Assembly: GCF_021869535.1 (NCBI RefSeq)
Contig: NW_026262701.1
Coordinates: forward strand, 4,464,001 to 4,528,000
Source: Mytilus californianus
Taxonomy: Eukaryota
Direction: 5' to 3'
Length of the DNA stretch: 64,000 nt
Under the pieces are notes generated by a model. The model saw only the letters and a list, made by a program, of their open reading frames with translations. It had not been told where the DNA came from and did no database searches. The translations under genes and the position numbers were made by a program. Below are positions 1 through 64,000 of this stretch, one piece after another; within the stretch, counting starts at the first letter, position 1, and each line of letters starts with the position of its first letter.

Positions 1-292
1 CTTTTTTGTCCAATCATACTATCCTTATTGTAAATACTACCGTGCCACCTAAAAACATGCTGTTGCGATTTAGTTTTACATTTTTTTTAATATATAATTA
101 TTGATTTTGACTTTTGCTGTTTAGTGTCAATGAAACATGTGGTATTAACAGTTATACAAGTGTTAGCTAAGAATGAAAAGGACATTTTTTAAAATACTTG
201 TAATTTGCTGTAGCGTAAAGCTAACTTGTTGTTTCATTGCTTTGTAGTGGTTTACTCTTGACAGAAATTCATACTTAAAATATTGAACACAT

Positions 293-1150
293 TTACTTCT
301 TTGTCTTTTCTATTTGATAAGTAGTATTTATACTAAATAATACTATTGTTATAAACAAAATAATTTCAATACTTTTCATCCTCGAGTTTTCGTCAATTAT
401 TTTATATCCAAGTATTAGGTTTTCTAAGCCTATGATCTGATATCCAATTTTGGGTTTATTAATAATTAATCTAATACTTTCCCAAAAAGTTTTAAAACAT
501 TTGAAGGTGATAAAGAAATGTTCATAATTCTCTTTAACATTGCATATATTACATAAAGGAGTATCTACTATTTTCCAAGTTTCTAATATTTGTTTACAGG
601 GCAGTATCCAATGTAACAATTTCCACCTATTTGTGTTTTATTTTCAAATAAATATCTTCAACTTGCAAAATATTTTCCACTTTACAAAACCTTTTGGTGT
701 TTCTATGTTAGGTTGTATGAGTATATTATATATATCTTCTGTTGTTACTTTTTGTAACTCATACGTTATATGATTTTTACATACTATTGTCACAGTGGAA
801 AAATGGACAAAATTTGATTTTGAGACCTTACGGACATTTTGTAAAAGATTTTGTAAAATCACTGTTTTTCTTATATTTGCAATATTTCACTAAGGGATTT
901 TGTTATTTTTATTGTGAGAAGTATATGTCAAGTTTAGAAGATTAAGCTAATCTAATTTCACGTTTCAATTTGCTTCTCATTTAGCGGCATTTACGTCAAT
1001 TTTGCCAAGTATTCTTGTATCTATTTAATTCGATTAATAAGTCTGTATGTTCTATTGTTAATCATTTGCTATGTGCTAATTTTTCTATAATCCGTTAATT
1101 GTATTTGTCACTCATTTAGAGAAATATTTGTCAAGTCTATTCAAGTAATG
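293..1150 (-). mobile_element. Tx1/L1-like LINE ORF2, C-terminal fragment (zinc-knuckle region), decayed
   Basis: ORF 293..619 reads CNICNVKENYEHFFITFKCFKTFW, the CxxC...E...H.F motif of L1/Tx1 ORF2 C-termini. It continues the frame-broken ORF2 seen at 2195-2887 and 5237-6545. Confidence 0.8.
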
Positions 1151-1157
1151 TTTGGTT

Positions 1158-1590
1158 TGTTATATAAACTGTTTTATTATTTCGATAAGGCAGATTGGAT
1201 TTAGTATTACGCTGAGCAGTTCCAGCTCTGTATAATTGTATTCCATGCTGAACTATTAAATCATATATCGCGGAAACTAGAGTCGTCATTTGTTGCAAGA
1301 GTAAGTCCCAGAGTCAGAGTTCGTGCAGACTCTTCTTATTGTCTATTGTGTGTGTGTGGTTGCAGGCCAACACACATCACCCAGTCACAAGAAACACCGA
1401 GTTTATAGTTGTGACATTTGGTGCCAGGTCCGGGTCGTGTTGACTCTTTAGCTCAACATGCTTTCCTGATACCTCAAAGCAGCAAGCGAGTTACCAGTTC
1501 CCAAGAGACGTACATATACATGTAACAGAGTTGCAGCGATGGAATACAACTTCAGGCCACAGTTGAGACCGTGGTTTTTCCAGATGCGTC
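1158..1590 (+). mobile_element. 5' end of an LTR retrotransposon: putative LTR (1158-1416), PBS (1419-1434) and short leader, truncated
   Basis: Segment starts TGTTAT and ends GTGACA. It is followed 2 nt later by TGGTGCCAGGTCCGGG, a TGG-initiated tRNA primer-binding-site pattern. A downstream ATG reads MEYNFRP, gag-like. No second LTR was found. Confidence 0.55.
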
Positions 1591-1591
1591 A

Positions 1592-2105
1592 GACTCCAGC
1601 GATTTTCATATGATGAAGACAATCTTTCAATCAGTTTAGTTGAGGTCTGGACCTGGCATGTCAGTAACTGCTAGTAGTCATTTGTTCATTTATGTATCAT
1701 TGTCATTTTGCTTAGTTTCTTTTGTTACCTATTCTGACATCGGACTCGGACTTCTTTTAAACTGAGTTTTACTGTGCGTATTGCTATGTGTTTCTTTTTT
1801 CTACATTGGCTAGAGGTATAGGGGGAGGGTTGAGATCTCACAAAACATGTTTAACTCCGCCGCATTTTTGCGCCTGTCCCAAGTCAGGAGCCTCTGGCCT
1901 TTGTTAGTCTTGTATGTTTTTTAATTTTAGTTCATTTATATGTTTTGGAGTTTAGTGTGACGTCCATTTTCACTGAACTAGCACACAATTTTATTTAGGG
2001 GCTTGATTTTCTCGCTGCATTGAAGACCCATTGGTGGACTGTTGTCTGCTCTTTGGTCGGGTTGTTGTCTCTTTGACATATTCCCCATTTCCATTCTCAA
2101 TTTTA
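1592..2105 (+). mobile_element. Abundant dispersed repeat with CCTGTCCCAAGTCAGG core, probable 3' tail of a Penelope-like (Naiad) family
   Basis: Near-identical copies lie at 8785-8949 plus 10150-10545 (-) and ~48170-48530 (+). It shares the CCTG..CAGG core and TTGTCTC 3' motif with tails that are contiguous with Naiad RT elsewhere in the window. Confidence 0.65.
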
Positions 2106-2194
2106 TCTGTGATTGTGTTATATTTATGGATACATTGTCACAAGTCACTATAATAAACTATAATAATTTACTTACTTACTTACTTACTACTTAC

Positions 2195-2887
2195 TATTAT
2201 TTGTTTTCTTATTTGAATAAAATTTTTGGAATATTTTCTGTTCTACTGTTTTATAATTTCACCCAAGCTTTAATCATTTCTAAGTAAAAGGGTGTAACAT
2301 TATTTTCCAAATTCTCTATATCTTGTATTTTATCTATGTTCATATAAAAAATTAAAGTAATTGTTTCCTAGTTTATGAAAGTAGAAATGAGTAATAACTT
2401 TCCAGTTCGGTAACATATCATCATTCAATTTGTTAACTAATCTTTTAATCCAATATATTTCTAATGATTCAATATATTTATGTATATGAATCATGTTTAA
2501 TCCTCCGTTAGCATAGTTTGTACAAACAACAGATTTTTTAACCTTTTCTCTTTTTATTATCCCAGAAAAGTTATATATTATTTTTTAAACTTTGATATGT
2601 AGTCTTTATTAATATTGATTACTGATGCTAAGAAGGTTAAGTTTGGAACTATTAAAGACTTTACAACAGTTATTCTGCCTAAGATAGTAAGTTGTCTTTT
2701 AGACATATCTTTGATAATTTTCTCTCATTTAGTTAGTTGTTTTTCTAAGTTTAGTTTTTCACATTCAATCATGTTATGTCCAAAGTATACTCCCAAGCAT
2801 TTTATTGGCTTTGTTGACAAGCTTATATTTTGATATTTATCTTTACTTATTTTCAGATTTCCTAGCCAAATACCTTCTGTTTTATCT
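2195..2887 (-). mobile_element. Tx1/L1-like LINE ORF2, post-RT fragment
   Basis: Minus-strand translation gives TEGIWLG, LTILGRITVVKSLIVPNLTFLASV and PFYLEMIKAW, typical Tx1/L1 motifs, with stops and frameshifts. Confidence 0.8.
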
Positions 2888-5236
2888 CAAAACAATCAGG
2901 TCTCTGATAAATTTCGCATTCATAAGTTGAAAAACTGTGTGAATGATCGACCAAAGTCCGTTTTCAGAGACAAAGAGGCTGTGAAATGTCTATCATCTCT
3001 TCAAGATAAGAATGTTGTTGTTCCTGCGGACAAAGCTTCAAATAACATTGTCTTTATATGTAAATCGTATTACTACGAGTGTCTTGTAAAAGAATTAGGA
3101 ATAAATGAGCACTCAGGTAATCCCACATACAAAAACATATCATTTGACAAGGATGAGATTTTGGAGAATCATAAGTCCTTCATGGCTTCAATGAACATTG
3201 CATTGAACAACAAATCAAAGGACTTACCTTGTTTGTATTGAATACCTTAACTTCACAAAATTCCGTACAAACAACGGTACATTGCCGGCTCAACTGCATG
3301 TTCCACTAAAGAATTGTCCATTAGATTGACTAAAATTCTGTCCGCATGAAAGAGGGTCTCCAGAAATACTGTGAAACTGTTTACTCGCGTAGTGGTATTA
3401 ACCATATGTGGATTCTTAAAAACTCTAATGAACTTCTGGATAATTTTAAATCTCGGTCTTTTTCTGAAATTAGTTCTATCAAAACTTTTGATTTTTCAAC
3501 CTTGTATATCACCATTCCCCAAGTGAAATTGAAAAACCGTCTAAAAGAAATAATCCACAATGCTTTTCATCATAAAAATGGTAGCATACGCTATAAATTT
3601 ATTACTTTGGGATACCATAAGGCATATTTTGTTAATAGTGAACAAAAGGGTAAAACATGCTACACAGAGGAACAAGTGATCAGTATGATGGAGTTTCTTA
3701 TTGACAACATATTTGTTGAATTTGGAGGTAGACTTTTTCAACAAATTGTCGGCATTCCTATTGGAACGAACTGTGCGCCTCTCCTTGTCGACCTCTTCTT
3801 ATTTTCATATGAATCGGAGTTCCTTCAGACACTTGTCAAAAACAAGAAGATCAAAGAAGCCAGGTTATTTAATTTCACTTTCAGATATATTGATGAAGTT
3901 CTTTCCATTAACAATCCGAACTTTTCTGATTGGGTTCCATTAATATATCCACCAGAACTAGAAATTAAAGAAACAACAGACATGGCTTCCTCCGCCTCAT
4001 TTTTAGACTTATACCTCGAATTTGACATACACAGTCATCTCAGTACCAGAATCTATGACAAATGAGACGATTTTAATTTTGAAATTATCAATTTCCCCCA
4101 CCTTAGTAGCAATATACCAACTTCACCTGCATATGGGATATACATTTCCCAACTTATTCGGTATTCAAGAGCTTGCAGCTCCTACTCAGACTTTGTAAAA
4201 CGTCACCAGTGTCTGAGCAGAAAGTTGATGAACCAGGGGCATGTCAAAGAACGTCTCGTCCTTTTTCTAAAAAGTTCATCGGAAGGTACCAAGAACTTGT
4301 TGATAAATATTCCGTATCAACTTCACAAATAATACACGATGGTCTTGAAGTATAGATTTTGCGTACTGACGTTGTTTATCATCTTAATAATGTGTTATAG
4401 TATTCTTTTATTTATCTTTATCAATATTACTTTTACTGTTAAGTCTGTTTTTTGAGATATCCATTTGACGTGACTCTGTGCTTATGTATCCCGTCATACT
4501 TTGAACGACAAAATTATTTTATTTATTAATATTACTTTTACTGTTGAGTCTGTTTTTTGTGATTTACATTTGACGTGACTCTGTACTTATGTATATCGTC
4601 ATACTTTGTACCACACAATTATTTTATTTTATTTATTAATATTATTTTTACTGTTAAGTCTGTTTTTTGTTATATCCATTTTACGTGACTCTGTATTTTT
4701 GTATCCTGTCATACTTTGAACGACAAAATTATTTTATGTCTACCTGTGCGAATTTCAAACGCGCGATTTTACGCCAGTACTTAAAACCTTCCATCCTTTA
4801 TGGATGGATTTTACATAGATAAATAAAATCGTATAATATTAGCAAAATGAGGATGTTAAATTTGATGTATGCCTTTTTGTGCTTCTTCGTTACATTTGTT
4901 TGTTTTTATAGTGATTAAGATGATAACACAATGTTGACTGTTGTACCCCTATTTTTGACATTTTTACCTATTGTGTCCGTTTGTTTTGTTCACGCATCGT
5001 TGTCAATATAATGGAATTTGATGCGACTGTCATACACGTGAGAGGTTTAGCTAGCTATAAAACCAGGTTCAATCCACCATTTTCTACATAAGAAAATGCC
5101 TGTACCAAGTCAGGAATATGACAGTTGTAATCCATTCGTTTGATGTGTTTGTTTTTTTGATTTTGCCATTTGATTGGGGACTTTCCTTTTTGAATTTTCC
5201 TCGGAGTTCAGTATTTTTGTGATTTTACTTTTTCTC
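2888..5236 (+). mobile_element. 5'-truncated Naiad-type Penelope-like element (Cys-encoding subfamily): RT plus 3' tail, decayed
   Basis: Motifs VVPADKASNNIVFICKSYY, KTFDFSTLY, GIPIGTNCAPLLVDLFL, FRYIDEVLS and IYDK.DDFNF are present. The ORF ends ~4355 and is followed by a 3' tail. It is inserted in the middle of the LINE motif GLKLN-RDK-TEGIWLG. Confidence 0.88.
4423..4740 (+). repeat. Three tandem ~105-110 bp units in the Naiad 3' UTR
   Basis: Unit ATTACTTTTACTGTTAAGTCTGTTTTTTG...TGACGTGACTCTGT...CGTCATACTTTG starts at ~4423, ~4528 and ~4638. Confidence 0.85.
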
Positions 5237-6545
5237 TATTCAGTTTAAGACCAGATAAAGAACAAAATATCTCTATTATATTTAGGGCTACTTTAATTTC
5301 TTGCTAAGATTTAACAAAAATTGCTGTATCATCTGGTAGCTGACTTAATTTTAAACTATGTGTTTTATTATCTAATTTGTATGCCTTTTATATTGTTGTC
5401 TTGTCTCAATCTACATGCTAAGATTTCTACAGCCATCATGAATATAATCGAGCTGACCGGACAGCATTGTCTAATTCCGATATGAATGTCAAAAGGCGCA
5501 GAGATTCAGCCATAATTTTTTTACACATCCTTTAATATTTGTATAAAGTCTGTATCCAATTTTTAATAGAATTTTGTAGACCAAATTGTCTTAATGCACA
5601 GTACATAAACTTCCATTCTAAGGAATCGAACGCTTTTGAAAAGTCGAGAAAAAAGATTGCTCCATCTAAATTAAATTTATCAGAATAGTCATATCTTGAA
5701 TCTGTCTGATTTCAAACCCTATATATCTATTTTTCACATAGCCATTTTGGTCACTGTGAATAATTTTGTGAAGTACTTATTTAAGCTTTGAGCTAATGAA
5801 TCAGCTATTATTTTAGGATCTACATTTAGCAAAGTAATTTGTATGTAATCTTCAAATTACGTGGATCATTTTTTTTTATGAATAATATTTTTAAGTCCTA
5901 TCTTTTGATTGTGTGTGAGTTCTTTTTTTTTTCATAGCATTCATTAAACACAAAAACTGCAAACATTTTTATATATGACCAAAATGTCCTATAAAACTCT
6001 TCTGTTAATCCATCTATTCCTGGAGATTTGTTTAATTTCATATTGAAAACTGATTTTGTACATTCATCTATTGATAGCTTTCCTTCTAAATCATTACTTT
6101 CTTCATGAGATAGAGTGTAATCATTTTTAGTTTCCTCAACATACCTTTGTATATCTTTTACATCTTGTTTCTTGGATGTATATAAATTTTGATTATATTC
6201 TCTTTCTATTTCTAATATTTTATCCTGATCATCTGTTATTTTGCCTTGGTTATCTTTTAGAGATGTAATATTTTTGCGTATTTGTCTACATTTTTCCAAA
6301 CCAAGAAGGTATGTTGAACTCTTCTCCCTCTTCAATCCATTTAATTCTTGATCTTATTTGGGCTCCCTTACTTTTTTCTGCATAGATTTTTTCAAGACTT
6401 TTTCTGTATCTTCAATTTGTGTCAATTTTACTTTTTGTGAATTTAATTCATTATCACAGATTTAATTAAGATATTTAATTTTGTTTTCTAAATTTTTAAC
6501 TAAATTCTTCTCTCTTATCATTTTGTCTAGCTTTACTATAGTTAA
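5237..6545 (-). mobile_element. Tx1/L1-like LINE ORF2, linker and RT N-terminal half
   Basis: ORF 5898..6335 reads EKSSTYLLGLEK...LNKSPGIDGLTEEFYRTFW. Downstream frames give DFSKAFDS and GIRQCCPVS. Confidence 0.85.
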
Positions 6546-8949
6546 TAGTTGCCTCCCTTCGTGTTTCTTAATTCATCAGGATAAACACATTTTAAGTTTA
6601 ATCTATCGCCAAGCTAAGTTGGCAAACATGTTGAACAGACTATCCATTGCATGAGCCTTCCCGGTCTCCTTAGAGCAGATAAATATGACGTCTATTGATT
6701 TCCGATTTTACGGTTTTTGTTTGCTAAAATCGTCCAAAGCTGCCAACTTTAAGCATTTATAACCTATTTTCAAGTTCATTAAAAGACATTCTTTCCTTAC
6801 CCTTCCGGGGCAAACTATCAGTTTTGGTTGGGTTGGTGTTGCCGAGTAAATATGTCTTTTTTTATGTAGTGTTTTTTTAATTAATCTTGTTTGTCTTTTC
6901 GTCGTCTTTAGTTTGTTGCCATGACGTTGTCAGTTTGTCTCGACTATTGAGTTTTGAATGTCAATTATGGTATCTTCTGCCTCTTGTTTTAAAAACATAG
7001 CACTGATGTAAAATATAATCAGGGAAGTTTGGTTCTACTTCTTTATAATTGCTTCGCACCATTGCTTCGCATCACGGTGCGAAGCTATTAGTTTCATACG
7101 ATATTCACGCCATCTTGAAAATAATTACTAAACACATATCGGTTCTCATTGGTTGCCTGTTGATCATGGAGGGAAAGATTCTATTGGCCACAGACCACAA
7201 TTAAATTCCTCTATTAGTTCTTTACAACGTTTTGTTTCATTAAAAAAAAATGCACCATGCATTTTTGTCAAATCTTTTGTGTGTGTAATGTATAGTACTA
7301 GTCTAAAAATATATCCAGAATTCAGAAAGATTGAACCAATCACTCTTACAAATTTAGCCAATACACATCTATACCCCTATGGACAAGTCATTAGATGTTC
7401 TGAAAACTGTAAATATCACCTTTTTGCACCTGGCCTAATCACTCTTTCCATATCAAAATCAGTTAAAATACAACATCCAAATGTTTATTTCACCTCTCTT
7501 CTTTCATTTCCACCCAAAAAACTAAGAAATGAGTGAGGAAGGGAAAGAAAAAAAAATAAGAAAACATACACTCTAATTAAAAGGAACTATATTCGTAAAA
7601 TGTCTAGGACAGGAGAAGATATTAAATACGGACAGTTACAGTATGTGTATTCATGGTCCGATCTGATACCCTATCGATGAATATTTTTGCCTTACTAGTT
7701 TACCTTGTTATATAATGTCAAGTAAATTCCTGTTGATAACTTAAATGGGGGACAAAGATAAACAAGTTTCTGAGTTCTCATCTTAAAATACATATACTGC
7801 CAGTGATCTTCTAGAAAATTGCCAGAATACGTGTATTCCATGTTATAAAGCAAAATGATATATAAAAAGACCAGCTACGTCAACCCTTAATGATACCCCT
7901 GAATTGTGCATTAAAATTATTGTAAGAAGATCTGAAATATTTATGCATCTAATAACAATTTAGTAACATTGCTGTGTCATGAGGATATCAATATACAAAT
8001 AAATATTGCGTCAAAATTGACTGTTAAAAGTCCAACAACTAGTACTAAAACCTGAAAATAATATTTTATAGATTTGGTGTCAGTACAGAAAAAAAGTTAT
8101 TGAGAGGTACGCAATACTTTGCAAGAACACAAAAAAATGATATATAATGTAAGTTACAACTATTTCGATTTTATTTCTTCAAATATTTTAAAAAGTGTTG
8201 CCAACAGATAACAGGCATTTTAGTTTTAATACAACTAAACTGCATACAGTATAAATAAGGAGATGTGGTATGAGTGCCAATGAGACAACTCTCCATCCAA
8301 GTCACAATGTATAAAAAGTTAACAATTATAGGTCAGAGTACGGCTTTCAACATGGAGCCATAGCGCACACCGACCAGCAAGCTATAAAGGGTCCCAAAAT
8401 GACTAGTGTGAAACATTTAAAACAGGAAAACCAACGGTCTATATTCATTTAAATCGACATGTTCAAAAACGACTGCGAGTGAAGTAAATAATCAAAACGA
8501 ATTTCAGGGTACAATAGATAAACTACAGACTGAAAACAAAACTATAGAAGCGAAAGAATTGAAAATAAAAGCATTAGACTAGTATGTGCCTGCTGTATAT
8601 GGCAATGAAAAGATATAGTCAAAATGGTCTTCTCGATCTATTCACAATGTTTACATCGGGAAACGTTCCGTTTGAATTTGCTTATTAAATTAATTTTAAA
8701 AGTGTAAATCTTTGCTGCATATCAATCGATTCCTGAATTTTTCCTGAATTTCTCTGATCTAGCTGAATATATTTACGGATAATAATAAAATTGAGAATGG
8801 AAATGGGGAATATGTCAAAGAGACAACAACCCGACCAAGAGCAGACAACAGCCGAAGGCCACCAATGGGTCTTCAATGCAGCGAGAAAATCCCGCACCCG
8901 GAGGTGGTCCTCAGCTGGCCCCTAAATAAAATTGTGTGCTAGTTCAGTG

Positions 8950-10149
8950 CAGTGATTTTGCTAGCGCTCGTCACTTTCGTAATTTACGAAACTGTTTTCA
9001 AAATGACGAAAGTATTTCAAATCAATTTCGTCACTTAAATTTGGAAAGTGTAAAAATATTTTCGCATGAAAATGCTATAATTCTACCTGTCTACATGTTT
9101 CTGACAAGTTTATGGCCCTCAGCTAATTAACATTTACAACAGGTGTTATAAAGTTGTGATTACAGCTAATCCGCTTATCGGCATCGGATTAGTCACTAAT
9201 CCGGTTAATTATTTTCCCCAGTAAAGTTAGTCAGTCTGCATTTTAATTTCAATATTTCTCAAGGCCAACGACCACAATTTGCAGTTCGTTTGTCGTAGTT
9301 TCGTCATTTGAACAAAACTGTTTTCCCCCGGACAGTTCGCTTTTTAATTTCAATACGTAGTTTCGTCAAATGGTCGTATTTTCGTCATTTTTTATAAAAC
9401 TTTCAATTTCGATTAAAAAGATAGAACTTTATTCAAAACGTTCAGAAATGTTTTCACGTTAAAAACTTCCAAATAGATTTAGTGCCAAAATAAATGAGAG
9501 AGACAAATATAGTTCTTACTAAGCAAATTGAAATAAGAAAATGATAATTTCCTGCCTTCTAAAGTTCTTTTAAACACGAACCAATCCGTAGATGAATCCG
9601 GATTCATTCTGAATTTATTATCTACTTGTCACTTCCGGTTACATTTCATTTGAAAATCGAAAGTAAACGTGATTTATTCTCGATTAATTTACAGTTATTA
9701 GAATCGTTCCATGTGAATTTGTACAAATCCATGGTCCCAACTTTATAGAAATTAATCCAAAATATCGATTTTAACGTTTTATAAGGATAATGATTATGCA
9801 GTGTAATAGTCTTACAAAGTTCAACAAGTTCATTTATACTGTGATTCCTGGTTTTAAGAAAAGGAACCCAAACTTTTGTTGATCAGGAATTCCCCCTGAA
9901 ACTAATTGCAGTATAATTTTGAACTAGATTTTCAGATCTTGTATTCTAATCTTCATATTTTAGTGACACATCAGTCAAATCATGCAATTATTGCCTAGTA
10001 AATTGATGCCTTAGTCTTTCAAAGTCTGACAAAGATGTATAGCTAGTAATATGAATACATCCTTGGTCCCTTGCTGTTACCCAAAATAATGTTGATTTTT
10101 ATCTTGCGCAAAAGTGACTAAAGCCCTCAAAATCCTAGCTTAAACCCTG
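8950..10149. mobile_element. 1200-bp non-autonomous DNA transposon with CAG...CTG termini and 9-bp TSD
   Basis: TSD AGTTCAGTG at 8941-8949 and 10150-10158. Imperfect TIR CAGTGATTTTGCTAG versus CAGGGTTTAAGCTAG. It splits a repeat whose uninterrupted form is at 1592-2105. Confidence 0.85.
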
Positions 10150-11869
10150 AGTTCAGTGAAAATGAACGTCACACTAAACTCCAAAACATATAAATGAACT
10201 AAAATTAAAAAACATTAAAGACTAACAAAGGCCAGAGGCTCCTGACTTGGGACAGGCGCAAAAATGCGGCGGGGTTAAACATGTTTTGTGAGATCTCAAC
10301 CCTCCCCTATACCTCTAGTCAATGTAGAAAAAAGAAACACAGCAATACGCACAGTAAAACTAAGTTCAAAAGAAGTCCGAGTCCGATGTCAGAATATGTA
10401 ACAAAAGAAATTAAGCAAAATGACAATGATACATAAATGAACAAAGGACTACTAGCAGGTACTGACATGCCAGCTCCAAACCTCAATTAAACTGATTGAA
10501 AGATTATGTCTTCATCATATGAAAATCAAGTACAATCCTTCCCGTTAGGGGTTAAGTATCACAATAAACATGTTCCAGAGAGGTATACAGCCAGTAAAAA
10601 AATAAATTGAAGTTGATACTCCAGGAATTTATTCGCATATCAAAATTTTAATCCAATTTTACACCAAGCTCCTTTGGTCTGCTGTACTCGTCGTTTTCTA
10701 TTTCAGGAGGGAAATAACATTAAATGGAAATTTTGATTTTATTTCACATTATTTCTATTTTTATTATTTACCAGAACGTTTTCTCGTGAATTTATAATTG
10801 ATAGCGTCTTTACTAAATTGGGACAAACATTGAAAAGATCTAGTTTTCAGTGTTTACAGGGGAGGTAATATTTTGTCACTAGATTTCCCACTGTTACACA
10901 AACCTTTACGGTGACCTATAGTTGTTAATTTCTATGTCAGTTGGTCTCTTGTGGAGAATTGTCTCATTGGCAATCGTACCACATTTTTTTTTATTTCCAG
11001 TATGTACATGTGTAAAGCGAAGAAAGTCACTGTCATGTTCCATAACCATAGACTTCTTGTTTTGTGGTATCATATATATTTTGATCTAAACGGGGTTAAG
11101 TCAACAAAAGAGATATAATTAAATGAAAATTATATAAATCTAATTACACAGAAAAGACTACAAATGCTGAAATGAAGAGCAGAGTGGCAATTACAATCGA
11201 GCAACGCAGTTCAACAATAATAAATAGGATGGTTCGTTATCACCATCCTAACGCTGTTTAAAGAACAACCCAGTAGAACTTTAAAAAGAAAACTAAAGTT
11301 CGCCGAGTATGTTACAACTGTACCCCTATTAATTAACCGCCGATAATAGTTGATTCGTCAGGGATTGAAGTACTACGTTTTGTTAAATTTGTTTATCCTT
11401 GAACTACTTATCTGTTGTAATTTATATAATTTTATGAATTGGTTTTGTCGTGATTCTGTGACTTACCTGATCTATATATTTATTATCAATGGACTTTTAA
11501 AAGAGCAGTCTGTACAAGCACATGTTTTAGTTAGCCTCAAAGTAGCTTATTTTACAGTGCATATATTAATCAAAGGTGTTTGTCAGTCTTAATTCATTAG
11601 AAAATCGGTGTATCTATGTATAGCATGAACATGATCTAGAGGAGGGTCAACAATCTGTATTTCTCCCTTTATGAATTAGGTGCCTCCAAATTTGAAATAA
11701 AAATGAAGTGAATTTAGGTTAAAACCTCTTCACTGATAATAATAATTTCTAAACACGAACAACAACAATAAAGTTTATCAGGACAAGGATTTGGCAAATA
11801 TTTGTAAATACTTATATAGAAATAAGAATACCAATACATGTACAAATAATAAGATTGCTTGACTTTATA

Positions 11870-13290
11870 TATAACTGCGAGTACTCTCAAATCGTACTTT
11901 CGTGTTATTTTGACCTGTTGATACAATTTGTAATGTATTTTTGTGTTTTAATGTTTACTTATTCAGTGTTATATCTAGACTCACTATGTTTAATATATAC
12001 CACCTTTGATAAGTGTTTAGTATGACGATAAATTTTCACTTTTGTTCCCGTACTAGGAACAACAAAATTATTTATTTTGTAAAAATTATTACCGTACTCC
12101 ATGTATACCTTACAACAAAATTATTTTTATTTACCTGTGTACGTTATTTCATTTGGCGGCATTTTGTCCAAGGTTATGTTGTCTTTCTGATATTGTTTTA
12201 CATCTAAATCCCTTGTTTTATTAATTTTGTATTTACATTTTGTCATAGATCAAAGTAAAAGGTTCGATAAGGCCCTAAAATGGCCCCTTTATTTAGCTTA
12301 AATTTAAAATTAGAATTTATTGACCAATATTACAATGAATCATAGCTAATACAGTGACTAGATAGGAAATAAGACTATTGTTTGACAATTAACGTTCCTG
12401 CGTTTTATTCAAGACGTCACAAATAGTACTCGTTTTGATTCTCCACGAAAAATCAATGAAAATGGCTAAATTTCCGTTGAGTATTGGACAGGAAACATAG
12501 AGCGCATATGTCGACAAAAAAGATCTTTGAAAACAATGTTTGTAATGACATTTTACATGTCTAACTTGAATATTTAGTTTGTCGACTCCTGCGCTGTATG
12601 TTTCCATGTCCTAAATTTAGCTGAAATCTGGCTGATTTTGTCAAATTTCGTCAAATCCCTTATTTAGACCTAATTGGGATGTAAAAATGAACGCCTTAGA
12701 AAAGAACTTTGACAGAAATATTTCTTTATAACTTTCTCACATGTCTTTTAGTCAACTTAAAACATTTTTTATCTTGTAACATTGAACTTAATAAATGGGG
12801 CCAAATATGGCCCTCATCGAACTTACTCCTTTATTCGTCCAGTTTATGTTCACATGTTTTTGTTAATATGTCTTTTGATTGAGTTAAGCCATTTCAATTG
12901 ATATTTTATAGTGTGTCTTTCTACGTTGTGATGTTACACTATTGTTTCAGGTAGGGTGAAGGTTGGCGCCTATTAAAACGTTTGAACCCGCTGCATTTGT
13001 TTGCACCTGTCCTATTTCAGGAACCTGATGTTCAGTGGTTGTCGTTTGTTGATGTGGTTCATAAGTGTTTCTCGTTTCTCGTTTTTTATATAGATTAGAC
13101 TGTTGGTTTTTCTGATTGAATGGTTTTACACTAGTCATTTTTGTGACCCTTTATAGCTTGCTGTTCGGTGTGAGCCAAGGTTCCGTGTTGAAGGCCGTAA
13201 TTTTACCTATAATGGTTTACTTTTACAAATTTTGACTTGGATGGAGAGTTGTCTTATTGGCACTCATACCACATCGTCTTATATCTATTT
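11870..13290 (+). mobile_element. RT-less 3' tail of the SECIS-bearing Naiad family, interrupted by a MITE
   Basis: Matches the reverse complement of 22130-22640 and of 35100-35400. Interrupted at ~12252-12833. Confidence 0.8.
12252..12833. mobile_element. MITE with ~30-bp TIRs (Kolobok-like AGG...CCT/TTAA context possible)
   Basis: Left GGTTCGATAAGGCCCTAAAATGGCCCC versus reverse complement of right end AGTTCGATGAGGGCCATATTTGGCCCC. The TSD is not clean. Confidence 0.7.
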
Positions 13291-13647
13291 ATATATACAT
13301 TTGTACATGTAGTAAAGCTAGAGTCTTTACTGATGGTTATTATTGAAGTTATAGAAAAGTTTGTATTGTTAACATTCCTTTATTTTATTTCAAAAACATG
13401 TTTATATTAAACTGAATTCAGTGGTGATTTCCATTCTAGATCATTAAAGGGTAAACAAAAGAAAGATAGAAAAGAAAGAAAGAAAGGGGAAAAAAGTTTT
13501 CTTAAGAAATCGAACATTCATTTATTCAAATGCAGATATTACAAAATTTTTTAGTTATTTCAATGTTTAACTTTCAACACAGCTCTAATCTACTAACTAA
13601 TTATCTTTTCTGGTAAAACACATACATTTAGATATAATATAAATTAA

Positions 13648-16600
13648 ATGGAAAAAAAACATCAATTCATATTGCTAGTTGGAATATCAATGGGTATACA
13701 TCAAAAGATTCTATTAAGTTTGAAGACCCAGAGTTTGTTAGTCTGGTCTCTGGTAAGGATATATTCTGTCTAATGGAAACTCATTGTGATTTGCAAAATT
13801 GCCTAAAAATACTCGAATTTGATGTGATTACTTAATTTAACTTAATTAGGCCTAAATCTCCAAGAAGTAGAAAGCGATCTGGAGGATTATCTATTTATAT
13901 CAAAAAAGATATTCGAAAAAGGGTAAAATTCCTTGAACATGAAACCAGTGATTACATCTGGTTAAAATTAGATAAAAAAAAATTTGGAATATCAAGATAT
14001 ATTTATATATGTTTCTTATATGACCCACCAGCGGAATCAACTTATAGTCGCCAATTAGATGCTGACATTCTCTCACTAATTGAGAAAGTTATTTCAAAAC
14101 ACTCCAAAGATGGGGATATAATATTGTCTGTGGATTTTAATGCCAGGACCAGAGATGTATCTGTCCTAATTTAAGGGGGTAGTTCAAATCACACACCCCT
14201 TTTTAATTCATACAGCCCCGATTTAGATTTACCCTCTAGAAGTAGTCAAGATAATATACTTTCTCAAAGGTTAAAATATTTAATTGATTTATGTATTCAA
14301 GATAAAATAAGAATTCTAAATGGTAGAACATTCGGAGATACTTTTGGACAGTACACCTCACATCAACCTACTGGTAGTAGTGTCATAGATTATCTCATTG
14401 TATCTGAATATTTAGTAAAATATGTTTCATTAATTCATGTACATGATTTTATTGGAACCAAGTCTGACCATTGTCAAATATCTATGATGTTAAATTGAAA
14501 TACTCTGTCAAATATGATTGTGACCTTGGTGGCTGTCCTCTTGAACCTCTTCCACTTTCGTATATATGGACAGATAACTCTTCTGCTGAATTCCAAAATG
14601 TGTTGTCTTCATTAGAAATTCAGAATGATCTGTCCAATTTCATGAAATTACATGTTGATCAAACAGAATCAGGAATTCTTTAATTAATAACTTTAATCAG
14701 GTAATTTATGATGTAGCAAACAAAAGTCTAAGAAAGAAACGTCATAGTTTGAAAAAATCTAATAAGAAAAAGAAAAAACCTAATTGGGAAAATCAATCTC
14801 TATCAGTCCTTAAAAAGCAACTTATTGATAAAGAAAATTTGTTTGAAAAAATCAATAAAGATCCATATATAAGATCATCTTATTTTAGTGCTTTAAAGCA
14901 TTATAGAAAATTTATGAAAACCACGATACGACTCTATAGACAAAATCTAGTAAATCAGCTTGATACTTTAAAAGATAATATCCAAAAGCTTATTGGAAAC
15001 TTCTGAATAAATTGTTAAGTGATGGTGGAGATTCTAGAAGACAGTCAGAAGACAATATATCAGCTGAAGAATGGTTGAACTATTTCAGGGAATTAAATAA
15101 TGAAAAAAACATAAATAACCAGGATCTAGATAAATTACTAGCTGAAGCAGAGAAATGTATACAATTTAATGAGCTTTATTTTAAAACTTCTGAAAACGAG
15201 GTTCTTGATGCACTGAAATCTTTGAAAAATAAAATAGCCTGCGGATTTGACCAAATATCAAATGAGATGTTAAAATATGCTTTTCTACATTTCTTCCAAC
15301 CCTTTTGAAAATATTTAATAATGTCCTTACTTGTGGAATTTTTCCTACGATTTAAGAACAAATTGGTTTCTCTAAAGGTAAAATGACAAGTGACCATCTT
15401 TTTGTCTTAAAAACTCTAATAAAGAAACACACACAAAAAGGCTTTGTTGACTTTAGAAGAGCTTTTGATACTGTTAATCAAACAGGACTGTTTTATAAAC
15501 TTAGTAAAATTGGAGTAGGAACCCGTTTTTATAATATAATCAACAGTATGTATTCTAATAACATACTATGTATAAAAACACGAAACATGTTAACAGCTGA
15601 CCTTAGATCATGTATTGGAGTAAGACAAGGAGATGATCTGAGCCCTAGTCTCTTTAAAATGTTGTTTAATGATTCTAAATCTTTATTAGATGAAACCTGT
15701 GACCCAGTATTGCTATCAAATATTTCACTAAATTGTCTTCTTTATGCTGATGATCTTGTACTGCTTTCTGAATCTGAAAAAGGCTTACAGACTGTATTAA
15801 ATAAGCTGGAAATCTATTGTGAAAATTGGGGTTTAGAAGTTAATTTGATAAAAACGAAATCTATAGTTTTTAATACATCTGGCCGTATTAAAGATGCACA
15901 GCTTTCACATAAAGACAAATACATCCAAAATACCCATCATTATACTTATCTTGGCGTAACTTTTAGTGCTTCTGGCAGCTTTTCAGAAGCCACAATATGT
16001 TATATAAAAAAGGGTTTAAAAGCTTTCTTTATATATACTAAATATTTTACTAATTATAAACCTAATATCTCCACTCTTATGTACATTTTTGATCACACAG
16101 TGAAATCCGTCTTATTATATGGTTCAGAAATATGGGGTTGTTTTAATTCGAAGAAGTTAAAGAATGATACAGAAGAACTAAATTATTTCTATAGACTTTG
16201 TAAAGATCTAAAAAAAAAAAAACGAGAAAGTGCATCTTAAATTCTGCAGATTTACATTAGGAGTGAATAAGCACGCAACAAATTTGGTCATATTTGGTGA
16301 ATTAGGTCGTTATCCTCTAATGTTAGATATTTTAACAAACATGATCAAATATTGGAAAAGAATTCATATTTCAAATAATATTTTATTAACAAATGCATAC
16401 TCTCTCTCAAATACATTATCAAAAGCTGGGAAGAATTCTTGGACTAGTTGTATTCATGCTATCCTGAAATTGCTTGATTTGTAAGAGTATCAAGTACTCT
16501 CATCTAAAACTAACATTAAGAATATGGTGAAAAAGAAATTATATTTAAAATATTGTTACATATGGAAAAAAGAATTATCCAATGATAAAAGACAAAATAA

Positions 16601-17429
16601 GACCTCTGGAAATAAACTTAGAATTTATCGATTATTTAAACCAAATTTTGCTAAGAAAGGGATTTCTAACATAAACCAAAGCTTTACATGTTAACAGAAA
16701 ATGCATCTCATCTTCTATTTCCTCATTACAGAGTTTTGAGCCATACTTATTGAAATTACCATATCTTCAGAGATGTGTTTTAACAAGATTTAGAATTGGA
16801 GCTCACAGACTTGAAATAGAAAAAGGTCGTTACTTTAATATAAAACTAGAAAATAGAATATGCAAACTCTGTAATGAGGAAATAGAAGATGAGATGCATT
16901 TTCTTTTAACATGTAAAGCTTTGGTTTATGTTAGAAATCCCTTTCTTAGCAAAATATTTAGTGAAAATATTTCAAAAATTGATAACAAATCTCTTTTTAT
17001 TTGGTTAATGGTAAATGAAGATAAAAACATTTTGATAATAATTTGTCAATTATTAGAGGTTTTAAATAAAAATAGGAATACAATATTAAATTAGATAACT
17101 TTATATAGAGTTATAGATATATATGATCATATATGCATTTACGATAGTTATTATTTACATCTAATTAATAATTAGTATGCTATGAGGTGTGCTGTCAAAT
17201 AAAGGGTCCAAAATAACAAACAATGGGTCATATTATATTATTACAAATTACTTATTTCAGTTACTTTGATATTGTATATTAATCAATTAAATCAAAATTA
17301 ATCATGTTATATAATTTACTTTACTTTTATATTATGTTTGAAATTATATTGTAATTATTCTGCTAATTTTGGGCGCCGTGATTAGCAAATAAAATATTTG
17401 TTTGTTTGTTTGTTTGTTTGTTTGTTTGT
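13648..17429 (+). mobile_element. RTEX-like LINE, near full-length ORF2 (APE endonuclease + RT + C-terminal Zn finger), decayed, with (TTTG)n tail
   Basis: Motifs SWNING, LMETHC, GDFNART, FVDFRRAFDTV, GVRQGDDLSP, LLYADDLVL, GELGRYPL and HRLEIEKGR..CKLC..EDEMHFLLTC. AATAAA at 17388 is followed by (TTTG)8 at 17397-17428. Clade assignment rests on motif memory only. Confidence 0.85.
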
Positions 17430-19400
17430 AATGTGATTATTTTATATTGAAGAATAAATGAATTTTGATAAAACTGTACTCTAAAACGAAAGGAGGAACA
17501 ACATATGAGTTGATACTTAAATTGTAGCTATCTTAGTATCAGTTTGAATGATTCAGTATTCCTTACTAACAAGGAACATGGAGATTTTAACTATATCTCG
17601 CGAAATATGGTGTTTTCATTGACAGATAACTACCGCCTCCCCGAGAATTTTTTTTTTTTTTAAATAAATTAAAAAGAAAAAAGAGAAAAAGGAGCAAAAT
17701 AAGAATTTAAGAAGAACCTTATAAACTTCTTCTGTTAAAAAATATATCATTAAATTTATATATGTGCATTAAGTACCAATGAGCAAATTTGCGATCTAGT
17801 TATTTTAGTGATGGATTTTTTTTTCTAATTCACGTAATCGGCTGCTCAGAAATCATACTGTAAAGATTTGTTGAAACGCATCTTATTTGCCATAAATACT
17901 ACATTCTGTGTGTATGTGTCCCTAACAGGGAACCTGCAATCCAGTGTTTAACGTTAGTTGCTGTATGTCATAATTATTTTTCTTTCTATGTTGTAAGTAT
18001 AAATCAGGCCGTTGTTTTTCTCTTTCAAATGTTGAATTTTTTGTCATACAGGGACTTGTATAGCTTACTATACGGCATTGTTGAATGCCTTTTATAATTC
18101 ACATCTTTTCCTTTGGTCTGTGGATAGTTGTCTTATACTAAAAATTATTTTATAACGCAGTGCCTATTGAAAGTGAATGAGTTCATGAATCTAATGTAAC
18201 AAATAATGTCAAACTGTGTTGAAGACTGATCTACGAGAATATCTGATAAAAAAAAATTCTGGACTTCAGGTGTGACTGAACGTAAAGATAAAACTGTATA
18301 TGACATCTAAGTGTATTTGGGTCCTTTGTGTCATTGATTTGCTGTCTCACTTACATATATCTATCCGTATCAAACAAGTCATACGGATCTTAAGCGCATG
18401 TATTCATTATCGACTGTCGTTGACACCTTTTGGTTGTAAGCTTTACATTTCTTCAGTGAAATAGTATTGTTTATTCATTCATATCTGACTTAAGTGAGAT
18501 CAGCATAAAAAGTATACGGTAAATGTTAACAATAGTAAAGTGAAGCATTCAAAATTTCCAAAACAATAGATTGCATTCATATGATGACGAATAGTCTTGA
18601 ACTCAGCGTGAACTTGTATATAAAGATGAATTAAAAATAATATATATATATTTAGATACATATTACTCTATATTTAATCTTGATCTCTATATTCACATTT
18701 ATACATTCCTCATACCCACCATACCAGTAAGGAAGCAAAGAAATCATTTATACTTTTACACATTTTCATTCTTGACCCCACAAAATATGAGATCGATCCT
18801 AAACAACGTTTACAACTTATTATTATATCTAAAATGTTATAACAGCAAATAAAGTTTATTTATTAGTATATATGATTAAAAAAATAATTATCATGATTTT
18901 AAGGATTCTGATTTATATATCTTAATTTTATAATATTTATCTAGTTGAAAATCATAAAATTCAATCTGAAGAAAATTGTTTCAAGATATAAAAAAAAAAC
19001 CCTATTGAATTTGAATGAAAGAGAAATGCATTTTGCAAAATTGTCAAGAATTAATGATTTTTGGAGAAAACTAGATAAAAGAAAGGTAAAGTGATAGTGG
19101 TTTTGAACAACTTTATGCCTATTGATATTTTTTATTTAAGATTCTATTTCATTCCTTTTATAGTTATCTGTAAGAACTACTTCAATCAAAGCCTCGATTA
19201 ACAGAAACCTTTTCCAATTAGCCAAGGAAAACTCAAATAACCAAATTGAAAGCATTTTCACAAAATTATATATATTTTTGTAAAACTGACGTTGAACTTT
19301 CACCAATTCATTTTCGTTTATCTTCCATCTTTGTAAGTTTTGTTTTCTTATTAAGCGGTGGTCTCTCAAGTTATCATCTGGAAATCATTTTTTTCTTCTT

Positions 19401-19650
19401 TTTAGCTCACCTGGCCCAAGTGAGCTTTTCTCATCACTTGGCAATGTTGAAAAATATCGCCAAAATGACAACACTATATACAGTACAAACAAACGCAAGA
19501 ACAATCAGCACAGAGAAACTGTTAGAAATAAAATATACGGGTAAGAATGCGAGTTTTGTCTATTATCTTGACAACCGTTATAGATAGGAAAACCTGACAG
19601 GGTCAGAAATTTTTAGAATGATGAGGTAACTATCGTTCATTTGTGTTATT
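19401..19650 (+). mobile_element. Helentron-type non-autonomous element fragment (paralog of 40281-41100)
   Basis: TTTTAGCTCAC...GTGAGCTTTTCTCATCACTTG start, and a shared CTGACAGGGTCAGAAAT..AGAATGATGA block. Confidence 0.55.
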
Positions 19651-20825
19651 AAATAAGGTAATGGACTGCAATTTTTTTGTATCAGAATATTACCATGTTT
19701 CATGATATAATGACTAATTAACAAAATAATACGCAAGAGAACAATCTATGATAATTAAATGCAACACATTGTCATTTCTCTGTTTGATTGCCAGATTGTT
19801 TGTTAGATGGAGGATATCTCTTTTAAAACATGCATATGTAAAAAACAAAAAGAATAACCAGATAGAAAACTATCCACCGTAGTAGTCAGCTATTAAAGGC
19901 TTCAACATAAAAAAAGAATTTTAAACGAAAAAAAAAAAACAACAGTCTGCTTTATTATTACACCAAAAAAGAGAAACCAATATTACAGACAGCAACCAAC
20001 GATGATAAATGAATAACAAGTTGCTAACTTGGGACAGGCAAATCAAATGTAAAATGTTTTTATGTTTGAGACCGCTGACAATGGTGTAACAGCACAACGT
20101 AATAACACATTTCTTAAATTAGTCTCAGTACGTAAGATATAACTCATTATTTAGCTCAAAACGTTTTGGTATCCTTTTGTAATTGATCATCTCCTGTCAT
20201 CCTTTTTATTGGGTTTTTTTTTCTTTTCGTTTTCATTTTTTTTTTTTTTAATAAATCATTAATGAAGTGGATTCAACGTTAATCAAATGTTTTCGCAGTA
20301 ACTGAAATTTAACTTTTAAAACATGTTTTGGTTAAATCTTGTTAAAATGATTCATTCCCATTACCTTTTGGTGACCATTTACGTATTACGTAAATAATTC
20401 GATGTAACATCTGTTGAAAATGTTATTTTTAAATTAGATGACTAATAATACGCTCCAAGGAAAAAAAACTAACTTTATCAAACAGTTAACAAAAAGGGAA
20501 ATTAATAAACATTTTCCATTCAAAGCTATACACTGATTTCCGAGATTTTAAGACTCAATCGATTAAATGAAAGAAGGGTAACTTGAAAGTGAAAGTGGAT
20601 CGATCAACCTTGCTGAAACGTATTCGAGATAGTTTTAACCAATCGTTGTATCTTATTAACGGTAAAATGAATTTATAACTAATCTTTTTATCGTATTTGT
20701 GGTGAAATTAACTTATAAGGATTCGGTGTATCGTAGTTATGGTGAAGGGAACCAATAACGAATCGGTGTATCGAAACTGTGGTGTAAGGAGCTGCTCACA
20801 AACAGGTGTATAGAATCTGTTGTAT

Positions 20826-21281
20826 TGTGACGGGATTGCTTCCCTTCATTAGTAGATACTTAGTCAGCCGTAAGCGGTTGAGCTAAGGAAGTACTTCTTT
20901 AGCTCAGTCGGTATACGCGCTGCCTTGTAACACAGAGGTCCCGGGTTCGAGTCCCGGTGGAGACATACGATTTTGCAAGTAGAATCATGCTCTCCGGTTA
21001 CATTGGCGCCCAACAATAAAAACCCATGGTAGTTAGAGAGGATTTCTAGTTAGGGTATGTGTGTGAGAGTCATAATGGTATGATGACTCTTGAGGTGGGA
21101 GAAGTGTGACGGGATTGCTTCCCTTCATTAGTAGATACTTAGTCAGCCGTAAGCGGTTGAGCTAAGGAAGTACTTCTTTAGCTCAGTCGGTATACGCGCT
21201 GCCTTGTAACACAGAGGTCCCGGGTTCGAGTCCCGGTGGAGACATACGATTTTGCAAGTAGAATCATGCTCTCCGGTTACA
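20826..21281 (+). mobile_element. Intact 456-bp TRIM with a tRNA-like sequence in both LTRs (Helenus-type)
   Basis: LTR1 20826-21002 and LTR2 21105-21281 are 177 bp, appear identical and run TGTGAC...GTTACA. PBS TGGCGCCCAAC at 21004-21014, PPT GAGGTGGGAGAAG at 21092-21104, and 4-bp TSD GTAT at 20822-20825 and 21282-21285. Confidence 0.95.
20893..20965 (+). promoter_or_regulatory. tRNA(Thr-UGU)-like Pol III internal promoter in LTR1 (second copy 21172-21244)
   Basis: A box TAGCTCAGTCGG, loop CTTGTAA and a perfect T-arm CCGGG-TTCGAGT-CCCGG (B box). The acceptor and D stems pair poorly. Confidence 0.8.
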
Positions 21282-22129
21282 GTATAATGAAATGCTAGTA
21301 ATAACGATTCGGTGTATCGCATCTGTGGTTTTGCATAAACTACCTGTATCCAATAATTTCATATCTCATTCTTGAAGAATAGTAAAAAGTACCATTTAAA
21401 CTAATAAAAATGACTGTTGCTTTCAATTAGTATTCATTTTGTACAAACCACAAAATCCGGATTGTCCATACTAATCTCCATGCAATGCCATATATTAATT
21501 CAAATATTACAGCTAGTTACAAAGTCAAAATACTTTCTTCAGATGATGAAGGCAAAGATATTGGACACTTCGGACATTAAATATGTAAAAACCACAGCTG
21601 TAAAGTTGCATTCATCTATTAAAAAAGTGACCTATGTCACTTGTGAGGAGTCATTTCCACAAATAGTCCTTTCGAACAGAAAATGGAAAATTAAATATAT
21701 TTAATATAATAAAAGATAGAAACTATAAAATGAAGCACTATTGAAATGTTGATGCATGAACTGGCAAGAAGGTGAACACTACTAAATTTACACAGGCGAA
21801 TATGAATTCCATCTAAATTTAGCCTCAAAAGGGCTTCTTGTTTCCTTAGATAGACACCTTGAACATTGAAAATGCTTCTTATTCCCACATATAAACTTAC
21901 TTCATAAATAGTACAAACTAAACCAGATAGTTATTGATTGATTGTGTCTTGGGAAATCCTAAGTGATACATTAAGGGTAGTTCACACTTGATTCAATGAA
22001 TGCGAAAGGTTAAAACAAATACAAATGAACTTTGGTTCTCGTACTAGGAACAACAAAATTATTTATTTTGTAAAAATTATTTCCGTACTCTATGTATACC
22101 TTTTCTGAATATGTTATAGATATTTAAAA

Positions 22130-24940
22130 TAGGCGCCAACCTTCACCCCACCTGAAACAATAGTGCAACACCACAACACAGAAAGAGCCACTATAAAATA
22201 TCAATTGAAATGGCTTAACTCAATCAAAAGACATATTAACAAAACAAGTGAACATACATAAATTTGATCTATGACACAATGTAAATACAAAATTAGGGTT
22301 AAATGTAAAACAATATCAGAAAGACACCCATAACCTTGGACAAAATGCCACCAAATAAAACAACGTACACAGGTAAATAAAAATAATTTTGTTGTAAGGT
22401 ATACATGGAGTACGGAGATAATTTTTACAAAATAAATAATTTTGTTGTTCCTAGTACGAGAACAAAAATGAATATTCATCGTCATACTAAACACGTATCA
22501 AAGGTAGTATATATTAAAAATAGTGAGACTAGATACAACACTGAATAAGTAAACATTTAATAACAAAAATACATTACAAATTGCATCAACAGGTCAAATT
22601 AACATGAAAGTACGATTTGAGAGTACTCGCAGTTACTGAAAGCTAGTTAAAAGCCAAAAACAATTAATAATAAAAAATCATGCATCAGAGACTAAAATCA
22701 ACTAAAACACATCCCAGGGATTTAGTGTTTTAACGTCATGGACAGTCAAAGAAAACATGACTTATGCAATGCCAAAATAAAAGTATCGACAGGCAGTAGG
22801 ATAGTTAGTAGTTAATCTGTTAATAAATATGTATAATGTAATATATAGATAGAGTAATCTCTATATAGAAAATGAACGTGGATGTGTATTTATACATCCC
22901 AAAAAAAACCTTTGAAAAGAATACAAGTTTAGTTATGTTTTAATTTGCTGACGACCAAATCGATATTTGTGCCAATGTAAACTATATTCAAAGATCTAAT
23001 TACAACATTGGTAAGATAACCTTTAATAATAAGTTTGTTTAAAGGTTCGATGAGTTTACACGGATCACATAGTGATTTCCGCGCTTTTAGTACAATATTA
23101 CCGTAAAATTTAGGATGTGAAATACCGTTTTTAATAAGTTTTCTACAGGTACAGCCAAATTTACTAATCAAATCTTTGTATAAAGAATTTAGTAAAAGTT
23201 TTTAGTAATTTATGGTAACAAAATCCCTGACTTAATAATTTACCAGTGATGAATTGATTACGTTCGTTAAAATCTATGACATCACTACACACACGGGCAT
23301 AACGAACGAGTTGGGATATATAAACACCGTATGATGGAGCCAAAGAAACATCGCCGTCTAAAAAAGGAAAATTAACAATAGGGAATGAAAAATCGTCTCT
23401 TTTGACGTAAATTTTAGTATGGGGTTTCCCTTTAAAAATTGAAATGTCTAAATCTAGAAAAGGACAACTACTGCTGTTTACGTTAGATTTATTTAAAGTA
23501 AGTTCCTTTGGATACATTTTGGTAGTATATTTAGAGAGCTCTGGATTATTTAACGAAAAAATATTATCAAGATAACGGTAGGTATTGTTGAATGTATCAA
23601 CCAAATGTAACAATGACGTCTTTACTGAGTTTGGTCATAAACTGAGATTCATAGCAATACAGGAATAAATCTGCTATTAAAGGGGCGCAGTTAGTGCCCA
23701 TAGGAATACCTACTACCTGTCGATACATTTTATCGCCGAAACGTACATATATGTTGTCCAGGAGAAAATTTAAAGGTTCAGTCATATCTTCACATTTCCA
23801 GTAAGTGTATCTAGCATACTTTCCTTTTTCGTTACAACAAATAAATTTGCAATGAGATTTTTCAAAAGACCATTTAATTAAAAAAATATGAAAACTTTTT
23901 CTTGATAAGATTGTGTGGAAGTGAAGTGTAGAGAGTAGAAAAATCATAACTGTCAACAGAATTAAAAGGACCATCAAAAGCACGTATTTTATCTAAAACC
24001 TCTAATGAATTTCTAACACTCCAAAAATAATTGATACCAAAAGTTATTAACAAGTCCTTTGATAGTAGTAAAGGAGGTAGTTAGAAGCACTGACAGATTA
24101 GTAGTAGAACACTTATAAGATACGGAGATGAAACGGAATTTAAATGGTTGTTTGTGTAATCTAGGTAACCAGTACATAGTCGGGACTTTCAAATGTTCGG
24201 AAGAGGCTTTAAGTTGGGTAGTGGCAGTGCTATGCTTGTTTACAATTTGACTCTCTGTGGAGCGTACCGACCTGAATGTAGACGAATTGATAATTTAGTT
24301 TTGGAGAACTTCCGTGTAGTATATGCGTCACATCACCACTACATTATTGGCTGCTTTGTCTGCCGGTACGACCACAAACCGCTTTGCGAGTACTTGGAGT
24401 TTATTTTTTATGCTAGAAATAGACATATCATGGTCCCAATTATTAATTTCAGAATTTTCAAAATGAGATTTACGAATATCAACAGTATTCATAATTTTAT
24501 TCAAATAACTGTCTTGAGATTTTTTATCAGGTTTTTCACGTTTACACCAATTTTTACAGTAGGCAGACAAAGCGTCTTTAATGACCTGACGACACTGTTT
24601 CCAATCTATCAAAGATGGAAGACGATATTTAGGTCCTTTCTTAAGAAAAGTTTTGACCTCACGGTCTTCGACAATGTTGAGGTCTCCTGTAATGACATGA
24701 CCATAGGGAACATATCTAAAACTAGATGTTTCACAGTCTCAAGTGGAAGAAGCATTATTTTCTATATTGACGTCTGTTGTAACTGACGTATAATTAAAAA
24801 TCAAACTTCTGCTGGTTTTTTTTTTATAAGAATACGAAATAATAGGTGGTTCTGTATTATCAAAATATGGAGGTATTTGACTTTGGATGGTAGAGTCATT
24901 GAATATATTAGATAAGTTAATAAAATCAATACCTCTATTT
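22130..24940 (-). mobile_element. Naiad Penelope-like element, 3' half: linker (UxC motif), RT and 3' UTR with SECIS
   Basis: Reads NRGIDFINL...[25 protein letters not shown], then PADKAANNVVVM*RIYY, SYDFSTLY, GIPMGTNCAPLIADLFL, YRYLDNIF and KRDDFSFPIVNFPFL. Stop at 22929. It also has frameshifts and one TAA. Confidence 0.92.
22690..22747 (-). promoter_or_regulatory. SECIS element (type 2)
   Basis: Minus strand: AUGAC-GUUAAAACAC-UAAA-UCCC U GGGA-U-GUGUUUUAGU-UGAU. This gives the AUGA/GA kink-turn core, a fully paired 10-bp helix II (two G.U), apical AAA, a mini-stem, and helix I GACUG/UAGUC. Confidence 0.85.
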
Positions 24941-27350
24941 ACCAGACTGAAGCTAGCGAACAATAAGCCAGCGAACAATAAGAAATACGCGCCAAACTGA
25001 TCACGCCTAAACACCGAAGACTTATTTTAACATAAAACATCCTTTGAAATCTGATGACAATCATTTCCAGTAGGAAGACGAAATGCTATACATTTTCACA
25101 AAGACAAAATTGATTTTTTTATTTATATAGATATTTAAAACAACATAATTTTTCTTAACAGCCGAGCATCTCTTATAGGATTTTCAAAATTAATTTTACA
25201 ATGTAGCTACTCCTCTCCCTTTTGATTACCTTTGATTACAAACGTCTGTCTTTATAATAATGAAAAACATGATAAAAGTAGACCATACTTATCTAGTGTA
25301 AAGATGAAATTAAATCCACATACTGATATATACCGTTTTTGGAACGTCAAGTACAGAATTTTGCATCCAGAATTATTAGTTGAAGTAAAAGCTAATAAAT
25401 CTCCACAGTGTTCGTTTTGGTACGATTGAACAATTTATTTATTACATTTCAATAGGAAATGTGTTTTATGTGACAGTGACACACAAGTAGCACGATATAT
25501 GAATTGATGAAGATATTAGCTAATTTAACCGACAAAATCTTCAAATCCAAGATTATTACAGCTTTTCCAAAAAGGCAAGTCCCTTGCACTGATTCGAATT
25601 AACAAGAAAAGGTTGGAATCACAACAATACGAACTATTTCAGTTTCACATTTGAACAATTATCGGGGAACGGTCCAAAATTGGGGTATGGTTACCCGACC
25701 CCCTCCCTACTTTAATTCATAAAAAAAAGTCTCTACGGCAAAACTTTTGTCCACACTTGATACAAATGATAGGCATTTGCCTAGGGTTGCCTAGACCCAA
25801 AGACCCAGGTGGGTACAGTCACAGATCGTCCATAACTGAGGTCCAAAGTTAGGGTATGGTGACCCGACCTTTTCCTACTTTAATTTATAAAATAAAGTCC
25901 TTACGGCAAAGCTTTTGTCCACACTAAATACAAATGATAGGCAATTGCCTAAAGTTGCCTTGACCCAAAGACTCAGGTGGGTAAAGTTACGGATCGTCCA
26001 CAACTGAGGTCCAAAGTTGGGGTATGATGACCCGACCCCCTCCCTACTTTAATTCATAAAAAAGTCCTTACGGCAAAGCTTTTGTCCACACTAGATACAA
26101 ATGATAGGCAATTGCCTAAGGTTGTATGGAACCAAAGACCCAGGTGGGTAAAGTTGCGAATCGTCCATAACTGAGGTCCAAAGTTAGGGTAGGGTGACCC
26201 AACCCCCTACCTACTTTTATTCATAAAAAATCCTCACGACAAAGCTTTTGTCTATACTAGGTACAAGTGATAGACAAGGCCCTGAAGTTGCCCGGACTAC
26301 ATGGCCCAGGTGGGTAAATTCACGGAACTTCTTTACCAGAGTTCCAAAGTGTGGGTATGGAGACCATACCCTCCCTAACTTTAATTCGTAAAAAAGTTCA
26401 TACGTCAAAGCTTTTGTCCACACTAGGTACAAATGATAGGCAATTGCCTAAGGTTGCCTTGATCCAAAGAGCCAGGTGGTTAAAGCTACGGATCTTCCAC
26501 AACTGAGGTCCAAAGTCGGGGTATGATGACCCGACCCCCTCCCTACTTTAATTCATAAAAAAGTCCTTACGGCAAAGCTTTTGTCCACACTAGGTACAAA
26601 TGATAGGTAATTGCCTAAGGTTGTATGGAACCAAAGACCCAGGTGGGTAAAGTTACGAATCGTCCATAACTGAGGTCCAAAGTTAGGGTAGGGTGACCCA
26701 ACCCCCTCCCTACTTTTATTCATAAAAAATCCTCACGACAAAGCTTTTGTCCATACTAGGTACAAGTGATAGACAAGGCCCTGAAGTTGCCCGGACTACA
26801 AGGCCCTGGTGGGTAAATTCACGGAACTTCTTTACCAGAGTTCCAAAGTGTGGGTATGGAGACCATACCCCTTCCTAACTTTAATTCGTAAAAAAGTTCA
26901 TACGTCAAAGCTTTTGTCCACACTAGGTACAAATGATAGGCAATTGCCTAAGGTTGCCTGGATCCAAAGAACCAGGTGGTTAAAGCTACGGATCTTCCAC
27001 AACTGAGGTCCAAAGATGGGTATGGTGACCCGACCCCTCCCTACTTTAATTCATAAAAAAGTCCCTACGACAAAGCTTTTGTCCACACTAGGTACAAATG
27101 ATAGGCAATTGCCTAAGGTTGCCTGGACCCAAAGAGCCAGGTGGTTAAAGCTACGGATCTTCCACAACTGAGATCCAAAGTCGGGGTATGGTGACCCGAC
27201 CCCCTCCCTACTTTAATTCATAAAAAAGTCCCTACGGCAAAGCTGTTGTCCACACTAGGTACAAATGATAGGCAATTGCCTAAGATTGTCTGGACCCAAA
27301 GACGCAGGTGAGTAAAGTTTAAGATCGTCCACAACTGAGGTCCAAAGATG

Positions 27351-27984
27351 GGTATTGACATGAATAGCAATTATATGGTCATTTTTATAAATTTCCTGTT
27401 CACAAAATTATATTTTTTTTGAAAAACTAAGGATTTTCTTATCCCAGGCATAGATTACCTTAGCCGTATTAGGCACAACTTTTTGGAATTTTGGGTCCTC
27501 AATGCTCTTCAATTTTGTACTGGTTTGGCTTTATAACTATTTAGATCCGAGCGTCACTGATGAGTCTTAGAAAGACGAAACGCGCGTCTGGCGTATTAAA
27601 TTATAATCCTGGTACCTTTGATAACTATTTATACCACAGGGTCGATGCCACTGCTGGTGGACGTTTCGTCCCCGAGGGTATCACCAGCCTAGTAGTCAGC
27701 ACTTCGGTGTTGACATGAATATCAGTTATATGGTAATTTTAGTAAATTTCCCGTTGACAAAACATTAAATTTTTCGTAAAACTAAGGATTTTCTTATCCC
27801 AGGAATAGATTACCTAAGTCGTATTTGGCACAACTTTTTGGAATTTTGGGTCCTCAATGCTCTTCATCATTGTACGGGTTTGGATTTATAACTATTTAGA
27901 TCCGAGCGTCTCTGATGAGTCTTAGGAAGACGAAACGCGCGTCTGGCGTATTAAATTAAAATCCTGGTATCTTTGATAATTATT
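27351..27984 (+). ncRNA. Non-LTR retrozyme insert (~1.8 x 355-nt monomer) with two type I hammerhead ribozymes
   Basis: GCGTCA-CTGATGA-GTCT TAGAA AGAC-GAAAC GCGC GTC-TGGCGT. Cores are at 27557 and 27912 (355 nt apart), with predicted cleavage after 27588 and 27943. Confidence 0.9.
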
Positions 27985-28557
27985 AAGGTTGCCTGGACCC
28001 AAAGAGCCAGGTGGGTAAAGTTACGGATCGTCCACATCTGAGGTCCAAAGTTGGGGTATGGTGACCCGACCCCCTCCCTTCTTTAATTCATAAAAAAAGT
28101 CCTTACGGCAAAGCTTTTGTCCACACTAGATACAAATGATAGGCAATTGCCAAAGGTTGCCTGGACCCAATGACCCAGGTGTTTTAAGTTACGGATCGTC
28201 CACAGATGAGGTCCAAAGTTGGGTTATGGTGACCCGACCCCCTCCCTACTTTAATTCATAAAAAAAAGTCCCTACGACAAAGCTTTTGTCCACACTAGGT
28301 ACAAATGATAGGCAATTGCCTAAGGTTGCCTGGACCCAAAGAGCCAGGTGGTTAAAGCTACGGATCTTCCACAACTGAGGTCCAAAGTCGGGGTATGGTG
28401 ACCCGACCCCCTCCCTACTTTAATTCATAAAAAAGTCCCTACGGCAAAGCTGTTGTCCACACTAGGTACAAATGATAGGCAATTGCCTAAGATTGTCTGG
28501 ACCCAAAGACCCAGGTGAGTAAATTTAAAGATCGTCCACAATTGAGGTCCAAAGATG

Positions 28558-29144
28558 GGTATTGACATGAATAGCAATTATATGGTCATTTTTATAAATT
28601 TCCTGTACACAAAATTATATTTTTTTTGAAAAACTAAGGATTTTCTTATCCCAGGCATAGATTACCTTAGCCGTATTTGGCACAACTTTTTGGAATTTTG
28701 GGTCCTCAATGCTCTTCAATTTTGTACTGGTTTGGCTTTATAACTATTTAGATCCGAGCGTCACTGATGAGTCTTAGAAAGACGAAACGCGCGTCTGGCG
28801 TATTAAATTATAATCCTGGTACCTTTGATAACTATTTATACCACAGGGTCGATGCCACTGCTGGTGGACGTTTCGTCCCCGAGGGTATCACCAGCCTAGT
28901 AGTCAGCACTTCGGTGTTGACATGAATATCAGTTATATGGTAATTTTAGTAAATTTCCCGTTGACAAAACATTAAATTTTTCGTAAAACTAAGGATTTTC
29001 TTATCCCAGGAATAGATTACCTAAGTCGTATTTGGCACAACTTTTTGGAATTTTGGGTCCTCCGAGCGTCTCTGATGAGTCTTAGGAAGACGAAACGCGC
29101 GTCTGGCGTATTAAATTAAAATCCTGGTATCTTTGATAATTATT
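28558..29144 (+). ncRNA. Second retrozyme insert (duplicate) with two hammerheads and a 47-nt deletion
   Basis: Hammerhead cores at 28764 and 29072 (308 nt apart). The sequence is offset 1207 bp from the first insert. Confidence 0.9.
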
Positions 29145-30099
29145 AAGGTTGCCTGGACCCAAAGAGCCAGGTGGGTAAAGTTACGGATCGTCCACATCTG
29201 AGGTCCAAAGTTGGGGTATGGTGACCCGACCCCCTCCCTTCTTTAATTCATAAAAAAAGTCCTTACGGCAAAGCTTTTGTCCACACTAGATACAAATGAT
29301 AGGCAATTGCCTAAGGTTGCCTGGACCCAATGACCCAGGTGTTTTAAGTTACGGATCGTCCACAGATGAGGTCCAAAGTTGGGTTATGGTGACCCGACCC
29401 CCTCCCTACTTTAATTCGTAAAAAAAAGTCCCTAAGGCAAAGCTTTTGTCCACACTAGGTACAAATGATAGACAATTGCCTAAGGTTGCCTGGACCCAAA
29501 GACCCAGGTGGGTAAAGTTACGGATCGTCCATAACTGAGGTCCAAAGTTAGGGTAGGGTGACCCAACCCCCTCCCTACTTTAATTCATGAAAAAATCCTT
29601 ACGACAAAGCTTTTGTCCATACTAGGTACAAGTGATAGGCAAGGCCCTGAAGTTGCCCGGACTACATGGCCCAGGTGGGTAAATTCACGGAACTTCTTTA
29701 CCAGAGTTCCAATGTGTGGGTATGGAGACCATACCCCTTCGTAACTTTAATTCGTAAAATATTCCGTATGACAACGCTTTTGTCCATACCATGAACAAAT
29801 GATAGGCAAAACAATGAAGATGTCCAGACTAGATAACAACCATAAGCTATGGTTTCAGTTTGGCTAGACAAAAGGCTAAGTTTGGTGAAATAACTTCTCT
29901 TTTGACTATCCCCTTTCAAGTTCATTTGATAAAAAAATGCTTACGACAAAAATTTTGTCAACATCATATACAAAAAACTATGCAATGGACTAAGGCTGCC
30001 CGGACCTGAAGGTCCTATTCGGTTAGGCCTACACCAGAGGTCAAAATTTTTGGTTCTGGTCAGACTACCCTCGCTTAAATTTAATTACAATTAATTTGG

Positions 30100-31150
30100 A
30101 GACCCTTAAATGATTTAATGATATATTTTTTTATGAATAAAGGATATTTCCAAACGAATCAAGGTTATCTTCAACGAAATTAAGGTTGACATTAAACGAA
30201 TTACGAATATCACTAATTCATTAAAGGATGTCAATAATAACAATGATGTTGCATTATGGGATTTCAATAAATGCATTCTTTAAAGATATTTTAAATCATA
30301 TATTGATATACTTAAATGGAGTATTGTTGCATTTAGGTATATCAATTAATATACATGTATAATTTTATTCCTTAAATGATGTATTGATATCCTCAAATGA
30401 ATACGAACACGGATATGAATTAAGGAAATTGATTCAGCAAGAATTTGCGATATCCTGAAATAGTAAAAGGATATCCTGAATTATGTATGGATATCCTTCA
30501 ATGATTTATTGTATCCTTTACGGAATTATGTGTGTGTAGGTATATCTTTAAGTGTATAATTATTTTTTTTTAAATTATTTATTGGTATCCTAAAACGAAT
30601 AAAGGATATCCACAAGTCACTTCATCATTTAAAGATAGCTTTATATAATATAATAATACCCACAAATTAAGGAGAACGGATAGTACCTAATCAGGAATTT
30701 GTGATATCCTGAAAAAATTAAAGGATATCGTGCATTGATTTAGTGTATTCTAAAAATTAATAAATCCTGTAAGGAAATAGGAATATCCTTAAATCACATA
30801 ATGTGTTCATTATTCCATTACAGCATATTCATAATTATCTTCAATAGGGTTTATGATTATTCATTTTCAAAAAATATTTTAGATGGTAGATGAGTACTGT
30901 AAATCCTTAAATGAAAATTTATTTTTTCAACTTTAAATATTTTTAGATATTTTTTATCATTAATGATATCCTAATTCAAACAGATTAGGGTATTACATTT
31001 TGATTGTATAATATCCTTTAATTCTTTATTGATATCCCAAAGAAAAGCTCTACAGTTGTAAGTCTGTCTGTAATCGATGTTGACAAAGCAACTTTTACGT
31101 AGTTTTTATCAATTTAATGATGGATATCCTATATTGATTGAAGAACATCT
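30100..31150. repeat. Degenerate AT-rich repeat built on (A)AGGATATCCTT-like palindromic cores
   Basis: Many variants are present, e.g. TAAAGGATATTTCC, AAAAGGATATCCTG, TGGATATCCTTC, TAAAGGATATCCAC and GGAATATCCTTAA. Confidence 0.6.
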
Positions 31151-31814
31151 TGTGATCAAATGATATCCATAAGGTATATTTTTAAATGAGATTGGCGTTT
31201 ATTGGACAGAAGGGTTAAAGAGAACGTCCGAAAATTCCAACGCAAAGGCAGTTGGAGATGTTCGGAAATGATAAGTATCTAGAGATTCAACTGAACAATT
31301 TTAAATTGCTAGCATGAAGTCTCCATTGCACTTCTACAACAACTCACACAAGAGGATCAATTTTCAACGTGAACAAGGATCCGGATTACTTTATATCAGT
31401 TAATCATCATGAAGATTTGGATCAGAAGTTGATTAACCGAAATGACAAGTACAAGAAAAGGGAGAACGAGTTTAAGTTCGATGTTACCAGTCTCACTGAA
31501 GGTGATGTATTGAACGGATATATCAATTTTAAAGTATTCTTTTACACAGGTGAAGACAACAGTTATAGTGTATCCTTCGAGGATATCAAGGAATGTGAGT
31601 ACAAGGCATGCGGACCGCATAATTCTGACAAACGCCCAAAACTGATTACTGCTGGGTGTGAAATACTTATCACGTCTCTAAACATCGCAAATAGCAGAAC
31701 ACATCAAGTTGTAGACGGGATGGACATAAACAATCATAAACATGACAATCATCGATCAATAAGGGTCCATTTCACTCTTACACGGGCTCAAATCCTTTGT
31801 GGAAGATTGTCAAA

Positions 31815-32600
31815 TGTCAATTTTTACCAAACAATGCAGTACAAACATCACACACCTTCGCGCCTCTGCTATAACGTCAAATGTCAAAGGGTGTTATCAA
31901 CAGAATGAGTTCGAACGATCCAACATCTAGAAGATTTACCGCACCCAGAAATACATATGAATTATAACCAATGAGACAAGAAACGATTAGACTCTAGAAT
32001 AGACTGTCACATTTACCGAAAACCATTTAAAAATAACACCGTCGTGATCACGATCATCTTACTGAAAAAATATTTCGGGATCCACTGAACAATCGTAATT
32101 TAGAGTATCACCTCCTGAGATTTGTGCCCATCGTCTTTAATTTTTCTAGTAGAGCGGGTTCGATGCATATATCTGTTCTTAAAGAACCGGCACTTGTCAT
32201 GATGGGACATATTGAGGTTATTTGAAGGAAACCTCAACTGCATATCAAATTGCAAATGCCAAGTACATCGTCTTCTCGTTATAGTGGGGACTACATATGA
32301 GATGCATCATTCGTTCAAGTTAATGGTGAACTCGCTGGAAACTGACAAAGAAGTTGGCAAAGGATCAGTTAAAATATGTGAAGATGTATGGTGAACACTA
32401 CAAAAACCAAACGAAAAACATGCTTATAAAGTACTTGACATGTTCGAGTTTAAAACTATCACAACCTTATCTAGAGTCGACGTGATGATGTCTTACATAT
32501 TTGAAAACTTCATGCATTTTTGTTTGAACCCGCATGGTAGTACGGGACTGGTTAACGACGCAGAGCACAGGACCACAGGGGTCAAACTTGAAAATCAAAA
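31815..32600 (+). pseudogene. Polinton/Maverick protein-primed DNA polymerase B remnants (heavily deleted)
   Basis: Frame-broken motifs in the expected order: QYKHHTPSRLCYNVKC; DCHIYRKPFKNNTV-RDHDHLT-K-FR...NLEY..RFVPIVF; GNLNCISN...SFKLMVNSLET; KHAYKVLDMFEFKTI-HNLYLESDV..IFENF..TGVKLE. Confidence 0.8.
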
Positions 32601-32707
32601 TTAAAACACTAAATACATTGTATGCAAATCTGACTGAGATGGATTCAGCTACTTATTTATTTATGATCACAGAAAGTTAATCATCTATCGAATGTTTTCA
32701 GGGGGAC

Positions 32708-33010
32708 GATGTATACCTATACGAGCCTCTATCCGGTAATCCCGTTACCAGTTCTAGTTCTGATGTGGAGATACGAAACAGCATCGATACGCAAGACTGT
32801 TCGTCAGATAGTTATATCATTGTAGATGGTCGAATTCAGAAGAACGACGAGATGGCGCATGCTGATGCAGATTAAGCGACACTCATGAACAATGGTATAT
32901 TGTAATTACTCAAAAGCATCGACTAAAAACTGCCTGAACAGCATTTATGCTCTACCATTTGTTGCTACTACCATCTTAGGACTGATTATGGGTCAAAGCA
33001 TAAACTGACT
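32708..33010 (+). pseudogene. Polinton/Maverick major capsid protein N-terminal remnant
   Basis: YEPLSG...EIRNSIDTQD...SYIIVDGRIQK...AHADAD*ATLMNNGIL*LLKSID*KL then ATTILGL. This matches the remembered Polinton MCP pattern YEP.TG..EIRI.I.TQD..SY..IEG...TL.NNG.M.LF..I.Y.L..GQATTMLGL. Confidence 0.75.
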
Positions 33011-33379
33011 TTCGTGCACTTTTCCGACATTAATGCAGCGCTACGATCAGTCGCCGTCAAGAAAGTGACAAAGACTGTCACGAGCAAAATGTGTTGGTTC
33101 TCTTCTCGCGTCATTCCCTCCGACGACAACATGGAGAAAAAGATGAAACTGTCCATGATAACAAGACAAGTAAGACTCAATCTGATTAAAATCAGATCTT
33201 TGATTTTGCTCCGTTTGATTTGTTTTTCGCTCGTGTAAGATATGAATATACCCCAAATAATGTGTTCATTTTCGGATAACCTTTTAATGCAAGTTCTAAA
33301 TCAGCCAATCATTTCGAATTACACTCTGGCACTTTGATTATAATTTTCTCCTAAAATCATATATTAAAGCAATTTCTTT

Positions 33380-33592
33380 TACAATTACATGTGTTTTCAC
33401 ATGAGTGCTTACATCTCATACTTTCAAAAGAACTTGAGATTGAGGATACTACCGAAAGCAGAAGGTCTAATTCATACATTGACCTTTTCTACGATAATGA
33501 CACAGACGGAGGACGACTTCAAACTAGAATATATGATAAACGTGTTGATTTCAACTTTCCAAATTTCATCAGTAACATACCCCTTTCCAATC
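33380..33592 (+). mobile_element. Naiad/PLE RT C-terminal fragment (different subfamily) abutting the right TIR
   Basis: SKELEIEDTTES..SYIDL...LQTRIYDKRVDFNFP. Confidence 0.75.
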
Positions 33593-33808
33593 AAAAATCA
33601 ATTTCGTCGTGAAAATGTGTAGCATTTCGTCTTCCTACTGGAAATGTTTGTCATCAGATTTGCAAAGGACGTTTCATGTTAATATAAGTCTTCGGTGTTT
33701 AGGCGTGATCAGTTTAGCGCGTATTTCTTATTGTTCGCTGGCTTATTGTTCGCTAGCTTGCTACACCCTATTGTTCGCTGGCTTATTGTTCGCAAGCTTG
33801 AGTCTGGT

Positions 33809-35400
33809 CCTCTATTTATATATTTTAATTTAAGAAAATGCCGTTTGTGATTTTCAGGTTTATCGATCATAGGAAACAGCCTGTGATGAACAAAGGCTGT
33901 AATAATACGGGTGTATTCATACAACGGGCAAAAAAATGAAATTTTATCCCACTCCTGAAAAATAGCATATAATTTACTCCAGTTTGCATAATACTTGATG
34001 TCTACCATTATTTTTTATATAGATAACAGATCAGCAAGTGTATAATTTATACGATGTTTAATGCGTTGATTACGGTTTTTGCGTTTACCATGAGACCTAT
34101 TATTTCTTAGTCGTTTATCGACAATATTAATGACATCGACAGAAGTTTTAGATATGTTCCCCTGTCCCAATATTTTGTCATTGAGACCGAGAGGATAAAC
34201 TGTTTGAAGTCTTTTTATCCAAAATAGTTCGCGAATCAAATTGCTTGTGTGATTGTCCTGGTTGTTTCTGAACGTGGTTGGAATTTTATAAATTTTAGAT
34301 TATGATTATGCTTATCTAAATGTTGGTTTATCAAACTTCTGTAATATTCTCGTCCCGTCTGTCCCACATATTGAATACCACACTTAGGCTGGGTTCAAGT
34401 TACCACATATATAAGGTTTTGAGTTTTTCAGGTAATGTCACAGGAAAAGGAGAGTGAAAAAGCTCTCCCGTTCACAGTTGACCTAACAGTATTTTGTGAA
34501 GTTTATCTAAAACAGGTAAGTAATTTTTTGGCATTGCACGGGGAAATTTTTTTTAACAATCTGGCTGCAGAGGCATTACAAATACGTTTGTTTAATCACG
34601 TGGATATCCTAGAAGTTATGTTGTTATTTAATTTCTTTCCATTACGTAAAATCGTGATAATTTAAATACGGGTATAGGCAAAATATAAAAGACCGGAGGT
34701 TGTAACATAGAATAAGGATCACACTCACGGAATAAGAAATAATTGGCAAAGCAGTAAAAGAACTCTTACAAAAACTGTTATAAAAAGCCCGACGTAAAGA
34801 CTTAAGTAATACAAAACAGACATATAACAAACACAGGACAAAAACAGAGATCGTCAGAAATCTAAGTAAAACCATAGCAGGGGGCAATAATAGAAATAGC
34901 AAGCGTGGATGAGTATTTATACATCCAAACACTATAATATTTAATTAACAATTAAGAACAAAGATATAATAAACATATGAAAGCTCTCTAACAGGCAAAC
35001 AACCCATAATTGTAAAATATAAGGGCATACACCACAAGCACGGGGACACATTCTACTGTATCCACACAGCACGAGTAACAAACCCTGCAGTAAATATATA
35101 TATAAGAAGATGTGGTATGAGTGCAAATGAGACAACTCTCCATCCAAGTCACGATTTGTAAAAGTAAACTATTAAAGGTAAAAGTACGGCCTTGGCTCAC
35201 ACCGAACAGCAAGCTATAAAGGGCCACAAAAATTACTAGTGTAAAACCATTCAAACAGGAAAACCAACGGTCTAATCTATATAAAAAACGAGAAACAAGA
35301 AACACTTATGAACCACATCAACAAACGACAACCACTGAACATCAGGTTCCTGGACCAGGACAGGCGCAAACAAACGCAGCGGGCCCAAACGTTTCAAATA
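33809..35400 (-). mobile_element. Naiad Penelope-like element, 5' half: upstream tail copy (pseudo-LTR), 5' UTR and N-terminal GIY-YIG endonuclease
   Basis: CDIT*KTQNLIYVVT*TQPKCGIQYVGQTGR (34442-34350) and RELFWIKRLQTVYPLGLND. The EN lies N-terminal to RT. A copy of the family 3' tail sits upstream at 35100-35400. Confidence 0.88.
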
Positions 35401-35989
35401 GAGACCACATGACATAAAAGTTAACAACTATAGGCCACCGTACGACCTTCAACAAAGAGCAAAACCCATACCAAATAGTCGGCTATAAAAGGCCCCGAAA
35501 TAACAAATAATTCAAACGAGAAAAATAAATGCCTGATTTATTTACAAAAAATGAACAAAAAAAAATATGATATACATCAGCAAACGACAACTACGGACAT
35601 ACATGCTACTGACTTGGTTAGTTTGGTGAATAACTAAAAGACAACCAATAAACACGTTTAGCGGTGTCTTAAGTCAATCGTTTCCTTTATGCACTTAACT
35701 GACTTGAAATTAATTCATATATGTACTAAAAACTATTTACAAATATTTTATTAAGTCACCATATACATTAAGAAGCCAATTCATATTGATAATGATTTCT
35801 GAAGAACCCATTTTCATAAAATGTTAAACAAACTGTATTGTCAACGCCAAGCTATACTAGTAATTTCTAACAACCACATCATTTTAACTGGTGGATAGTC
35901 GTCTCATAGGTAATAGTACCGAATCTCATTTTTCATTGTACTTACTTAATGATACTTAATGACGTTTTCCGGTACAGGTTCTTTTTCAC

Positions 35990-37880
35990 CAGACTCATAT
36001 ATTGAATTATTATCTCTATTATTTCTGTTGCTGCTTCCGGTTATTTCAGCTCGATAATCAGAATAATAGATTTCTTCGGATTCCCAGTAATTATCTAATC
36101 TATTTATAAACGAATTTATAGATGGAGCTTTTGTTATTTTATCTGGTAATTTATTCCATAATTATGGCAATTCTTACTGTAAAGCTATTGTTCCTCAGAC
36201 TTGTTTTAAATCGTTGGTGAATAATTTTGTTACTATTAACTCTTGTGCTATGCCTATTTTCGGTGTTTGAAATTAGTTTGAGAAATGTACTAGTTTCTGG
36301 ATCATATTTTCCGTTTAGTATCTTGTATGTCTCAATCATGTCTCCTCGGACCCTTCTATATAACAATGTTTGGCAGCTTAAGTTTTTTCAGTCTTTCTGG
36401 ATAACCTGATTTGTTGAATCCAGGTATCTGGCGTGTCGCCCTTTTTCTACATTTTCGATTTTGTCAATGAGTTTCTTTTTGAAAGGTGCCCATACTGAAC
36501 TAGCAAAGTCTAAGTGTGTTCTCACTAATGTTTTGTATAGTGGTATGAAGATCTTTGCATTTAAATTTTTAAATGTTCTTCTAATTGCCGCAAAGATTGA
36601 GTTAGCTTTGTTCACTTTTTCGCATATGTGTTTTTCAAAGGTTAAATCTTCGTCTATAACTACTCCAATATCCTTCTCTTCACTGCATTTGATAATATCA
36701 TGACCTAATAGATTGTAAGTTGTGCTGTCATCTCTTACCCCTCTGCTTATATTTATATGTTTACATTTTTCTGCTTGGAATTTCAAGAGCCATGTATTAC
36801 TCCATTGTTCTAAATTTTTTAAGTCGTTTTGCAGTATAGCTTGGTCTGCTTTGTTTTCAATGATTTTAAAGATTTTAGTGTCGTCCTCAAATAAGTAGGC
36901 ATCCGATGTGACGCAATCTGGCAAGTCATTTATGTATAGAACAAATAACAGGGGGCCTAGTACTGAGCCTTGGGGTATTCCAAATGTTACATCTTTCCAC
37001 TCTGATGTTTCCCCATTCACTGAAACTCTTTGTTTTCTATATGACAGAAAATCTGTTATCCAGTCTAAGATTGGATTTATTATCCCAAATTTCTCAATTT
37101 TCTTTACGAGTCGCCTGTGTGGTACTTTATCAAAGGCTTTCATGAAATCAGTGTATATGCAATCAACCTCATGGCCATTATATATAGCTTCTGTCCATTT
37201 ATCTATTACCTCTAGTAGTTGTAGTGTTGTTGATCTTCCAGAAATAAAACCGTATTGTTTATTTGAAAATAATTTATTTCTTTCATATAGCTAATAATAT
37301 GTTCTCTTATAATTTTCTTCATAATTTTGCTAGCCACTGATGTAAGGCTTACTGGTCGGTAGTTTTTTGCTTGTGGTTTATTCCCTTTTTTGAAGACTGC
37401 ACTCACTAGGGCGTTTTTCCAATCCTTTGGGACTACTTTTGGGGTTAATGATTGGCTAAAAATTATGCCTAGTGGTTCAGCTATACCTTCCTTGACTTCA
37501 AACAACAGTCTGGGGTGTAGGTTATCAGGGCATGGAGATTTATCTGTTTTTATTTTCTGAAGGTGCTTCAATACTAAATCAGTGCCAATATTTAATTCCT
37601 GTATTTTGTATTGTATTGTGATATGTTTAGGTTCCGGGATATTGCCTTGGGGTTCATTTGTAAATACACTAATAAAATACTCTGATAATATTTCAGCTTT
37701 TTGTTTGTTATCATCCGTTTTTTCAGATTTTACATCTTCCGAGTCAACATGTAGGTCACCTATACCTTCTATTGTGCTAACATACAGATTGTTTTCAGAG
37801 AGTATAGTCCATATTATTCAGTTTGATACACATATTCCTGTTTGAAATATTTACCTGTTTTTAAAATTTACATTAATTAA
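35990..37880 (-). mobile_element. 5'-truncated CR1-clade LINE (RT), decayed
   Basis: KSPCPDNLHPRLL, NYRPVSLTSV, KAFDKVPHRRL, GIPQGSVLGPLLFVLYINDL, LFEDDTKIF and DIGVVIDEDLTF. Confidence 0.9.
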
Positions 37881-39532
37881 ACCATTGCTGTTACGCCAGC
37901 CTTTTTATTAAACGCAATTTCCGTTTCCAGAATCTACGTCAGCCTAATATTAGGTCTATGAATGTAAATATGCATGAATACGGGATAATTTACATAAGCA
38001 AAAGGGATAACAATGCAGTAGAACAGAGAGAAGTGACAACACTAATGGAGCAACTACAACCATAAAAAGTACAAAGGCAACGCCTTCATCAAAACAAATA
38101 ACGATGACAGTAAAACCCACTAAAACAATACAGAGAAAACGGAACTTCTCTGGTATACCTGTACCCGTGTTAACTACTGATATAAGCTGATTTCTCGGGG
38201 ATTGGGTTACTACGTTTTGTAAACTTCGTTTATCCTTGATCTTCTTATCGGTTGTAGTTTATATTATTTTTTTATGTTGTCGCGACTCCGTGACTTATTT
38301 GATCAGTATATTTTTCATCAATGGACTTTTAAAAGTACAGTCTGTACAAACACCTGTTCTAGTTTGCCTCAAAGTAATGTATTTATCAATGCATATATTA
38401 ACCAAAGGTGTGTATAAGTCTTAATTCATCGGCAAAATCGGTGTATCTATGTATGGTATAGTCATGGTCTAAAGGAAGGTAAACAATCAGTATTTCTCTC
38501 TTTTTTTTATTATTTGAACAAAAGAAATGAATATGAAGCAAATTTATGTTTATACCCCTTCACTAATAATAATCATTTAAAAACACGAACAACAACAACA
38601 AAAGAAGACCGGATGGAAGGGTATGATAAAAATATATTTTAGCTGTATAAATTGGCATATATTTGTGATGTGATTATTAATTTTGATATTGAAAGATAGG
38701 TGTAATTTGATAAATTCCACTTAATATTGCAACTAAACGAAAGGGGGAATAAAGTATCAGTTGATAATTGAAAATTGTACCTCATTGTCAGCTTGAATGA
38801 TTCGGTATTTTTACTAACACGGAAATTAAAAATATATATTTAGGGTTTTCATTGGCATATAGATACCCTCCCCAAAAAACAAATATGAATAATCGTTCAA
38901 ATAGATAAAAGAGAAAAGCAGCAAATCAAGAATTTAAAAAGAACCTTTTAAACTTCTTATATTCTAAAGCCTTCAAAATATTAAATTTTAAAAACATATC
39001 TTCGTAAAATATATATGTAAAGAAGTTAAATGCAGCCCTTTGAATATTTAAAAGCATAATTTAGGGTTGATGTAACATAAAGACAATACTGTATGTGACT
39101 TCTTAGTGTATGCTTGGTCCTTTTATCGTTAGGTTGTGTCTCACTTGTCCAAATTTCTATCTATTCATATCAAACGACTCATATGGATCTTTAGTGCATG
39201 TTTTCGTTCGGCGGCAAGTTTCAATGATAGGCTTAACATTATTTCTTCAATGATTGTTTGTTTATTTATTGATATCTGTCTACATTGAGATCAACATAAA
39301 AGTATCAAATTAACAATAGTAGAGTCAAACATTAAAATCATCTATAACAGTAAATTGCATTCATATAATGACGAATAGTCTTGAACTCTGCATGAACTTG
39401 TATATGAAGACACATTAAAAATCATATATATGATTAAATACATTTACATAACACCTATTATTATAGTTGATTCATATTCACATTTATACATTGCTCAAAT
39501 ATACACCATACTAGTAAAGAAGCAACGAAATC

Positions 39533-39610
39533 ATTTATACTTATACACTTTTACACATTTATACTTATACACTTTTACACATTTATACTTATACACTTTT
39601 ACACATTTTC
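39533..39610 (+). repeat. 24-bp tandem triplication
   Basis: ATTTATACTTATACACTTTTACAC x3. The paralogous region near 18745 has a single shorter copy. Confidence 0.8.
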
Positions 39611-40280
39611 ATTCTGGACCTTACAAAATATGAGACCGATCATAAACAACGTTTACAACTTATTATTATATCTAAAATGTTAAAACAGCAGTACTGAAAA
39701 TTACGTTTATTTTTTTTTTTTTTTTTTTGTATATATGATTTTTTAAAATTAATTTGATTTTACGGAGTCTTATTTTATTTATGTATCGTATTTATAATAT
39801 TGTTCCAATTGAAAATCATAAGACTCAATCTAAAGGAAAGTGTTTCAGAATATCAGAACAATTCCCTGTTGAATTTGAATGAAAGAGAAACGTACTTAAT
39901 AAAATTGTCAAGAATTAAGGATTTTTCGTGGAAAACTAGAAAAATAAAGTGATAGTGGTTTGGGAAAAACTTTATGTCCATTGATATTGTTTTATTCAAG
40001 ATTCTAATTCAATCTTTTTTATGGCTGTTATTTGTAATTATTACTTCATTCAAAGCCTCGACATACAGATACCATTTCCAATAAAACAAGGAAAACTCAA
40101 ATAACCATATGGACATCATTTTCACTAAAAAAAATATTTTTGTAACAATGACCTTGAACTTTTACCTATTGAACCAAACAATTTTAGGCTTCTTCCATAT
40201 CCATATATCTTCCATCTTTTTATAAGTTTATTTTCTATTTAACCGGTGGTATCTCAAGTAACCATCTTTTGTATTTCTTT

Positions 40281-41100
40281 TTAGCTCACTGTGCTCATAG
40301 GGCCAAGTGAGCTTTTCTCATCACTTGACATCTGTCGTCCGTCGTCGTTAACTTTTACAAAAATTTTCTTCTCTGAAACTACGAAGCCAAATTCAACCAA
40401 ACTTGGCCAAAATCGTCAAAAGAGTATGCAGTTTAAAAAATGGACACGATGGCCCCGCTGTCAACCAACATGGATGATGTAGATAAAAATAGAACAAACG
40501 GGTAAAATTGCAAGTTTTGGCTATTATTGTGAAAACTGCTATAAAAAGGGAAGAACTGACAGGGTCAGAAATGTTCAGAATGATGAAATCTACCTATTGT
40601 TTGTTTACATCAAAACTGTAAGACTACTTCTTACAAGAGTTATTGCCCTTTAATGCCGATTTTTACCAATTTGTTTTTCAAGTTTACCCATTGTCTTGAT
40701 AATCATAATAGAAAGAGAGAAACTTTAATAACAAAATAAGATGTATAAATAAATCAACATTCTTGAAATCGTTAGAAGACTCCTTATTAGAGTAATTGCC
40801 CTTCAATGAAAATGTTTTGTCGTCATTGCTCAATGTCTGAAAAATTATTATAGATATATAGAAACTTTAATAAGCAAAAATGATCAGCAAGACAAGACTA
40901 CAAATAAGTCAACATGGTTGAAGAAATTGATTGACAACTTCTTATTGGAGCTGTAACCCTTTCAAGTCTATTTTTACCATTTTTTGCGTTTTTGCATAAT
41001 ATCTTAAAAAAAAACAGATACATAAAGAGAAGTGTTTCGGATACAAAGACTGACAAGACAGCAATTATATGCTTTCGAAAACTTAACGGTGAGCATCATA
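40281..41100 (+). mobile_element. Helentron-type non-autonomous element (HINE-like)
   Basis: T-run then subterminal inverted repeat AGCTCAC/GTGAGCT (40283-40313) and a CGTC microsatellite. The right end is uncertain (GGTGAGC near 41088). Confidence 0.6.
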
Positions 41101-41272
41101 AAATATCTATAAAAAATGGATATAAGCAAACACAATTAATAGGTAGTTTTCCTGATTGTCCAACATAAACTTTCTTGATTTTCTACCGTTTTACCTGCAA
41201 TTATAAAAAATCAGCCAATATGGGAAGACTGCAATTTTGCGGAAATATCAACAACTTCAAACGATATCGGGT

Positions 41273-41600
41273 GGTCAGCTTATGTTTTTTAGGTTAATCA
41301 TTCTCATCTGACCTTGATCTCATTTCCGTGCTCAAGTGGTCAGTTTATGTTCCATAAGATAATCATTCTCATCTGACCTTGATCTCATTTCCACGCTCAG
41401 GAGGTCAGCTTATGTTTCATAAGATAATCATTCTTATCTGACCTAGATCTCATTTCCACGCTCAAGTGGTCAGCTTATGTTTTATAAGATAATCATTCTC
41501 ATCTGACCTTGATCTACTTTCCACGCCCAAGTGATCAGCTTATGTTTCATAAGTTAATCATTCTCATCTGACCTTGATGTCATTTCCACGCTCAAGTGGT
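41273..41600 (+). repeat. 65-bp tandem repeat x5
   Basis: Unit GGTCAGCTTATGTTTCATAAGATAATCATTCTCATCTGACCTTGATCTCATTTCCACGCTCAAGT starts at 41273, 41338, 41403, 41468 and 41533. Confidence 0.92.
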
Positions 41601-43289
41601 AAGGTTGTGGTCATAGGTATATCTGTACATACTTTCTTTGATTCATTATGACTGGATTGACGACAGCATTCCGGTCCTTATAGACATGCCAGGCTAATGA
41701 TCAATCTATATTTATCTACGTGTATGTAGCCTTAGATGATCTTTTTTTTTTTTGTTGTTTTAATTATGTTGTTGGATGGCTTATAGATGTTTATCTTCCG
41801 TAGACGATTACAAGTTTTCATATTTGTACTCTGTTAACTTTAAACTAAATTATGCAATTTAGATCCATGCTGGTTAAAACCGTTTCCCCGTAGCATATTT
41901 TTAAAAAGAAAACATTTAAACAAAGTCCTAACAAAACAGAAAATATATTTTACTTTCTTTGTTCAATCAGTTGTGAAAATTATGTTTCTTTAAATGTGCA
42001 AAAGGTAAACATGGTTCGACACACTTAATGAACAGAATTTATGGTTATTAGTCTGCACCAAATAACACTGATATATTTGTGGTTAATTATGTAACAAATG
42101 ATGTTCTAGAATGACTTCGTGTTTTCAAATATGCCTGCATCTTGGTGGTGGTTGTAGTGGTGGTGGTGGTGGTGGGGATTGATATGTCGTTAAAAAACTA
42201 TGATGATTATCGAATCTTTGTGACTGTGACTATTCAATATAAACACAGAAACAACTGTTGTGCGCATGCAAATCATATCTTGTTTTATTATTATTTAAGC
42301 CTAATGCCAGAAATAAACAATGTTCTGTGATGATTTTAATTCATGCATTGATACGGCATATAAATTCATGATGCAAAATCTGTCCACGCACTTAACAGAC
42401 CAGATTACTAAGACGGTGTTTTTGAAAGTTCTTTCTTTTTCATGATTTGCCTTAACTTTAAATACGATTTTCAGTTTATAAATTATGTAATTATAATAAG
42501 GCCAATGTTGCAACTTCTTTTGAGAAAGTTTCCCTTACAAAATTTAGGCTGCTCTGTTTAAGCTTTTGGGGTTAAATGGTTTTTATGAGTGGTTCAGTGA
42601 TTTATTCATTTGGCTTTCAACATCTTTTTTTTAAGGTGCCATTTGATAGTTTACCAGAAACAAATGTCTTGCTCAATGAAAAAGAAAGCTTACGTTTATG
42701 TAATTTTTGATTTATTTTTAAACAGTGACTGTTTCTGTTTCACAATTTAAAATAAAACATAACAACACAACATAAGAACAAAGTTCTTTAACTTGTTTCA
42801 GTTCGTTAGACAGCACTCTTTATATAGCTTAAAACTCTTCGGTATCATTTTGTAATTTGCCATCCCCCGCCACCCTTTTTATTGTTTTTTCTTCTTTCTA
42901 AACAATTAATTATGTGGATTCAACGTAAATTTACCTTTTAAAACATGTTTAATTTAACTCTTGTTGAAATGATTCATTCACGTAATCTGTTGGTGACCGT
43001 TATCTTGATAATTCGATGCAACATCTGTTGTAAAATGTTTTAAATTAGATGACTAATCAAACGCTCCAAGGACAAAATAAACTTTATCAAACAGTTTACC
43101 AAAAGGGGAATTCAATAACATTTTCAAATAAAAGCTATAGACTGATAGATTTCTGAGATTTTAAGACTCAAACAATTGAATGAAAGAAGGATAAAACGGA
43201 AGTGGAAGTGGATCGATCGACTTTGCTGAAACATATACAAGTTAGTTTTAAGAAATCGATGTATCGTATCAACAATGAAATAAACTAAT

Positions 43290-46110
43290 AATGAATCGGT
43301 GTCTCCAAACTGTGCTGTAATGAACTAGTAACTAATCGGCGTATCGCATTTGTGTTATAGTGAACTAAAAGCAAATCGGTGTATCGCATCTGTGGTATAT
43401 TGAACTGTTACAAATCGGTGTATCGTATCTGTGGTGTAATGAACAAATAACGAATCAGTGTATGGTATATGTGGTGTAATGAACTGTTACAAATCGGTGT
43501 ATCGTATCGATGGTGTAATGAGCTGTTACAAATCGGTGTATCGTATATGTGGTGTAATGAACTAATAACAAATCGGTGTATCGCATATGTGGTGTAATGA
43601 ACTGATAACTAATCGGTATATCGAATCTGTGGTTAAATGAACTGTTACAAATCGGTGTATCGTATCTGTGGTGTAACGAACCAATAACAAGTCGATGTAT
43701 CGCATGTGTGGTGTAATGAATTGATAACAAACCAGAGTTTCGAAACTGTAGTGTAATGAGCTTATAACGAATCGGTGTATCTTATCTATGGTGTAATGAA
43801 CTGTGCCAAATCGGTGTATCGTATCTGTGGTGTAATATACTTATAACGAATCGGTGTCTCGTATCTGTGGTGTAATGTACTCATAACAAATCGGTGTATC
43901 GTACGAGTGATGTAATGAACCAATAACGAATCGGTGTCTCGTATCTGTTGCGTAATGAACTAATAACAAATCAGTAAATCGTATCTGTGGCGTAATGAAC
44001 TGTTACAAATCGGTGTATCGTATCTGTTGCGTAATGAACTAATAACAAATCAGTAAATCGTATCTGTGGTGTAATGAACAAATTAAAAATCGATGTGTAA
44101 CTTACTGATAACAAATTGTTGTATAGTATCTGTGGTGTAATGAACTGTTACAAATCAGTGTAACGCATCTGTTGTGTAAGTTACTGATAACAAATTTTTG
44201 TATAGTATCTGTGGTGTAATGAACTGTTACAAGTCAGTGTATCGCATCTGTGGTGTAAGTTACTGATTACAAATTGTTTTTTAGTATCAGTGGTGTAATG
44301 AACTGTTACAAATCAGTGTATCGCATCTGTTGTGTAAGTTACTGATTACAAATTGTTGTATAGTATCTATGGTGTAATGAACTGTGCCAAATCGGTGTAT
44401 CGTATCTATGGTGTAATATACTTATAACGAATCGGTGTCTCGTATCTGTGGTGTAATGTACTCATAACAAATCGGTGTATCGTACGAGTGATGTAATGAA
44501 CCAATAACGAATCGGTGTCTCGTATCTGTGGTGTAATGAACTCATAACAAATCAGTGTATCGCATCTGTTGTGTAAGTTACTGATTACAAATTGTTGTAT
44601 AGTATCTGTGATGTAATGAACTGTTACAAATCAGTGCATCAAATCTGTTGTGTAACTTACTGATAACAAATTGTTGTAAAGTATATGTGGTGTAATGAAC
44701 TGTTACAAATTAGTGTATCTCATCTGTTGTGTTACTTACTGATAACAAATTGTTGTATAGTATCTGTGGTGTAATGAACTGTTACAAATCAGTAAATCGT
44801 ATCTGTGGTGTAATGAACAAATAACAAATCGATGTGTAACTTACTGATAACAAATTGTTGTTAAGTATCTGTGGTGTAATGAACTGTTACAAATCAGTGT
44901 ATCGCTACTGTTGTGTAACTTACTGATAACAAATTGTTGTTTAGTATCTGTTGTATAATAAGCTGAAAATAAATCATTCTGTCGTATAATTGTTGGAGAT
45001 AATACCATAGATGATAAAAGAACTCGTAGGTTCCTTACGAGTGTAGGTTCGGATATATGTTTCTTCCTCAAATACAATTGTTAACCATTCTTCAATTAAC
45101 ATTCAAACAAATAGTTCATTACACCACAATTGTGATTCCGCTCAATTCACCACAGTTTCGATACAGTTGAGATCTGACACCTTTTTCTATGATCAATACA
45201 ATAGGTAATTATTGAAACTGAAATTAATTTTGATTAAAAAAGGTGGTCAGTATTTATACGGTCATTTGCAAAGTCCCGGTTCTTCCAAACAACTTTGATT
45301 CAAATGCCTTACACACATGGGGGTCTCTTCCTATATAAATTGTTGTATAGTATCTGTGGTGTAATGAACTGTTACAAATAAGTGTATCGCATCTGTTGTG
45401 TAACTTACTGATAACAAATTGTTGTTTAGTATCTGTGGTGTAATAAACTGTTACAAATCAGTGTATCTCATCTGTTGTGTAAGTTACTGATAACAAAGTG
45501 TTGTATAGTATCTGTGTGTAATGGGCTATTACAAATTAGTGTATCGCATCTGTTGTGTAACTTACTGATAACAAATTGTTGTATAGTATCTGTGGTGTAA
45601 TGAACTGTTACAAATCAGTAAATCGTATCTGTGGTGTAATGAACAAATAACAAATCGATGTGTAACTTACTGATAACAAATTGTTGTTTAGTATTGTGGT
45701 GTAATGAACTGTTACAAATCAATGTATCGCATCTGTTGTGTAAGTTACTGATAACAAATTGTTGTTTAGTATCTGTGGTGTAATAAACTGTTACAAAGTA
45801 GTGTATCGCATCTGTTGTGTAAGTTACTGATAACAAATTGTTGTATAGTATCTGTGGTGTTATGAACTATTACAAATTAGTGCATCGCATCTAAAGTGTA
45901 ACTTACTGATAACAAATTGTTGTATAGTATCTGTGGTGTAATGAACTGTTACAAATCAGTAACTCGTATCTGTGGTGTAATGAACAAATAACAAATCGAT
46001 GTGTAACTTACTGATAAAAAATTGTTGTTTAGTATTGTGGTGTAATGAATTGTTACAAATCAATGTATCGCATCTATTGTGTAACTTACTGATAACAAAT
46101 GGTTGTTTAG
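43290..46110 (+). repeat. ~39-41 bp minisatellite (two blocks: 43290-44950 and 45340-46110) with alternating dimeric variants
   Basis: Core AAATCGGTGTATCGTATCTGTGGTGTAATGAACTGTTAC. Later units alternate with ...CATCTGTTGTGTAAGTTACTGATAACAAATTGTTG... Confidence 0.92.
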
Positions 46111-46487
46111 TATCTGTCGTATAATAAGCTAAAAACAAATCGATCTGTCGTATAATTGTTGGAGATAATACCATAGATGATAAAAGAACTCCTAGGTTCG
46201 TTCGAGTGTAGGTTCGGATATATATTTTTTTTTTCCTCAAATACAATTGTTAACCATTCTTCAATTAACATTCAAACAAATAGTTCATTACACCACAATT
46301 GTGATTCCGCTCAATTCACCACAGTTTCGATACAGTTGAGATCTGACACCTTTTTCTTTGTTCAATACAATTGGTCATTATTGAAATTGAAATTAATTTT
46401 GATTAAAACAGGTGGTCAGTATTTACACGGACATTTGCAAAGTCCCGGTTCTTCCAAACAACTTTGATTCAAATGCCTTACACACAT

Positions 46488-46859
46488 GGGGGTCTCTTCC
46501 TATATAAAGGTTTACACAGACGTGCCGCTGGTATGTGCCAAATTTTTGGAATTTCAAATATATCAACGGGGTAATATATCAATGGGTATGAATTTAGATG
46601 TCAATGGGTCATAAAAATGCATGTTCAGTTAAGATGTGTGTTAAATCTGTGTTCTGATTCTTTTATCTAATAATAATGAATGACCCCATGTGGTTAACGT
46701 CTAAATAAGATGTCATGATAGCTGGGAAATATCATATATTGATGGGTTGTGATTATGAATGGGTAGGGATTTTCGCGTAAATCAATATATGAACGGGGTA
46801 TTTTTTTAAATCCCAGTTTGTCGTACGTCTGTACCCAAATTTGGCTGTTGAGACCCCCC
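46488..46859. mobile_element. MITE with imperfect GGGGGTCTC...ACAGACGT terminal inverted repeats
   Basis: Left GGGGGTCTCTTCC...ACACAGACGTG versus reverse complement of the right end GGGGGGTCTCAAC...GTACAGACGTA. Confidence 0.65.
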
Positions 46860-46956
46860 ACCGTGGCCTAACAACTTCACAATGAACAGTGCTTTATATA
46901 TCTTTAATACTACAAAACAAAAGAATTTTTATTCAATAACCTCTAGCCATGTTCTT

Positions 46957-47212
46957 AGGGAGCTACCATTTGATTTTTATGGGGGGCTAGGACATGAAAT
47001 TTGAAAAAAATATGCAGGACAGGAGTTTTGAGTAAAAAAAAAGGCAGGATGAGACACTTGCAAAAAAAAAAAAGGTCAGGATGACAATTTAGGTAAAAAA
47101 AAGATAGGATAAACTTTAAAAAAAAAAAGGCAGGACCGAATAGAGTGAAAAATAAAAAGGCAGGACAGAGATTACAACTTAAAAAAATGCAGGACAAAAT
47201 TTTTCATCCTAA
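46957..47212 (+). mobile_element. Truncated MITE-like end with internal A-run/GCAGGAC repeats
   Basis: AGGGAGCTACCATTTGATTTTTATGGGGGG start and about six AAAAAGGCAGGA(C/T) modules. Confidence 0.5.
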
Positions 47213-49189
47213 TGAACTTAATCTTAAACGAATATGTATTTTACTTTGTGTTATAATTACTTTTATTTACATGTTGATCAGTTTGGTGAAATATCTAAAA
47301 CAAATTGTTCGCTAAACGATAACATATAATGACCATTTTCCTTTATCATGATAATTTAATATGTTTTTATTTTGTTTTTTGGTTGTTTTTGTTTTTGAAA
47401 TATTTTAACCTTGGACTTGATACATATCATATTTAATGTATTCATAATATCAACTTCATTCAAACATGCGACTGTTTAAATCCTCTGTCTATTTATTTTT
47501 ATTAGTTGTCCTTGTGTTTGTAGGGTAAAGGTATTTCTATATGTACCACAATAATATCTTACACATTTCGCTTCAGGCAAAAACTCTGGTTATTTCAAAG
47601 ATTTATGGCATCACTATTTCATGGTTCTTGGATGTTTTATGGTATCAACTGCCGATTCCCACATACCGACATACACTTGTAGACGATTCAAAAACGGGAT
47701 TAATTGCTTATGAATACAGACATCGTATATATCACTATTTTTGGAAGGCAAGCACATTGTAAATTATTAAAACGCTATTGAAGTTTCTGAGTTTCGTCCT
47801 AATAAACGTGTTATAATTTCAATTCAGTTCAAATTTGTATTGTCATTACACATATACATTTATAGCATGTGACACAACATAACAAAATAAAAACAATATC
47901 AACAAGATCATTATTGAAGGTCATCCATTGACCTGTAGTTGCTTTCATCGTAGTCTGTTGGTCTTTGAACTATTTAAGCAGCAACTATCAACAAATCCGT
48001 AAATAGACAATGTACTCTAAGTAACTACTCGCGAGCTTCTTGACTTGGGAATGACACAGTGAGTTGATGAATTTGTTAAACATATTCTGAGTACATGAAC
48101 TCCTCCACTTTCTTTGATGTAACAGCAAAAGAAAAAGAGACAAACAAGCAGTAAAAAAATCTAAACACTTGCTGTGTGTTTGTTTATTCTACATTGCCTA
48201 GGGGTATAGGGGGAGGGTTGAGATCTCACAAAACATGTTAACCCCATCGCATTTGTGTGCCTGTCCTAAGTAGGGAACATCTGGCCTTTCTTTGTCATGT
48301 CTTGTATGTATGTTTTTTTTGGTTCATTTATATGTTTCGGAGTTTAGTGTGACGTCCATTTTCGCAGAACTAGTATACATGTTTGTTTAGGGGCCAGCTG
48401 AAGCCCGCCTCCGGGTGCGGGATTTTCACGCTGTGTTGAAGACCCATTGGTGGCTTTGGGCTGTTGTCTGCTCTTTGGGCGGGTTGTTGTCTCTTTGACA
48501 CATTCCCCGTCTCTATTTTCAATTTGATCAGTAATAATGACGTAATTAAAAACCACAAGATATAGCTGCATGCTATACTAAATGATACCATACTAAACAA
48601 TGTCATCACAGCTTGCTATATTACATATTTAAATAGTGTTTGAAAATGATATTGACTCGGTGTTATTTTTAGTTTACTAACATGGAGTCAATATTATGTC
48701 TTAGAATGATCGTATGCACCAGTAAATGTGTGTTCATTTTCGTCCTGGAGTCAGATATTCGGTGCTGCTTTATAGATAAAATTTCAAATAATAAAACAAG
48801 GAAGGTATGCGTAAAAAAATAAAAGCATCGATAAACCTTTTAAACATCGACCAGAAAAGTAGAATGTTATGATTTTATCGTCATGCATTTTAATCATATT
48901 CTCAGAATTCTGTAAATACTGGATATAATTTGATTGAAATATATATTATATGAAAGGCGAAAAGAAAAAAACGGAGTTGACGGGCTAATCCTTGACCTTG
49001 CTTTGACATATAGTATAACCTTACATCTATATGTCTATAAAGATTGTACTTAACATTAGAATATCGTGACACTTCTAAAACTTTACTCGAGAATAAAATA
49101 TTTTAATATAAATACGCACATAAACACAAACTATAAATCATCAAATGTAATCTATAATGTTAACCATTATTTTCTCTGATGCAACATTT

Positions 49190-49880
49190 ACAAACAACAC
49201 ATATCACTATACAACATACACAACACATACTACCATACAACACAAACAACACATACCACCATACAACACACACACAACACATACTACCATACAACACAAA
49301 CAACACATACTTCCATACAACACAAACAACATATACTACCATACAACACATACTACCATACAACACAAACAACACATACCACCATACAACACAAACAAAA
49401 CATACCACCATACAACACATACTACCATACAACACAAACAACACATACTACCATACAACACATACCACAATACAACACAAACAACATATACCACCATACA
49501 ACACATACTACCTTACAACACATACTACCATAACAACACATACCACCATACAACACAAACAACATATACTACCATACAACACATACCACCATACAACACA
49601 TACTACCATACAACACAAACAACACATACTTCCATACAACACAAACAACACATTCCACCATACACCACAAACAACATATACCACCATACAACACATAATA
49701 CCATACAACACATACCACCATACAACACAAACAACATATACTACCAAACAACACATACAACATATACTACCATACAACACATACCACCATACAACACATA
49801 CTACCATACAACACAAACAACACATACTACCATACAACACAAACAACATATACTACCATACAACACAAACAATTCATACA
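49190..49880 (+). repeat. C/A-rich modular minisatellite (CCATACAACACA / AACAACACA / TACTA / TACCA)
   Basis: G-free, shuffled short modules. This explains the overlapping H/T/Y/N-rich ORFs in the track. Confidence 0.9.
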
Positions 49881-50669
49881 ACATCTAGAGGTCAACAAAC
49901 ATTGTTCAACATTACAGGTCTCTATACAAATTTCAGGCTCTAAATAGTTCCCACTCGTTCCAGTTCCTGATAGTATATGGGTAAAAATAGACAGGTCCAA
50001 TAAATAAGCCGCTGTAACTACTTAACGTATTCTTCGGTTGACGATTTGATATTTTTCAAGAGAAAAGATCAAGTTCATTATTGATGTCTTTAAAAAGAAA
50101 TGTTTACTTCAAGAGTGGTCTTTCATATCAGATATACATTTAAAATGTAATAGTAATAAATCAATTAGCATAATGCCAGGACGCGGTTTATGCTTTATAG
50201 AAGGGGTACTAATTCGGCGCGGCGACGTAAGCTTTTTATAGCATTATGGGATACTTATCATGCAACAGCGGAGATGCTGATTTTTTGCATATAACAGAAT
50301 GTTTGCGAGGTGTATGTGTCTGTCGGAAATGGTTCATCTAACCTTTACTTCATTTTCAGGCTTCATTGTTCATCGTTAAGTTTTCTTGATAAGTTTGGTG
50401 TATGGAATTCTTTCAAAGTGAGCGTCCGTCTGACAGGGTTCTTTTGACCTTACAGTAATTTTCATGGTACATATATACGTTAATTCCCCGTGATTAGGAC
50501 AGTTTATTACTGTAAGCAAGTACATGGTTGCTGTCTCATCGAAATACACCAGGAATATTCGTTCATTTAAAATTTTTGGATTGGTTTTCAAAACAGTAAA
50601 AAACAACTTTAAGAGAATCTGAATAAGTTTCTAAATTTTCATCGGAACACCAATCATTTGATGATACCA

Positions 50670-51150
50670 ACGTATACTTCAAGTTGAAATCAAAGATATC
50701 ACAAACTCAGTTACGTCTCTATATTTTGACGTACATTTCGAAATTGATAATGAAGGTCAGTTGAGAACTAAACATGACGATAAAAGGATAGTTTAAGCTT
50801 TCCAATTGTGAACTTTCCGTTTCTTTTCAGAAAGATTCTGGAATATCTATCTCAAAGATTACCACGGGTATGTTCAAACTTTCTTAACTACAATCCCGTT
50901 CTCTTTTCCGAATGCAACTTATTATCGACTTTTTTATTTGCCATGAGCAACAGGGGCGGGTGCCATAAGATCTACTCACCCTGTCGAAGCTTTAGAGTTC
51001 GCCTACGGTTTTTTGGTGGGTTTTTTACTGTTCAATCTTTTAGTTTTCTGTGTATTGCTTTTGAAGACATGTTTGTGTTTTTTCGTTTTCTTTTTTGTCA
51101 TTGTAGTGTCTGTTTATCTTTGAATCTTCTGACTTTTTTTTGTCTTGTGT
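50670..51150 (+). mobile_element. Old Naiad/PLE RT C-terminus plus 3' tail (related tail fragment at ~6790-6985)
   Basis: EIKDITNS...DNEGQLRTK.DDKR...FPIVNFPFL, followed by a T-rich tail. Confidence 0.6.
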
Positions 51151-52487
51151 TCTATCAGAAAATGTTCCAATTTTCGTGTAATATATAGTGGAAACATTCA
51201 AGCTGTCAGCGTCAAGAAAGTCATCATCAGATGAAGACGTTTATCAAAGACTTCCCAAAATATTTCAATACTAAAAATCAACTTTATTTAAGGAAAAATG
51301 ACACTAAACTCCTAAGCTTCAAAAAGACTTCCAAAGATTTTTTAATACTAAAAAAGTATATATTGTTATCAACAAAAGATTTATCTACAGAATGACAATG
51401 ATTTCCTTAAGGGTAGTTAAAGCGTTTAATATCATTATTTTGCATATGCTAACTAATTTGGTTTGTTCAGATAGAAACACATGTTTAACTGTATTTTCAA
51501 AAGTAAACTGAAACCTGGAGATAGAAAAGTGATATTCCACAATTGTGTTAAACATATCTAAAAATAGAAATATAAAAAACCTCAATACTTTGTGACGCAA
51601 TAGTCAATAGTAACAACAAATCAAATGAATTTCTCAGTCGATATACTTCTTTCAAGTCGATATATCTTCGCATCGAACTCATGCAAAGGCTATAAGTGTA
51701 TAATATCAAAGACACAAATATCGACTGTCTTATATATTTAGCATACAAAAGGTTTGTACCCCGTCTTGGGTTATCCAAGGAATGTCTTGTGCTAGGTCGT
51801 AACCTCTGTTGGTGGTGTGTGAAAACTTGAGGGTATCGTCCGCACAGCTTCAACACAGGGGATTTCATTTTTTTTTTATTTGGTTAGGTGTTTTAAGGGA
51901 GGACGAATGGGACAATAGTTTAGCTTCCTACTTATTCATACATCTTGACTTTTCAAAGTTTTTGAAATCGTTCTTACTACAGGATGTTAAATAAGAAAAG
52001 TACTTTTCACATAGCAAATTCGGTATGTTAACAACGCATTATTTCATATTTTGTTTTCCTTCGTCAAATCTGTTTACAATTAAAATTCTTTAACGAGCTT
52101 TAAAATTAAGCTACAACCTCACATGTGTAAATTTGCCTTCGGACAGAATTTAAACAACAGAACTAACAATACAATGACGTCCTCTATTTTGAAGAGTGCA
52201 TGCTTCTCATCTTGATTAGATTCTATTTTAAACAGTCTGCTCTTCTTAATGCAACCTGCAAAACAAAACAAAGGTCACAGAATTGATAAATGTCACTGAT
52301 ATAAGCATATTAATCTTGTTTACTAACATGCAAATTGCGTAATATAAATGTTTATTTTTAGTTAACTGCATGTTCTTACTTTGTTATTCAAGCAAGTCAT
52401 TTTACTTAAAAGTGCGAACCCAGAAATTAGAGATTGGTGTTTGCGAACCCAGAAATTATGTATGCGAACCTATAAAATGGTTGATTC

Positions 52488-52715
52488 GTGTTCAACTCGA
52501 ACAGATAAAAGATTAATTTGTGTTCAACTCGAACAGATAAAAGATTAGTTTGTGTTCAACTCGAACAGATAAAAGATTAATTTGTGTTCAACTCGAACAG
52601 ATAAAAGATTAATTTGTGTTCAACTCGAACAGATAAAAGATTAATTTGTGTTCATCTCGAACAGATAAAAGATTAATTTGTGTTCAACTCGAACAGATAA
52701 AAGATTAATTTGTGT
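52488..52715 (+). repeat. 32-bp tandem repeat x7
   Basis: GTGTTCAACTCGAACAGATAAAAGATTAATTT at 52488, 52520, ... 52680. Only two single-base variants. Confidence 0.95.
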
Positions 52716-54349
52716 CCATTCAAAGAACAACAAGCATCAACAACTTTAAAGGTTCGCATACACCTATCAACCATTTCTCTGTCTTTAATATCCATATTTT
52801 AGAAAATTTTGTGGGAAACTTACTCCGTTTACAAGTATCTACAACCTGGGTAAGCTGAGCATGAGAACAGTTTGAAATAAGCAAAACATTTACAGCCGAG
52901 GAAAACAATCTACAGAATATCCAAACCGTCCAACAATAATTGTGATTTGAAATGCCATAAAAAGATGTGCTCAATCTGATGTTGTAAGTTATAATTGTTT
53001 GTTGATTGACTGTACAAATCTCGGTTTATATTATCCTCGGCATCTGAGTCATTAGGCCGGATTTTATCCTCCATATTTTTTATTACCCCCCTTGTTGTAT
53101 GCTCGTAGTGCTTACGTGATGATATGAAAGTTTTACCATATCTTTATTCCAAAGCAAACATTTCAACAATCGTGATTTATGCTGTTAAAAGTATCCTGCC
53201 AGTAATAAGAGTGAATAAAATAAAAAATGGAAGCCTAAACACATATCAGTCGAATGTTGGCTGCAATCGATTAATATTTTCAATCATATGTCATTTTCAT
53301 TTAACTGTATTTTTGTGATGCCTCTTTTTAAGTGCAAGGTAATTTCGACTCAATGTTTTGTCTTTGGGACTCATGTCTTTCCATCTTTGCGCTGATTTCT
53401 GTCTTGTTATAGTGTAGTAAACTTTAATAAAGTTTCATATAAGATGTTATAAAATCTTTTAGTGTAAATTTTATTTCTTATAACATTTGAATTTTACATC
53501 TCTTTGGTGTGTGTTCTCAAGTCTGAAAATAATTTGAATTTATAGTAGGATCTTATATAATAATGATATAATATGGGTTCGTTTAGATATTCATTCTTTA
53601 CAAAAAATCCTGCTAACAACCAATTTAATGACGCATTCAATAACATGTGTTACATTTATATCCTTTGGTGTGCTTTGAATTCTGTTGTTTTAACGAAATA
53701 CAAATGATTAAGGCATATTTTTGGCCTCAATTTTTCTCTCTCTTATTTAGGTATGTTGACAGTGTATAAGGTCCGTATCATCTATGAAATTGATAGGTAA
53801 AATTTAATGAAAAACGATCTAAGTTTTATAAAATGACCCAAATTTATCATAGCTTTTCACTTTCCTGTGATTGACAATGACTTCATATTACAATGATTCT
53901 TTTTACAAAATCATTGAAAATTATAAAGGCATATTAATATATAGGTTTTCAAAATTAAAGTGTGTCATACCACGAATTATGATTCAAAGTCTTTCGCTGG
54001 AGACGTAAAGTTTCCAATAGAGATATAAAGTTTCAGCTTGAAAATGACATTTCAACTTGGTTTTTCATTTCGCTCATGATTGAAATAGTTTCGTTCTTGA
54101 AACAGTCTAGATTCTGTTCTGTATGAAGAAAAAGTGTGTAGTATACTTTCAATGTGAATGCATTCCAACGACACTAAAAAAACCTCTAGCAAACTCCATA
54201 CTGGGTTTACATCGGGTCATACTTCCCTCACTAACAAATATTACCAGTATTTCAGAGTTAGGACATCTTTGGGTCAATCGGACAATGGAAGGGTACATAA
54301 AAAGACGCACAATGAAATTCAATACGTGAAATGCCCTATTTGGAACATT

Positions 54350-55020
54350 AAAATAACGGTGTAGTAGAAAAAGTAAAATTACAAAAATACCGAACACTTA
54401 GAAAATTCAAAACGGAAAGTCCTTTATCAAATGGCAAAACATTAAACGAATGGAACACAACTGCCACCTGACTTGGTACAGGCATTTCCTTATGTAGAAA
54501 ACGGTTGTTAAAACCTGGTTTTATAGCTAGCGAACCCACTCACTTGTATGACAGTCGCATAGAATTCCATTATATTGGCAACAATGTGTGAGCAAAACAA
54601 ACAGACATAATAGGTAAAATTGTCAAAATTGGGGTGCAGTTGTTTTATAATCTTAATCACTATAAAACAAATAACTATTTCAACAAAGAAAAACAAAATG
54701 ACATATAGACAAAGTACATAGACAAGAATACAAAAATATCCATAGTGCAATAACACAATGGCGGGATGTATAAATACAGAGACACGCTAAAAATATATTA
54801 CCAAAAATGGACTAAAATATAAATGTTAAAAATATACAAAGACAAATAAAAAGAAAACTATAACCTGTAATTAAAATGATAAACAACGACAGTACTTAGA
54901 ATCTATATACTTGAAGACCATCGTGTAGTATTTGTGAAGTTGATACGGAATATCTATCAACAAGGTCTTGGTATCTTCCGATGAACTTTTTAAGGACGAG
55001 ACGTTCTTTGACATAACAAA
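54350..55020 (-). mobile_element. 3' end of a Naiad copy of the 2888-5236 family (RT last codons plus tail)
   Basis: Reverse complement matches 4240-4400 and 4880-5236 (KERLVLKKFIGRYQDLVDRY...). Confidence 0.8.
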
Positions 55021-56119
55021 ACAAGTACAAGCAAAGCAATAATACACTTAAGGTATTGTAAAATTTAGGAGTTTAAGATGAGTTGCAAATACAGAATTTT
55101 TACCCATGTAAATGCAATGGGACAGACAATCATTTGCGAAAAGAAACCACAAAAATAGTTAAGATAAAAAAAAAACAAATAAGGGAAGCAAAATGGTTAA
55201 TTGTAGGGCTAAGTTTAATAAGTTCCAAAAACGCTGTTCTGGGGTTGATGCGGATACAAAATGGGTGCCCAAAGAATTCACCTTTTTGTCGTTAACAGAA
55301 GCCTTTGTTTATAGTTTTTATATCTATTAAATGAATTTTAGTTGATTTGTGTCATATAAATTTCCAAAGTTTTCAAAAGACTTTGTTTATAGTTTTTATA
55401 TCTTTTAAAAAGTTCTCTCGATTTTCTTTATGTTTTGCAATATAGGAAGAAATGTTTTTGTCTCCCATCTCTGATCACTAGGGATCTTAAATGTCTGCCC
55501 TTTTCTTTTAAAAGAGTGTGTTCACTCTCTCCAATATTTTTTCAACAATTTTAAAACTATTGTGATCTTGGTAAAATATTTACAATTCAAGTTTATCGCG
55601 ATGACTTTATGTAAATAAATGTTTTTATTTTCATTCAAGTAATTTATTCTTTTCTCTAAAACATTCATTACATCATGATTGTATTTATATTACTTGCCCC
55701 GATATCAAAATCTGTAATTTGTAATTCTGAAATACCAGTAAGGTACAATACCATGTGTAAAGTCCTTCTAAATTTTCCTACCTAAGACAAGTTTATGGGC
55801 TCATTTAAAAAAAGGGTTTATATTTTGAGTTTCTAAACGTGAATAAAATTGAAAAGATTGAGAATATATTTAATTTTGCGCGTGTATCTAGGTTTAAAGG
55901 TGGTTCTATTTCACAGCTAGAACATGTGTAAATCTGTCAGGCAATAGCAATTTAAGGATCATGATTTGCTAAGGGAAACCCTACAAAATAATTCGGATCA
56001 AATTACAAAATTGAAAGTGCACAATTGAATTATATGGTGAAGATTTTGAGAAAGTTTTCCTATAATGTTTTAGTATGATTTAAGAAGGAGAAGTGGGTAC
56101 AAAAACTGTAGTGTGCGGA

Positions 56120-56870
56120 TATGATATACAAATAAGAATATGGTATGATTGCCAAGGAGATAACTATCTATCACCGTTAAAATGACGTGGATGTAAACAA
56201 CCATAGATCACAAGGCCTTCAACAATGGGCAAAGCCCTTGCTGTACAGTCAGCTATACAAGGCTCCGACATGAAAAACGTGAAACAATTCAAACGAAAAA
56301 CCCAACAGCCTGATTTATGACAAAACAATTAACGAAAAACTAATATGGCATGCAACAACCGACAAATATAAAAATAAGAAGATGTGGCATGATTGCCAGT
56401 GAGACAACTCTCCACCTGAGACCAAATTACATAGAAGCACTGAATTGAATGCTCCTGACCTTGGACAGACACATAAAGAATGTGGGATGTTAAACGTGTT
56501 TGTGAGCACTCAGCCCTAATCTAACCTGCATGTGACAATGGTGTAAAAACACAACATAAGAACAAACTGTTAACAAATTAGATGAAAGAAGCTTGACTCA
56601 TTAGATTGGAACAAGCAAAACAAATAATTAAAAAATAGACAAATTCATATAAAGTACTCATCTAAGAGTACTTACAGTTACTAAAAGTTAGTTCAACACC
56701 AAATACTACGAACTAATATATCAATTATGTTCTCCAAGATAAAAGTATCAATCAGTACACATCCATTAAATTTAGTGCAAATACGTCATAAACAGTCAGG
56801 GGAAAGTATGACATTGTTTCAATGCCAAAATATACGTTCATAGTTTCGATAGAATGTAGGACCATGACTG
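56120..56870 (-). mobile_element. RT-less Naiad-type 3' tails including a degenerate SECIS (56745-56797)
   Basis: GAGACAACT and CCTGACCTTGGACAG cores. Minus strand reads AUGAC-GUAUUUGCAC-UAAA-...-GUGUACUGAU-UGAU, homologous to the 22.7-kb SECIS. Confidence 0.65.
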
Positions 56871-57479
56871 TTCATAACAGTTTAGCAATAAATATTCATA
56901 ATAATTATTTTTTTAAAACAAAACAACAGTCCAAGTTATGCCAAATTAAAAACTTATAACATTCGGATAGTATAATTAAAGAATCATGTAAGTGATATTT
57001 TGTGAAAGTTTATGAAAATATTGCCAGGCGGTCCAGATGCAGTAGCGGACACGAAAGTGGGACACAAGACGAACAGACGGACACAACAAACCGCTATACA
57101 CCTCCTTAACTTTTTTATATGAAACCATGTTGTCATTAATTAATTTCATGCAATAACGTCAAGATATGATCGTGTGAAATTTCCAAATCATACTGAACAG
57201 AATTGCAATGAAGAAAAATTACCTTACCATGTTATTCTCGCTTTAAACAATAAATTAGAAAATTTGCGGGTTCATGGACGTATAGGGCCTACCTTACTTT
57301 TTTGTGCATATCGTTTTTATTCACCCTAAAGTCCCCTTATTATCAAAATAATACTTTAACGATCAAATGGTAAACAGAAACATGCATATAGAAAAACAAA
57401 GTAAAGGTCGACTAATTGGGTGAATTTATAATTAAAGAAAAAATGTTCACACCCTGACTGAACATGGCCGATGTTATAG

Positions 57480-57604
57480 CAGTGGCGGATCCAGGGGGGG
57501 TCCGGGGGTTGGAACCCCACCTTTTTTTGGACGATCAATGCATTTGAATGGGGACATATGGTTGGAACCCCCTCCCCTTTTAAAAATGGCTGGATCCGCC
57601 CCTG
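57480..57604. mobile_element. Small MITE with 15-bp TIRs (related degenerate copy ~57770-57915)
   Basis: CAGTGGCGGATCCAG ... CTGGATCCGCCCCTG, with TATAG on both flanks. Confidence 0.8.
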
Positions 57605-58427
57605 TATAGCTTGGTAATTCGGGAGGACTTTGTTTGCAAAAGTATTATATGCATGTGTTAACTTAAGTAATGATTATATAAATACGATCACTTTTATTAG
57701 CAATGTATGTAGATCTAGAGGGAATTGAAATACTTTTTATATCATTTAATCGACGAAATATTTATTACAGATGCGGATCCAGGAGTTTGAAAAAAGGGGG
57801 TCCGTGGGTTCCCAAACTAGACAAAATTTGTAATGGAACCGGTTAAAGTCTGGATTAACCAGAAAAGAAGCTCCATACGGGGTCCCGGTCACCCCACCCT
57901 CTAAATCCTACTCTGTAATAGGAAAATTTTAATCGAAGTTACTTTTTTCAATAATTAAATTCTTAAAAAAAAATATTTGAAAATACCATCTCAAAAGTAG
58001 TTCATAAACATTTTATCAAACGCACAACCACTTCTTGAGCATATTTCCCGCGTATATGTCATTTATTTTTATCCAGTAGGTCATGTGATATATATTTTCT
58101 TTCGTTTTCATCACGTGGTTCATAGTAAAATCTGATAAAACCACTGTGATTAGTGAAGCTATTAGTGTTTGTTTGGTTTCAATTAAACTCTCTCAAATAT
58201 GCATCAAAATGTCCGTTACATTTCGTAATACTTCTGAAGGTGTGCAATATTTGCTGAATTACGCAGTCAAAACACCGGTAATGGCCTTGTCCTTGAACAT
58301 TCTATGACCTATGAAAAAGAAAGAAGCCGGTTTATAAATATCACGTTCTGGATTATTTAAATTCATATAATGATTTTTGGTATTAAATCAATGTAAACAA
58401 GAAAAGAGTGTGATTGTTTATTGTAGC

Positions 58428-59783
58428 ATGCAGACATATGAAGATGTGCAAGAGGAAATTAATTACGAAGAGCCTGACTTTAAGTTATTTTTACCACGGA
58501 ATTTATCCTACGGAGAAGAGAGCGTACTTGACAATTATTCAGTGTCTGCCGATTTCGTAACAAGGCGCAGTAGCACACCTGAGAGATCGTCTACATTTGC
58601 CACCAAGACCAAGATCGTTTATAAAATTTTTAAGGACACAATGTCAGGATTTCGAGATTGTGTGACAATGAATGGCGGAACAGATTTCGACGAGGAAGCA
58701 GACGATCCATTACCAGGTAAACATACATTTTTTAAAGAAAAAGAAACTTCTATTAATTCTAATGATTCTGATTTTTGTGAAGAAGGAGTATTTGTTAATT
58801 TGAATGATGACTTGGACGAAGATTCATTGAATGGTAAATCAAATGACAGCGATGATTGTTACGACGATTCGATCAATAGTCCGGTTGATGATGCTGACAA
58901 CCTTGGCGAAGGGCATCAGGAGGTTCAGGTGGGGAACTCTGATTTAAAAACGATGCAATCTAGTCTTTTATGTTCAAGAGCAAAACAAATTGATGGAAAA
59001 TGTATACCTCACTTAAAAATTGAAGACAAGCCTTTCATACAAGAAAAAGTGTTGGATTTCGGTTCACAAAAATCTATTACTGAATTATTGAAAGAAGATG
59101 AACCGGTTGAATACGAAGAGTCTGAATTTAATTTTTGCAAGTCAGAACTTAGGAAATCTTCGTCTTTGAAAAGTCAGAAAACTCCGCCTGGCACACCAAG
59201 CAGAAAGAAAATGGTACGATTTGCAGATGCTATGGGATTAGACCTGGAGGATGTTAGACATGTTCTCAACTTGGAGGCTCCCCCGAAAATTCCAGCATCA
59301 GCCATGTCTGATTTGAAAACTGGGCTTGATGAAGACCGACAAAGTATGGGAAGTAGATATTTAGGGGCTTGTTTTTCTCAACCTGGTGCACAAGACGACT
59401 TCTTTCAATCTGTAATGACAAACAAAGTTCGATTAGAAAATGCTGTGATTACCCAAATGACCATTACAGGTGTTGTGCGGGTAGCTAACATTGGATTTCA
59501 CAAATCAGTGCGAATCAGATATACCACAAATAACTGGGGGACGTTTCATGATATTTCAGCTTCCTACGTTCAAAATTCGTGTGATGGACCTACGGATAGA
59601 TTTTCGTTCAGTATAGTTGCACCAGATTTTCTAGGTGTTCATAATAAGCTTGACTTCGCTATATCTTACACTACAAACGGTACAACGTACTGGGATAGTA
59701 ATTCGGATAAAAACTACAGCTTCGAATGCTTTGCTAAAACTACACCAACAGAAAATGAAGATTCATGGTTACATTTTGTTTAG
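58428..59783 (+). CDS. PPP1R3: Protein phosphatase 1 glycogen-targeting regulatory subunit (PPP1R3 family, CBM21), single coding exon, 451 aa from first ATG; paralog not assignable
   Basis: Intact ORF with the RVxF PP1-docking motif SLKS..TPPGTPSRKKMVRFADAMGLDLEDVR and a CBM21 domain (VRLEN...GVVRVANIGFHKSVRIRYT.NNW...TDRFSF...YWDSNSDKNY). A possible splice acceptor TTGTAG lies just before the ATG. Confidence 0.93.
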   Translation: MQTYEDVQEEINYEEPDFKLFLPRNLSYGEESVLDNYSVSADFVTRRSSTPERSSTFATKTKIVYKIFKDTMSGFRDCVTMNGGTDFDEEADDPLPGKHTFFKEKETSINSNDSDFCEEGVFVNLNDDLDEDSLNGKSNDSDDCYDDSINSPVDDADNLGEGHQEVQVGNSDLKTMQSSLLCSRAKQIDGKCIPHLKIEDKPFIQEKVLDFGSQKSITELLKEDEPVEYEESEFNFCKSELRKSSSLKSQKTPPGTPSRKKMVRFADAMGLDLEDVRHVLNLEAPPKIPASAMSDLKTGLDEDRQSMGSRYLGACFSQPGAQDDFFQSVMTNKVRLENAVITQMTITGVVRVANIGFHKSVRIRYTTNNWGTFHDISASYVQNSCDGPTDRFSFSIVAPDFLGVHNKLDFAISYTTNGTTYWDSNSDKNYSFECFAKTTPTENEDSWLHFV

Positions 59784-62467
59784 TTTTAAGGATTTCCGTT
59801 GATGTAATATAAATGTAAGTGTAGAAATCCTGTACATGTTTGAAGCGTACACATTTCCCGGATTATATGTTCAGTAAAAAGTGTGTAAAATAACAGTAAG
59901 GGTATAATGCATTTAAAAGGTTTTTACATTCGGTTGAGAAACCACAAACTTCCTTTTCTTTGTTTGCATGAAATAGTTGTGTTTTAAATCAAAGTTTTTT
60001 TTCATTTCCTCGTTCAAATGTATTGTACAATCACCCTTTGCCCAGTAAATAGATTACAAAAGTCGACCAAACAAATAATTGATTTCAAGTAAAAGATTTA
60101 TTTAAAACAATTGCTGTTCTTCCTTAATGTCGGATGTCGGTCTTGAATAAGCCTGATAAGATTTGATAGGCGGATATTCACCTCTACCCTAATGTAGGAT
60201 ATTTGTCGCAAAGTTTTATAAATGCTAATTTATTCAGGATTATACATTTCTTCTGTTAAAATCTGTAAATGACATTCAATGAACAAGGGAACGACCGGCG
60301 ACATTTATTCTAAATAGATCCAAATTAAGATCGTTAGACATGTATTGGAGGTTTGCCATTAAATTAACAAATGTTGGCTATTTTATAAATCCGTATTCTT
60401 GATGAAATGACAAATTCTATATGAATTAAAATGGTTGTTAAGTAAATGTCAACAAGAGTCAGTAAGACAACACCGCAAGTTGACCAAAATATACATAGGC
60501 ATTAGTCAATCATATATAACACACGCAGTTTCCCTCACAGTTACAAGATAATAGATATTTTAAAGGAACTCATTTTATCCGAAACCCTTTTGAGTGGAAA
60601 TTTTTTTCAACTCAGGTTATGTTTTAAGAAAGTTTACAACTCTGCTTCTATAGGGAAATCTCTAATGGGCACAGCAAAATGTTTTTCCGCGAATACTTAA
60701 GATTCACAATTAATTATTGCATTTTATAACCGATATTGTTGCACGTGACTTGTACGTGGTTTCCAAAAGAGCAAAACCTTTTCCATTGTACAGAAATTAC
60801 AACAGCTTTTAATGTTTTAAGTTAAATGATAGGTGAGTGTTAGGCCTTTAAGCCATGTTGTACATAAAAGCGATTTGGTCGTTTTTTTGGTTCGACGACA
60901 ACATTTTCATTATATGCGCTTACAATAATTGAGGTTTAAGCATTCTTTAAATATGTCTGGTACCCCATCCATCCGTTACTGATGATATACAGAATAGTGC
61001 TTCATTTCTTATTGTTGTTGTTTTGCTCCTATTCACATATCAGTTAACACGTGTATGTCCGAAACCTGTTGCCTGCATCATCAAATTAAAACATTTTGTA
61101 GGCATAGGTTAATCACTGCTATCATGCAATATGTCTTCAGATGACATTTACATTCTGCTCAACCGTTTAGATATACGAGGATGTTGATTTGGGTGGGAGT
61201 TTTTCATTTCTACATTCTTTAACTTTGATGGCCATTTCTAATTCTGTTAATTATATTTTCGCCCACTATTCTCTATTTGTCTTATATTTTAGCACCCACT
61301 TATTCCCTATTCTATATTTTTTGGGGTCCATTTTTCTCTATTCTCTATATTGTGGGCCCTTGTTCTTTAATCTGTAAACCCACCCAGACCCTCATATATG
61401 AGGATAATTCAGAATTAAATATAAGCTTGCCATTCCCTTTACCACTTTAACAATCTCCAAAAAGTAAAGAAAACGTAACTCCCGTTAGATTAAACAATTA
61501 ATGTGTGGTCAATTTCAGATTTGAAAGTTTGATCAGGTGCTTCCTATTTATTTGTTTACTATTACTCTTAATGCACATTACTTGTACTGTATACATGTAG
61601 TTTGAGCGAAAATCAAAAACATGATTTATTTCATGGAAACTTTTAAAAGATGTGTTTACTATGCAAATGATTTTAGGGTGCTTCCTAAAACTTCGGCATG
61701 CAAGACACATAAAACTAATGAAGAATATCAAATATTTCACCACCTTCACAATTCGATATCACGACTCCCTAAACATAATTACCTGCATATACAGGTAATT
61801 CCAGGAACTCCACTAAACGCTTCTAGTTCAATCTGAAATATATTTTAGAAATTTTGCAGGCCCTTAAATCTATGAAGCTAATCTAATTATGAAAATTGAG
61901 GGCCTCGTTAAATACAATAATCACGCGCCTCGAACAAACTGTGCATAAATCAGACAATGGACACCAGTTAGTTACTTACTCGATTCGATATTAGTTGGGT
62001 AACTCAATCGATTTGACACCAATCAGGTAACTCAATCGATTCGACACCATATGTGTTATTCAGTCGATAATGATATGCTATGATTGTTACACGTAATCGA
62101 TAGTATAGATGTTTTTAAGATTTTGTTAATATATATATATATATATACCTTAGTAGCACTCTTACATTAACTACCTCTTTAGTTGGATATATTTTCCTTA
62201 AAAAACATACGTTTGTACATATGTGATTTTTAAAATCGTCAAGGTTGTTTCACTAAGAAGTATTTTCTTACAGCTCTTAGAGAGGTATAAACTATTTAAT
62301 TTATGACAATACACCCTAGGATTTCAGAGCTTCAGGAAACACCTAAATATAAAGTTCTTTACATAAACACGGTAAAATTTTAAAAATGTAACTTTTTCGA
62401 TATGTTTTTACTTTCTTATTGCACTCTTTGTTTCATTTATTTCAGCAACTTTAATTTAGGTGTGTAG

Positions 62468-62680
62468 CAGACGTGTATCCCGATCCGAAATCCGCGGATG
62501 CATCCGAGTCCCAAGGAGCAATCACACTTTGTTTAGTGCAATTTGGAAGTAAAATCTTGATTTTTTCCCCACGGAGTATGGGAATGGAATCCAGGTTTTA
62601 CTTACTCACCATGTTGTTGTCTCGTGTGATTGCTCCTCGGGGTTCGGATTCCTCCGCCGATTTTAGATCGGGATGCCCTG
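62468..62680. mobile_element. GC-rich inverted repeat or MITE with ~51-bp arms
   Basis: 62477-62527 versus reverse complement of 62624-62674 is roughly 80% identical. CAG...CTG outer ends. Confidence 0.6.
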
Positions 62681-64000
62681 TGTGGATGTGTTTCGCAAAT
62701 AGGAAATAATGGGGATATTTGTAATGCCACATGAAGTTGATGAAATCGTGCCATTTGGAACAATTGTTTTCTTTTATTTTAAACTGCGAAATCCATGCAT
62801 AATATCTCATTAAACCCAGTGCATAATATCATTTGTCCGCATAAGTGCATTTTAAGATTTTGTTTGCTTGCTAATTAGAAAGTTCACTTAAACCTTTATT
62901 TAATAAAAGGCAAACAGATTGACAGATCGAGGCATTATGTGTTTCCTATGACGGCACGTGATAAACTGTCTGTTTCCGACGAAGGTGTACATATGTGTTA
63001 AAATAGTAGACATGATCGCCGTTCAGGGAAAGTAAAAAACAACTTGTATTAATTGTATTGCAAGCTGAATGATTGTTTTTAACTGTTAGTCTTTATAATC
63101 AATGTTATTGATCTGTGTTTTTACATTTGTTATAGTCAGTTATTTCTGTGTATATATTGAATGTAGGTAAACCTGATTATATTTATTGAATGTCAGCTTT
63201 AATCCACAGACAGGAAAAGGGGGAAACCAGAGTGGTGTGTCGTATTATTTTTTCCCTAAAAAAAAGTTCTTAGATATTTTGTTATTTATGGATCTTTTTT
63301 ATTTCTTTCTAACTGTACAACGTAACTTATTACTTTAAAAACCTAAATCTCTACTGTAATTCAGTTGGTATCAATTTAAAACAACCGCGTGATTTTTTTT
63401 TGGGGGGGGGGGGGTTACACCTATGCAAGCCGTTTGGAAAAAAGGATCGAAAGGGGCCAAATGCAAAACAAAGTGTGACAAATTTTTGATTTACAGCATT
63501 AAATGTAAATGAAATACGAAGCGCTTTTCTGATGTAATCTCCATTGTATGAAGAACGCTTCCAAGTTTGCATTGACCAGGTATTTTTATTCTGTATTGCT
63601 CAAGAATAAGGATATCTGTAATCCACTAAAGAATTCCAGACAGAACCAATTTTGTATTTAGAAATCCTTTATAAGCTTTTAAACAACAATATACACAAGT
63701 GTTTATTCTTAAAGAAACTAATGAATTTATGAACTGAAATGGTATTGTAATTTGCTCCTTTGGTGAAGTTTTTTTTTAATTCTTGAACAGGACATTATGT
63801 TCAGCTAACTTTGGAATTTATGTAGATTTGAAAAACTGTATTTTTTTTTTATCTGCATGATTTATCGATGTGAAAAAAAAACATATTTTGATCTACATGC
63901 ATTCTTGTAAATAGGCATTTTTATAGAAAAGAAGGGATATGGTGAAGTAATTCATGACACAAATTGACAAAATCCAAAGAAAAAAATAACAGCTCGTGTA

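What the first reader, a model, noticed from the sequence alone, without database searches (positions are those of the whole stretch)
20826..21281. Intact, very young TRIM whose LTRs each contain a tRNA-derived Pol III promoter
All hallmarks are visible: identical-looking 177-bp LTRs, an 11-nt PBS matching the tRNA-Lys(CUU)-type TGGCGCCCAAC, a PPT, a 102-bp non-coding interior and a 4-bp TSD. The tRNA-like module makes it a tRNA analogue of the 5S-bearing Cassandra TRIMs. This matches the Helenus group as I recall it (animal members with 4-bp TSDs), so the class is known, but this family may be undescribed. LTR identity implies recent activity.
Basis: partly seen in the sequence, partly recalled or inferred. 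Interest (0 to 1): 0.72.

Follow-up and report, generated by a model that had tools for sequence, protein, structure and literature searches.

The report
Intact copy of mussel Helenus-1 TRIM
This is a complete, recently inserted 456-bp copy of Helenus-1, a miniature jumping gene of mussels whose terminal repeats carry a tRNA-like promoter module; the reading is right, but the class and this family were published in 2024, so it is ordinary.

Summary
There are two 100% identical 177-bp LTRs with TG..CA ends, a 102-bp non-coding interior, and a PBS complementary to the 3' end of the host's own tRNA-Lys(CTT). There is also a G-rich PPT and a 4-bp TSD (GTAT).

It is a dispersed family. The genome holds 348 LTR cores. 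Of 26 independent full copies, 22 have their own perfect 4-bp TSD. Thirteen uninterrupted paralogous minisatellite units in the same window serve as empty sites.

The tRNA-like module keeps boxes A and B, but ARAGORN and Rfam do not call it a tRNA in any copy.

The element belongs to Helenus (Kojima 2024). By eye it is about 92% identical to the published Helenus-1_MyCo of a congener. The family is therefore not undescribed, and this scan had already met it on other pieces of this genome.

Additions here:
- A single TTTT lies just 3' of the module, with no other T4 run on that strand.
- A hairpin conserved across mytilid families pairs upstream sequence with the module's 5' end.
- Two Gypsy families share the LTR termini, spacer and PBS, and are candidate partners.

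Pol III transcription and trans-mobilisation remain inferred.

The parts
20822..20825 (+). 5' target-site duplication GTAT
   Evidence: The same 4 nt stand at 21282-21285. Paralogous uninterrupted units carry the target only once.
20826..21002 (+). 5' LTR, 177 bp, TGTGAC...GTTACA
   Evidence: 100% identical to 21105-21281. About 93% identical by eye to the published Helenus-1_MyCo LTR.
20879..20906 (+). 28-nt palindrome forming a 14-bp hairpin. An upstream arm pairs with the 5' acceptor strand and the start of box A of the tRNA-like module.
   Evidence: I2; it dominates the LTR fold; z = -3.9. Related mytilid Helenus families keep it, with G.U pairs possible only on the + strand (read by eye).
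20893..20965 (+). tRNA-like module (pseudo-tRNA with a TGT anticodon-like loop). Box A is 20900-20911 and box B is 20944-20954.
   Evidence: ARAGORN does not call it. Rfam matches the T arm only. The isolated fold is no better than shuffles (z = 0.69).
20971..20974 (+). TTTT run, the candidate Pol III terminator and R/U5 boundary
   Evidence: in nearly all copies it is the only run of 4 or more T on the + strand of each LTR.
21003..21104 (+). Internal domain, 102 bp, non-coding
   Evidence: About 91% identical by eye to the Helenus-1_MyCo internal domain, which is also 102 bp.
21004..21014 (+). Primer-binding site TGGCGCCCAAC, one T after the LTR
   Evidence: It is complementary to the last 11 nt of mature host tRNA-Lys(CTT). 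The host genes end in ACGTTGGGCG, to which CCA is added.
21092..21104 (+). Polypurine tract GAGGTGGGAGAAG
   Evidence: It is conserved in all copies. The A at 21100 is shared with only two other loci.
21105..21281 (+). 3' LTR, 177 bp. tRNA-like module 21172-21244, box A 21179-21190, box B 21223-21233, TTTT 21250-21253.
21282..21285 (+). 3' target-site duplication GTAT
20634..20823 (.). Host 40-bp minisatellite into which the element inserted. It resumes at 21300-21329.
   Evidence: (D2, D3). The paralogous array at window 42954-45990 is uninterrupted.

Best explanation
Window 20826-21281 is an intact, recently inserted copy of Helenus-1. [quoted passage not shown] The genome matches the Mytilus californianus reference.

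Shown here: the element's architecture, its membership in a dispersed family with 4-bp TSDs, its insertion into a minisatellite unit, the complementarity of its PBS to host tRNA-Lys(CTT), and the fact that the module is not a recognisable tRNA.

Inferred mechanism, in four steps:
1. RNA polymerase III starts a few nucleotides upstream of the module in the 5' LTR, using boxes A and B.
2. It leaks through the weak TTTT of that LTR and stops at the TTTT of the 3' LTR. The resulting RNA has the layout R-U5-PBS-interior-PPT-U3-R, with R of about 80 nt.
3. The RNA is packaged in trans by a Ty3/Gypsy element that uses the same tRNA-Lys primer and similar LTR termini.
4. It is reverse-transcribed from tRNA-Lys and integrated with a 4-bp staggered cut.

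My odds: identity as Helenus-1 about 0.97; Gypsy-type trans-mobilisation about 0.8; Pol III as the source of the transposition template about 0.55.
For: Architecture and identical LTRs.

Family: at least 44 scored matches among 751 candidates, and 348 LTR cores within 3 mismatches of a 35-nt probe, with 0 in the control.

TSDs: 22 of 26 independent full copies have perfect, mutually different 4-bp TSDs. LTR-pair differences range from 0 to 33.

Empty sites: 13 paralogous minisatellite units in the same window run uninterrupted through the insertion point.

Primer: 43 host tRNA-Lys(CTT) 3' halves end in ACGTTGGGCG.

Not a tRNA: ARAGORN finds none in the window or in 44 loci holding about 90 LTRs. 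Rfam matches only the T arm.

Literature: Helenus is defined as a TRIM with a tRNA-like LTR, with 4-bp TSDs in animals; bivalve families use tRNA-Lys, and Gypsy partners are proposed. The published Helenus-1_MyCo and MyGa sequences match by eye.

Pol III compatibility: box A fits TRGCY..YGG and box B holds GGTTC. The boxes lie 32 nt apart. The only T4 run on the + strand sits 6 nt after the module, in nearly all copies.

Partner candidates: two families with PR-RT-RNaseH-IN order share the 17-nt junction TTACA-T-TGGCGCCCAAC, an LTR start TGTGA and a G-rich PPT.
Against: The TTTT inside the 5' LTR would stop much Pol III transcription after about 80 nt, before the PBS. The absence of other T4 runs is only weakly unexpected (about 2 expected by composition).

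Similarity to the Gypsy candidates is limited to 17 nt plus 5-nt termini. Their TSD length could not be read. Only 20 of 42 further PBS-junction sites could be fetched.

No identical source copy is present; the nearest copy is 99% identical.

Identity to the published consensus was judged by eye from the supplement text, not computed.
Confidence: 0.9

Rival explanations
1. The element is the same Helenus-1 TRIM, but the retrotransposition template is made by RNA polymerase II or by read-through from flanking genes. On this reading the tRNA-like module produces only a short Pol III RNA of about 80 nt that ends at the adjacent TTTT, or it serves another role such as RNA structure, packaging or a chromatin boundary.
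For: A TTTT lies 6 nt after the module inside the 5' LTR, upstream of the PBS, in nearly all copies. The hairpin at 20879-20906 includes sequence upstream of the expected Pol III start, and related families conserve it in a way that points to RNA pairing. That implies the upstream arm is transcribed at least from the 3' LTR. The 2024 paper states that Pol III function is unvalidated.
Against: Boxes A and B are the best-conserved LTR parts across divergent Helenus families, while the anticodon arm is free to vary. The element's short length and T4-free + strand suit Pol III. Cassandra, the 5S analogue, is reported to be transcribed from its Pol III promoter (citing Kalendar 2008).
Confidence: 0.35
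2. It is an internally deleted derivative of an autonomous LTR retrotransposon that carries the same LTRs, rather than a member of a dedicated non-autonomous lineage.
For: TRIMs in general can arise this way. Two interior variants (102 bp and about 120 bp) share one LTR type in this genome.
Against: In 50 loci, no Helenus LTR was followed by a long coding interior. The Gypsy elements with the same PBS have unrelated LTRs of about 621 bp or more. The short architecture is conserved across mytilid genera.
Confidence: 0.03
3. It is a local tandem duplication of a tRNA gene or pseudogene region, not a mobile element.
For: There are two identical copies of a tRNA-like sequence 279 bp apart.
Against: ARAGORN and Rfam find no tRNA. 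PBS, PPT, TG..CA ends and a TSD are all present. Dozens of dispersed copies have their own TSDs. Empty paralogous sites exist.
Confidence: 0.01

Closest known systems
Helenus-1_MyCo (Mytilus coruscus) and Helenus-1 / 1B_MyGa (M. galloprovincialis), Kojima 2024, PMC10886601
   Same: The LTR ends are the same (TGTGACGGG...CTCTCCGGTTACA). The tRNA-like module is nearly identical and has the same upstream palindrome. The spacer T, PBS and PPT are the same. The interior is 102 bp, as in MyCo, and the TSD is 4 bp. By eye, identity is about 93% in the LTR and about 91% in the interior.
   Different: The LTR is 177 bp instead of 182-183 bp, because of a 5-nt gap near position 22. Three bases differ in the D-arm region and a few in the U5-like tail. 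The host species (M. californianus-like genome) is not in the paper's species list. This genome also carries the MyGa-type interior of about 120 bp on the same LTRs.
Cassandra (plant TRIM with 5S rRNA-derived LTR module; Kalendar 2008, as summarised in PMC10886601)
   Same: It is a TRIM with a Pol III-type small-RNA gene module in both LTRs, so the two are analogous in logic (together called TRIMp3).
   Different: The module here derives from a tRNA, not 5S; Rfam finds no 5S match. The host is an animal, the TSD is 4 bp, and the likely partner is Gypsy. Transcription has been shown for Cassandra but not for Helenus.
biv-TRIM (Satovic et al. 2019, PMC6934838)
   Same: It is a bivalve TRIM that occurs as full elements, solo repeats and tandem LTR-interior arrays. 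Tandem forms were also seen here (L002, L036).
   Different: biv-TRIM lacks a canonical PBS and has a conserved TGATCCCAAAGGAC interior motif. The present element has a canonical tRNA-Lys PBS and lacks that motif.
tRNA-derived SINEs (SINE2)
   Same: They carry an internal box A / box B Pol III promoter taken from a tRNA, are short and non-coding, and are mobilised in trans.
   Different: SINEs use LINE machinery and have no LTRs, PBS or PPT. This element has the full LTR-retrotransposon cis set.

Membership tests
Helenus (TRIM with tRNA-derived LTR sequence; Kojima 2024) | TRIM architecture: two LTRs, total length under 1000 bp, no coding capacity | tested here: met
   The element is 177 + 102 + 177 = 456 bp, the LTRs are 100% identical, and the longest ORF is 31 aa.
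Helenus (TRIM with tRNA-derived LTR sequence; Kojima 2024) | PBS next to the 5' LTR and PPT next to the 3' LTR | tested here: met
   The PBS at 21004-21014 is complementary to the host tRNA-Lys(CTT) 3' end. The PPT is at 21092-21104. Both are conserved in 29 copies.
Helenus (TRIM with tRNA-derived LTR sequence; Kojima 2024) | tRNA-like sequence in the LTR with box A TRGCY..YGG and box B GGTTC | tested here: met
   TAGCT..CGG stands at 20900-20911 and GGTTC at 20944-20948. The criterion is quoted.
Helenus (TRIM with tRNA-derived LTR sequence; Kojima 2024) | Animal members make 4-bp TSDs | tested here: met
   The TSD here is GTAT. Of 26 independent copies, 22 have perfect, distinct 4-bp TSDs.
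Helenus-1 lineage of Mytilus (Helenus-1_MyCo / MyGa) | At least 80% identity over at least 80% of the published consensus | tested here: met
   The comparison was made by eye against the supplement text and gave about 92% with matching domain lengths.
TRIMp3 (TRIMs transcribed by RNA polymerase III) | Transcription of the element from the small-RNA-derived promoter | not testable with these tools
Only sequence-level compatibility is available.
Gypsy-dependent non-autonomous element | An autonomous Gypsy in the same genome shares the PBS, PPT type and LTR termini | tested here: inconclusive
   Two Gypsy families share TTACA-T-TGGCGCCCAAC, an LTR start TGTGA and a G-rich PPT. There is no further similarity, and their TSDs could not be read.
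Functional tRNA gene | A cloverleaf recognised by tRNA finders | tested here: not met
   ARAGORN finds no genes in the window or in 44 loci. Rfam matches the T arm only. The fold is no better than shuffles.
Cassandra | 5S rRNA-derived sequence in the LTR | tested here: not met
   Rfam gives no 5S match at E <= 1 in 20500-21600.
biv-TRIM (Satovic 2019) | No canonical PBS; conserved TGATCCCAAAGGAC in the interior | tested here: not met
   A canonical PBS is present, and the motif is absent from 21003-21104.

The most novel reading that the evidence does not exclude
Mytilid Helenus families may carry a conserved RNA switch at the U3/R junction. A 13-14-bp hairpin pairs an upstream arm with the 5' acceptor strand and the start of box A of the tRNA-like module. 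Helenus-1, -2 and -3 of Mytilus, Modiolus and Limnoperna keep it through A-to-G changes that give G.U pairs on the + strand only. In RNA started at the module in the 5' LTR, the upstream arm would be missing. In the 3' LTR copy the hairpin would form and hide the tRNA-like 5' end, for instance from RNase P, or it could serve as a palindromic dimerisation or packaging signal. Together with the single TTTT that would set the R/U5 border, this would give a concrete, testable transcript model for a Pol III-driven LTR element in animals.
Probability: 0.25. Interest if true: 0.5.

Novelty: already known. Interest (0 to 1): 0.2.

Why it matters
The element matters little as a discovery. The class (Helenus, TRIMp3) and this mussel family were published in 2024, and this scan has met the family on other pieces of the same genome.

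Its use is practical. It is an undamaged copy with identical LTRs in a chromosome-level genome, and it comes with a family age series. It also comes with candidate Gypsy partners and a clear prediction for transcript ends. That makes it a convenient substrate for the experiment the 2024 paper says is missing: showing whether an animal LTR element really is transcribed by RNA polymerase III.

Tried and rejected
Neither RNA expression nor insertion polymorphism could be tested.
As a result, 22 of 42 extra PBS-junction sites were never inspected, and the 5' flanks and TSDs of the Gypsy candidates could not be read. I did not try to obtain those letters by other means.
I replaced it with a plain 35-mer.
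- Conservation within the family shows no extra constraint on boxes A and B, the TTTT or the hairpin. The copies are too similar and decay neutrally, so this test is uninformative.
- I considered that the window-type subfamily is a recombinant of two LTR types. I dropped the idea because only one diagnostic LTR site separates the groups.
- I first placed the Gypsy LTR start 8 nt too far upstream, through a miscount. Pattern counts corrected it to TGTGATAGCC, which is present in both LTRs.
- The published consensus sequences were compared by eye only.
- I built no consensus of the element or of the Gypsy families.

Full report
**Observation.**
The window holds two 177-bp direct repeats, at 20826-21002 and 21105-21281, that are 100% identical. 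They begin TGTGAC and end GTTACA.

Between them lie 102 bp (21003-21104). This interior opens with one T followed by TGGCGCCCAAC, and closes with the purine tract GAGGTGGGAGAAG. The tetranucleotide GTAT flanks the element on both sides, at 20822-20825 and 21282-21285. The longest ATG-initiated ORF in the 456 bp is 31 aa.

Each repeat carries a 73-nt tRNA-like stretch; in the 5' LTR it is 20893-20965. Box A, TAGCTCAGTCGG, is at 20900-20911. Box B, GGTTCGAGTCC, is at 20944-20954.

**It is a mobile-element insertion, not a local duplication.**
- The whole-genome search returned 44 scored matches out of 751 first-look candidates. Most are full length, at 87-100% identity.
- A 35-nt probe from the module finds 348 sites with up to 3 mismatches, against 0 for the reversed control.
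- I examined 29 two-LTR copies. Two of them duplicate another locus and one is a tandem form, which leaves 26 independent copies.
- Of those 26, 22 have perfect 4-bp TSDs that differ from copy to copy, and one has 3 of 4 bases matching.
- LTR-pair differences run from 0 (this copy and L003) through 1, 2, 4, 5 and upward to 33. The family has therefore been active over a long period, up to recently.
- The element sits in a degenerate 40-bp minisatellite.
- A paralogous array lies in the same window, at about 42954-45990. It contains 13 units that read straight through the insertion point with the target present once. These units serve as empty sites.

**The primer.**
The host genome has 43 tRNA-Lys(CTT)-type 3' halves in a 1,135-bp tandem array. 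All end in ACGTTGGGCG. With CCA added, the last 11 nt are exactly complementary to the PBS.

**The tRNA-like module is not a tRNA.**
ARAGORN calls nothing in the window, nor in 44 loci holding about 90 LTRs of the family. Rfam at E <= 1 matches only the T arm. The isolated module folds no better than shuffled sequence (z = 0.69). Its anticodon-like loop reads CTTGTAA, which is Thr-like, but the stems around it are degenerate.

**What is known.**
Kojima 2024 (PMC10886601) defined Helenus as TRIMs with a tRNA-derived sequence in the LTRs. In that paper:
- animal members make 4-bp TSDs;
- 51 families come from pteriomorph bivalves, Mytilida included;
- bivalve families use tRNA-Lys among other primers;
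- some modules look Thr-like;
- Gypsy partners are proposed;
- Pol III function is explicitly unvalidated.

The paper's supplement gives Helenus-1_MyCo (LTR 182 bp, interior 102 bp) and Helenus-1 / 1B_MyGa. Read against the window by eye, the LTR differs from MyCo at about 11 positions plus one 5-nt gap. The interior differs at about 7 positions plus two single-base gaps. That is about 92% identity overall, which makes them the same family by the usual 80% rule.

The genome's size (1.65 Gb) and largest scaffold (142.4 Mb) match the Mytilus californianus reference (contig length). That species is not in the paper's list. Earlier notes of this scan reached the same family assignment on other pieces of this genome.

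biv-TRIM (Satovic 2019) is a different element. It has no canonical PBS and carries a different interior motif.

1. In nearly every copy, the only run of four or more T on the + strand is a TTTT lying 6 nt after the module in each LTR (20971-20974 and 21250-21253).
   - If Pol III starts at the module in the 5' LTR, it must leak through that TTTT and stop at the 3' one.
   - That would define R (about 80 nt), U5 (28 nt) and U3 (about 67 nt).
   - About two further T4 runs would be expected by composition, so their absence is compatible with the model but not decisive.
2. A 28-nt palindrome (20879-20906) forms a 14-bp hairpin that dominates the predicted LTR fold (z = -3.9). It pairs upstream sequence with the module's 5' acceptor strand and the start of box A.
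   - By eye, the hairpin is kept in Helenus-1, -2 and -3 of Mytilus, Modiolus and Limnoperna, and partly in Bathymodiolus.
   - The upstream arm varies between A and G opposite T, so pairing survives as G.U on the + strand only. Near the loop there are two-sided changes.
   - The paper does not mention it.
   - Its function is unknown. Copies within the family decay neutrally and say nothing on this point.
3. This genome carries the same LTR type around two interiors, one of 102 bp and one of about 120 bp (MyGa type). It also holds tandem LTR-interior-LTR-interior-LTR arrays (L002, L036).
4. The junction ACA-T-TGGCGCCCAAC has 62 exact sites, against 0 in the control. I could fetch 20 of the sites that had not already been seen. 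Six of these belong to other elements.
   - Four copies of one family, and one of a second, have long frames with protease, RT, RNase H and integrase in Gypsy order, plus a PNMA-type gag.
   - Both families end their LTR in TTTTACA, start it with TGTGATAG, and have a G-rich PPT.
   - Beyond the shared 17 nt, they show no similarity to Helenus.
   - They are candidates for the partner, no more.

**How young is this copy?**
Zero differences in 177 bp is the youngest class in the sample. This copy has one private base in the interior (21050). It shares a PPT variant (21100) with only two other loci. The nearest other copy is 99% identical, so no identical source is in the assembly. I did not convert divergence into years, because I have no tool-derived substitution rate for mussels.

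**Limits.**
- Published consensus sequences were compared by eye only.
- I built no consensus of the TRIM or of the Gypsy elements, and I single out no copy as functional.

**Verdict.**
The element is a member of an already published family, so interest is low. The hairpin and the terminator layout are small leads for testing the Pol III model.

Noticed in passing
G000:C110:103753502-103812050 (outside the window): There is a tandem array of 43 tRNA-Lys(CTT)-type gene 3' halves at a 1,135-bp period, all on one strand and all but one identical over 42 nt.
   Followed up: partly
window 42954-45990: This is a paralogous copy of the upstream flank (77% identity over about 490 bp), followed by a long array of the same 40-bp minisatellite that hosts the Helenus insertion.
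   Followed up: partly
L038, L039, L032, L044 (contigs C1 and C46) and L047 (C88): Two Ty3/Gypsy families have a tRNA-Lys PBS and TGTGA...TTACA LTR termini. The first family has about 80 LTR matches in the genome, with LTRs of about 621 bp or longer variants. I describe them only and built no consensus.
   Followed up: partly
L034:560-640: Two Helenus LTR ends face each other head to head across a full 18-nt tRNA-Lys PBS, forming a palindromic junction next to an inverted LTR. It is a rearranged copy of unclear origin.
   Followed up: no
L045 and L050, about 540-860: These two loci have the same flanks. In each, a MyGa-type interior and a shortened 3' LTR (B-box region deleted) follow a different upstream sequence that contains an inverted PBS-like motif.
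   Followed up: no
L046:440-740: This is a copy of a different Helenus-like family: the LTR ends in CTCTACTGTTAC, the 3' LTR starts TGTAGCGAG, and the tRNA-Lys PBS is the same. More than one Helenus family therefore coexists in this genome.
   Followed up: no
L016, L018, L019 (contigs C140 and C90): Three Helenus copies share identical flanks and TSD. They are segmental duplicates or unplaced haplotype contigs rather than independent insertions.
   Followed up: no

Follow-up and report, generated by a model that had tools for sequence, protein, structure and literature searches.

The minus strand of the window, the 64 kb stretch of DNA analysed here, carries at positions 22128-35397 a single copy of a Naiad-type Penelope-like element (PLE) that is dead and is interrupted by another transposon. 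This copy very probably represents a mussel family whose ~1000-codon open reading frame (ORF) contains five UGA codons that are decoded as selenocysteine (Sec) under the direction of a SECIS element. In living family members, a single ORF would contain the five in-frame UGAs, each replacing an invariant Cys of a putative metal-binding motif, and a SECIS hairpin in the 3′ UTR would recruit the host selenocysteine machinery; the ribosome would then read the five UGAs as Sec, yielding the full EN-RT protein. Insertion of Sec into the Naiad protein is what we infer from the sequences described below.

Structure of the Naiad element

The element consists of two arms, which were delimited by blastn with an intact relative (L006) together with a motif map and, for the 5′ arm, translations. 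The 5′ arm (33809..35397, minus strand) aligns with L006 over 35147-33809 (L006 7-1431, 81.9% identity) and 35397-35094 (L006 4186-4503, 82.5% identity), and the 3′ arm (22128..24940, minus strand) over 24941-22559 (L006 1422-3808, 85.9% identity) and 22270-22128 (L006 4048-4187). From its N-terminal side, the 5′ arm comprises a region common to the tandem/pLTR junction of the family, a leader and a CX4CxxC finger, followed by a GIY-YIG endonuclease with a CCHH finger and a KR-rich linker, the latter including the block DKRLRNNRSHGKRKNRNQRIKHR at 34119-34051. The 3′ arm contains the end of the linker, the UxC version of the CxC motif ([U]DC, 24741-24733), GPKY (KKGPKYR, the GxKF/Y motif, 24642-24622), DKA (PADKAANNVVVM, 24366-24331), the reverse transcriptase (RT) with the motifs YDFSTLYT (23948-23925), GIPMGTNCAPL (23710-23678) and YLDN (23580-23557), the terminal TAA (22929..22931), which is common to the intact family (L006 3482), and the 3′ UTR, all on the minus strand. 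The N-terminal GIY-YIG (NLIY...IQYVGQTGR...ELFWIKRLQTVYPLGLND, 34407-34177) precedes the RT motifs (23948-23389) and shares their strand and, once the arms are rejoined, their frame.

In Cys-type kin, the Pfam GIY-YIG domain (PF01541) was detected above its cutoff, at residues 86-169 of P0035 and 23-75 of P0047. The fingers of the family copies read PC-NAKK-U-LT-C (CX4CxxC) and U-TQPK-C followed by EHLYRF...QHLDKHNH (CCHH), and the corresponding columns of both motifs are conserved Cys in Cys-type kin. DKG is modified to DKA in the element, and nearly all homologues have ADKA. In L006 alone, ~86 aa were counted between YDFSTLYT and GIPMGTN, the RT3(A)-RT4(B) stretch in which an IFD would be expected of a Naiad. 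Immediately beyond the 3′ end of L006, its 5′ region begins again, repeating every ~4.44 kb (a pseudo-LTR or partial tandem layout), L016 comprises two tandem units, and a diverged partial repeat is found in the window at 35416-35615. Rfam scans identified no hammerhead ribozyme in either arm (22128-24940 and 33809-35397), in keeping with the lack of a canonical hammerhead in Naiads (Craig et al., 2021). Naiads are described as inserting preferentially at (TA)n or other microsatellites (Craig et al., 2021); in this one copy, both flanks (22127 and 35398) are rich in AT, neither being clearly a microsatellite.

The two arms are interrupted by a foreign insertion of 8,868 bp (24941..33808, unstranded) that is separate from the Naiad element and is recognized by its inverted repeats and target duplication. 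Its ends, starting with ACCAGACT and finishing with AGTCTGGT, are inverted repeats of ~170 nt with 93-95% identity, and a 9-bp direct duplication, AAATAGAGG, flanks it, the upstream copy being in the 5′ arm (33809-33817) and the downstream copy in the 3′ arm (24932-24940). By these terminal inverted repeats and the target-site duplication, the insertion is a transposon, although the one inner ORF scanned revealed no transposase. It contains arrays of a 167-bp satellite, a fragment of another PLE (33427-33585) and all four type I hammerhead ribozyme matches of the window (Hammerhead_1, Rfam). L006 aligns with 35147-33809 and then straight on with 24941-22559, the overlap corresponding to the duplicated bases, and the rejoined arms are in frame (...KYINRG/IDFINLS...). 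The ends of the insert, the 9-bp duplication, the L006 alignment and the in-frame junction thus all agree with the initial annotation, in which rejoining across the 8.9-kb insertion was proposed to give one ORF.

In-frame UGA codons at invariant cysteine positions

Related copies were analysed in 12 contigs from other samples; the intact copies derive from metagenome assemblies whose host is inferred and in which assemblers may have merged many copies per contig. Six of these contigs (L006-L010 and L012, which originate from an NCBI assembly and from metagenomes of the Baltic and the ocean) contain a frame of ~1000 codons that lacks TAA and TAG and is interrupted by TGA alone, and all of their in-frame TGAs between the upstream TAA and the final TAA fall at the same five sites. 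The putative ORF start is the first in-frame ATG (L006 479). For each site, the Cys column was scored against 14 full-length Cys-type Naiads, and all sequences covering it (12/12 to 14/14) have Cys.

Site 1, the second Cys of CX4CxxC (PCNAKK[U]LTC; 34521..34523, minus strand, as are all five sites), is occupied by TGA in 6/6 other copies; the window copy has TTA (Leu) instead, so that TGA is found in 6/7 overall, and the column is Cys in 12/12. Site 2, the Cys just before GIY (SCDIT[U]KTQNLIY; 34428..34430), and site 3, the first Cys of CCHH between GIY and YIG (VVT[U]TQPKCGIQYVGQT; 34395..34397), are each TGA in the window and in 8/8 copies, with Cys in 12/12 of either column. TGA also occupies site 4, the first Cys of the Naiad-diagnostic CxC (PST[U]DC; 24739..24741, where the window reads ST*DCETS), and site 5, the Cys eight residues after DKA (ADKAANNVVVM[U]RIYY; 24328..24330), in 13/13 copies each, and both columns are Cys in 14/14. 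Outside the family, site 4 is TGA in a Pinctada imbricata copy and Cys in L003, L016 and L019; site 5 is TGA in all five Sec lineages, and 25 of 73 database representatives terminate exactly at this position. Elsewhere in the ORF, 28 ordinary Cys codons are retained.

The four TGAs that the initial annotation had placed on Cys positions are all present on the minus strand (34430-34428, 34397-34395, 24741-24739 and 24330-24328), fall on columns with 100% Cys among the 14 Cys-type Naiads and are fixed in every related copy covering them (8/8, 8/8, 13/13 and 13/13). The frame between the last two, described as open for ~137 codons, is open for 136 (24738-24331). The count of four is correct for the window copy and not for the family, which has five, site 1 having mutated to TTA in the window. 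When read in the ~1000-codon frame of the intact relative, the window copy shows seven internal stops, four of which lie in 4 of ~10 invariant-Cys columns. This placement is beyond chance, with a probability that a rough estimate puts well below 1e-5.

Comparison of the window copy with L006 gave a dS of 0.295 and a dN of 0.054 (dN/dS 0.18); the ORF was under purifying selection as the window copy and the intact family diverged. A ratio this low at this dS indicates that both lineages diverged as working genes, with the TGAs kept. The window also contains an internal control: a second Naiad fragment, of the Cys type (~2900-4300, plus strand), with ~42% protein identity to the Sec element, reads PADKASNNIVFICKSYY and has an ordinary TGT at the DKA+8 Cys, i.e., at the position of site 5 (about 3029-3060), as had been noted for a sister element at ~3059.

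The SECIS element

A SECIS element, postulated in the initial annotation, was located on the coding strand 3′ of the ORF (22688..22749, minus strand), 180 nt after the TAA. It matches the full length of Rfam SECIS_1 with 34.7 bits (E = 2.5e-4 in 4.2 kb), just under the gathering score of 35, and is the sole SECIS match in the 64 kb (E = 0.0038); the Rfam scan of the whole window gave no match near the Cys-type Naiad fragment. The hairpin has an AUGA core, an AAA motif and a 3′ UGAU, and folds with a mini-stem after the AAA bulge (type II-like). It is conserved in 12/12 related copies (13/13 with the window copy), in which it is positioned ~145-180 nt after the UAA. The SECIS_1 scores of L005 (34.3 bits) and L001 (28.4 bits) are both below the gathering score of 35; the value of 28.4 obtained for intact copies is explained by a 3′ core of CGAU instead of UGAU. 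Among divergent Sec lineages, L019 has a SECIS of 28.8 bits located 3 nt after TAG, L017 one of 26.5 bits at the ORF end, and the Pinctada copy L018 one of 39.3 bits at the ORF end, which is above the gathering score.

Decay of the window copy

The window copy is certainly non-functional. The first in-frame ATG of the family is ACG in the window (34653..34655, minus strand, aligned to L006 479), so the start codon is lost; in addition, there are eight frameshifts, two TAA stops, a change of YLDD to YLDN that removes the catalytic Asp of the RT, a private TGC-to-TGA change at 34598 and a 48-nt deletion that takes part of the CCHH His region. The TAA stops and frameshifts previously attributed to random decay are thus present. 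The copy kept four of the five TGAs, lost its start, catalytic Asp and frame, and was split by the insertion.

Alternative explanations for the UGA codons

Because Cys codons are one step from TGA, the four TGAs could be private nonsense mutations of a decaying pseudogene that hit Cys positions by coincidence. The window copy has indeed decayed, and its eight frameshifting indels, two TAAs, lost ATG and private TGA at 34598 are what such an explanation would lead one to expect; however, the four TGAs are found in all 8 to 13 covering copies, some of which have no other lesion over ~1000 codons, they persisted over a dS of ~0.3 at a dN/dS of 0.18, and a conserved SECIS accompanies them. Private mutation, which is refuted by the intact copies with TGA alone and by the per-copy codon table, is therefore extremely improbable. 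It is almost as improbable that the UGAs are genuine terminators, so that the element encodes several short polypeptides or the first alone, with the downstream parts expressed by re-initiation or not at all. Gene callers do report separate ORFs of 277, 55 and 462 aa, but these splits interrupt the GIY-YIG domain and the zinc-finger-like motifs, exactly on invariant Cys columns; moreover, all of the pieces are in one frame, the segments between TGAs are under purifying selection as one ORF, and the segment preceding site 2 lacks its own start codon.

Eukaryotic selenoprotein genes are classically recognized by UGA in place of Cys together with a SECIS in the 3′ UTR. This counts against a further explanation, that the conserved UGAs are read through without Sec (by near-cognate Cys, Trp or Arg, or by other programmed read-through) and that the SECIS-like hairpin is incidental or otherwise used. 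Several SECIS scores below the Rfam gathering cutoff, the derivation of Sec decoding from sequence, and the inefficiency that five Sec residues per protein would entail by the usual mechanism, as is generally known, all lean towards such read-through. Nevertheless, four sequence-divergent lineages have a full-length SECIS_1 at the ORF end on the coding strand, one of them above the cutoff, the window SECIS is unique in 64 kb, and mollusc Selenoprotein P (SelP) is described as decoding many UGAs processively (Baclaocos et al., 2019, as cited in PMC8557442). Read-through without Sec is thus unlikely, although less so than the two preceding explanations. The programmed reading of UGA as Sec that was originally proposed is supported by the TGAs in every copy, the Cys columns, the conserved SECIS and the otherwise intact frames of ~1000 codons; the refuting outcomes named with the proposal, a family consensus of TGT or TGC or columns lacking conserved Cys, did not occur.

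Host and origin of the Sec-type Naiads

The host of the family is a Mytilus species; assembly ERZ6864376 contains a copy of the family as well as a host gene of Mytilus type. One clade, with an SH-aLRT of 100 against 14 Cys-type Naiads, unites five Sec-type lineages, among them the Mytilus family and the Pinctada copy. Naiads with a stop at a Cys position constitute approximately one third of the nearest database representatives and a single clade: 25/25 representatives that stop at DKA+8 are inside one clade of 30 rows, requiring 4 changes as compared with ~21 when labels are shuffled. Relatives were also found in contigs labelled as lucinid-clam symbiont MAGs, and some clusters of related RT ORFs hold thousands of members, counted irrespective of the Sec sites.

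The initial annotation had left it undecided whether a mussel lineage would be a further origin or an extension. The evidence favours the mussel family being an extension of one bivalve Sec-Naiad clade over a new origin, in view of the single Sec clade (SH-aLRT 100) and of the published clam families as compared by site description; the mussel family probably descends with those families from one Cys-to-Sec transition. An independent third transition, outside the clam lineage, is unlikely. It is favoured by the recurrence that the separate origins inferred for spiders and clams make possible (Craig et al., 2021, PMC8557442), by the much greater distance of the mussel SECIS from the stop and by the separate conversion of the CxC site to TGA in the Mytilus and Pinctada branches, and is contradicted by the two clade results above, by three core sites identical to those of clams (PMC8557442) and by the relatives in the lucinid-labelled contigs.

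More tentatively, and with slightly less than an even chance, the Sec-Naiads of mussels, pearl oysters and clams may constitute a single clade, old, very abundant and present throughout the bivalves, with stepwise conversion of invariant metal-binding Cys to Sec: the three core sites would be common to all, CxC converted separately in Mytilus and Pinctada, and CX4CxxC added in Mytilus. If so, five Sec would be the most for any transposon, a major mussel repeat family would need host selenium and the Sec machinery for its activity, and the genome would have been seeded with thousands of portable SECIS able to turn host genes into selenoproteins; the earlier suggestion that transposition is tied to selenium supply is speculation. 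In the Sec clade, the replacement of Cys by Sec in zinc-finger-like motifs can be followed step by step in nature, and the clade is a plausible source of mobile SECIS for new host selenoproteins. Annotation pipelines split such elements at the UGAs, translate UGA as Trp with the wrong genetic code or fuse the elements to host gene models, and Sec-Naiads are consequently misannotated systematically in bivalve genomes.

Comparison with known systems

Bivalve selenoproteomes and a SelP with multiple UGAs are established, and the latter demonstrates that the host machinery is able to insert Sec processively. Like a Sec-Naiad, mollusc SelP is encoded by one mRNA with several UGAs decoded as Sec in bivalves; it is, however, an unrelated host gene in which Sec serves selenium transport and does not replace zinc-finger-like Cys of a transposon enzyme. 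Cys-type bivalve Naiads, which are abundant in mussels and include those of Mytilus galloprovincialis and the fragment in the window, share the domain order and the GIY-YIG, CxC, GPKY, DKA and RT motifs of the Sec family, but have TGT or TGC at all five sites.

Selenoprotein-coding transposons have been described in one paper, which reports two clam and two spider Naiad families with 3-4 UGAs (Craig et al., 2021, PMC8557442), as the initial annotation had stated for these hosts; the present analysis extends them to Mytilus and to one Pinctada imbricata copy. The Cys before GIY and the DKA+8 Cys are Sec sites in all four published families (PMC8557442). The spider families Naiad_Sdum and Naiad_Smim share these two UGAs with the mussel family, by published description, and Naiad_Sdum also has a UGA at the second Cys of its CX2-5CxxC finger, like mussel site 1, which is otherwise unpublished as a Sec site; unlike that of the mussel family, the CCHH finger of the spider families is free of UGA, and chelicerate Naiads lack the IFD (PMC8557442). 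The clam families, Naiad_Scon and Naiad_Mmer, resemble the mussel family in Naiad architecture, 3′ UTR SECIS and bivalve host, and their sites (the Cys before GIY, the first CCHH Cys and the Cys 8 aa after DKA; PMC8557442) are, as compared by published description, exactly three of the four TGA sites of the window. The mussel family differs in having five UGAs instead of three or four, in lacking the RT6(D) UGA of Naiad_Scon, in a SECIS 145-180 nt past the stop as opposed to 1-21 nt or overlapping the stop in the published families, and in a pteriomorph as opposed to a heterodont host. Its UGA in the diagnostic CxC motif, at the first Cys, is among the Sec sites of no published family (PMC8557442) and is new to reported Sec-Naiads.

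Structure of the Interrupted Element

The element lies on the minus strand of the window, which has no N runs, and alignment to L006, an intact relative, places its ends at ~35397 and ~22128, essentially the span of 22130-35400 proposed in the initial annotation. The alignment runs from 35147 to 33809 and then straight on from 24941 to 22559, with an overlap that consists of duplicated bases. Between the two parts lies an 8,868-bp insertion (24941-33808), whose ~170-nt inverted ends share 93-95% identity (ACCAGACT.../...AGTCTGGT) and carry an internal short repeat, with a 9-bp direct duplication, AAATAGAGG, on either side (24932-24940 and 33809-33817). When the insert is removed together with one of the duplicated 9-mers, ...KYINRG is joined to IDFINLS... 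in frame, as originally proposed; the interruption of 8.9 kb was caused by the insertion of a real transposon. The 9-bp duplication and the long inverted ends are features that we take to be Mutator-like. No transposase was found in the insertion, in which one inner ORF was scanned, and it therefore looks non-autonomous.

The 42% GC core of the insertion contains four type I Hammerhead_1 matches on the plus strand (27551-27594, 27906-27949, 28758-28801, and 29066-29109; 33.6 and 29 bits against an Rfam gathering score of 34), spaced at ~355 and ~1207 nt. These units look like tandem retrozyme-type repeats, which are known from mussels, and they alternate with arrays of a 167-bp satellite (25671-27352, 27984-28559, and 29144-29809; 82-89% matches, up to 10 copies). 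Near the end of the insertion, a plus-strand reverse transcriptase (RT) fragment of a different Penelope-like element (PLE) at 33427-33585 shows ~38% identity to the RT of the interrupted element. Elsewhere in the window, RVT_1 ORFs of other LINE-like retroelements are located at 15383-16240 (plus) and 36388-37143 (minus). Rfam scans detected no hammerhead ribozyme inside the Naiad element.

From 5′ to 3′, the element encodes a CX4CxxC finger, a GIY-YIG endonuclease with an embedded CCHH motif, ELFWIKRLQTVYPLGLND, a KR-rich block, the CxC, GPKY, and DKA motifs, and an RT containing YDFSTLYT, GIPMGTNCAPL, YLD(D/N), and KRDDF. The motif set leading from an N-terminal GIY-YIG to DKA and the RT is diagnostic of Naiads, a clade of PLEs (Craig et al., 2021; PMC8557442), to which the element is assigned on this basis. 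Pfam identified GIY-YIG at the N-terminus of full-length Cys-type homologues, which carry ordinary TGT/TGC codons at the sites described below, and a search of the separate pieces of the element gave no domain of significance, since GIY-YIG is broken up by TGAs and the PLE RT is divergent. A tandem/pseudo-LTR (pLTR) arrangement, typical of PLEs, is seen in relatives. Fragments of the same family, from the 3′ end/pLTR region, occur in the window at 12866-13291 (plus), 11872-11957 (plus), 8250-8441 (minus), 56366-56414 (minus), and 35416-35615 (minus), with 68-93% identity to L006.

In-Frame TGA Codons at Conserved Cysteine Positions

Translation of the minus strand confirmed the four in-frame TGA codons reported in the initial annotation: at the Cys before GIY (site 2; 34430-34428, SCDIT*KTQNLIY), the first Cys of CCHH (site 3; 34397-34395, VVT*TQPKCGIQYVGQT), the first Cys of CxC (site 4; 24741-24739, ST*DCETS), and the Cys 8 aa after DKA (site 5; 24330-24328, ADKAANNVVVM*RIYY). 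The frame between sites 4 and 5, previously estimated at ~137 codons, is open for 136. When this 136-aa piece was used as a query, it matched database ORFs that stop exactly at ...ADKAANNVVVV, and the contigs carrying them yielded 12 family copies, L001 and L005-L015, whose sources are an NCBI assembly and metagenome assemblies, including Baltic and ocean-sampling ones. The family shows ~84% identity to the window copy in the 136-aa piece and ~91% nucleotide identity over the ORF. L006-L010 and L012 each have one frame of ~1000 codons that extends from the first ATG to TAA, with no internal TAA or TAG and only five TGAs. The evidence consists of natural intact copies and per-copy codon counts, the TGAs being marked as X or U only in alignments.

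TGA is present in every covering copy at sites 2 and 3 (8/8 each) and at sites 4 and 5 (13/13 each), so that the four TGAs of the window copy are ancestral to the family and not private mutations in a family with TGT/TGC at these sites. The initial count of four holds for these sites but not as the family total, since a fifth TGA (site 1; PCNAKK[U]LTC) occupies the second Cys of CX4CxxC in six of seven copies; the window copy is mutated to TTA there (34523-34521). The proposal that the TGAs fall on Cys positions was borne out by an alignment of five Sec-type lineages, with TGA at Cys sites, and 14 full-length Cys-type Naiads: among ~10 conserved-Cys columns, those of sites 1 to 5 are Cys in 12/12, 12/12, 12/12, 14/14, and 14/14 Cys-type Naiads, respectively. 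Elsewhere in the ORF, 28 ordinary TGT/TGC codons are kept. The window itself contains a 5′-truncated Cys-type Naiad fragment on the plus strand (~2900-4300; PADKASNNIVFICKSYY), with ~42% protein identity to the Sec element; it has TGT at DKA+8, as the initial annotation had noted.

Selection and Decay of the Window Copy

A codon-by-codon comparison of the window copy with L006 gave a dS of 0.295, a dN of 0.054, and a dN/dS of 0.18; for a deeper pair, L003 and L006, dS was saturated. The lineages of the window copy and L006 therefore separated as working genes and retained the TGAs. The window copy is now dead, its decay having come after the divergence from L006. The decay mentioned in the initial annotation, comprising TAA stops and frameshifts, amounts to two TAAs (34505 and 24297) and eight frameshifting indels; further minus-strand lesions are an ATG to ACG change at 34655 and a change of the catalytic YLDD to YLDN (23580-23557), in addition to the loss of site 1 and the 8.87-kb insertion. 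A private TGC to TGA change in a Cys codon of the N-terminal leader (34596-34598, minus; family context ...SRLSTCINKR...) is probably a decay mutation. It is also yet another Cys-to-TGA step in a putatively Sec-coding lineage.

SECIS Elements

The SECIS claimed in the initial annotation corresponds to a full-length Rfam SECIS_1 match on the coding (minus) strand at 22749-22688 (34.7 bits; E = 2.5e-4 in a 4.2-kb search), which starts 180 nt past the terminal TAA of the ORF (22931-22929). An Rfam scan of the window at the gathering threshold returned no match because this score lies below the cutoff of 35, and a permissive scan was needed. The match is the only one in the whole 64-kb window (E = 0.0038); this window-wide scan detected no SECIS near the Cys-type fragment at ~2900-4300 or in any of the five Sec-Naiad fragments.

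An AUGA core, an AAA motif, and a 3′ (U/C)GAU, located by pattern, are found at the homologous place in 12/12 related copies, and SECIS_1 scores of 34.3 and 28.4 bits were obtained for L005 and L001, respectively. When 13 loci were scanned together with permissive settings, L005 alone was returned, the filters being stricter for larger amounts of sequence. Three more distant Sec-type lineages each carry a separate SECIS_1 match, divergent in sequence, where the ORF ends: L019 (28.8 bits, 3 nt past TAG), L017 (26.5 bits, overlapping the ORF end, like the published Naiad-Mmer), and L018 from Pinctada imbricata (39.3 bits, exceeding the gathering score). MFE folding of the Mytilus copies was weakly discriminating (z of -0.9 to -2.4), as expected because SECIS is a kink-turn motif. 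A covariation analysis (MAFFT and RNAalifold; six sequences from four lineages) was dropped as evidence, the alignment being poor and structure-blind.

Reading of the UGA Codons

Given UGAs on invariant Cys columns, an otherwise open and selected ORF, and a conserved SECIS in the 3′ UTR, the family is very probably Sec-coding. The mussel machinery would read the five UGAs as Sec, and recoding of all five would produce a single EN-RT selenoprotein. The view that the TGAs are chance nonsense mutations of a decaying element is refuted, as the frames of L006-L010 and L012 are broken by TGAs only and the per-copy counts give TGA at sites 2-5 throughout. It is unlikely that the UGAs are true terminators, given that they interrupt domains at invariant residues and that the segments in between evolve as one ORF. 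The UGAs may instead be read through without Sec insertion; we favor Sec recoding.

Breadth and Origin of the Sec-Type Clade

Of the 50%-identity clusters, 73 have a representative that covers the DKA region. The DKA+8 Cys position is the precise end point of 25 of these sequences, and all 25 fall inside one 30-row clade (SH-aLRT 91), requiring 4 state changes on the tree versus ~21 with shuffled labels. A full-length tree groups the five Sec-type lineages in a single clade (SH-aLRT 100), apart from the 14 Cys-type Naiads. These trees cover the Mytilus family, Pinctada, and other database lineages, the published clam and spider Sec families not being among the rows. Each of the five Sec-type lineages has TGA at site 5, and the three with coverage of sites 2 and 3 also have it there. 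TGA at site 4 is restricted to the Mytilus family and the non-sister Pinctada copy, and TGA at site 1 to the Mytilus family. This distribution suggests a single Sec origin, with later conversions from Cys to Sec that were in part convergent. RT ORFs related to these elements fall into clusters that number thousands of members in large genome assemblies, and contigs bearing the label of lucinid-clam symbiont MAGs contain such ORFs as well. The result points to a Sec-Naiad clade much larger than the published one.

Sources and Annotation of Related Contigs

Exact matching of window ORFs against a protein collection gave no hit. The window contains an intronless host gene for a PPP1R3/glycogen-binding subunit 76A-like protein with a CBM_21 domain (58377-59783, plus), and an NCBI protein is 100% identical to its product. 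Identity of the product is 98.4% to the counterpart in Mytilus coruscus and 94-95% to the counterparts in M. edulis, M. trossulus, and M. galloprovincialis, which places the host in Mytilus, nearest to M. coruscus; M. californianus would fit. Assembly ERZ6864376 contains L005, one of the family copies, together with L020, a PPP1R3 gene of Mytilus type, which supports the inference that the intact copies derive from mussel DNA in plankton metagenomes. The DNA of L005 has TGA at 1248 and 1662, yet its protein P0165 (L005 1077-2219) shows W at the two positions; the gene callers used on the metagenomes evidently translated these eukaryotic contigs with TGA=Trp, and Sec-Naiads are therefore stored mistranslated. 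Trp at a Sec TGA is also seen in protein P0168 and possibly in P0002, P0021, and P0090.

In Pinctada imbricata (GCA_033119305.1), KAK3096272.1 (P0027; L018 5001-53631) is a 1911-aa model with RRM and Tudor domains and a Naiad fragment at its end, and the DKA+8 TGA is the exact point where it terminates; the Sec codon gave rise to this host-TE chimera in the annotation. L006 is contig JACSEI010000309.1 of GCA_014845165.1, and proteins P0408 and P0430 belong to Candidatus Thiodiazotropha MAGs; all three are animal retrotransposon contigs in records resembling prokaryotic or metagenome-assembled genomes. They are probably host (bivalve) DNA that contaminates the bins.

Comparison with Published Sec-Naiads

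No report of Sec-coding Naiads in mussels was found in the literature searched. The Sec families cited in the initial annotation match those of Craig et al. (2021; PMC8557442), which come from two clams and two spiders only and have up to four UGAs; the same study analyzed M. galloprovincialis Naiads, from which no Sec family was listed, and predicted more Sec-Naiads in bivalves. Sites 2, 3, and 5 of the mussel family are exactly the published clam sites, and site 1 matches a site of the spider Naiad_Sdum, whereas site 4 (the first Cys of CxC) is absent from the listed sites (PMC8557442) and the mussel SECIS lies farther from the stop codon. The five UGAs, the UxC site, and the more distant SECIS are new in the mussel family.

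What the first reader, a model, noticed from the sequence alone, without database searches (positions are those of the whole stretch)
24941..33808. 8.9-kb TIR-bounded cargo element carrying satellite, ribozymes and viral-type genes
An exact 9-bp TSD and ~180-bp TIRs containing short AGCGAACAATA repeats are Mutator/foldback-like traits. No transposase is recognisable. The interior is a 4.4-kb satellite with hammerhead retrozymes, a GATATC-rich repeat, Polinton pPolB and capsid remnants and a foreign Naiad RT piece. If it moved as a unit it is a Pack-MULE-like vehicle that disperses satellite DNA and ribozymes in an animal genome. Alternatively, some cargo arrived after insertion.
Basis: partly seen in the sequence, partly recalled or inferred. 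Interest (0 to 1): 0.8.

Follow-up and report, generated by a model that had tools for sequence, protein, structure and literature searches.

The report
Satellite-carrying inverted-repeat transposon in mussel
This is one 8.9-kb copy of a non-autonomous DNA transposon in the California mussel genome, filled mostly with a 167-bp satellite and nested hammerhead-ribozyme repeats; the claimed virus-type genes could not be found, and repeat-carrying mobile elements are already known in bivalves.

Summary
The window is Mytilus californianus, from a HiFi assembly. The element's structure is real. It spans 24941-33808 (8,868 bp). Its inverted ends are 178 and 216 bp long and 93.7% identical. The 11-mer AGCGAACAATA occurs only in those ends, and an exact 9-bp duplication (CCTCTATTT) flanks them. 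A marine-metagenome contig carries the same terminus and 11-mer repeats on an unrelated interior, so the boundary is real and a family exists. Inside are about 17.5 monomers of a 167-bp satellite, with decayed monomers at its right edge. One 1.8-unit block of 355-bp repeats, each unit carrying a type I hammerhead, lies in the array. A recent 1.2-kb tandem duplication (99.35% identical) doubled that block. There is also a GATATC-rich AT-rich stretch, an orphan 196-codon open frame and a roughly 170-bp reverse-transcriptase fragment next to the right end. I found no transposase, protein-primed polymerase or capsid. The "Naiad" label for the RT fragment is unverified. My best reading is a non-autonomous cut-and-paste element with Mutator/foldback-like traits and a layered interior. 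Whether it carried its cargo when it moved cannot be tested here. This is a new member of a known kind, of modest interest.

The parts
24932..24940 (.). Left copy of the 9-bp target-site duplication (CCTCTATTT)
   Evidence: Read directly from the sequence; identical to 33809-33817.
24941..25118 (+). Left terminal inverted repeat, 178 bp. It starts ACCAGACT and holds two copies of the 15-bp subterminal unit with the 11-mer AGCGAACAATA (24950-24982).
25119..25670 (.). Unique AT-rich internal sequence between the left TIR and the satellite
   Evidence: No repeat elsewhere in the window. No monomer-like remains.
25671..29809 (+). 167-bp satellite array, about 17.5 monomers in three stretches with a partial 499-bp higher-order period. 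Two hammerhead-bearing blocks interrupt it.
   Evidence: Tandem Repeats Finder: 10.1, 3.4 and 4.0 copies at 82-89% matches. Self-comparison. GC is 0.40-0.47 against 0.29-0.36 in the flanks.
27351..27984 (+). Retrozyme-like block 1: 1.8 units of a 355-bp repeat, with type I hammerheads at 27551-27594 and 27906-27949
   Evidence: The two units are 89.6% identical to each other. Short shared bases mark both junctions with the satellite, and about 93 bp of a monomer are missing.
28558..29144 (+). Retrozyme-like block 2, a copy of block 1 with hammerheads at 28758-28801 and 29066-29109. It is 99.7% identical to block 1 apart from one 47-bp deletion.
27017..29417 (+). Recent tandem duplication with a period of about 1.2 kb. 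It comprises the hammerhead block plus about 3.4 monomers, and the two copies meet near 28220.
   Evidence: There are 8 mismatches over about 1,240 aligned bp (99.35%), with mismatch density rising to 13-19% on either side.
29810..30092 (+). Decayed satellite monomers at the right edge of the array (68-74% identical to a monomer)
   Evidence: Local alignment scores of 23 and 38 against null maxima of 15 and 17; alignment A3.
30100..31170 (.). AT-rich stretch (GC 0.24-0.29) rich in GATATC and GGATATCC. It holds a 45-bp direct repeat and a 31-nt inverted pair.
31318..31905 (+). Orphan open stretch of 196 codons, with no Met before about residue 135
   Evidence: It is longer than any of 400 Markov nulls. 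It has no relatives. AlphaFold pLDDT is 35.
31906..33414 (+). Unique sequence with a run of short plus-strand open pieces and no recognisable family
33415..33585 (+). Fragment of a reverse-transcriptase gene, covering the part after catalytic motif C. It is cut on both sides and ends within 8 bp of the inner edge of the right TIR.
   Evidence: It matches 100 of 120 members of an abundant invertebrate RT family, the best at 58% over 65 aa, E 3e-16 in the local database. It matches two RT copies in the window. Family members carry Pfam RVT_1.
33593..33808 (-). Right terminal inverted repeat, 216 bp. It holds four 11-mer copies (three exact, one with one mismatch) in about five 15-bp units (33727-33799).
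33809..33817 (.). Right copy of the 9-bp target-site duplication
   Evidence: Read directly from the sequence.
23167..24738 (-). Neighbour: a decayed copy of the same RT family on the minus strand, spread over five open pieces (at least four breaks). The insertion site lies about 1 kb upstream of its RT motif A.
   Evidence: It is colinear with the copy at 2834-4329.

Best explanation
This is one inserted copy of a non-autonomous cut-and-paste (class II) transposon. A transposase encoded elsewhere would bind the ends, most plausibly at the short subterminal AGCGAACAATA repeats. It would excise the whole TIR-to-TIR segment and insert it at a staggered cut 9 bp wide, which leaves the CCTCTATTT duplication.

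The 9-bp duplication, the TIRs of about 200 bp and the subterminal short repeats fit the Mutator-like group (MULE, Rehavkus, foldback type). With no transposase to examine, that assignment is inferred, not shown.

The interior looks like a layered history, not a set of captured genes:
1. An internal sequence of the element was amplified into a 167-bp satellite. The decayed monomers at one edge point to this.
2. A dimer of a mussel-type hammerhead retrozyme was inserted into the array once.
3. A 1.2-kb tandem duplication then doubled it very recently.
4. A roughly 170-bp reverse-transcriptase fragment beside the right TIR is filler, or a leftover from a repair or rearrangement event.

Shown: ends, duplication, array, ribozyme motifs, the recent duplication, the RT fragment, the absence of recognisable genes.
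Inferred: the transposition mechanism, the superfamily, the order of the older events.
For: - TIRs and an exact 9-bp TSD.
- The 11-mer is confined to both ends, in inverted orientation.
- A second, independent terminus in a marine-metagenome contig starts at the same ACCAG, carries three 11-mers, then diverges into non-coding sequence.
- No direct internal copy of the end, so no pseudo-LTR.
- The TIR does not continue the RT reading frame.
- No transposase or other family in any open piece.
- MULEs have 8-11-bp TSDs and long TIRs. Rehavkus has a 9-bp TSD, 26-400-bp TIRs and a minisatellite before the 3' TIR. MULEs occur in molluscs (PMC6446971).
- Identity falls in layers: duplication 99.35%, TIR arms 93.7%, higher-order satellite units 89%, monomers 82%.
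- The assembly comes from 45x HiFi reads averaging 13.4 kb, longer than the element, and the window has no N.
Against: - There is only one copy in the window, and only one related end elsewhere.
- No autonomous partner is known, so the superfamily rests on TSD length and end architecture alone.
- Merlin-type elements reportedly also make 8-9-bp duplications. This is from my own knowledge and was not checked here.
- Penelope-like retroelements can also produce inverted ends and duplications of variable length (PMC8557442), and an RT fragment does lie next to one end.
- The identity layers are a weak clock. TIRs may be under constraint, and satellite monomers may have been divergent when they were amplified.
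Confidence: 0.65

Rival explanations
1. The element is a Pack-MULE-like vehicle that moved with its present cargo, and its family spreads the 167-bp satellite and hammerhead units to new loci.
For: The array lies wholly between the TIRs and occurs nowhere else in the 64 kb. Satellite monomers (82%) and higher-order units (89%) are more diverged than the TIR arms (93.7%). If all evolve neutrally in place, the array predates the last insertion. MULEs are known to pick up foreign fragments (PMC6446971), and an RT fragment sits beside one TIR.
Against: The only relative found shares about 55 bp of terminus and nothing of the interior. The doubling of the ribozyme block is far younger than the TIR divergence, so the present content is not what moved. 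No host-gene fragment was found, and the 196-codon frame has no parent anywhere. The divergence argument is weak.
Confidence: 0.15
2. The structure is an insertion unit of a Penelope-like retroelement or its non-autonomous derivative. In this reading both outer ends are 3' ends in inverted orientation, and the 9 bp is one of that class's variable-length duplications.
For: Penelope-like insertions often carry an inverted, 5'-truncated copy that makes inverted repeats around the whole unit, with duplications of variable length (PMC8557442). Such elements dominate Mytilus genomes, and retrozymes are thought to depend on them. An RT fragment points towards the right end, about 280 bp from it, similar to the distance from that motif to the end of the RT copy at 2834-4329.
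Against: There is no pseudo-LTR or partial tandem copy of the end inside. The TIR sequence does not continue the RT protein in any frame, tested against 120 family members. The TIR shows no DNA similarity to the ends of the RT copies in the window. Short repeats in both arms are typical of transposase binding sites. The target is not a microsatellite. The related metagenome terminus has no coding sequence within 730 bp.
Confidence: 0.12
3. The element derives from a Polinton-type virus-like element and keeps remnants of its polymerase and capsid genes.
Against: The duplication is 9 bp. Polintons reportedly make 6 bp, which is from my own knowledge. Pfam (which includes the protein-primed polymerase family), PDB and the large protein search found no polymerase, capsid, integrase, protease or ATPase signal.
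Confidence: 0.03
4. The structure is a chance resemblance or an assembly artefact.
For: None was found. Read-level support was not checked.
Against: The exact 9-bp duplication, 170-bp inverted arms and an independent matching terminus argue against chance. HiFi reads are longer than the element.
Confidence: 0.02

Closest known systems
Non-autonomous Mutator-like elements, including Pack-MULEs and the related Rehavkus group
   Same: 9-bp target duplication, TIRs of about 200 bp, short tandem repeats near the ends, no transposase of its own, and foreign DNA between the TIRs (PMC6446971).
   Different: No transposase or autonomous partner links it to the superfamily. The foreign piece is a retroelement fragment, not host exons. 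Rehavkus has been reported only from arthropods and annelids. The interior is dominated by a 167-bp satellite.
Tandem-repeat-bearing mobile elements of bivalves (pearl, DTC84, the M. galloprovincialis element, Helentron-N)
   Same: Non-autonomous mobile elements whose core is a short array of repeats about 160-170 bp long, linking transposons and satellites in bivalves (PMC3879986; PMC7492417).
   Different: Those have short (about 11-bp) inverted motifs, an AA 'duplication' and usually a microsatellite tail, and are considered Helitron-like. Here there are 178/216-bp TIRs and a 9-bp duplication.
Tetris, a foldback transposon of Drosophila virilis
   Same: A DNA transposon whose own internal or terminal repeats were amplified into a satellite (PMC4079207, title and abstract).
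   Different: Different phylum and unrelated sequence. In the present element the array lies between the TIRs, not within them, and carries a nested ribozyme repeat.
Metazoan non-LTR retrozymes of mussels
   Same: Tandem units with a type I hammerhead. The 355-bp unit falls in the 350-390-bp range reported for M. galloprovincialis. GC is low (PMC7229834).
   Different: There are only 1.8 units per block. Rfam scores sit just under the gathering threshold. Expression as circular RNA is unknown. The units are nested in a satellite inside a DNA transposon.
Penelope-like elements with inverted terminal arrangement
   Same: Inverted ends around the whole unit, a flanking duplication, and hammerhead and RT material in the neighbourhood (PMC8557442).
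   Different: No pseudo-LTR, no RT gene continuous with the end, and a target that is not a microsatellite.

Membership tests
Mutator-like elements (MULE / Rehavkus / foldback type) | Target-site duplication of 8-11 bp | tested here: met
   Exact 9 bp. A 10-bp reading is possible only with asymmetric ends.
Mutator-like elements (MULE / Rehavkus / foldback type) | Long terminal inverted repeats (tens to hundreds of bp) | tested here: met
   178 and 216 bp, 93.7% identical.
Mutator-like elements (MULE / Rehavkus / foldback type) | MULE-type DDE transposase in the element, or in an autonomous partner with the same ends | tested here: not met
   None inside. A partner cannot be sought without the genome, so membership remains open and the element would have to be non-autonomous.
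Pack-MULE-like gene-capturing elements | Fragments of host genes between the TIRs | tested here: not met
   The only identifiable fragment is retroelement RT. The 196-codon frame has no parent gene in 1.84 billion proteins.
Pack-MULE-like gene-capturing elements | Several copies that carry the same cargo to different sites | not testable with these tools
   No other copy in the window. One related end in a metagenome has a different interior.
Polinton / Maverick | Protein-primed family B DNA polymerase | tested here: not met
   No Pfam hit in any open piece. No PDB hit.
Polinton / Maverick | Capsid proteins, integrase, protease, packaging ATPase | tested here: not met
   No family hit. Capsid models are sparse in Pfam, so a very decayed capsid cannot be excluded.
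Polinton / Maverick | 6-bp target-site duplication (from my own knowledge) | tested here: not met
   9 bp here.
Metazoan retrozymes | Type I hammerhead ribozyme with an intact core | tested here: inconclusive
   Full-length matches at 33.6 and 29.0 bits against a gathering score of 34, E 2e-5 and 7e-4, with the core letters of the model present. On its own, each motif folds no better than shuffles.
Metazoan retrozymes | Head-to-tail units of about 170-400 bp, each with one ribozyme | tested here: met
   355-bp unit, 1.8 units per block.
Metazoan retrozymes | Expression as circular RNA | not testable with these tools
   No expression data. The excised 355-nt RNA folds with z = -1.4 only.
Naiad clade of Penelope-like elements (for the RT fragment and the flanking RT copy) | N-terminal GIY-YIG endonuclease joined by a CxC linker to a C-terminal RT | tested here: inconclusive
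   RT is confirmed (RVT_1 in relatives), and the ORF ends about 100 aa after the matched motif. No credible GIY-YIG was found; one hit at E 0.057 lies on what is RT sequence. The relatives retrieved were limited to 425 aa or fewer.
Bivalve pearl / DTC84 / Helentron-N elements | AA at the termini, short subterminal inverted motif, microsatellite next to the core repeats | tested here: not met
   The ends are long TIRs with a 9-bp duplication, and there is no microsatellite at the array edge.
Bivalve pearl / DTC84 / Helentron-N elements | Core of tandem repeats about 160 bp long | tested here: met
   167-bp monomers.

The most novel reading that the evidence does not exclude
The TIR family could be a DNA-level carrier for satellite and retrozyme arrays. 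In that case other copies in Mytilus genomes would hold the same 167-bp array and hammerhead units between the same ends. A cut-and-paste transposon would then seed new satellite loci and give RNA-circle retrozymes a second, DNA-based route of spread in an animal genome.
Probability: 0.12. Interest if true: 0.6.

Novelty: new member of a known kind. Interest (0 to 1): 0.3.

Why it matters
Bivalve genomes are known for satellites that travel inside mobile elements, but the documented carriers are Helitron-like. A carrier with long TIRs and a 9-bp duplication would add a second class of vehicle. It would also give a dated example of how an array grows inside a transposon: amplification, then a retrozyme hit, then a recent duplication. 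As a single copy with no partner and no siblings it remains an annotation-level result. It also corrects the record, because no virus-derived genes are detectable here.

Tried and rejected
- Rfam at gathering thresholds found nothing in the window. The hammerheads appear only in the E-value scan.
- The word-based protein search with the 196-codon frame, and with the right TIR read as protein to fish for other copies, returned nothing.
- The HMMER search of 1.84 billion representatives gave one hit. It is a summed artefact on a 52-residue tandem-repeat protein.
- AlphaFold on the 196-codon frame gave pLDDT 35, so I ran no fold search.
- Exact-product look-ups for three open frames in or beside the element found no record, so neither the alternate haplotype nor other copies could be reached.
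- The scan of bacterial and archaeal genomes for the doubled 11-mer gave two motif-level chance hits.
- No tRNA-like sequence was found.
- I considered a hAT reading (ends starting at CAG, 8-bp duplication) and rejected it, because the flanks then do not match.
- I first read the two hammerhead blocks as an old 92% duplication or as two insertions. I rejected that once mismatch positions showed one young 1.2-kb duplication.
- I first took the weak GIY-YIG hit on the RT copy at 2834-4329 as support for Naiad. I rejected it after reading the RT motifs in that stretch and finding RVT_1 in its relatives.
- I did not scan viral contigs, because of the bar on fetching animal viruses by pattern.
Open minus-strand frames on both sides are in the same phase (element plus one duplication is 8,877 bp, which is 3 x 2,959), but each flank piece searched alone hit nothing.


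Full report
**Source.** An intronless CBM_21 gene at 58428-59783 matches exactly a gene on scaffold JAKFGE010000005.1 of assembly GCA_021869535.1. That assembly is the Mytilus californianus reference genome. It was built from 45x PacBio HiFi reads with a mean length of 13.4 kb, longer than the element. The window contains no N.

**The ends.**
- The inverted-repeat search and a self-comparison give arms at 24941-25118 and 33593-33808.
- A global alignment gives 164 matches and 11 mismatches, or 93.7%.
- The right arm is about 40 nt longer, because a block of the same short repeat is doubled there.
- Both arms start with ACCAGACT.
- They carry 15-bp units built around the 11-mer AGCGAACAATA: two exact copies on the left, and three exact copies plus one with a single mismatch on the right. 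Apart from one unrelated one-mismatch site at 47303-47313 the 11-mer occurs nowhere else in the 64 kb.
- Immediately outside both arms lies the same 9-bp word, CCTCTATTT.
- No part of the element recurs elsewhere in the window, and there is no solo terminus.

**A relative.**
- An exact-pattern scan of public metagenome contigs with 27 nt shared by both arms found one 1,467-bp marine contig.
- Similarity to the element begins at the same ACCAG, runs through three copies of the 11-mer, and then stops.
- The 730 bp inside that end are AT-rich and non-coding.
- This fixes the element's boundary independently. It also shows that a family with these ends exists, with at least two kinds of interior.
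- A similar scan of bacterial and archaeal genomes gave only chance motif matches.

**The satellite.**
- A 167-bp monomer is repeated about 17.5 times in three stretches, with a 499-bp higher-order period in the first stretch.
- To the right of the last good monomer, sequence 68-74% identical to the monomer continues to about 30090. The left edge is sharp.
- A decaying edge of this kind suggests that the array grew from sequence belonging to the element. This is an inference.

**The ribozymes.**
- Rfam reports nothing at gathering thresholds.
- An E-value scan finds four full-length type I hammerhead matches, at 33.6, 33.6, 29.0 and 29.0 bits against a threshold of 34.
- They lie in two blocks, 27351-27984 and 28558-29144. 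Each block is 1.8 units of a 355-bp repeat.
- That unit size and the low GC match the retrozymes described in M. galloprovincialis, which have 350-390-bp units (PMC7229834).
- On its own, each ribozyme motif does not fold better than shuffled sequence. The excised 355-nt RNA folds only slightly better than shuffles, z = -1.4.

**One insertion, then a young duplication.**
- The two blocks are 99.7% identical, whereas the satellite beside them aligns at about 92%.
- Mismatch positions resolve this. Over about 1,240 bp there are 8 mismatches and one 47-bp deletion. On both sides the mismatch density jumps to 13-19%.
- So a single 1.2-kb tandem duplication, comprising the block plus about 3.4 monomers, happened recently.
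- The element therefore received one two-ribozyme insertion, not four ribozymes.
- Identity falls in layers: duplication 99.35%, TIR arms 93.7%, higher-order units 89%, monomers 82%.
- Read as a rough clock, the array is old, the arms are intermediate and the duplication is young. This clock is weak.

**The right-hand 3.8 kb.**
- 30100-31170 is AT-rich. It holds 11 of the window's 23 GATATC sites and 4 of its 5 GGATATCC sites.
- 31318-31905 is open for 196 codons, longer than any of 400 Markov simulations of the region.
- That frame has no Pfam family, no PDB match and no word-search relative. It has no true relative among 1.84 billion representatives.
- Its single-sequence structure model is unusable.
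- All other open pieces of 45 aa or more, on both strands, are blank in Pfam. Four were also blank in PDB.
- The claimed Polinton polymerase and capsid remnants are therefore not supported. I had a protein-primed family B polymerase and a double jelly-roll capsid in mind. Neither came back as a hit.

**The RT fragment.**
- One piece near the right end matches two other loci in the window at the protein level.
- The better-preserved of these, at 2834-4329, has 2,598 database relatives at E of 1e-5 or lower. Some carry Pfam RVT_1, and one is named a reverse-transcriptase-domain protein of a pearl oyster.
- Against 120 of those relatives, the fragment at about 33415-33585 matches 100, the best at 58% over 65 residues.
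- It is cut on both sides and ends within 8 bp of the inner edge of the right TIR.
- The TIR itself does not continue the protein.
- The clade name Naiad could not be checked, because no GIY-YIG domain was detected.

**The neighbourhood.**
- On the minus strand, 23167-24738 is a decayed copy of the same RT family, split over five open pieces.
- The insertion site lies about 1 kb upstream of its RT motif A.
- The immediate flanks are unique in the window and blank in Pfam.

**Interpretation.**
- The ends, the fixed-length duplication, the inverted subterminal repeats and the lack of any gene point to a non-autonomous cut-and-paste transposon.
- The duplication length and end architecture fit Mutator-like elements (PMC6446971). 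Membership cannot be claimed without a transposase.
- The main rival is a Penelope-like insertion unit with inverted ends (PMC8557442). It is weakened by three findings: the end is not copied inside the element, it is not continuous with the RT gene, and it does not resemble the RT copies nearby.
- Mobile elements that carry arrays of about 160-bp repeats are well known in bivalves (PMC3879986, PMC7492417). A foldback transposon that gave rise to a satellite is known in Drosophila (PMC4079207).
- The finding is therefore a new member of a known kind.

- I used them as search references, but they show indirectly where frames end. This report gives only outer bounds and counts.

Noticed in passing
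window 31318-31905 (+): A 196-codon open stretch that is statistically too long for chance, yet has no relative in any database searched and no early Met. It may be a remnant of an undescribed gene of this transposon family, or of something nested in it.
   Followed up: yes
window 30100-31170: AT-rich stretch with a dense cluster of the palindrome GGATATCC/GATATC, a 45-bp direct repeat and a 31-nt inverted pair. It looks like an array of binding sites or a decayed small element. No function is assigned.
   Followed up: partly
window 2834-4329 (+), 23167-24738 (-), 50665-51185 (+), 54880-55070 (-): Several decayed copies of one very abundant invertebrate reverse-transcriptase family (2,598 database relatives). 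Pfam RVT_1 barely recognises it. The clade is undetermined.
   Followed up: partly
window 13836-17091 (+): LINE-like element with weak endonuclease, strong RVT_1 and zf-RVT signals.
   Followed up: no
window 36391-37817 (-): Another reverse-transcriptase gene (RVT_1, E 2e-24), only 22% identical to the LINE-like one.
   Followed up: no
window 43249-46127: Large tandem array with a 40/79-bp period and a 341-bp higher-order unit. A related short stretch lies at 20558-20860.
   Followed up: no
window 41271-41600, 49190-49883, 52465-52715, 4402-4737: Further tandem arrays with periods of 65 bp, 17/26/43 bp, 32 bp and 105 bp.
   Followed up: no
window 58428-59783 (+): Intact intronless gene for a CBM_21/CBM53 carbohydrate-binding protein, of the kind found in glycogen-targeting phosphatase subunits. 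I used it to identify the source genome.
   Followed up: partly
window 11872-13288 against 22029-22779 and 35096-35397: Two different repeat families lie side by side at 11.9-13.3 kb. Each has a separate partial copy, one on either side of the element, about 2 kb and 1.3 kb from it. They are unrelated to the element.
   Followed up: partly
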